Positions 1-64,000 of a stretch of 64,000 bases of DNA are shown piece by piece. Numbering within the stretch: position 1 is the first letter of the stretch; the number at the start of each line of letters is the position of its first letter. Source of the stretch: Balanoglossus misakiensis (lineage: Eukaryota; Animalia; Hemichordata); the NCBI GenBank assembly GCA_040954595.2, contig CM082595.2, forward strand, positions 3,085,943 to 3,149,942, given 5' to 3'. The position numbers and the translations under genes are program-made. The notes under the pieces were generated by a model. It was given only the letters and a program-made list of their open reading frames with translations, searched no databases and was not told where the DNA came from.

Positions 1-492
1 CGCGAAAATAACAGACAATTTCCCCCGCCAATGTGTTCTACCTGCCCTTTGTCGCGGCAAACCTTGTATCACCCGATCTAACCTCCCACACCGCTGGGAA
101 AAATAATTTAATTGTTAACGGGGCATATGACCACGTTTTCCATCGTTGTCACTTATTATTTCGTCCTCTGTGGCGATAATCAAATTTCAGCTTAAACCTA
201 AGATTAATTCTTTCGATAAATTGTCATTTGCCGGATATGCTTGTGCGAGCGAAGCACCCAAAGAGGCAAATTTATAACCATGGTCTGTGCGGTTCACACA
301 TCCATCATTTAAAAAAGTCTGTTTAATGTCCCATGACACGCTGTCGACGGGCATGTAATAGAATACAGCGCATAAATACTGAGGCTGGCGAAATCACAAC
401 GTCATAATACGTACAGGTGATTTATGACAAAGCCAATCTCTCCCCACTTGCGCGAATTGAACTGAAAAATAGATGATTCACTTTTCCCTCAC

Positions 493-591
493 CTCTCTTG
501 TATAAATCCAGTGAAACCCTGTTCTTGCTGACAGACGTCAGGGTGTTGATTCGGAATTGGACAGTCCTGTCCAGAAGGTCTAACGCTCCAT
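493..591 (-). other. Candidate internal exon (probably 5' UTR) of a gene continuing off the left edge
   Basis: Minus-strand acceptor ttttgctcag| before 591 and donor GAGAG|GTGAGG after 493; 99 nt; no recognisable protein motif. Confidence 0.35.
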
Positions 592-3500
592 CTGAGCAAA
601 ACACTTGCGGCGTAATTAACTTAGAAAGATAAGGCGCTTGATCATACACGCGATAGTATTAAAACTCTTACAGACTATCAATTATTCACCCATGAATAAG
701 ATTTATCTTGGGAAATGTTGCAGCTAATGGAGCATGGTCGATATCACCTGATATTATTTAGCTTAATGACTCTTTTATATTTGAGGTTGTTTATGCCGTT
801 ATAAACAGATAGACAGTCTGCCCTGTTGCTGTATAGCTGAAGTACACCTTTTGTATTCGGGATGTTGGAAAACGTGCAAACGCTACGGTGACGTGGTAAA
901 GTGCTCTTTTGCGCAGAGAAAGACTGTCACAGAATCATGTGAGTGCATAATGCCCACAGCAAGGGTCGGTTCGCACATCCGATCGACAACCGAGAAACAA
1001 ACCTGTATTAGTCAGGCGGGCAAGATCAGATACTAGCATTACCGTTTCGTCTCCAACTCGACAAACAAGTGCTTGATGCTTTCAGATGACTCGGCTGAGA
1101 TAAATTAAGGAAGTTTTGTTTGAAAACTGCAAGTGTTTCAGTATAGTCATGTAATATTTTAAAGGGGCTTTCAACTCAATGGGCCTTTTCGCTATTTCTG
1201 TTCGACTGTTTGCTTGTAAGTACCAAAGTCGAGTTTAAATTCCACTTATCTTAGTCTAAAATTTGCGAATTCGCCATTCTTGCCGATTTTGCGAACACTA
1301 CACTAAATCTCTCGTGTATCTCATATAGTTTGACAAAGTGCGCGTTGTAGAGCTCGTTCATTTCGATGAAAAATCTCCCCTGTAAGTGCTTTAATAGTTA
1401 ATCCGTACGGGAGCTTTCCTTATGCGATTAATAACGGGATTTGTAACAGCTGGATGACGTATATCGTCATCTAGTTCTCTTTAGATGTCACGACTGTAAA
1501 TATCGCTGGAGGGTAGAATTACTGGATTCGGCGACATATACAGTACTGGCGATACACTTGCACAGTCATTGAGGACAAGGATCACTAAAACAATGATAGT
1601 ATCGGATTTCCTGTTGTTTTATTTTCAGCAAATGAACAAATTTGTCGATGAATTCTGATTTTGAACTCAGCTGTTGTCGTACATGTACCTGTAACCACTT
1701 ATCCTTTTATTTTGCGCGACAACAGTAGTGTGTGTGGGGGGGGGGGGGAGAGGGGGTAACCCAGCCCCACAACAGTCGTCATCAATACGTATTATGGTGT
1801 AATCGCTTGTTTTCATGATATTCCCGCAAGAAAACGTGGGAGAGACTAAAACACACGGGCGTTACCCGTTCCAGCTTGGGAATCAGTTTCTCGTGGAGAA
1901 AGGCGCACTTGGCACCGCACATGCACACACCTGTGATGACATCAGACGCTCAATTCAACTACGTCAGACGCACATCACAGTGTCTGTTTGCCCACTGAAA
2001 GTCGTCGTCCAGGCGACACCGTAATCTCGTGTACCCTTTGCGTAAATGGCAGTCGGTCAAAAGTTGCCCTTCCCCGCAAATCGAGTGTGTAGAATGGAAC
2101 ATCTGTGTGGCTATAAAATTGATGACATGACAATGATGGTTGGATGGACGTCATTCAACCAGTTTATCCGCCTGGATAATATGCTGGATCGGAGTCATTT
2201 CAAAGCGCCGTAATAGCCCCGAGTCATTTCCTCGTAATTCAACACTACAGCAAACATCAGCTGGCAAAATTTCTCGTCAAGACATACATTTTCGAAAATA
2301 AAAAAAGCATCAAATTATGGGCAATTAGTAAGAAGCCCGCTCTACATGTAAACAATACCTCGGAAAACAAACAACCAATTACAATCATTAATGAAAATCA
2401 TTGTTTGCCTGAATCAAGAAAATCACAATTGGCAATCATTGGCATATTGGTAAAATTGATTATTAAAAATTAATTAAAAGACAATAAAAATAATAGTAAA
2501 TACACTGCTGTTTGCTCTCTTAATAACCGTGTCAATGAACATGTCTAAATAATTATCGTTTAATTATCATTTCGCTTTTGTCCATTGTACCAAATCAAAT
2601 TGAAATAATTGATGTTTTACGATGGTGGGTCACATCATATGGGTGGAAAAAAGAAATCGATGGTAACTGTGCTAGCGCAGTTTCCCATAAACACGGGCAT
2701 CAAATATGCATGACCGAAGACGGCGACTATAACTGTGGATGACGACAGCGCAGGGGTTGGCGATTAGCGTAATATGTGGTCGCCCCGACTGCGTCATGGG
2801 TGGCATTGCAGATTAGTGTATTGCCACCGTGAATATGGCTGATTTTTGTGTGCGGGTTTGTGATTCGCGAGATGTCAAGGCGATGCGTATCCACAGGCTT
2901 TACGCAAAAGAGTTAAATTTAGAAAGAGAAGTGTGTCTTGTTTATAACAGGGAGTGATGATGATGTCTGTTTCGTATGAAACCACAATCTCTGATTGTAC
3001 ATTTTTGCCCACACTTTGCTTATTGCGCACCTGCAGTCGAGCAGAAATTGATGAATTAATTGGCCTTCGCGTGCGCGCGCGGCGACTGTTTGAAATGTGA
3101 CATATGGACGTGCCGTGAAGTTTGACAGTGCGGAGATTAAAATTAAGTCTCTCTCTCTCTCTCTCTGCCTGTCTTTCCCTCTCCCTCCCCCTGTCCCCTC
3201 CCCATTCAACATCAACAGCAAGATTTGATGCCCATATAAAAATCGGCTTGCGAGCATTCTGAGTGTCATTGCAAAACGACTCGGTAAAAAATGAGGGTTG
3301 TGTCAACAAGCGCTATGTTGCCAATGGAGCATTAATCGACGCAATCCGACGCGATATGTGGGCCCTGTGTTTCCGCGTTTGCACTTTCCAAACGTCTTTG
3401 GACGTCGGAACAAACAGCAATTAGGAAGATAAAAGGAGGTTTCTCTTTCGATCCCTTTTAAAGTACTGGCGATGTCATACTTCCATTAGCGGCGCCTATA

Positions 3501-3788
3501 CATATCCCGCGACTGCGACTTTACTGACATCAGGTAAACACATCCTGAATTCTGCATCAGTATCGCGGTATGAAATAAACTTTGAACTGGGAACGTCGCA
3601 TTTATTTTACGAATGAAAAATCGAACAAATGGCTAATTCACCAAGCACGAAATTCTGCCACTCGCTTTCAATTTAAAAAAAAAATGTCGATTCGAAACAT
3701 TTTTTAATCGTGGTGAATCTGAAAAAAACACCAAGATGTATAGACGTGCAGTTACGTTAGATTCGCGCCACGATGGCTGCCCACTTAC

Positions 3789-4145
3789 GGGGCCCTTCAC
3801 AGAGAGAGAGAGAGCGAGAGAGAGAGAGAGCAACCGCCTTCTGAATTTTCTCTACCGCTTCTGAAATTTTTTCACGTCTCTGTTTTCGCGGCTTTTCTCC
3901 GAAACATGATAGTGTACACTCGATATATACATGCAGACGCCGTGTTTCGAGCTTTGCAATTGATGCACTATACAATGAGAAATTGCTGTGTGTACATAGC
4001 ACTTACCTTGTCTATTGTCAGATCAATAGAGGACCAGCGTGTGTGTGTGTTCAGTGTCTGACGTATATTCCTACAGTGTCGACTAACAGAGAATAGCTGT
4101 GCGGTCTGATCTTGAAGGGTATTCTCTCCAATATGCGCATGCGTA
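3789..4145 (-). promoter_or_regulatory. Probable promoter and alternative non-coding first exons of a leftward-transcribed gene
   Basis: Two consensus minus-strand donors, CAAG|GTAAGT (exon end 4007) and CC|GTAAGT (exon end 3789). NRF1-like TGCGCATGCGTA near 4133-4144, (AG)n tract at 3801-3830, locally CpG-rich. Confidence 0.4.
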
Positions 4146-4287
4146 CATTCTCTCAGTGGTGGCGCATAATCACCACTGCGTGATTTCACCAACTCTACCA
4201 GCCAGGTTTCATGCAAATGATATGTTGATATAGTTACAGTTATATAACATCTAACAATAACATACACGTACATTTTACGTACACACA

Positions 4288-4441
4288 TAGATAGATAGAT
4301 AGATACATAGATAGATACATAGATAGATACATGGATAGATACATAGATACATAGATACATACATACATACATACATACATACATACATACATACATACAT
4401 ACATACATACATACATACATACATACATACATACATACATA
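4288..4441. repeat. Compound (GATA)n/(TACA)n microsatellite
   Basis: Directly visible tetranucleotide array; source of the spurious MYVC ORFs. Confidence 0.97.
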
Positions 4442-6952
4442 CTGTACATGTGTAATAATTGGACATTATTAGATATCAAGGTTATAGGATATATTGGTTA
4501 TTTATTGTCGTCTGTCAAATTTAGAATTCTTTAGTCAGGATGTACGGATATTATTTTCGTTTTCTTCATTCAAGTTGACAGCCACGATATACATGTATCA
4601 GGAAACGCTTGTGTTTTGGCCAAAAGGTACTTCCTGTTTTTACCTTATATATTTCTCGGAGGGCTCATAAATTGGAAAATGCCTATCCACTTAATTAACA
4701 CCAGCGCATTTTTACTGTTCCATGGTAATATCTGTACATTTTCAGAACTTGACTTTGCGTCGATCAATTGTGGCGAAATTGTACTTTTTCGTTTTCTGGG
4801 GCTTTGTGGTGGTTTTATTCTGGGCTGTTCTATCTTGTTATTTCTGTGTGATTATTGCAATCACATAAAAAAATTATCCATCAACCTCTCTCACCGTAGT
4901 CTTTTCATATACACAGTAACATATTATTCTATGTAAACAGATCTGTTCTTTCAATTTCCACCTAAGATTTTCTTTTCCAAGCTAGTACATTGCCACAGTA
5001 GACACCTACCGCTGTTTGGTTGCGTGTATGTTTATATTAATAGTAGTTCTCTTATTAAATATACAGGGAAAAGGTCTTTGTCAATTGACTGATTGAATCA
5101 GTGGGGCGTCGAAAATCTTTGCAAATTTGCCTCGCCATCTTTTGTAGTGGTTTGTCAGCTATTCCTTAACCCCGTTTTCGTGATATCGATCACACGGCCA
5201 GTCGATAAAGTCTGTGTCGGCGGTATTTCATTAGACATTCAACGCCAGGAAAAAAGTTAGACAGATGTATGCGAGCTGTTTCAACCATTATGCTGAACTG
5301 AAAAGAAGAAATTTCGAACATAAATGATGCGGTGGATGTTTTCTGTGTTTTCATCTATCCCGTCACAAGCGTACACCAATTGGAGATGTTAGGAACATAA
5401 TTTCATCATTGTGGAGTCATGGTGAATTGTGGTTCTTCAGTAGCTTGCAATTTGAATCATTCGATATCACCTTCAAGTAAAGTTGTTTGCATTCGAACAC
5501 CGGAAGGGCACCGTGACTGATGTGTTTTTGACTCTGACATTGCAAACGTCATCCTGCCCACCCCTTCAAATTAATAAAATGACCCTTGCCCATGAAAAAC
5601 AGTGCAATGAACTGAAATGTTCGTGGAAAAAGATTTACAGTGCTGAGTATTGGCGAATTCATTAAAGTGTTCATACCTAGTTCGGCAGGAAATATATGTT
5701 AACAATAAACATGATCAGTAAATTCATGCATTAGGCAAATTGTTTTGAATCCTATAAAATCACATAAATGTTATGATAGGCACATCTCTGACTGTGTAGT
5801 TTAATTTATACAAGTGGATTTATAAGAAAAACATTCACGAATATGTGATACACTTTATACAGACGAAGGTGAAATGCTTGATAATTTTTTTATCGTACTG
5901 AGTCACACTGCTGTATAATGAAATCATCAGATTAAGTAGCTCGGTATTAACCGGACCAGCCTTGATAATTCATTACAGTTCTCTGCTATCTGTGCTCTCC
6001 AGGTGATGAATGGCTTTGAAATCGGGTATCGCGCGCGCCCCGGATTCTACAGCGCGTTAATTGATTTCTCGCGCAAGGGAATGGAAAACGATCTCCGGAT
6101 ATCGTTAGCCGTGGTGGCTTTCATTAACTGCTGTCTTGGTCATCTCTGTCTCTGCTCTGCGTGCACCCTGATCATCGAGGTTTTACGACCCGAGTGATTG
6201 CAATCCGAAAATCGGGGTTGCCCTGAGGTGTTTTCATCGATCGGCGTTTGTACAGTAGGTGGAAATTCCACACGCACAAACAATCATGAGAATAAGAACA
6301 TTGTTCATTAATTTTTGCGTTATCCAAATAGGCACACTTAATAAATATTCTGATATCCAACCTTTACACTTGAAGCTGGAGTTTTATATAGTCTTATTCA
6401 CTGAACAAATTAAATAATGGATCATAATATGGATAGTACTTAAGTTTCCTCGGGGTAGTATTAATTAGCATGGGCATGTTTTGCGCAAGCTTTCATGTCT
6501 GTTTCGGCATCAAAGCTTTGCGTATGGATTATGTCATAATTGTGTAATATAATTTATAAATGATGTAGTTACACATTTGCCCGGCGATGGTCTTAATGGA
6601 ATGCAATGTAAGAGAACAGCATTAGAGAAAGGCTACTTTAATATATGGATAAGGTTTCCAGCAATATACTGTTTAATCGGATAACTGGAATGCATTTGAT
6701 CGTGTAATTCTGTGGGATATCGTGATTATATTATGCGGTTACATCTCTTTGCGATGCGTTTCATGCCAAAGGTTATTGGAAAATGAGGTTGTTCGGAGAG
6801 TCTTGTAGGCGAGATTGGGGTCAGGCAACGAATATCTGATTTTGTGTTACATGCAGTCGTAGATTCCTTAGGGATGATGCGAAATAATGCAATTATAGTC
6901 ACGAGGGAACTGGATACTTCATTTAATCTAATCCCCAGATAGTGACATGGGA

Positions 6953-7204
6953 ATAGACCATTTTCTGAACTCCGCGAGATCTCGCGTGGCTAGGCAGTTT
7001 ATATGGGATGACATTCTCAGGAAAACAGGGCAATTAACACATGGCTTATCATGTTTAAGCGTCACAAAAGTTCCAATTTATGTTTACCTCTGCATCTGTT
7101 CTAGTTTCATAGACTTGGCTTGTGCTATTACTTGGCTAGCCACGCGTTGCTACGGTAATTAACCAGGTGTCGCGGGATCTCGCAGTGAGCGGAAAATCAT
7201 CTAA
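6953..7204. mobile_element. Degenerate MITE-like element with imperfect terminal inverted repeats
   Basis: Left end atagaccattttc...cgcgagatctcgcg; right end cgcgggatctcgcag...gaaaatcatctaat. Confidence 0.4.
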
Positions 7205-9854
7205 TCTCGATGTTCTTATTCCGCTGACCCCAGCGCCGACTTCGTGATGCCCCTATACCTTTGAGTGGGCGCTGTGTATTTCGCACCATATAGGGAAAAC
7301 CCCGCGAGCAGGAGATTGTCAGAATTAGAGGATTGTGAAGTAATGGAGAAGTCCTGTGTTCGTAGATCTGCACAGATCTGTGTGTAAAATTAATCAGTGC
7401 GTGGCACAAATACTAATACCCGGCCCTTAAATAACATATAGTCATGCGGCAGTCATTTTTTGACATTTTACGTAATTCACTACTAACTTCAATTTGTTTG
7501 AAACCATTGCCCCGAAATGCTATTCCCCCGGTTGGACAGTATTAAAGCCCCAACAGCTGCAACTTGCGGCATATTTTAATTGACAAAAAAGGCAGTACCC
7601 ACTCATAAACCTGTGACATTTTCAACTTCAGTTGGGAAACGTTTCCTGTGTCTAAGACTTGTCCATGCTTTTTACAAATGTATAAAAACGACGAAGAAAA
7701 TTATGTAATGGAATCCACTTAACAGTTTGTATGATCGTAAGATTAGACCCCGCGCAATAAATTGTGATATCAATATTTTTCAATTGATTTGCCTGTCTTG
7801 TGACAGCTTGTGGATTGCCAAACAAGTGATGAGAACCACAACGCCAATTAAAAGAGCCCGCTGTATATGATTAAATGGTAAAACATAGTCACGACTCGAG
7901 TGTGCCTGTGATCTCTGTCTCAACCTCATTTGCAGGGAATCGATTTTGTATTTCTCCAAATCAGAATAAATGATAGGCAGTATTCATTGCTGTTGTTGTG
8001 AAGCGAGTTCAGCAGCAAGGGTGATCAACATTGTGTTCAGGAAATTGGACAATTTAGATATTTTGCCGTACACACAGTTTGGCGGCCATTTTTAATCTCA
8101 AATATTTATATCGTATTGGTGAATAGCTATTAATTATCAATATTTTAGCATAATTCGAGGAAAGTGCATGGCGACACTGTTTTTTTTTTTTGCTGATAAA
8201 TGTGAAAATAATTTAAAGTAGTTGGGCAAACGTATTCAACCTGTATTCATGTAACACTGTAATTGGGAACCCCTTCTTTCACCCCCCCCCCCTCTTTGTC
8301 CTTTATACTAGGCGTAAATGGATAATTGGATAATCACACACAAACAGTGTTTCTTGCCTCACGTGTACTAAGGGGGTCCTTCCCCTAGATAAATCACAGC
8401 CTTGTAATTTGTTTGATCGGTTTCGCGTCAGTAAATCAACATTAAACGTGACAATCAAGAGAGTAGGGGATCAACCAGATCGCTTCGAGGAGATTGGCCA
8501 AACGACTCGCTGCAGTAATTTACATCAAACAACCCATGCGCATTAAATCGCTAAAAATGATCGTGTTTTGCTCTATAAACGCTTCCGGGCGATTGACAAT
8601 GACTGCAACAACGGAAACATCTCCTTTTAATACAAGTCCTTTGCCATGTTTCGCTCAAACAAGAAACCATTTCCCCATCCGAGTCATTTCCGTAGCACGT
8701 CCTCTCCGACGCGTATCCGAGAAAACACGCTAGTCTCCTGCGCAGCTGAGAGTCCGAATGCAACGATTGATGACATCACCACTGGTGCCAATCGATAACC
8801 ATTACACACACTTTACAAAAGGCAATATCTGCATTCTAAATACTCTATAGTTTCTCATTGTTATGGGTTAGCAAAAATTAACTGTTTTCGATTACATCTG
8901 TACAAATAAACATGTCTTGATTGACATTTTCTCGATTACTTTAGAATAATATGATAATAGATCATAATCAATCGGCGCGGTGAAATACAATTCATTGTTG
9001 GTTATTTTTTTTCGTTTCTGGTGGTGATTAGAACATTATTTTCGAAAGACGAATTCGTATCATTGTAAACAGATTTGACCTATCTGGTTTCGACCAATTT
9101 CACAGACCATCAAATTTAATGGGCGATATTCTTGAAATTGCGACATGTTTTGTCACATCCAAATAAATTGATTGTCTTATACGGGCGTTCCAAACGAGAA
9201 ACACGGCGACGTTTCATCTAATAACCTTTCGGTCTAAATAGTCATGTACGACACAATTCTTGAATTTGTCGATAAAGTTACATTTAGATCATCACCCGGA
9301 AAAACTTGACGCCAGAGAGAAACAATCAGAGGAAGGAACGTTGTAGGTAGTCGATGTTTTATCCCCTGAAGAATTTAAAAATAACAGAAATACCAGCAAG
9401 CTATTGATTTCGTAAGTAATTCGTTATATTATACTATAGTATCCGACTTTGTTAAAAATCTCCATGAGGTTTTGCATCGAACGTGCTTTATTGCGTGGAA
9501 ATTGGCCTTGTTGTCTCTTACGGCAGAGCGCACGGCGGTTGCCAAGGCGACCGGAATCCAGTGCATGAAAAGAAGGTGTTCGATGGTCTTAGGGGAAATT
9601 GATTTCTAATACTTGATGTGAATGTAGAACTCTTAAACACTGGAGTCGTGAATACATGTGGCTCTTGCGTTGCAGTCGAGTATATTTTTGGTGAGTTTTC
9701 TCATCATTTGATTAGTCTATTAGCTGGCAAGTAAGTCTGGTAGACGCCATGAGGACAAAATATTTTCAAACATTGAACACGTACGAAGTTATGTTCATTG
9801 AAAGGCAGACTCTTGGAATGAGAGCAATAGGCAGTAGATATATAGCTGTCTGAG

Positions 9855-10021
9855 TACATACATACATACATACATACATACATACATACATACATACATA
9901 CATACATACATACATACATACATACATACATACATACATACATACATACATACATACATACATACATACATACATACATACATACATACATACATACATA
10001 CATACATACATACATACATAC
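9855..10021. repeat. (TACA)n microsatellite, about 41 units
   Basis: Perfect tetranucleotide array. Confidence 0.98.
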
Positions 10022-12265
10022 TTGAGGGTAAAAGTACGTAAACTTTATAAAGATCATTACAAGATGCTATTATGTGCACTTATACTGTTTCGTAAGGAAG
10101 TCGTTCTCCAGTCATTTTGCATGAACGAACGTGTATTAAGCGAAATATATTGCATACGCATGTCTACAAGTCAGTATACATCTACTTCAAACCGACAGTT
10201 CAGGATTTAACAATGCCTGGCGCAGCTGTGCATCTTGTTTGAGTTAATCTTCTCCTTCGTCTTCGGGCGTCCTCTGGTTGCACTGTACTTTCTATATCAA
10301 AAACAGATGACATACCATCGCCCATGTTTAGCGACTATTACAATTACAGTATGTCCGTGTACCTAAACCGAAATCAGAGATAGATCATATTGCTGTAACT
10401 TTAGCCATTTAATCATCTTGAGTCCTATGGCATGTCGTCTGTACAGGATCTGAGAATATGTTTTACTCCATCTGACATAATTGTAGAAGGCCATTCTCAT
10501 TCTCTGTTACCCGAAACCAAATCGAAGTACATTTCCCTAACAATTGCCGAGAGATAGACATAGTCTTTCAGTGCACCCAACAGCGTAGAACATGAGCTGT
10601 TAAAGTAAGACTGATGTCCTTAGCTGAGACAAAACGACAGATACATTAATCTAGCCATCTTATGGGGTCACTAGAATACTCCTACGGCACATCAAGAATC
10701 AAGATGGCTGATTCTAATTTATGGTAATATCGTGCAAGATACCGTTCTTTCTCACAGCAACCGATAAAACAATGAAATAATAAGAAAATGGTCGAGTTCG
10801 AAAGGTGACTTTATTCAAATTCTAAGTGCAATCGTTGTTGCCGCACTAGATGTTCAAAATTTCATTGTACTTCAAAGCAAATTCTCCTGTAAATATTTAT
10901 TTTGCTGTTTTAAAAATTCATGACTGGCCTTTACTGTCAGTGTCTTGAAACCAGTGAAATCAGAATTGGAATTTCTGTGTGAGATTCAACTCACATGCTC
11001 CAGCACGAGACCTGTGAATTTAGAATTCATAAAGTTCAAAGATGACCAACCATTCCCGCACAAAAAATAGCACAGAGAATGCGTTGCCATGGTGAAGGGA
11101 GCATAACAGGATGGCTATTCAAAACGTGTGGCACAGGGCACCTGGATGACCGCGTCAGCAACAATTGTGCTCGCCAAGAATCAGGAAAATCCCAGGTGTC
11201 GCAGATGAGGTGTGTGTTGGCGACAGAATGATTTTAATTGATTCGCAGAACGGCTTATTGTTCGCGATGAACGTCAGAAACGCGCGTTTTAATGAGGGTT
11301 GACCTTTCAGCGAGGATTTTGACCGGAGAACCGCTGAGGCGCATGTCCGAAATAGAATATATCCCCAGAGTATACGAGGAATTGAACGTGCGAATAAAAA
11401 GATAATTGCCAGATGTTGCAGGCAAGCTACACTGTCATTTTCACAAAATGGTGAATATTCAGATCCGAATATTAGAATTAACAAGCCAGGAATCTCCCTG
11501 CAAACATTGAATAGGAAAACTACCGAAATAAGCCTCGACCATTTTAAATGAACCAAGTAACTTGTGTCGGATACCATCCTGTCCTGACGAATGTACAATA
11601 ACACTAATATGTTCGCATAGATTATTTTGCATATTTTAACTAAAGTATACAAACCTGTGGTATTAACACACTCTCTTCCTGTATTGCAACTTAACACTGC
11701 GTGTTACTAATTAAATTACACAAAAATGTAATGTGAGAACTACGCACACAGACAATTATATAAACTTTTCCATGTACAACGAAGAAGAGTGTCTTGAAAA
11801 GAGTGAGTAGACCATGTCCAGCATGTGACATCCGCTCATAGTTATTCTTACAGCTTTAGGCATATTTGATGTCAGCAGAATCATGATTGCATTTTTTTTG
11901 GAACAGAAATCTTTCCTGGAGATAAACACTTCCAAAGAAAAAGAGAGGTATGGAATCCATATGGTCTAGTGGTTGATGGCCAAGTCAAGGACGGACTCTC
12001 AACTTAAACGCGGGCGATAAACATTTCAATGAATGTACCGAACGTGAAAGTACGTGACCCCTTTTGAAATGTGAATGCTTCGATATCGCATATTACAGGA
12101 TGTAAACAAAAAAACGTGTGACTCAGGTGGCTGCAGAGTCTGTTTACAAGTTCCACGGGTAAACTGTACAGCTACATTCATTTTGAGACTCTGCCTAGCA
12201 ACTGTTGCTCGGCAACCTGTTCTTTGGAGCCCGCGTCAAGCCAAATAATACCATGTTTCCGACCC

Positions 12266-12710
12266 ATTAAAGCCCCAATAGCTGCCATTTTCCCATTATT
12301 TTCATGAGTTTACTTTCAAACTTAGAAGGGTTCATTTAAATGAGCTAACTGATCGGTATACAAAAAACAAGCCTTTTTGAGATATTAAGGTAGAATAAAC
12401 CTCGAAAATCAAAGTCTTTAACTTCCTCATTTTTTGCTCAGGGCAACTTTATTCTCTCTTAAAATTAAGAATCTAATTTGAGTTCACTGCGAAAATAGTT
12501 TCACGACAGCCAAATTATGACAAATTCGAAATTCAAAATGGCTGCCAATCTTTGTGTTTATTTAAAGTAGCGAGCTACATGAGAACAAGATGGAAGACAC
12601 CCGGTTTTCCTCTGTGCTTTCAAGAGACACCACAAGCTAGCTAATAATTGGAAGGTTTGAAGGATTATAATTTTTTTCTGAAAATCTGTCCCCGAGCGAG
12701 TATACTGTAA
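12266..12710. mobile_element. Dispersed non-autonomous DNA transposon fragments with TTAA-type ends
   Basis: TTAAAGCCCCAATAGCTG end also seen at ~7542 and ~23231. The 12266 and 23231 copies share about 100 nt (tttactttcaaa...atttaaatgagct.actgat). A second TTAAGGTAG end lies at ~12385. Confidence 0.55.
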
Positions 12711-13594
12711 GTTCAAGAAAGTGTTCCATGTTTACAGATTACATACTGGGCTTTTAAATGTAACAGGCGGATATATATTTCAGTCACTAAACGGGAAGAG
12801 CAGACCACCCATGGTGAACATTCAAAGGCCTGAATAAAGTGAACCCTGCACCTTGTTTGAACATGCAACGACAAAAGAAGACTTTTGTTGATTTAAGTCT
12901 ATACATTCAAAGGAAATGTTATGCGGATGGTCACACAGAACAGGAAATAACCCGATTGTATAAGAAACCAAAAATATCCAACATGGAAGAAGATAACAAG
13001 AAGGCAGATACAAAACTTGTCTTCATGACAACACACAGTCTGTATATTAAAACAAAAGAAAACAAGAGTAAATTGCTATCTCAGACTGGCTATCTTATAA
13101 ATCAGGGTTTTTGCAGAAGAAGACTTGTTTCCATATTCAAACGCAGATGTTATGAGCTAGTGGATAAGTACATTGTATTTCTCAAGCAATAATCACTGAT
13201 GGTATCAGCGACAGTTGTTTTTATTGTGTGACTGCTTCCTATTTTGACTCTGAGATTGATATATGGTGGGTGCAGCGTGGGGCAGGACATGCTTACTATT
13301 TTCGAAACACCGGACATCCACTTCCTGGTCATTTGGAGGAAGTTCATTATCTTTCTTTCACGAAATGCCATCCACATCACTGAAACTGTTATTATTGTAA
13401 CGTTTCAGGGCTGAAATATCGCTGCTTGACAACCGCACTTCCGGTTTGCCATGAAAGCGGACAACTTCCGCTGTTCACGGTCACCGTGCAGCGACCGTGA
13501 CCTTGGTGCATGAACGAATGTCACCGACCACTGTCAGGCAATCTCTCTTCGCGTACAAGGATTATGCCATTGTGCGCGTGAATTATTAAAGGGA

Positions 13595-13748
13595 CAAAGT
13601 CTCTCTCTAACTGCCCCTTTTCCATCAATTATGTTTGATAGAAGATAGTGAATCAACGTTCGACCACAAACTACTTCCATCCCGTTTATAGGATATGAGA
13701 GTAAAAATCTCACCAAAATGAATAAACAGTAAACACCGATTATTCATG
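13595..13748. repeat. Dispersed repeat; inverted copy at ~15490-15695
   Basis: agtgaatcaacgttcgaccac...gagagtaaaa...ccaaaatgaat...gtaaacaccgattattcat is the reverse complement of sequence at 15500-15600. Confidence 0.8.
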
Positions 13749-14019
13749 TAATTAGTGAACAATAATCGGGAAATCCAGCCGTGTGTGAACTATGGCTTAT
13801 GTTCGAGCACGATGTATAATAGACTTGCCTACTTCAATGAACAGTCCATCACAAGCCTATACGTCCACACGTGACCCAGTGGGAATGACCCCATACCGTG
13901 TATTATGCATGAACAATTCTGTGGGTGGAAAAGTCCCATGGGTCAAATGGTTGATGTGAGAAACACCGGAAGCATGGGGTCACTAGATTATTTGATAACA
14001 CGTGATCTGTAATTCACGT

Positions 14020-14860
14020 GGATCCGCAGAGGGCCTTTCTTCGATCATCTGAAGGTCGATTGATAGATCTGATGATTTGACACTGGGGCATGCATGGACA
14101 GTTGTCAATGGCACTCTTGATGAAGTAGAAAAAAAGCAAACACAGAACCAGGAAATCGAATGATACACGTCATCGGAAGATACATTTCAGTCGAAAAAGT
14201 TTAATTTCCTGGACCTTGATGTATGTCATTCAGAGATGTACATGTATACGCGACATGTAATTGTAAAGTCCCTTTGTAATCGAGCGTCGAACCCGATAAT
14301 ATTCGAGCCTCGGTAGGTGTAAGATGAGTGAGTAATCAACGAAATTGTGTCTGAGAGGAAACTCATCTTGCGACAGATTTCAAAAGCACAACAATCAGCG
14401 AAAAAAGAACCAACTCGAAAATTACTGAGGGGCTTTGACAAGAGGTGTGTCATGATTACAACGGTAACCTGCAGAGCAACAAGCATTGAGCATAAAATCT
14501 TGAGTTTAAAATGAAAGTTATTTCAGTATTGCCCACAGCCGGGGTCGTTTTTCCCGACCCTGCACATACACTCATGTTTGTGTAAATCGTTAAAAGGCAT
14601 ACGGCCAAAGCCAATATCTATAATGGCTTTTAACAAAATTAAAAATGATTAGATATGATGGTAGTAGATTAAAATGTGACATTGGTTATACCTTCATCAG
14701 TAGATTAGAAAACAATATTTTTCAGCAAATAAGTGACAACTTCACCACAATATGCACTGCAAGGACATTCCCAGGTGATATAGCAAACCAAAGGCCATTT
14801 TCATGACCCCCACATAACCTTTACAACCCCTTACTGCTCCTTCACATCGATTAATTTGAA
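14020..14860 (+). mobile_element. Highly decayed hAT-like transposase fossil
   Basis: Broken plus-strand frames give SDDLTLGHAWTVVNGTLDEV (~14067), CTARTF (~14752) and NPLLLLHID (~14825), reminiscent of hAT core and C-terminal dimerisation motifs; many stops and frameshifts. Confidence 0.3.
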
Positions 14861-15373
14861 GACACGTTTGACCATGGGCGGTTTCTTCCAACCACTTTAT
14901 TTGATCCCATATACATAAGAAGAAAAAAACTAAAATGAATATTATTCGCTGTGCATGCATGTGGTTGAGTCTATCGGTATGATCCGAAGACTATTTCCAT
15001 AGTGACAAGTTATTGCTTAAATAACAAATATGCCATAATAATTGTGGCTTGTCATTTAAAAAGTGTATTAGTACGTAGATATGCGTGTAGATCTGAACAA
15101 TATCAGTTCCAGAAAGCGTGTGTACTTCATCCAACTGTTGATAGTCACACACTTTTAATAAACATGTTCAAAACATATATCCGAAACCATATTTGGGAAG
15201 AGTGAAAAATTAAAGAGGCATGCATGCATAGTTACATGGCACATGTATATGCATTTTCAGAAACTATTATCTATGTTATGTAATTTACAAGAAGCTGCAA
15301 CCAATGAGTGGGGTTTTAGTCCTTCCTCGTGTGAAAGTATCACATCCTTGATAGAAGACCAGTTCATGGGCTA

Positions 15374-18300
15374 CTAACGTTCTTGTTCACTGTAGACAAA
15401 AAGACAAAATTTGGAATTATTAGAGAACGCTAATATGCCGATTTTAGCGTAATGACCAGAAATGATTCTATGACCATATTGAGTGAAAAACTCGCCAAAA
15501 TGAATAATCGGTGTTTACCATTCATTCATTTTGGCGAGACTTTTACTCTCATGTCCCACAAACTGGATGGAAGTTGTGTGTGGTCGAACGTTGATTCACT
15601 ACCGGTATATATCCCCATGTAGAATAACATAAGCGGTGTCTTGTATCAAATATAATTAATGGAAAAAGGGCAGCAAGAGAGAGAGACTTTTCCACTGAAA
15701 AATATGATGCTTCTACGCGTATACGAACCTAAGTCTTCTCTTACAAGGGAATATCATATAACTGGCTGAAGTTAATACAGTCTTCGCAGTCACAGGTGGG
15801 GTGATTTTCGCAATACCCAGCCACACAGCAGTACAGTTTACCCTCACTCCTCGGGTCACACCCAGCAGCTGTATTACCATCGGTCATGTAATTGCCACCA
15901 CAACGTCTATCAGCGCGCGTTACAGAGACACCTGTCAGCAATGAAAAATGCACGTGGTGTGACATCTAAATGAAACAGACGACTCATGAAAAAATATGGT
16001 GTAACTTAACTATAAATAAGTCATGCGGGTTGGGAGTACAGCAATCTGATTATGTTCAGATGTAGAGTTAGGCGCTGGTGATAGTTTGGGCTATTCCGCT
16101 CTACCGACTGTGGCTGTTCTGCTCTCTGTCTTGGCGCGGCAGGGGCGTAGGAAGCAATTCATGGTTAAAATTAAAATAATTTAAATACATAATTAAAGTA
16201 ATATATGAATAAATTAAAATGACAAGTCATTACAATATGTGGTTGGTAGAATTGGTAAAACAAGAGAAGTGAAGGGAGTACGGTATAAGGTGAGGCAGGA
16301 AGTCCCCCCCCCCCATCCCGGTTCCTACGCCTATGTTTCATAACAACAACAACAACAACAACTCACTGTAAACTGGTCGGTAATCTTTGCAGTCATCACA
16401 GAAGCACTCATCGGCAGTCTCCCCGCATCCTCCGTTCGCCCCACAACAAGCGTAGATGGTGTCTGTGCGACATTCACTGGGTTGACGATTTGACAGAGGG
16501 TAATTAGGGCCACATTGGTAATCCGACCGCCATTTTGTACTGCCTGCATTTAGGAACATGAGAATTAACACATCGCATCTCATCAACGTGTGTGATCCCT
16601 TGGCATTTTCAGGGAAAGCGTGGAGTATGCTTACTATATTCCAATTATTTGCCAGAAAAACTATTCCCCTTTTATCATTGGTGTAGGATGGAAAAGATAT
16701 TTCCAGTTATTGAGATACTTACATACAGGTAGATCTTGCCACGAACCACTGACACACTTAGAAGACGCTTTACCTCTACTGATGTAATAATGGTCATCGC
16801 ATTTGAAAGTTACAGTTGAACCTATTTGAAAATCGTCTCCTTCTCTTGTGCTATGCGGCACAACGGGTTCAATACACATAGCTGAATAACGGAGAAAGTA
16901 AATATATTTTCTTCTAGTGTATGTATGTACAGTGTTATACAGTGTATTTTTGAAACAAACAAAATTTAAACATTTTTAGGGCAGTGATAGATATTAAATT
17001 CAATGTGAACAATAGCTGGATATGGTTATTCATGAACACATACCTCGATCTCTCACGCCTGTATTGAGATGCAGGGAGAAAAAATATAAAACCGTCATTT
17101 CATAAATACGTGTATCCATAATATGTACATCTTAAACCGACAGTGGTATTTGCAATTAGTCTGATTACAAGTAAGTAAGTAAGAAAACAGTAAACAAACA
17201 ACAAACAAAGTATGCAACTATATAAGCAAGTAAGCAAACACGTTTAGACAACCAAAAAGTCAATCGGTCATGTGTTATTCTTTCGCAGTTGAAATGCCAT
17301 GTGCGTACCCATCCCCATCTGTCCCTCTATAACACTTTTACAATGGGTATCATTTAAGCGTCTCGAAACACTGATAAGAACTCCAATATAATTAGCCCGA
17401 GTAAACTGAGATTGCTATGCTGAAGTCCGATGGTTACGTTCGTTTTTTGATCATTAGAACTGATTAGAGCAGTTCTGTATCAACACACTCTGGATGGTGT
17501 CCTGCTTCGAACATGTCTAAAACACATGTGTACACTGAGAGGGGCAACAGGACATGTTGATACAGAGCTATGTAATCGGTTATAATGATCATTGCAAATG
17601 TAACCAGATGCCAACTCATTCATAAAGTCTTTGATTACTCTGGCTAATTATATTGGAGTTCTTATCAGTGTTTCCAGACGCTTTAAAATGATACCTGTTG
17701 TACGTCAGACTTACATGTTGGAGGATCTGGTCTCCATTTTGTGTGACTACACAGAATAACACCAGCTCCCTCTATAGAGTAACCGGTATTGCACGTGTAG
17801 GTAACAGATGCACCGTTGGTGTATGTTGTTCCCACTTTACTTCCACCATCAATATCTCCAGGGTCGCCGCAGTTAGCTTTGGGTTTGAAGGAAGACATAT
17901 CACCATGTAAAATTAGTCACTGTAATGTGCCTACAACCAGGTATTGCACGACGTAGCTGTAGCGACGTGATACTGTAATACACTTTATTTTCGCGAGCAA
18001 TTAATTTTTCGCCAAATACGCGAGAGCCAAAATAGCGTGAAAATAAAAAGTCGCTTAAATTGTTTTTGAAGATAACGATGCAGTGAATGAAATAAGAGAA
18101 CGCAAAAATTAATACTCGCGAAACAGTGGCCTCTCTCGATATCGCGAAAATTTTGACTCGCGAAAATAAAGTGTTTTACAGTACTTACTTAAGCATTCGT
18201 TATTGGTGGCTTCAAAGGAAGTACCGTCTGGACAGGTTTCAACACAAACGCCTCTACTCCATTTACAGGGACAAATTCTGCGAGAAAGAACAGAAACAAC

Positions 18301-21300
18301 ACTGAGAGTGTATCCCGCCTATTTTAGCTGACCCTGTAATTTGATCAGGTTGTCCGTCCATCGTCTGATGTCTGTCACAACTTGTCTCCTCTGAGACCAA
18401 GGGTCTGATTGCTTTGAAATTTGGTAGGCAGGTTCCTAGGGGTGACCTAAGTAAAGTTTGTTCAAATTGTTTCTGAGCTGCAAAATGTATAGACATATCG
18501 GCTATGGTGTGATGTCAGTTGATCAAGGGTGATCATTATGTAAAGCTGGAGTTTGGGGACTATTTTAGCTGTTCAAAACAAACTGTCACACTCCTCAGCC
18601 AGCATGTGGGTAATTAATTCTCCAAGACGTGAACCAATCCATTTTGTAATTCTCATGCTCACATTGATACAATTTCACTATTCCCTAAAAAAAACATGAA
18701 ATCACTCTGAGGAGTGTGACAAAAAACTTGTGGCAAGCTTGTGGCGGGAAACACATATTGGCTCTGATGCGATGGTTAAGATGAAAACGGTTACTCACAA
18801 GTCTGAACCATGCGACTGAGTAGGGATGTTACAGCTTTGACCGCATTCTGTTACCACGCCCCTGGAGATTGTGATCGTTTTGCATTTGTTGCAAAGTGTC
18901 GGTGAGGGAATGCCATTCTCAGAAATCAGGCAACCTGTATAAGTGGGTAAAATTAATAAAATATATTTAAATTCATATGATATTTAACGCGTCATGGTGG
19001 CAGTTGCGTTTATTGGCGATGCCATGCCACCGACAACTTTATCAAAAATCTTGGCATCAGTCATGCAAGGCATATGTACACTTTTCAACCACATGTAAGA
19101 ATATCCAGCACCACTTACTATAGTCTGCATCACACTCTTCGTGGCATCGGCTTTTGCAGAATATCACCTCATGTTCAGTTGTCACTTCTGTTCCCACGCC
19201 GCAATTTGTACTTGAGATTATCGAGCGAGGGGAGACGTTGACCGTCGTTATGATGACGTTGCTGAAGATGGAGGAAAAAGTTTTGTTGACTTCCGGACGA
19301 CAGTCAGTCGGGAGAACGAACTGAAAGGCGCGTCTAGATCAAACATTTATCCAGTATTGTCAACTATAATAATTATTACTATTCATATAAAAAAAATGCC
19401 TTCTGCCCTTTTTTGTAATAGAAGCACCGGGAGAGAATTTTCTCTCAAAATTGGGGTGGTTTAAAGCAATTTCCTTAACCCCTACCCCTTTCTTTTTTTT
19501 CTCTGTAGGTATCCGTCATTCTTGAATCGTATTGCGACAGGTGTCTTCGTAAGTCATCATTATCAAGTCTTCTGTATACAACTCTAGATGTTGGAAATGG
19601 CGCATGGGCAATGAGTGTGACTCTCACCTTCCGGAACTCCCGAATGCATAGTAAGTAGGAATTATTGGATTGTGGCTATCCTTGTAGGCGGCGTACACCA
19701 CGCGTGTTTCTTCAGAACCCGAGAATTTGCCATATTCAATGAGAATTGCGCTACCGACCATTGACATGCATGCGAAGTAGCCCTGTTGCAGTTTGTCCGA
19801 TCCGAGACCGCGCGAGTTCTTGTTTTCTGTCGCCGTTAGGACGTGGTCGCCCTGAAATGCAGGAATGCAGAATGTGAACTATTTTTGTGCACGTCAAACA
19901 TTTCCATAGGATACTAAGTCGCATTTGCATCTTGAGAATAAACACAAGAAATATTGACATCTGACCATGTAGCATAGACTAGCCAGTCCCCAAAATTTTA
20001 ACTACAGTAAAGCAAAATTATCCCTTATAGTCTTAACCAATCGGAATGAGCGGTGAATGTCACGTGATAATTCTAAGCCAATCGAGAAACATGTAACATA
20101 TAAAGTGGGAAAATTGAACGATGCTAGTGTATACCTTGTAAATTGTCGCCCCTTGTGGGCTGATGTCGATGTAGTACCAGGTCCTTCTGCTCTTTGGTAC
20201 GGCCGCAAAAACAACAAAGATCGAAGCCTGACTTACGGCGCCAAAAAATATACATTTGCCACCGCCTATCGGGGAAAAAGAGGTTTCAAAAGATTCAATA
20301 TTCTGTGCATCGTGTTGTTCGCAAGAAAATTTTATTCTGGCTGCCTAAACATTTTCTTCATAGCATAGTGTAAAATCACATTACCATAATTGTATACATT
20401 TGTATTATAATCTTCAAGTGCCTAATTCTACATGGTTAGAAATTTCAAGTCACTTTCAAGCAACAAACCCAAAATTTTACCAGTTGAGAGTGCACCCCCG
20501 GAATTCTACCTGCTGAGAGTACACCCCCGGGTAGAGCTCCACTTGACAAGACAGCATCATCAAATCTCTCTGCACTTACTTTTCACATCAAAAGTTTGTA
20601 CGTTGGACCATTTCACGTTGCAGGGAACACGAGTGGTTAGCGAAGTCGTCAACTGGCTTTGTCCTGGACGGACCCGTGATTTGGCCGGCCATTCCAACTT
20701 TGCAACGAATCTGTCTGAAATAAGAACAGAATAAATTCAATGTTATGGAGAACTGTCATTTTTCACTGAAAATCTTTCCCCGATGATAAAAATACACGTA
20801 CACAAGAAAAAAAAGTAATGAATCTTACTTTTTAAGTCGTTGAATAATCTCGGCCACAGCCGCTTCGATGCAATGTAGTCGTCTGAATTCATGAGTAGCA
20901 TATTTGTGTTCTCTGAAAAGGTAAGAACCAGTCCGTACACACAGATCTTCTTGTTGGATATTTCGCCACAACCACCGTTGGCCGAGCCATCGGACAGACG
21001 CTCTCTCCCATCGCCTGTTTCCACAAACCAGCGATTGGCGTAGTAGTGAATCTGGTGGAGCAGACGACAAAATCTGATTGATCGCATCACTATCTCAAAA
21101 AGACACGATGCACAAACAAATTCAATGTTGTGTTTGGACCCATCTATGAAATACCTTAATTTCTTATAGGGACACATGTCAGCAATTCTTCGATATCAAA
21201 TGACGCCAGACGCGCTCAGGCGGCAGTTACGTTCGCATTCAAATTTCCAGATGACGGGCAACTTCAACAGAGTGTCCAGACAAAGACAGTGCATACGAAA

Positions 21301-24300
21301 TGCCAAGACGCTGATAAGGCACCATACCTGATACATGTTACGTGTTTGGCGGCTCTAAAGTAAAAACATACTCAGAAAATCTTTTTCTGGATGCCGAAAT
21401 ATTGCTTGCCCGTCATCTGGAAATGACAACGCCGTGGGTCACATGGCTAGATCACGTGATTGATAGTAAAGAATATTGATAATGCCTTAATACATGCTCA
21501 CAAAAAAATCCCAAAAAAGAATATTACTGGGTGTGGTATGTGTTACCTGGGCAACAAAGTCCTTGCTGATTGATTTACCAAGTACGCCCACTTCGATATC
21601 GTCCTCCATTTCAAAGACTATTGTTACGGACTTGCCTTGCATGATGTAGTCCCAGTTGGGTCGTTCCTCCGATCCTCTGGTGGGAGGAACAAATCCGCAG
21701 TTCTCATGGCCAGCTGAGACGGAGAAATCAGACTCCGGAATAACGCCCTGAAAAGAGAGAAATATCCAGGAAATGTGCAAAAATAGACATAGGTGCAGTA
21801 TGTAAGGGGAATTGTGGGTAATTGACCAAACAACACACTAGTACATGTAGTACCAACACTATAATACAATGTACAAGTCAAACTTGCCTATAACAGCCAG
21901 GCAAGGGGCTTTCCTTAACTGGCCTTTATAGACAGGTACCTGTCAATTAATGTGTACATGTAAATTGCGCAGGGACTGTAACAAAGTGGCCCCTGTATAG
22001 AGGTGGCCACTAACACAGGTTTGAAATTAACTGTATAGACACACAAGTTTGCAAAAAAAAGCAGAAACTTTGTCTTGATGATTAATGAAAAGGCATAAGG
22101 CATGTTTTGTTTCTCGCAGACAACTAGAAAATTCAAAAAAGGAGAAAGTGAAACTACCTCGGACAAGTAGACGCTTGTAGCCTTCTCTAGTGCCGCGCGC
22201 CTCTGTGCAATCTCGGCCATGAAGACGTCTTTGCTCTTGTAACTACAGTAAACTTTCTTGGAGACATCTTCACCGTTCTCCGTTCTCTTAGAATAGTAGT
22301 AAGTCTTCTCATCGCTCCCTGTACCCTCCTTGTGTAGCAAGTCTGCCGGCAGGCTATTGCAGTCCCAACTGGTGCCATCATTGGGGAAAAGATCGCTGGG
22401 TTGGAAAAAGAGCAGATCGGTGATCGGCGCAATCCTGAACTTGAACGGTTTCGGGTATTTCGGTATTGAATCCAACCAGTTGACCAAATCTGAAAGAAAA
22501 AGCGATTTGATAAATTATTGTACAGTTGTATTTACAGACAACGGGAGCATAGGCTTATTCATGACAATTTGATTTAATTCCGTTAATATGATTTCATGGC
22601 AAGATATCATATCAGTCGGTCGCAGAAACTCTTAAAACACATGCATCTGTTATGGTGCGTCCGGGTTAAAGGTATACCGGTATGGTCACCTATGGAAAAT
22701 TAGCATGGCAAATTGAGATCTAGCCAATCACAGATTTTCAGTGGGTGGCACACGCGAATAAAAGAGCACCACCATATGTTCTTCAGAACGCTCAAATACG
22801 CCTTTTCAGCCATATATGGGCGTATGTAAATTGGAGGTGACTGTATACCTTTAATGCCTACACCCCCACTAAATGTAACAGTAAGGTAAAAGCATTGTCA
22901 TCTCATTACCTGTTCTGGTGGTGGGGGTGCCGCCGTCGGATACAAGAGCCGCGATTTCAGCATTCCCGCCGAGGGCCGTGATAGTGGTCGATCCGTAGTT
23001 GGTCTGTTTTGTCTTGGAATTACCACCGGACGTGGACATTTTGGCATGGAAGCTGGCGAAGAAGGCGTCATAGTCAACCTTCGCTTCCACGGCGAATTCT
23101 TCAACCGTTGTAAAGAAGGACGCCATGGAGGTCTTGCGCAGCGTCAGTCTGCCACCAAACTCGGCAGACTTGATGTAGTGGGTGCCCCATCGCAGGATGA
23201 AATCCTCTACAGAACAATCATATCGTTATTTTAAAGCCCCAATAACTGTCATTTTTTGCATTATTTATGTTATTTTACTTTCAAAGTAGAATGGTCAATT
23301 TAAATGAGCTGACTGATGGATATACAAAAACATAATATAAAACTCTTGTTGTGGCCTTGCATTTAAATATGAACAATTTAACACCTGTTTAGTCAGCCAC
23401 TCATTGCAAGAGTATACAACTATCATGGTTTGTTCCTTGTGATCTTCAAACATGAATAACTGTGTCTGATACTTAAAAGGCATTTCCTTTTTGCAAATAG
23501 TGTCACGTGACTTACGGTACTTGAAAGCAGCGTCGGAGGTGACGTAGGACTTCGGAAGTTCCATGAATTCCTTGACAAAGTTCACTGAGAGGTCACTGGC
23601 CTTCACTTCATCTTGAAAAATCTCGTATCTGTTGATCACACAAGCAAATGTTATCATCGAATAGGGTTGTTCCGATATCAAAGGGTTTGATATACAATTC
23701 AAGCTTTGAAACTATGGGTGCATAAATTGCCTTGTATTGTATAATTGTATTGTATTGTATTGTACTGTATGCAAGCGCCAGTGTGTCATTCTCTATATTG
23801 ACAAACCGACAGAACAAGCCAACCTGGTTCAATTCAACATAGGCATGTATAGAATCATTTGCATACCTGATGACGTCAATATTGTATTGTATTGTATTGT
23901 ATCATTTGCATACCTGATGACGTCAATATCCATTTGAGACATGAACATCTGTGTGTTGCTTCTGGTGGAGGTGCCATACGCGGAGGAGACTCCTGCACTG
24001 AAGAAGAAGTAACTGCCAGAGACGCCAGCTTCCGTCTGGAGATGGCTGCTGTATTCCTCGCGGCTTGAGAATGTGAACTGGCTCGACTTGGTCTCATAGA
24101 TACCGTGAACATTCATTGTGTCGGGCACATCTTCATCGTGGTACCTTCAGTCAAGAGTTTTAACAGTATACTTATCATGAGTACTTAGGGAGCAGTCATT
24201 ATTTACAGCCGGGGTGGGGAATTTCCCTAGAAACTCGAGTACCTCCCTACAACCGAACATGTGGAATCTGAGTAACCCTCTTCCAGTTTTCTATTTTTAA

Positions 24301-26287
24301 TTGACCAGAGCTCACCCTTATCAGATTCCTCCACGCCCCCAGCCAAAAATTATGACAGCTCCCTTATCAAGTGTGAACTGGGGAAAATGGTAGTTCTGAC
24401 AATTTGAAATCAGTTCAAGGAGAATTGAAAATGTTTTTAAAAATGGCCAAAAAAAGGAAAATACTTTGTTTGCTGTTAGCACATTTATTTTTAAAAGTTA
24501 AAAGACCAAACACTTCTTACGTTGACAATGCAGCACAGTTCCTCTGTATTATACTCATTTTCCGACTCTCAGGACTGTATTCACCACGCCCATCGAAACC
24601 AACTCCGATAAAACCAGCGCCCTCCATCATATCCTAAGAGAAATGTGACACACCAACAGGTAAAAAAAACCTCATTGCAATAAGTATACAATTTTCATTT
24701 CAAGAGATAGAAATCTTCTACCAATTATAAATGTACGTCTAATGACAAGTCTCAGATACCTCACCTTACACGTACTGGCAGACACTAGCCTGGTTTCGTA
24801 ACAAGGATCCCCTAGCTTGTAGCCACTGCCATAGCAACCGTTCCACATGACAGAACCTATATTGATATTAAATATTTTATTACACTGAATCTAAAAAAAC
24901 GTTCGTTGTGCTTTTATCATAACATTAGAGTCAGATTATGGTATGAATCAGAATGGCATCCTGTACTTGTAGGGCTTCTTATGGGTTGAAAATCAAGTGC
25001 TACGTACTGCCAAAGTGGTACTAAAATGTGTACGTAATATGCTTTGAAATGTGTAAGTTTGGGAAGAATTAGAGTTTATTGCCGAATCGCATGACATCTT
25101 AATATCCGAATAATAAAAATGACAACCCCGAGTGAACACAGATAAAGCACAAAAAAGGGTCGAAATGTTGGTGTATCCCCCCCCCCACCGATTCTTACTT
25201 TGAGCGGCAAAGGTTAAATTTGTCCTCCCCAACATAGTTGAGTTAATATGCCAATAAAGTTTGTCTTTATTCTCTTACCCATTCCATTGGGATAATTAAA
25301 AGCTGCTGGTTCTGTCGATGATTCTTCTGGTTTGTCGGCTTCTGTGTGTGCTGAAATGTGCCAGGCTGGGGGCGCTAGTAGGTCTTCTGTCATAAAAGTG
25401 TTCTGTGGTTGGACGTCAACTGTGGCCTGAAAAATCATTAAATGCAGATGTACAATCAATCAATCAACCAACCAACCAATCAATCAATGAGTCTGCCAGT
25501 CACTCACTCAGTCAGTTAGTTAGTCAGTCAGTCGGTCGGTCGACTGATCTATCGATAGACTGAATTCAATCAATCAATCAACCCATCAATCATGTACATG
25601 TACACAAGCATTGCCAAATTCGTAGCTTACCCCATTCCTTATGTAATCATTGGCTCTGTCGCCGGCTTCACCGATCTTCTCGAAAAGTTTCTCGGCCGTC
25701 TTCTCGGCGAGTTTGCCTCCAATTTCGATGGCTTTCTCGGCCACTATTGGTGGCACTGCCCTCTTGCGTTTTGGATGAGATTCCTCCGCGGCCGCTCGTT
25801 CGAAGTTCTCTCTCAGATGCTCCGGAATACCTAATCATGGAAATACAATTTTGTTTTCATATCTGTGGAGTCGAGGCTAAAATACGGCTGTTCAGTTTCT
25901 GGCTGTGTTATACTTCCCAGTGATTCTTGAGCATTGCAGTTGGCTATGTTTCAGTCGTTTAATTCTGTGAAGCAATTTCAGTTTAATTCTGTCATATCTT
26001 CCCAGTATTCTGCTCACCACATGTATTACAGCTTGTATATGCGCAGTAACTTTTGATAACGTTGGCAAGGGAATTCTAGTCCGGGCTTGAATTCAGTGTA
26101 CTGCTATAATAGTAATTGTCAAGATAAAACTCTTTTTATGTAGATTTATACAGAAGGAGAGATTTTGAACTGGATTTTCGCACAAATCACAATACGTACC
26201 AACATTTTTGTTTGCTATTGGTACTGAGTGTACGTAAACTGTGATGGTTAGAGAAAGCAGGGCAACAAACGTCCCCTGGTATACCAT
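15374..26287 (-). CDS. Secreted multidomain MACPF (perforin-like) protein with furin-like repeats, 2 sushi/CCP and 2 hevein-like Cys-rich domains, about 1203 aa
   Basis: 23 GT-AG coding exons with all phases consistent: 26287-26200, 25830-25631, 25426-25279, 24856-24765, 24633-24521, 24144-23914, 23628-23516, 23206-22910, 22489-22158, 21747-21547, 21051-20829, 20714-20580, 20265-20135, 19851-19628, 19261-19119, 18934-18799, 18277-18189, 17876-17715, 17058-17044, 16881-16723, 16543-16367, 15931-15745, 15389-15374 (sum 3612 nt). Signal peptide MVYQGTFVALLSLTITVYVHS. MACPF signature WGTHYIKSAEFGG (23189-23151) plus GVGFDGRG, ALGG and WLDSIPKYPKPFKFRIAPITDLL motifs. Confidence 0.9.
15490..15695. 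repeat. Dispersed repeat in the last intron of the MACPF gene; inverted relative to 13595-13748
   Basis: Direct sequence comparison within the window. Confidence 0.75.
17044..17058 (-). CDS. 15-nt microexon of the MACPF gene, (C)VRDR(A)
   Basis: ttttttctccctgcatctcaatacag|GCGTGAGAGATCGAG|gtatgt; phase 1-1; completes the T|GC Cys codon that closes sushi domain 1. Confidence 0.75.
17355..17685. mobile_element. Fold-back MITE with ~50-bp TIRs and TTAA-like ends
   Basis: ttaagcgtctcgaaacactgataagaactccaatataattagcc matches the reverse complement of ggctaattatattggagttcttatcagtgtttccagacgctttaa; internal arms are also inverted. Confidence 0.85.
17971..18183. mobile_element. MITE with TA-flanked TIRs
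   Basis: TACTGTAATACACTTTATTTTCGCGAG ... CTCGCGAAAATAAAGTGTTTTACAGTA. Confidence 0.88.
18321..18480. mobile_element. Fragment of a Helentron/HINE-like interspersed repeat
   Basis: ttttagct... start, gtccgtcc tract, then cttgtctcctctgagacc...gattgctttgaaatttggta, a layout typical of this repeat class in marine invertebrates (recalled, not searched). Confidence 0.45.
21871..22035. mobile_element. Tc1/pogo-like MITE (CAGTCAAACCTG-end family), degenerate
   Basis: tacaagtcaaacttgcctataacagcc...ggccactaacacaggtttga; related to the copies at 51474-51661 and 52440-52668. Confidence 0.6.
22666..22854. mobile_element. MITE with TTAA target duplication (Kolobok/piggyBac-type ends)
   Basis: TTAA-AGGTATAC...GTCACCT and AGGTGACTGTATACCT-TTAA. 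Confidence 0.65.
24186..24366. mobile_element. MITE with ~18-bp TIRs in a MACPF intron
   Basis: tagggagcagtcattattt ... aaattatgacagctccctta. Confidence 0.7.
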
Positions 26288-26737
26288 TGTCTGAAAATGA
26301 AAAAAAAGAACAAAACTCTGTTTTTTTATGTTTTTAGACGAAATCGTAAGTTTGGTATGTATGAAATGAAATTACTTGAACGAATTTCACAACCAGTCGT
26401 GGAAGCCCTGTTGGTCTTACTAAGAAATGCGGAAAGTAAAAGCAATTTCCTTTTCCAGTGAACGTGTCAACGTTTGCTATTAAAACTCTGTTTCGTTGTT
26501 TGGAATTCTGACTCAAGAATATTCAACCATGTCCATACATCATTGTTTCAAGCTCGTCCAGAAGCTATCTCTTATACATACTTGATCATCGAGGAATTTG
26601 TTAATTTTTAAGTGGAACAAAAATATTTTGATATGATTTAATGATTCAGAAAGGTTGGAAATTAAATGCATCTGATATACTATCCAAGTATCAAAGATCT
26701 GCAAGTTTCAAAAGTTACTGTTTGTTTAGAAACCTAC

Positions 26738-26800
26738 CTTGAAAGCAGGAGACACTGTAGCGCGTTGTACCTTCTCTGTTGGATTGCTGGTGCAATGGCA
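26738..26800 (-). other. Probable non-coding first exon of the MACPF gene
   Basis: Donor AAG|GTAGGT at 26738; the ATG exon has a clear acceptor (ttttttttcattttcag|ACAATG) only 3 nt before the start codon; TATA-like TTTATAT at ~26826-26832. The 5' end is approximate. Confidence 0.5.
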
Positions 26801-38600: not shown

Positions 38601-41600
38601 CAGTGGGCGCATGTGATGGTTTATTCATTCACGACAAGAGGGATAGTCACTCTGTATTCACTGTCTGTTTAACCTTTGATGAAGACAGAGAGAAGCGATG
38701 GATAAGAAGGTACTGGGACATATGAGTACCTGGAGCACAGTCACTCAACACTGGAGTGACCCTAGTAGAGTGACCGTGTCCAGATTTCTCAGAGAACATC
38801 ATTTCAGAGGGAGGGAAATTGGTTGTGGAGGGTATAATACCTAGTACATCCTTGATATTGATGGTTAGGTATTTGGGGAGATTTTACGTTCTACTTCTAA
38901 CTTGAGTTCTTAATTTTGTCAGTGTAACTGACATTGACTTTCATTTGATCCCCAGTGACTTTGTATTAGGCATATCATCTTTTTTTTTGTGAGACAGGTA
39001 CATTACATGATTCTGATTGTATAGTAGATTTTTCTGATCAGTGTTTGATTTCTCTGCTTACAGGACATCAACGAGTTAGATGATATCCAACAGAAACTGT
39101 CAGAAGACGGCTTGGATCCCGGTATCAGCAATGAAGACAAGCTGAGACATCTATGGAGACTGTATGTCCGCGCGGACACAAGTCTGTCGTCTGCTCTCAA
39201 AGATGTGGAAGAGTTGCGAATACAGCAAGCACAGGAAATGCAAGAGGTATGCAGACATCAGTGTTTCATTTAGATGGAGGGGGGGGGGGGATGGGGTGAT
39301 TCATCCCCAGTTGACATGTTGGTACCCCCTAGCAATTTGTCAAGGGGGGACCAGCCCAGTATAAAACTGGTGTCACTCATATATTGGAGATATTTCAGTC
39401 CCCCTTGCCAGAGTGGAAACCCCCCAAATATTCTGGCATAGGGGGACAATATCCTCTGTTGTTGCCATCCTGGATGGGACAAACAAATTGTAATCAACAC
39501 ATTGAGGGACAAACATCAAAAGGAACCATTTTGCAACATGTATTGATGTAAGGTCACCAGAAGGACATTTTAAAGAATTGAAAGAAAGAAAAGACTTTTG
39601 AAGGCCAGAACAACATAAGAAGAATGAGGTGCAAAGATGATACAAAGTAAAAGTGTTGGGTCTGTAGAGACAGAATAAAGAACCCCAGGGACAATTATTG
39701 TACCTTTTTAATGTATTCACATTTGTTCAGCTTGCCTGCAGACCACACATATATCTCTCTCCCTGCTTTCTATAATATACCGTCATCAAATTCTTAAATC
39801 GTGGTTACATGTGCCTTTTTTGTGCCGAAACAATGACAGCTTGCGTTGATCTTTTTGTCTCTAGGTTGAAAACTATGTGGAGCATATTAGAAGTCTCTCT
39901 GACGAACGAGAACAACTGACCTTGGAATTTGAGAAAGAAAACGAACGATTGAAGATTGAGAATGAACAGCTCAGGGTGGAGATTGCGGGAGGCGCCAATC
40001 AAGAAATCGCTCAGATGTTAAGTCAGGTGAGGGTTTTGTCGAAAATAAATACACCACACTTTTCCACCAGCATATAATGGCATCACTTGCGAAGAGTTTA
40101 ATGAATTTACACAGTCATCAAAAATAACTTCTGTCAGTAAATTTTGGTCAAACAGAATGACACATGTATGTTGTCAGTCTGATTGAAATCAGATGTACTA
40201 CGTTGTAGAGTTTGGCGCTGTCTCTTGGGTGTACGCGCCGTGTCCCTTCCAAACAGAACATCCAGCAAAGGTAAAGACGGTGCCTAACTCTACATCTGAT
40301 TTTAATCAGATTGGTATGTGGTAGCTATGCTTCATATCTGTCAAAATTTCAAGAATAGCCATGCTGACTGTACATGTGTTGCTGAACTCTACAGGAAGGT
40401 CTAGAGGATGTCGCCGACGGCACAACAAGTGAACAGATCGCTTACCTTCTGGTGGAACGCGCCCGACTGATGGATGAACTGGACGCAGAGAGGAAGAAAT
40501 TAGAGGAGTCGGGAACGACAGAAGTCGATGGAAAGAAAGTACAGGAAATTCTCGCAAATGAAAGGCAGGAGCTAGAAGAAGAGAGGAAAAATATCCGAAT
40601 GACAAAAGAGAGTCTTCAGAAAGTAAGAGGATTGTGAAATATTGTAATATGTACAGTGAAACCTGTTATTACGGACACCTCTCTAATCAGGACACCTTTC
40701 TATTAAAGACAGATTTTCTGGTCCCAGAGGTTTCCTTAATAGACAGGTTTCACTGTATTTCTTTGCGATGTCTTTGTACAATGAGTTATAATGTACATTA
40801 TATTTATCGTGATGTTCAGACACAACCGATGATTGCATTTGGCCTGTATTCATACCATAAAAGCCAGCCTAAGGCACACTAAGACAAACTAAAGCAGAGT
40901 GCTTTTCATTATCATGTATTAATCAGGATTTCTAACATCCGTAGGTCTTTCACCTAACATTTTCCATAACCACTTCATCACTTTCACTCTCTGCGACTTT
41001 TCGATCAACACTTTTCCTTCCATTTCTCACAAGCTTCATGATGATGAACTTAGTTCACAACGTAAGGTGAGTCCTGTCTGCTTTTACTAATCATAACTCC
41101 TTCTTCATAACATCCAAGTCGTGCAGGCTAATAAATTTGGGAGGCATTGTGGCCTAGTGGTGATGGGTACCAGACTCGCATCAGAGCGTTATAGGTTCGT
41201 GACCCGGTCATAAAATTTCCAATATCAAACTCATTGTCTATGTTTCTTGTGTCTAGAATTTTCCACTTTGCTGTATGTAGTCGGAGAGTTTCAATTTTGA
41301 CTGCCATGTTCATTATCTGTATTCACCTTACAGGAAAATCAAGACAAGCTGAGGCAGAAGGACAAACTCATCATGGAAATGCAGAATGAGGTTCAGAAGC
41401 TGAATGCCGCTGTCGAGAAAGAGAAAAAAGCAAGGCGAGAAGACGCTGAAAAAATCAGACTGCAGGGTGAGTCATAGCTGTGTGTTTTACAATCAAACTT
41501 TCTACCTAGTCATATTGGCCTGTCAAGGAACTTTCCTTGGTCTTTGATCACAAATGTTCCAGGGAAAATCCCGGAAAACTTTGGGTGACTTTTAAGGATT

Positions 41601-44600
41601 ATCTCCCTGCATTCAATATTAATCTGACATGTTGGCGCTTCTTGTTCTTATTTCAGAAGACAGTCACATCATGGCAACGGTATCTAAAGATTTGGAAGCG
41701 GCAAATCTGCAAGACAGAGAGACGATGTTTGTTGAAGAAAAAAATGAACTGAATCAGAGGGTATGTACACGCTTATTATGGGAGTAAGGTGAACTCGATT
41801 GGCAAACAGATTTTAGATTTCAGAGTGAGTTCTAGAGTGTGATCTGCAGATATGAGAGTTTGGTAAGATGTCAGTTAGGAGCTGGGATCATTGTAGTGTT
41901 ATATTGACCTGAGAGGGCGTTGTTTACAGCGTCAATAACAACGATGGTCAGTATCACAGTGATCTTCAAGAAAGTTCATGAAGTTTGTACAGGTTTCTGG
42001 GATGGCATTTTGGCAAACTGTAGTTGGTTGTAATGCTAGTAATTCAAAATTGATGCCCAAAAACACAATCCAGCCTGTGGGCTTTTTGTGGTTTACAATA
42101 TATTACAGGTAGTGTCGGTCTGGCTTCAAGTTCTATTGATCTGCCATTAAAGGACGTCACATATATGTCTAAACATGTATTATGAATGATCAAGATAGCT
42201 TATGGATAATTGATTAGTTCAAATGAATAATTAACCATACAATGAATAATTAATCAGATATTGTTTCCTGGCTTTCACATGCCTGTGTCTTTCTTGTTAT
42301 TGTAATTATATGATAAATGTACCTGCAGAGTTATCAATAGGAAAATTTAGCTCAATATATTCCGCTCGTCTCATTATTGTAGGTGGTTCTGGTATTAAAA
42401 TGTGGCAGTGTAGACTGTTACTTTCTTGTCAATATCTCTCGAACGAGCATGAATATAAGTCCCTAAATTCAATCGATCACGTCAGACAGAAATTTCCAGC
42501 AAGCTTACTTGCATTGTTAGATTTGTTTTGTGCTTAAATGGTCTGCTCTACCCCGATGGGAATGGGGTGATCCAAATTTCTGCAGAGACCTTGTACGAGT
42601 CGGCAAGTTCTTGTCGGAGAATCTGCAAGTTGTAAATCCATCAGACGCTCCAACCAACATGAATGCATATTTATCGCTAGACACTTGATGATCCTGACAA
42701 GGGTGGACACTGACGAAAAATGTCAATCTTCAAAAGAAAGGTACCGTTTTCATAAATCTTTAGTGTCTTGTGTGAAAGTGGTTTCTCCAAGTGAAAAATT
42801 GTACGTACCCGCAGTCGAACTGACATATAATATTCACGTCAGGGTACAGTTACCTGTTAGCAGTTGGACGTCTTTGCGATAAGCACTGTACAGTGGTGTG
42901 GTTTTCCGAGGTTTATTGTGTGGTTGTGCTTATAGTGTAAACAGAGCAAAAGGGAAAAGTCTCGCAATATATAGTCATAGCATGAGCCCTGGTGTCAGGT
43001 TTTAGTATTGTAGCCCTGAGATAAAGTGATCTAATACTTTGTGTGTTTGCTCACACCAAACACATCAGAGAATAGTCAGTACATTTGCTATTGACTGTAT
43101 TTGATAGCAAATTGAAGTGTTCAATAATTCTACTTGCTACCTACATATTGATTGCTAAATGGCATAGATTACTGGAATAAGAATTATTTTAAACAATCGT
43201 TAAGTGTTTTGGCCTTTTCTTCACAGAGTTAATGTGAAAATATTTCAGCATATTGAGGGAAATTTCATCTCTAAAATCACTTTATTAGGTCAGCTATCGT
43301 GCAAAGATATTTTGATTGAGAAAGCCTATTTCTCACAAGTTTACCATGGTGTGATAAATCCATAAAACCTTTTGCATGTGAGTCTAATCCATTTTTGTTT
43401 TGTACTTGCAGATCAAGGAATTGTCAGACGAACTTGAACATGAAAGAGGCACGAGAAGAACCCACGAAGCTACTGTACATAAGCTTAGAGCAGTTATTGA
43501 AAGAAACAAGAAAATCTTATCAGAAGCCGAGGTAAGAATGATCATCACAGATTTAAGATTTCTTGGCTCTGAGTCAGTTCTAAAATTTGCATAAACAGAT
43601 GTACATGTTGAACGTGCAATGGCGCTAAAAATTATTATTGAAAATTTAAGTAAATTCTCTGTATTTTTTCACAGACTGCAAAACAGAACTTGGCGGATGA
43701 GAAGAGAGCCTTGGACATGAAATTATCGTTTTTACAGAAAGACGTCGAAGAACTGAAAGAGAAAGAGAAAACTCTAGTAAGTAGTCACATCTGATTCGCC
43801 TGAAAAAGTCACCCTGTCCTGTCCCAACCAATCACTAAGGGGCTTACACACAGGTGTAAAAGTGATCGTCCAATCACTTTGCAAATTGCTTGTCTTATCA
43901 TTCTGTAGAATCTGTTTTAGGATTGTCATTGCAATTGAGATAAAAACCACGGTGACTCTGAAAATTAAACAACTGACTGATAAGATCCAGTATTCATGCT
44001 TCAAAGAAGACAAAGATCGATCGATCTTCAATAACTTCAATTTGAAATGGAGAGCAGATAAACACCTGCTATTTTCCCACGGTCATTAAATATTTTATGA
44101 ATGATATTGCAGAATAGCAATAAAAATCCTGAATGATAGAAATAATAGTCGAATAGAAAACGGTGTCGTGCCTAATGCTTCCTGTAGTGTTTCTTAATTC
44201 ATCACAAAACAGGAAGTCAGATGATGAGTTTTAAGAATGCATTAATGTGGTGGAAATGAATTGAGAACAAAGTAATGACGCAAATGGTTGGTTCAGTTTT
44301 AATTTGAACTTGAAGGGGAAAAAGTACAGCTTGCATTTTTTTGAGATGGTCCGATCTTTGTTTACTGGAGCATGGATTTATCAGGCATGATGACAATCCT
44401 AAAGTAGTCATTAAAAGCTTTTATGGCTGTGTGTAGGATGCACTTAAAATGAAAGTAAATGTATCACTTCCTTCAGATATGGACTTCTAAATTCTCCATC
44501 AGAAGTTTTGTATGTGATATCATATAAACAAAAGTCGTCAGATTGATTAAATCATCATTGTCAAATTTTTGTACTTCATCAGGCTAATGTACAGACGGGT

Positions 44601-47600
44601 GACAAGGACCTCGAAGACAAGCTGAAAAAAGAAATCCAGGAACTGAAAGATAGAAATCGGAGTTTAGCCCTCGAGTTGGACAGTACAAACACAGCCCTGG
44701 ACAGGCAGAGAGCGAAATGCAAGGAACTCGAAGAGGAAGTGAATAATTTTGAGAAACAAAGTGAAGATAAGAAGAAAGAATATGAAAATAAACAAAAATC
44801 TATCTATCAAAAGGTGAGATGTTTTGAGTTTATGTTTGTGAGAGATTAGGAAAGTGTATCATGTGCATCATATCAAAAATTATCCTGTTGTGTGTGAAGG
44901 TATAAACCATGGTGTTATAATATTCTATGTATTCCTTCCTGGTTTAACACTTACAGCTAGAGAGTATGAGACTTCAGTTGGAAACATCCAAAGATGAAGT
45001 TGCAGCCACGCAGAAGGAAATTGTCAGAATTCAGAAAAATCACAGGAAGGTAGGCCATTATCAAAATCTTTGGCAGAAACAGAATTTGTACTGTGATAAG
45101 CTACAGTTGTTTAACCCGTTCAAATGTACCATAGAAAACAATGATTTGGACTGAATTATGATGGTGAAAGGGTTAACCAATAGACTTGTTCTCTTCATTG
45201 CAGGAGCTTGGAGAAGCACGATCAGAGGCCGACGCACTCAGAGACGAACTCTCTCTACAAATGCAGGCCGGACGGCAAGCAGAGGACAACACAGCCGTTA
45301 TCCAGGAATTAGAGAACAGTCTGGAAGAAGTGAGCCGGGATAGGGACACTCTTGCCAGGGAACTACAGGCGATCATCACCAAGCAACAGAAAGATGATGA
45401 TTGGTCGAAGAAAAGTCGAAAGTTAGAAGATGAGAAGCGAGAATTACAACTCCAGGTAAGGGGGAAAGTTTACTTAAATCTTCTCTAGCAGGCATGTTTT
45501 GGAATTGCAAAAGCTGATTTCATACAAGCTGTTTTAATCAAGATGTGACTATTCAGGTGGATTTTATGCGAACAATTGCTGTCTTAGATTTCCTGTGTCA
45601 GGACAAGTCATGTGATTCAGGAGTTCTTCGCACCCTGGATCATTTACAATAGCGCCACCAGTGTCAGTTTTCAGTAGGAATTCCAGCTATAAAATTATAT
45701 ATCTCTGTCAATATTAAAGCATCGTAAAAATTGTTTTCACAGATTGACGATGTGTCCAAGAAGCATGCTGAGCTTGAGCACGAAGTTAAGTTACAGAAGA
45801 GTTTGAATTCAGGTAAGAATTTCTGAATATTAAATTCCGAGCGCAGATTTCTGTGTTTCTATTGGTTCGTAAGTAGGAAAAGATTCCTTAGGTCACTCAT
45901 CATTACAGTTTACGGTGATGATTTATTCTGGGTTCCTAGGGGTGCTGTTTTGGTTGCCACAGCAAATGCTGTTCGAGCGTACAAGAGTTCGTTTATTCAT
46001 TCCAGAGGTTATGGTTTTCCGATAATGAAATTTTCGCCAGCGACGTCCATGGACACAACAGGGGAACCTTAAGGAAAATTCACAAAAGAAATACTGCTAT
46101 TGTCCCGTGAATAAGATATTGTCAAGACTGTGTTCTGTATTTTGTCTGCTTAACGAGAATTCTTTTGAATGGGCCCGCTGTCTTTGGTCGTTGCTCCTGC
46201 AGTTAGAATGTAGTGTGCATTGAATAGGGGGAAGCAAATATATATGGGGCCTCATACAATCGGCATTGTTATTAAAATACAGCTGCATTCATGATTGGTC
46301 TGTGTGTATATAGCGGGTCTACCGTACGCACACTGTGTCCTCTGATAGCAAGACTGTATTCATTCATGTTATCGTGTTGTGGTCTATGTGCGTGTTCCTA
46401 TACTTGGGAGAAAAATACTGCGATAATTTCATAGTTTGCCGGGTTTGTGCCGGTTGTCTTGGATGACTATGACCACGGTGACCACAGAATACGTAGAGTC
46501 GGTGCTTGCCGCACAGGAGTCTAGTATAACAGATGACTCCAGCGTTTCAATAGACTCCCAAGGTAAAGATGTTGACATCAATTAGCGTGTGATCTACAAC
46601 TATGCATTACTGTAATTACGATGTCTGGGTTGTCATCATGGACGCTTAATGAAGACAATCCTTGTGTCCTTGAACTTGTGCGTATCGTGTGTCGAAGATT
46701 CGAAAAGTCATTCACAAGTCCGACTTCCCATGAGCATTTTCAGCGGAACCAAATTCCTAAATATGACTTTATACATCCATTTAATCAAGTCTTGCTCTTA
46801 TTGTTAATTTGCATCAAGATAAAAAAATGACAGCCGGTGTTGTATTTTGAACAGTGGTGTATCTTATGAATAAGTCATGAGAACTGTGTTGCTTTTATCA
46901 AGCTCCATCCCAGGTCGAGATGTTTTTACTGTTTCATATATTTTATAATCCTGGAAAAGTCTCCTCTATTCGGAATTTCCCTGTCCAACTGTTCAGGCAG
47001 CTTGATAACATGTGAAAATGTCCAGATGAACTTAACATGTGATGGATTTTAACAATTGGAAAAATCATAAAAAACATACTTATTAACATGCAAATTTTAT
47101 GTGCTTTGACTGGTTGTTTGTTTTCCATGATGAATTGCACTCAATTCGAAATATTGATACTGGAGTACTTTTTTCAAAACAACATATTCATTACCAATTG
47201 TATGTACACAAGAAATTGTTTCTGTTTGGACGAGAAATCATTAAACCCCTGTGAGGCATTTTAAATTGTGAGAGCTATATTTGTCACACAAAATTACCTG
47301 TCGCAGCTGAATTATTGATTCATACAGGTGTTTTGTACAGATATTAAAAAGCCACTGTGGCATTGATCACGACAATTGATGTGTCCCACTTACAAGTTTA
47401 TTCCGACCTTCAAAGCAGTGTTATAAAGAACTCTTTGCAATTAATACCTGAGCAAATCGACGTTGTGTATTTTATAAAACCCAGCTTTGAAATTCACAAA
47501 ATTGATTCTGTGTGTGTGTGTTCCTGTTTTTGAATTTACTGAAACGCTGTTAAACTTCTATGCTGGCAGTAGAGTTTGTCTACATTGAAGTTGGGTTCAG

Positions 47601-50600
47601 TAATTCATACACTGTTGGGATGTTGTTAAGGAACTTTACCTTTTTTCATGGCTATGACTTTCTGTTCTTCGATAAATTTATGTGCGTCTTTGCCATGGTC
47701 TCTGGCCATTGTCATGGTTGACTGAACTGTTTGGCTCATTTGCTTTCAAATTAATTTAACTGACCTCTTTGGTGACGAGTTGACAGATGTTGTTTCACAC
47801 TTTTGCCTTTGGAGTTCAGAGAGTTGGCCATTAATAAGAATCTTTGCATCTTTTGTTTATTTTCTGGCGATGTGTGTGTACCACACTTTGCACCAGTCTT
47901 CCCGGCCTCTGCGGAGTTTATCCAACTTTGGACCGCTTCCAACTCTCGTTTGTGTTCAGTTTTTATTGTGCCGTGTACATAAATTCAATTCAGCATCTGT
48001 TGTACCGAGGCAGTGTGTTTCAAATCGTCCCTTGAAGTCAAGAGGATCTAAGTAACTGCTTCAAGACGTTACCAGCTTACTCCATGTTTGGTAAATCTTG
48101 AAACCTGAGTGATATTTGCGTGATCTCCTCAAGAAACTCACAAGATATCCTTTTAAGTGTCTACTCTTTTACTTCACCTGACAATGGTGGAATGATCACC
48201 AAGGGAAGACCGTGGTTATTTGATCCACTGTGTTTTGATAGCTATTCCATTGTATCTTAGAATCACAAAGGTGTGTTGTCAATCCCACAATAGTCAGTGA
48301 AATTGGATTATGTCAGTCGAATCTTTATACAGTAGCATTTCTCACATAAGAAGACTTCTACAGAATCCAGATTTGTTAACAAAATCTTTGTCCTGTTTAG
48401 TGTTTTATGAGTAGTTACAAGTTTTTGTAAATGTTGATAATGTGCTGAAGGACGGGAGGTGTGTACAAATCTAAAAGGTTTACCTTGCATGTTCATTTTG
48501 GTTAAAAACAATCTTGGAAAAAGTACAGCTTGAAAACAAATAAATATGTCTGAGTCATTGAGTAACTTCAATGTGGCTGTCAAATCTCCGAAATATTGTA
48601 CTTGGAATGCAAAAACATGTACCACCTTTATTTGCCGATGTTTTGTATGTGGAATAGCGCATTCAATTTTCTTTTTTCTCTTCGACAGATTTGCAGAGCA
48701 GATTAGATCTGAGTACGAAAAAGGCAGATGAAGCAGAGAAGGAGGCGGACTCGCTCAGAACTGAAGTCTCCTCCATGTCATCTCAGCTGATCAAACAATA
48801 CGACACATCCAAAGACGGACAGGTAAGACAGACTGTTTCAGTGTGTAAAATGAACGGCAAAATATTTGCACAGTTCTTTGTGTAAAGCATGTCGCGTTTG
48901 CATGCATGCAAACAACCCGGCTGGACTCTCTCTGGTGAAATTACCTGTCTGATAGACATGTACATTAAATGTAGACAGTACTGGTAAACTTACTGTTAGG
49001 GTAAAATGATAACATAAGCAGTACCTTAGCAAGCTAGGTGATCAGAAATTCAATTTAATACAGTGTAATGTGTTTTGTTATGTTTCAGTTTGTTTCAGTA
49101 AAAATGAAAGACTTCAATTTCACATTTTTTTTCCATTTGTGACTTCCAATCACCCATACACCAACTCATCCATCCATTGACAAACACTCTCCCCTTTTCC
49201 CGTCTTTCCACAACCGGCCACGTTCGTCATTCCCTTTGCAGGAAAAATTAGATAAACTCGTGTCTCAGCTCCACAAGGAACTGGAAGTGGAGAAGGAATC
49301 CGGCTCCGTGGAACGGGAATCTCTCCGGCAGCAGCTGGAACGAGAACGGGAATTAACAAAAGATCTCCAAAGACAAATCGCCGTTACCAAAGAAGTAGGC
49401 ACAGCTATAACAAAATAGTGTTTAATCGCCCTCAATTTTCACACAGACAAGTTTACTACTTACCCACAACTCCATGGTCATTTCCTCACAGCTAAACATC
49501 AAACATATCTAACCTAATTCACATAATCATAAATGGCCTCTTGCTGAACCAATCATAAAAGGTCACTCATAGAGCTCTGTCACTGTCTCATCTACTTACT
49601 AATACCGGCTGATGTCAATAGATTGATGTTAGTCATTAAAAGTTACTTAATGCATGTTGATAACATATTCCTGAAATTTTCAGAAGAGCATCAACTTTTT
49701 CTTTAAAATAGATAGTAATACCAGAAGTACATAATGTGTTGACTGCTTTTAAAATCTTCAAATTGCCTGCAAAAGATCATAAAATTTTATCAAATGAATA
49801 ATCTGCATGCTTTGGTAAAAATCAGTGACCTGGTCTGTGCTTGGGCCAATCTTGAGCCACTTGGTCTTTGGATGTTGCTTTGGGTCGGTGCTTCACAGCC
49901 AGTTGCTTGGGTCAGTGTTGCTTCAAGGCATCTTGGTCTTCTTAAAGATTTTGTGGCTGCTTTGCATTGCTTCTAACGTACTCTAGAAAGCAAGCGTTTT
50001 TTTTCAGCAGAATCACAAGTGTGAGAACATGTTTTAAGCGTAACTGTCACTTTGCTGGAATTCTGTTAATCTCGTGAAGACACGACACAGCTGAAATGTG
50101 AACTTGATTTGTTCAGGATTCTGTTGTTACATAGTCCCTGGTTTTTATGTACATGTACTTTTCATCCCATGTAGGAAATGGTTTCGGTGAAAACAGAGAA
50201 TGCCTTACAAGCCACATTGCCAAGCAACACACCAACTCAGGAAGAAACAGCTAGGCTGGAAGAACTCAAGGCGAGAAATAAACTACTAGAAGATGAAATG
50301 GCAAAGGTAATTACACAAAATATAAACAAAAATAGATAGCAGTCCTTTCTCCACAGAAACCCAACTGTATCATGCATAAGGCAAATTGTCCATTTATTGA
50401 AATTTTGAAAGCTTTTGGCTCAGTGCTCAGTGCTCATGAGAGATTTTAATGTTCACAGGTATGGAATCAGATGAAAGAAGTCCTTGATAAGCTGACGACT
50501 TCGGAACAGAAGAAACATGAATTGGAACTTGAACTGGACAGGGTAAGAGACTTCACCCCCATTTCGATGTGTTAAGGTCCATCATTGATATATAAAACAA

Positions 50601-53600
50601 TGGAGTTGGACCAAACCATGGTAGTGAAACGGCGGTTGCTAAGTATCTCACTTATAATTTTAATGAACAATTTATGATATTTTCACCAATAAATTTTGTC
50701 CCTATGTCTGTATTTCCCCCAGGTATCCTCCAAGCAACTGAGTGGTGAACTTTCTGACAATATGTCCAGGCATAAAATGGAAGCTACCGAAAGAAAGGTA
50801 GGGATGTTGTACTGGAAAGTCAAAGAAATCTCTACTCCAATTGTCACTATAATCAGCAATTTTAATGATCAACGTATTTTGCTTAAAACCAGCATGGTAA
50901 TTAAGAGTCCCAGTATCTCAGTAACTTTTCCTTTTTACCCAGGTTGCACAGCTTCAGCGAGAGTTGAACGACACATCGATACGAATGCAAGCGGCTGAAA
51001 TACAGCTGCGAGAGACTGCGTCTGTAAGAATAGATCTTCAACAGAAAAACGACGAGCTTATCAGAACACGGAACCAGTTACAAGATGAAAAACTTCAAAG
51101 GTAACACATCAAACCCTTACATCACGCCAGTGCTGTAGATTTTATTTCGGGTCTTTTGACTGAAATTAATGTTTCCATTTCCCAAGATTACTCTATCACA
51201 TTCAGTCAGTGATGCGGAATTTCAACACTGACTTGTATTTTCTACTCTGCATTCTAGAACTATGCAAGACCAAGTGTTGGCTGACTTGAAGCACCAGATA
51301 AACGCCATGAAAGACAAAGAAGGCCGACTTTACGATGACCACATGGATCTACAGTATAAACTCTTAGACACAGAATCCAAACTGAACATCACTGAGGACA
51401 GGAGTAGGTCAGCTTCTGACTTGGTAAGTGTGCAGTGATGATGACAATTTTCAGCACCCCCTTTCCCACTACCCCCTGTGTTAGTGGCCACCTCAGCATA
51501 GTGGAAACTTTTCTTTTGTGGCCACTTTGTTGCAGTCCCTGTGCAATCAACATGTACATTAATTAATCTGTTTATAAAGACCACCTGTCTTTAATTATAA
51601 AGACCAGTTCAGGAAAGTCCCTTCACTGGCTCACTGGCTGGTATAGACAAGTTTAACTGTATTCGCTTTGTGTGTGTCTCTGCGATCATTGTGTTTGGTA
51701 CCTCATCTGAAATATGCAAACAGAATGAAATGTGACATATCAGAATGTAACAACTGTATTTTCTCTCTTCCACCAGCACCAGTTGGCAGAGACCAGCAAA
51801 AAAGCCTTGATGGAACAAGTCATTCATTTGCAAAAAGAAGTGGAAACACTGCAAATAGATTTACTGAAAAACGGGGAAAAATTAGACTTCCAGATGAGAA
51901 GATATGAAGAAAAGAAAACATATTGTAAAAACAAATTACAGCATGCAAAGTAAGTTATCATATAGTGTATGTGTGATTTTGTTTCAGTTGTTGTATTTTA
52001 ACTTTTACAACCCTTGACCAAATATTCCAGAGGATTGGTGCCCGAGCCTTATCAAGAAGACGTCAGCTATATGTAAGGTTCATAGAGATACTTTGCTGAC
52101 AACCTGGCTGTTTGTTACAGAGATATGTTTTCACGTCAGAAGAGAATACTCGGAGAACACTTGAAGCAACTGGAAGACGACTATTCACTCGCAAAGGCGC
52201 AGTTACAGAAGGAACTCGAATGGAAACGAGACACGGACGGAAATTACCAAAAAGTTTTGGCTGAGAAAAGAGAGCTCTTAACAAGGTACAGTTTTCATTG
52301 AACATTGTCTTTGCAGTCTGGAATTTTAGCTGCCACTTGTGGTAGCGTTACACTGTCATATCATGATCGTCTTGTGGCCACTGTCTCACAATGTCAAGAG
52401 ATGTGTTCTGCTCGAGCTAGTGTGAGTAATTTTATCATGTACAGTCAAACCTGTGTTAGTGGTCACCTAGTGGCCACTTTGTTACAGTCCCTACGCAATT
52501 TATGTGTACATTAATTGACCTCCTGTCTGTAATGGCCAGTTTCAGAAGTCCCTTGACTGGCTGCTATAGACAGGTTTGACTGTACATGTACATCAATTGA
52601 CCTGTCTATTTATAAAGGCCAGTTTAGGAAAGTCCCTTGACCGGCCTCTATAGACAGGTTTGACTGTATAATGACAGTACACAATTGGTTTGGAATGTAT
52701 GAAGTAAAAATAATTGACTTAATGTTAAGTTTTAATTTTGACATTATACTTATTCGTCTTCTAGGATGTCAGAACTGGAAGAGTCCTACAGGAATGCCAC
52801 AACATCACTGACAACACTGGAATACAGGTCCCGGTATCTGGAGCAAGAGAATTCCACACTACAGAGCAGACTCGACTCATCAAACCGACAGAAAAACGTG
52901 CTGGAAAAATTACTCAAGGAGTATAAATTGGAGAGACAGAAAGAGGTAAGATGATGGGGCCAGTGAGGGGATATTTGGAAACTGCATGATAGAGGAAACT
53001 TAAACCCCTTCCCTCCCTCTTCTAAAGAATATCATGGAAGAATGAAAATGCAAATAGGAATTTATGATTTGAGCATTCACGTACCAGCATTCTCTCTCCC
53101 ACAAAGCTGGATTTAATTAACCTTTTTGTCATCATGGTTCAGTCCAAACCCATTGTTTTCTATGGTAAGGTTGGACCTATATCGAGGGAAACGGGAATGA
53201 AAGGGTTAAAGGTGCATTCATTCATAGTTTCTCCCGCAAATAAAAGTTATGGACCATAGCTGCAATGAAAGAAGTTCACACTGGTAGTCAATATCTGGGT
53301 CACTTTTATTCTGACTCGGACCTCGCTCTGTTTTCACAGGATATCACTCGAGCCATAACTGGCAGTAGTATGCTGATGTCTCCCAGACCAGACACGCCCG
53401 GTAGCAGTACTTATATCAGGCCCAGCAGTGGCATCGGTACATCATTAGGGTAGGTGTCGTAGCACTTTTATTTTGTCTTGTTTTATCAGTCTCCCACATG
53501 GACCACTTCGCGGATAGAATAACGCAGGGTGTTGTGGGACAGTTTGTGTTCTGAGCACGTGCGTTAGCCATGTACTAGACGCTATGTTGAACGCAAATTA

Positions 53601-64000: not shown

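Follow-up and report, generated by a model that had tools for sequence, protein, structure and literature searches.

A predicted secreted MACPF protein of Balanoglossus, from a family that keeps its core and varies its tail

Gene model and domain order

The window (the whole stretch analysed, 64,000 nucleotides of Balanoglossus misakiensis contig CM082595.2) holds a gene of 22 minus-strand exons, 26287..15741, with a spliced open frame of 1199 aa. Every junction in this model has an AG acceptor and a GT donor, and there are zero internal stops. Its features are listed below in the order of the coding strand; relatives are designated by P numbers.

Exon 1, 26200..26287, minus strand: ATG at 26287; predicted signal peptide aa 1-~21, the hydrophobic N-terminus being judged by eye
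Exon 2, 25631..25830, minus strand: pro-region; basic site KRKR at aa 50-53 (25771-25760); amphipathic helix aa 54-96
Exon 3, 25279..25426, minus strand: linker aa 97-145; tblastn match to P0043, P0046, P0047 and P0049
Exons 4-9, 22158..24856, minus strand: MACPF domain aa ~147-538
Predicted membrane-inserting segment 1, 23964..24032, minus strand: aa 252-274, EAGVSG..., family consensus retained
MACPF signature WGTHYIKSAEFGG, 23151..23189, minus strand: aa 335-347
Predicted membrane-inserting segment 2, 23010..23087, minus strand: aa 369-394, EAKVDY...
Exons 10-15, 19200..21747, minus strand: conserved middle region aa 539-~860
Exons 15-17, 18189..19200, minus strand: furin-like Cys-rich stalk aa 863-965, 13 Cys
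Exon 18, 17715..17876, minus strand: Sushi/CCP 1, phase 1-1, AAG acceptor; collinear with P0137
Exon 19, 17044..17058, minus strand: candidate 15-nt micro-exon, placed by its splice sites and a Cys codon only
Exon 20, 16723..16881, minus strand: Sushi/CCP 2, phase 1-1
Exon 21, 16367..16543, minus strand: hevein-like repeat 1, 8 Cys
Exon 22, 15741..15931, minus strand: hevein-like repeat 2, 8 Cys; in-frame stop 15743-15741
Candidate last exon of a 1203-aa form, 15374..15389, minus strand: 16 nt with a stop; strong pyrimidine tract and AG at 15390

An earlier note, made from the letters of this DNA, had proposed a secreted MACPF protein of ~1203 aa with recognition-type modules at its C-terminus. 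The MACPF, Cys-rich and repeat motifs that it quoted were all found in place on the minus strand, and the gene is intact and its product probably secreted. The open frame stood as well, the length less firmly: a donor at 15744 joined to the 16-nt last exon (15389-15374) gives 1203 aa, and both forms are open. The model keeps 111 of the 124 columns conserved at 90% or more in 63 relatives; four of the others are masked split codons and nine differ. The alignment of the closest relative, P0043, begins at residue 1 of the window protein.

Cleavage at KRKR in exon 2 is likely, and P0043 has RVKR at the equivalent position. The furin consensus has Arg at P4, which KRKR lacks, and a [RK]x[RK]R site is found in only 25 of 71 scorable relatives, some of whose gene models are N-terminally incomplete. 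The helix that follows (aa 54-96) has the top helical hydrophobic moment of the whole protein.

The MACPF domain and the middle region

The MACPF signature motif is Y/W-G-T/S-H-F/Y-x6-G-G. That the window protein carries it intact, as previously claimed, was borne out by WGTHYIKSAEFGG at aa 335-347 and by Pfam MACPF (PF01823), which scores 31.3 bits on exon 8 alone against a cut-off of 21.5. Across 63 relatives the signature residues G, T, H, S, F, G and G are invariant, and 73 columns of the MACPF region are at least 90% conserved.

Folds were predicted on the relatives P0049 and P0043 in place of the window protein. P0049 (41% identical; whole-chain pLDDT 65, pTM 0.48, repeats unmodelled) matched the Mpf2Ba1 pre-pore (8b6v) at Z 21.5, with an rmsd of 3.4 over 281 aligned residues, followed by GNIP1Aa (Z 21.2), Plu-MACPF (Z 21.1) and MPEG-1 (Z 19.0). 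These four, all demonstrated or presumed pore-formers, are the closest solved structures; astrotactin-2 also matched, at Z 11.6. In the P0049 model a four-stranded sheet is bent and accompanied by two helical clusters (TMH1, TMH2), and the window protein keeps the conserved columns. Two Ser/Thr/Gly-rich segments had been proposed to lie at membrane-inserting positions and, by this model, they would be the equivalents of its helical clusters, which lie between the central strands: segment 1 is the counterpart of helices 252-280 in P0049, segment 2 that of helix 373-389 and the flexible stretch 392-406. The alternation score of segment 2 lies in the 99th percentile and that of segment 1 in the 96-97th, the latter not above the score of the core strands.

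The ~330-aa middle region (aa 539-860) is conserved across the family. Modelling of the equivalent region of P0043 (pLDDT 84.9) predicts a ConA/galectin-like beta-sandwich, built from a first strand and aa ~711-858, into which a beta-rich domain of ~140 aa (aa ~570-695) would be inserted. The model matched CBM66 at Z 14.6 (rmsd 2.5, 135 aligned), with SPRY domains (Z 12.4) and thrombospondin no more than 2.2 Z from that score, and a ConA-like fold by itself gives no function. No Pfam family was found for this region in the exons and relatives scanned. Methyltransf_FA (PF12248) had an Atlas score of 0.90, only 135 of 256 features being shared, and none of 30 proteins scanned matched PF12248 at E<=1.

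The stalk, the tail and the question of chitin

The furin-like repeats of the earlier note hold as a 13-Cys region homologous to the Furin-like region of P0001, which, where aligned to the window, matches Pfam Furin-like at E 1.1e-6; single exons of the window gave no Furin-like match at E<=1 in a Pfam scan that covered 18 of the 22. Its two CCP modules were confirmed by Pfam Sushi (PF00084; cut-off 20.7), which scores 37.3 bits on exon 18 (E 3.6e-9) and 31.4 bits on exon 20 (E 2.6e-7). Each Sushi domain has four Cys, the fourth made across a splice junction, and the candidate micro-exon 19 supplies the end of the last Cys codon of Sushi 1. Tail exons 18-21 are phase 1-1 throughout.

Relatives' alignments suggest a single chain from MACPF to tail: P0046 aligns to window aa 9-1194 and P0049 to aa 9-1133, both continuous from MACPF through the repeats, while P0137, continuous from the furin-like region into Sushi, aligns to aa 536-1019 and spans that junction. 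It would be a false fusion if the MACPF gene stopped after the furin-like exon and exons 18-22 formed another transcript, which we regard as very improbable. The exon junctions are known here from DNA alone, the acceptor of exon 18 is AAG, the candidate exon 19 measures just 15 nt, P0043 terminates directly after the furin-like region, and the exact pairing of two Sushi with two hevein-like repeats occurs in none of the relatives examined. Against these points stand, besides the continuous relatives, an intron 17 of only 312 nt with matching phases and a GTAAGT donor, in which no start or signal exon was seen.

The 8-Cys repeats had been likened to hevein, and hevein-like ancestry is indeed indicated by the match of repeat 1 to the chitin-binding domain of BbtPGRP3 (PDB 4z8i; E 2.6e-10); repeat 2 alone reaches E 0.14. 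The further step of the earlier note, taken as chitin or GlcNAc-polymer binding by the repeats that directs the pore to fungi, parasites or predators, now looks improbable. In its favour, all eight Cys are retained in hevein-like spacing in both repeats, the domain to which repeat 1 is homologous has proven chitin binding, and the closest clusters in the Atlas are of Chitin_bind_1 (0.82-0.83, no more than a lead). An excerpt of the BbtPGRP3 study lists S51, W53, W55 and H62 as chitin-binding residues and W53A/W55A as abolishing binding (PMC4610682). Repeat 1 has G, N, G and E at these positions (none kept); repeat 2 keeps one of four, with the aromatic Tyr at the W55 position, where the alignment is gapped. 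Because of these losses, chitin targeting by the window protein is doubtful, and chitin is likely not what it aims at. Moreover, Chitin_bind_1 (PF00187) gave no match at E<=1 on exons 21 and 22, both repeats are acidic (9 and 8 D/E vs 4 and 5 K/R), and on a family repeat profile they score 43 and 22 bits (the latter E 7e-9 in a one-protein search) against 65-90 bits for relatives' repeats. The relatives' repeats largely keep the site (S51 in 22 of 24, an aromatic at W55 in 20, H62 in all 24), and P0046, P0069 and P0117 do reach Pfam Chitin_bind_1; the chitin idea may therefore hold for paralogues such as P0046.

A family with a shared core and exchanged tails

The earlier note did not recognise the architecture from any characterised protein. 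It is not a one-off: its core is common to at least 90 database proteins (82 plus 8 further relatives) from anthozoans, an acorn worm, lancelets, an annelid, a flatworm and a chiton, and the same 8-Cys repeat type is present in 11 of the 236 proteins compared. Among the tails are pentraxin/LamG, F5/8, C-type lectin, fibrinogen C, SRCR, SUEL, tectonin, kringle, FN2, D8C, LCCL and Chitin_bind_1/hevein-like modules, most of them read from automated gene models, which may fuse neighbouring genes. MACPF with a hevein-like tail is also seen in acorn-worm and lancelet gene models. Core identity is 93% between P0020 (pentraxin tail) and P0021 (fibrinogen tail), 88% between P0046 (five hevein-like repeats) and P0047 (C-type lectin), and 89% between P0078 (tectonin) and P0084 (C-type lectin and kringle); right past the core it drops to ~20% or less. 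The notable feature is the interchangeable tail rather than chitin. The earlier note had overlooked the middle region, the family membership and the loss of chitin-site residues.

Six Glandiceps talaboti proteins share the core, with 40-50% identity to the window protein over ~960 aa: LOC144439764 (P0043), LOC144440064 (P0046), LOC144440089 (P0049), LOC144439719 (P0047), LOC144439760 (P0237) and LOC144448211 (P0137). The window protein clusters with four Glandiceps proteins in a FastTree phylogeny (support 100). P0046 and P0049 finish in the window's repeat type and P0137 has furin-like then Sushi; none combines two Sushi with two repeats, all are uncharacterised, and their repeats retain most chitin-site residues. 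In the literature searched we found neither a description of the family nor a functionally characterised member, and it is apparently undescribed, its members joining the same core to different sugar- or ligand-binding ends.

In each of the described MACPF groups of animals (MPEG1, apextrin, TX-60A type, C6-like, PV2) the accessory domain is, to our knowledge, fixed. The best profile and fold matches are bacterial, GNIP1Aa (6fbm), Mpf2Ba1 and Plu-MACPF (2qp2), at E 3e-9 and 5e-7; the match is confined to the MACPF domain (model ~185-550), no signal extends to their C-terminal domains, and they have no furin-like stalk or tail. Complement C6/C7 are likewise secreted MACPF proteins with two CCPs in their C-terminal part, as described in an excerpt of PMC11312191. 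However, the window protein lacks TSP1, LDLa and FIMAC and has its CCPs ~430 aa past MACPF, behind the sandwich and the furin-like region, and C6/C7 need a separate recognition cascade. Membership in C6-C9 was rejected: Cys is absent upstream of residue 153, FIMAC is unmatched on the tail exons, and Pfam on the whole of P0043 found MACPF alone and no TSP1, LDLa or FIMAC. MPEG1/perforin-2 was rejected too, MPEG-1 aligning only to model 184-544 and the middle region being ConA-like rather than P2; by eye, no C-terminal hydrophobic anchor was seen. Apextrin was discarded, ApeC being unmatched on exons or whole relatives and a ConA-like sandwich following MACPF. Anthozoan MAC/TX-60A proteins, defined in the portions seen of PMC11090067 and PMC1896004 by a signal peptide together with one MACPF domain, with or without EGF, do not account for ~660 further residues. 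Apple-snail perivitellin-2 (PV2) is a MACPF pore-former brought by a lectin, which pore formation is stated to require (excerpt of 10.1101/2019.12.23.880021). It has two disulfide-linked chains, an IMAD domain and a tachylectin, whereas the window protein is a single chain with a different middle domain and a tail that varies across the family; a PV2-type AB toxin was rejected given the single open frame carrying its own tail. Stonustoxin is a heterodimer with a MACPF-like pore domain then a PRYSPRY sandwich and no variable tail. Its pore domain followed by a ConA-class sandwich recalls the window protein; 4wvm is a weak Foldseek match, and PDB profile searches gave no sequence match. BbtPGRP3 of amphioxus has a repeat of the same 8-Cys family, shuffled onto an immune effector for targeting, but that effector is an amidase, the window's a predicted pore-former, and its site residues are absent or mostly absent in the window repeats.

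All together, the reading we favour, at a probability of about 0.6, is an intact gene whose predicted secreted MACPF product comes from a family with a constant core and exchangeable tails. The product would likely serve in defence as a self-targeting pore-former, and chitin is probably not its target. After secretion, the pro-region would likely be removed at the basic site. A surface ligand would be bound by the tail, projecting on its stalk of furin-like and Sushi modules, and the constant sandwich, at the position of the membrane-binding domain in other MACPF/CDC proteins, would attach to the membrane or to glycans on it. Ring assembly of the monomers would come next, with both helical clusters refolding to form a beta-barrel pore. 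Tails were likely swapped by exon shuffling at the phase-1 intron past the furin-like region. The two acidic window repeats retain the disulfide frame and would have a ligand other than chitin, or be decaying; the sandwich would then likely be the main docking module.

A non-lytic extracellular role (adhesion, matrix, signalling or development), with MACPF as a scaffold as in astrotactin, some sea-anemone MACs and apextrin, is unlikely but deserves some weight. Three Nematostella MACs have developmental roles and MACPF proteins can be non-lytic, according to part of PMC11090067; the astrotactin-2 fold match points the same way, and EGF, Sushi, HYR, ephrin-receptor-like, FN2 and D8C tails are matrix modules too. 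Against it, the two predicted membrane-inserting segments are conserved and neither is shortened, and repeated lineage-specific expansion with tail exchange would be better explained by conflict between host and enemy than by a conserved role in development. The defence reading also draws on two lancelets, whose dispensable genes show an enrichment of MAC/perforin domains, the portion seen of PMC12373286 leaving the MACPF subfamily unspecified. We give less credence to a deterrent or offensive toxin of mucus, eggs or glands directed against animal cells, like snail PV2 or stonefish toxin. The nearest solved relatives are insecticidal Mpf proteins, PV2 joins MACPF to a lectin in egg defence, and the SPRY matches recall stonustoxin-type coupling; however, the Mpf proximity is limited to the MACPF domain and the tail repertoire is akin to microbial pattern-recognition modules.

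The self-targeting effector reading bears on how invertebrates without C6-C9 convert pattern recognition to lysis, and the variable tail among close paralogues offers a ready-made set in which to ask whether the choice of target tracks the tail. To the MACPF repertoire the family contributes two domains, one ConA-like and unannotated, the other inserted and unmatched; the result for the single gene is smaller, an intact family member in which the known chitin site of the hevein-like repeats is lost. A broader reading, which we hold tentatively and at less than even odds, is that marine invertebrates have an ancient, so far unrecognised one-chain "recognise-and-puncture" arsenal, predating the cnidarian-bilaterian split, in which a MACPF and lectin-fold core has had at least a dozen recognition modules swapped by exon shuffling, so recently that unrelated tails sit on near-identical paralogues. 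If true, one gene would do the job of the vertebrate lectin pathway plus the membrane attack complex. In such an arsenal, the window copy would be a hevein-like tail caught mid-change of specificity.

A 22-exon gene model on the minus strand

The gene is eukaryotic and lies on the minus strand; its model has 22 exons, beginning with the ATG at 26287 and closing with the stop at 15741. All junctions of this model carry AG acceptors and GT donors, and the encoded protein is 1199 aa long with zero internal stops. The open frame of about 1203 aa described in the earlier note was recovered as well, by using a donor at 15744 and a 16-nt exon at 15389-15374. Pfam was run on single exons, 18 of the 22, and returned a MACPF match above cut-off on exon 8, a weak one on exon 9 and two Sushi domains, both above cut-off; neither Chitin_bind_1 nor Furin-like was detected on these 18 exons. 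Relatives matched exons 2-17, 21 and 22 by tblastn, the match of exon 15 being weak (E 0.009). Exon 18 was backed by alignment to P0137 (LOC144448211 of Glandiceps talaboti), and exons 1 and 19 were inferred by sequence logic, exon 1 also by whole-protein alignment from residue 1. The tail exons 18-21 are each of phase 1-1 and of a length divisible by three, the pattern expected for exon shuffling.

Two alternative acceptors of exon 15, 19333 and 19320, picked by eye, were dropped, 19261 being preferred for its phase and pyrimidine tract. A second donor of exon 6 was also dropped, as the frame would shift. Two features lie beside these exons:

23930-23853, minus strand: an approximately 30-nt duplicate of the end of exon 6 including its donor, 47 nt downstream, in intron 6
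26291-26310, minus strand: a strong splice acceptor, 3 nt upstream of the ATG

Given the latter, an untranslated upstream exon is probably present.

A family with a constant core and variable tails

A search with exon 9 returned one protein, P0001 (1 match among 426 candidates), and the window protein itself was absent from the output. P0001, encoded on a 3.9-kb contig, combines MACPF and Furin-like with a pentraxin/LamG tail. When its core (MACPF, middle region and furin-like region, as opposed to the C-terminal tail modules) was the query, 82 proteins were obtained from 7,987 candidates scored; the closest relative as query gave 35 from 7,994, of which 8 were new. Named members belong to stony and soft corals, sea anemones, Glandiceps talaboti, four lancelet species or hybrids, Owenia, Macrostomum and a chiton; none of the members found bears a vertebrate, arthropod or nematode name, in word-based searches that cannot prove absence. 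Closest to the window protein is the Glandiceps protein P0043 (LOC144439764), with 50% identity over aa 1-964. The window protein and four Glandiceps proteins formed one group with a support of 100 in a tree of 68 cores, computed with FastTree alone, with 15 of the 82 proteins omitted for partial coverage and the window protein on a long branch; this placement points to a hemichordate as the likely source. Five Glandiceps members have identical record length, which suggests that these genes form a cluster; tblastn of 8 relatives detected no second family gene within the 64-kb window.

Among 63 relatives, columns at least 90% conserved numbered 73 in the MACPF domain, 35 in the middle region and 13 in the furin-like region, and nil in the tail. 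A census based on Pfam for 70 whole proteins and on the precomputed domain column of the 82-protein search found tails with, among others, pentraxin/LamG, F5/8, C-type lectin, fibrinogen C, SRCR, SUEL lectin, tectonin, kringle, FN2, uromodulin D8C, LCCL and Chitin_bind_1 modules; the stalks that carry them are frequently of EGF, ephrin-receptor-like, HYR or Sushi type, and in several proteins no tail was recognised. From the tree, on which tail labels were hand-assigned from Pfam output, 8 pairs were picked for differing tails and three were profiled: core identity was 93%, 88% and 89%, and fell to about 20% or less directly past the core, a variation to be read with the caveat that most family members are automated gene models. 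Uninterrupted frames nearly fill the short contigs of P0001/P0005, P0080 and P0243; these records are likely transcripts, which backs, at a minimum, tails of the pentraxin, ephrin-receptor-like and SUEL types.

Other arrangements were also seen. In P0237 (Glandiceps LOC144439760) the core is followed by one hevein-like repeat and then three LCCL domains, and in P0096 and P0113 an SRCR domain is N-terminal to MACPF instead of C-terminal.

Predicted folds and a possible mode of action

Folds were read from models of P0049 (LOC144440089) and P0043, standing in for the spliced window protein. The whole-chain model of P0049, which is 41% identical to the window protein, had a pLDDT of 65 and a pTM of 0.48. 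Its residues ~185-550 matched Mpf2Ba1 (Z 21.5, rmsd 3.4, 281 aligned), GNIP1Aa (Z 21.2), Plu-MACPF (21.1) and MPEG-1 (19.0), consistent with Foldseek and with a sequence-profile search. The two segments that the earlier note took for membrane-inserting map, in this relative's model, to predicted helical clusters beside the central sheet. The first 149 residues and the repeats were at pLDDT <50, thus assignment of the hevein fold depends on sequence homology.

The middle region of P0043 (aa 539 to ~860 in the window protein), folded alone, reached a pLDDT of 84.9 and is modelled as a sandwich of the ConA/galectin class, matching CBM66 (Z 14.6, rmsd 2.5, 135 aligned), the thrombospondin C-terminal domain (Z 13.6), legume lectin (12.5), PRYSPRY (12.4) and galectin-8 (11.7); a further search gave a similar picture. 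A predicted fold of this class could accommodate sugar or protein binding; it demonstrates neither. About 140 residues inserted after the first sandwich strand were confidently modelled within the region; the structural matches span 124-153 of 329 residues, corresponding to the sandwich, with the insert outside them. The insert was modelled as part of the region, and its fold is not to be taken as a new one. A Methyltransf_FA identity of the middle region, an Atlas lead, had no Pfam confirmation in the 30 proteins scanned.

The window protein would be secreted and its pro-region cut at KRKR, exposing a helix that is more amphipathic than any other in the chain. The basic site is RVKR in P0043, and a comparable one occurs in 25 of 71 relatives.

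25759-25631, minus strand: aa 54-96, a strongly amphipathic helix directly after the putative basic cleavage site, kept in many relatives

This helix might serve in auto-inhibition or as a membrane anchor. The C-terminal tail would capture a ligand, docking would occur through the constant middle-region sandwich, and a ring would assemble, with beta-barrel insertion then proceeding as for other MACPF proteins. We give a probability of roughly 0.6 to the window protein being a tail-targeted defence pore; the readings weighed here are not mutually exclusive in every case.

Whether the tail is aimed at chitin, as the earlier note proposed, can be judged from the 8-Cys repeats, a type present in 11 of the 236 proteins collected by then, from Glandiceps and Branchiostoma. 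Window repeat 1 and a six-repeat relative both matched the N-terminal domain of the amphioxus protein BbtPGRP3, reported as hevein-like in its crystal structure and as binding chitin through S51, W53, W55 and H62, binding being abolished in a W53A/W55A mutant (PMC4610682). In 24 family repeats chosen by pattern, S51 was kept in 22 and H62 in all 24; the W55 position was Trp in 18 and aromatic in 20, and the W53 position aromatic in one. At the four sites, repeat 1 of the window protein reads G, N, G and E, and repeat 2 retains a single one, a Tyr at W55, where the alignment is gapped. The family repeat profile scored the window repeats at 43 and 22 bits, versus 65-90 in relatives, and both are acidic. 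The hevein-like fold is likely correct; with site residues lost and scores low, canonical chitin binding is likely lost, and chitin targeting by the window copy is improbable. Paralogues such as P0046 (LOC144440064) are, by the same residues, fair candidates for chitin binding.

A non-lytic role of the window protein is unlikely but the least so of the alternatives, and an anti-animal toxin is about as doubtful as chitin targeting. A false fusion, in which MACPF exons and tail exons come from separate transcripts, appears highly improbable; the domain arrangement that prompted the analysis is genuine, chance being far too small to explain it, and its exon chain is a predicted one. The gene is real, the chitin claim is unsupported, and tail exchange at the level of the family is the part worth pursuing.

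By analogy, the tail-targeted pore would resemble PV2 function condensed into one chain, or a terminal complement component with a lectin-pathway receptor joined onto it; it does not fit the definitions of C6-C9, MPEG1, apextrin, TX-60A-type MACs or PV2. Surm et al. deal only with proteins in which a signal peptide accompanies one MACPF domain (PMC11090067), Miller et al. describe MPEG, TX-60A, apextrin and spondin-like types (PMC1896004), and in the lancelet pangenome dispensable genes are enriched in MAC/perforin, with no subfamily named (PMC12373286). No published description of the core or family was found in searches of the open-licence literature; supplementary gene lists and subscription papers may name members.

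Surroundings of the gene

Outside the gene, at 1-14000 and 27000-64000, 72 stop-to-stop ORFs of at least 78 aa were scanned and all stayed below the Pfam cut-off, in a search that short exons would escape. Four features were recorded:

27501-27764, plus strand: a match to a Cas12f1-like TNB zinc ribbon (Pfam, E 7.5e-5, 23.2 bits, under the cut-off of 26.3)
55459-56670: a minisatellite array with a period of 85/112 nt
59735-60843: a minisatellite array with a period of 46/137 nt
61093-62165: a minisatellite array with a period of 87 nt

The zinc-ribbon match is weak and may be chance or a decayed transposon fragment. The arrays at 55459-56670 and 61093-62165 have a common core motif, and the three arrays account for the longest spurious ORFs in the window.
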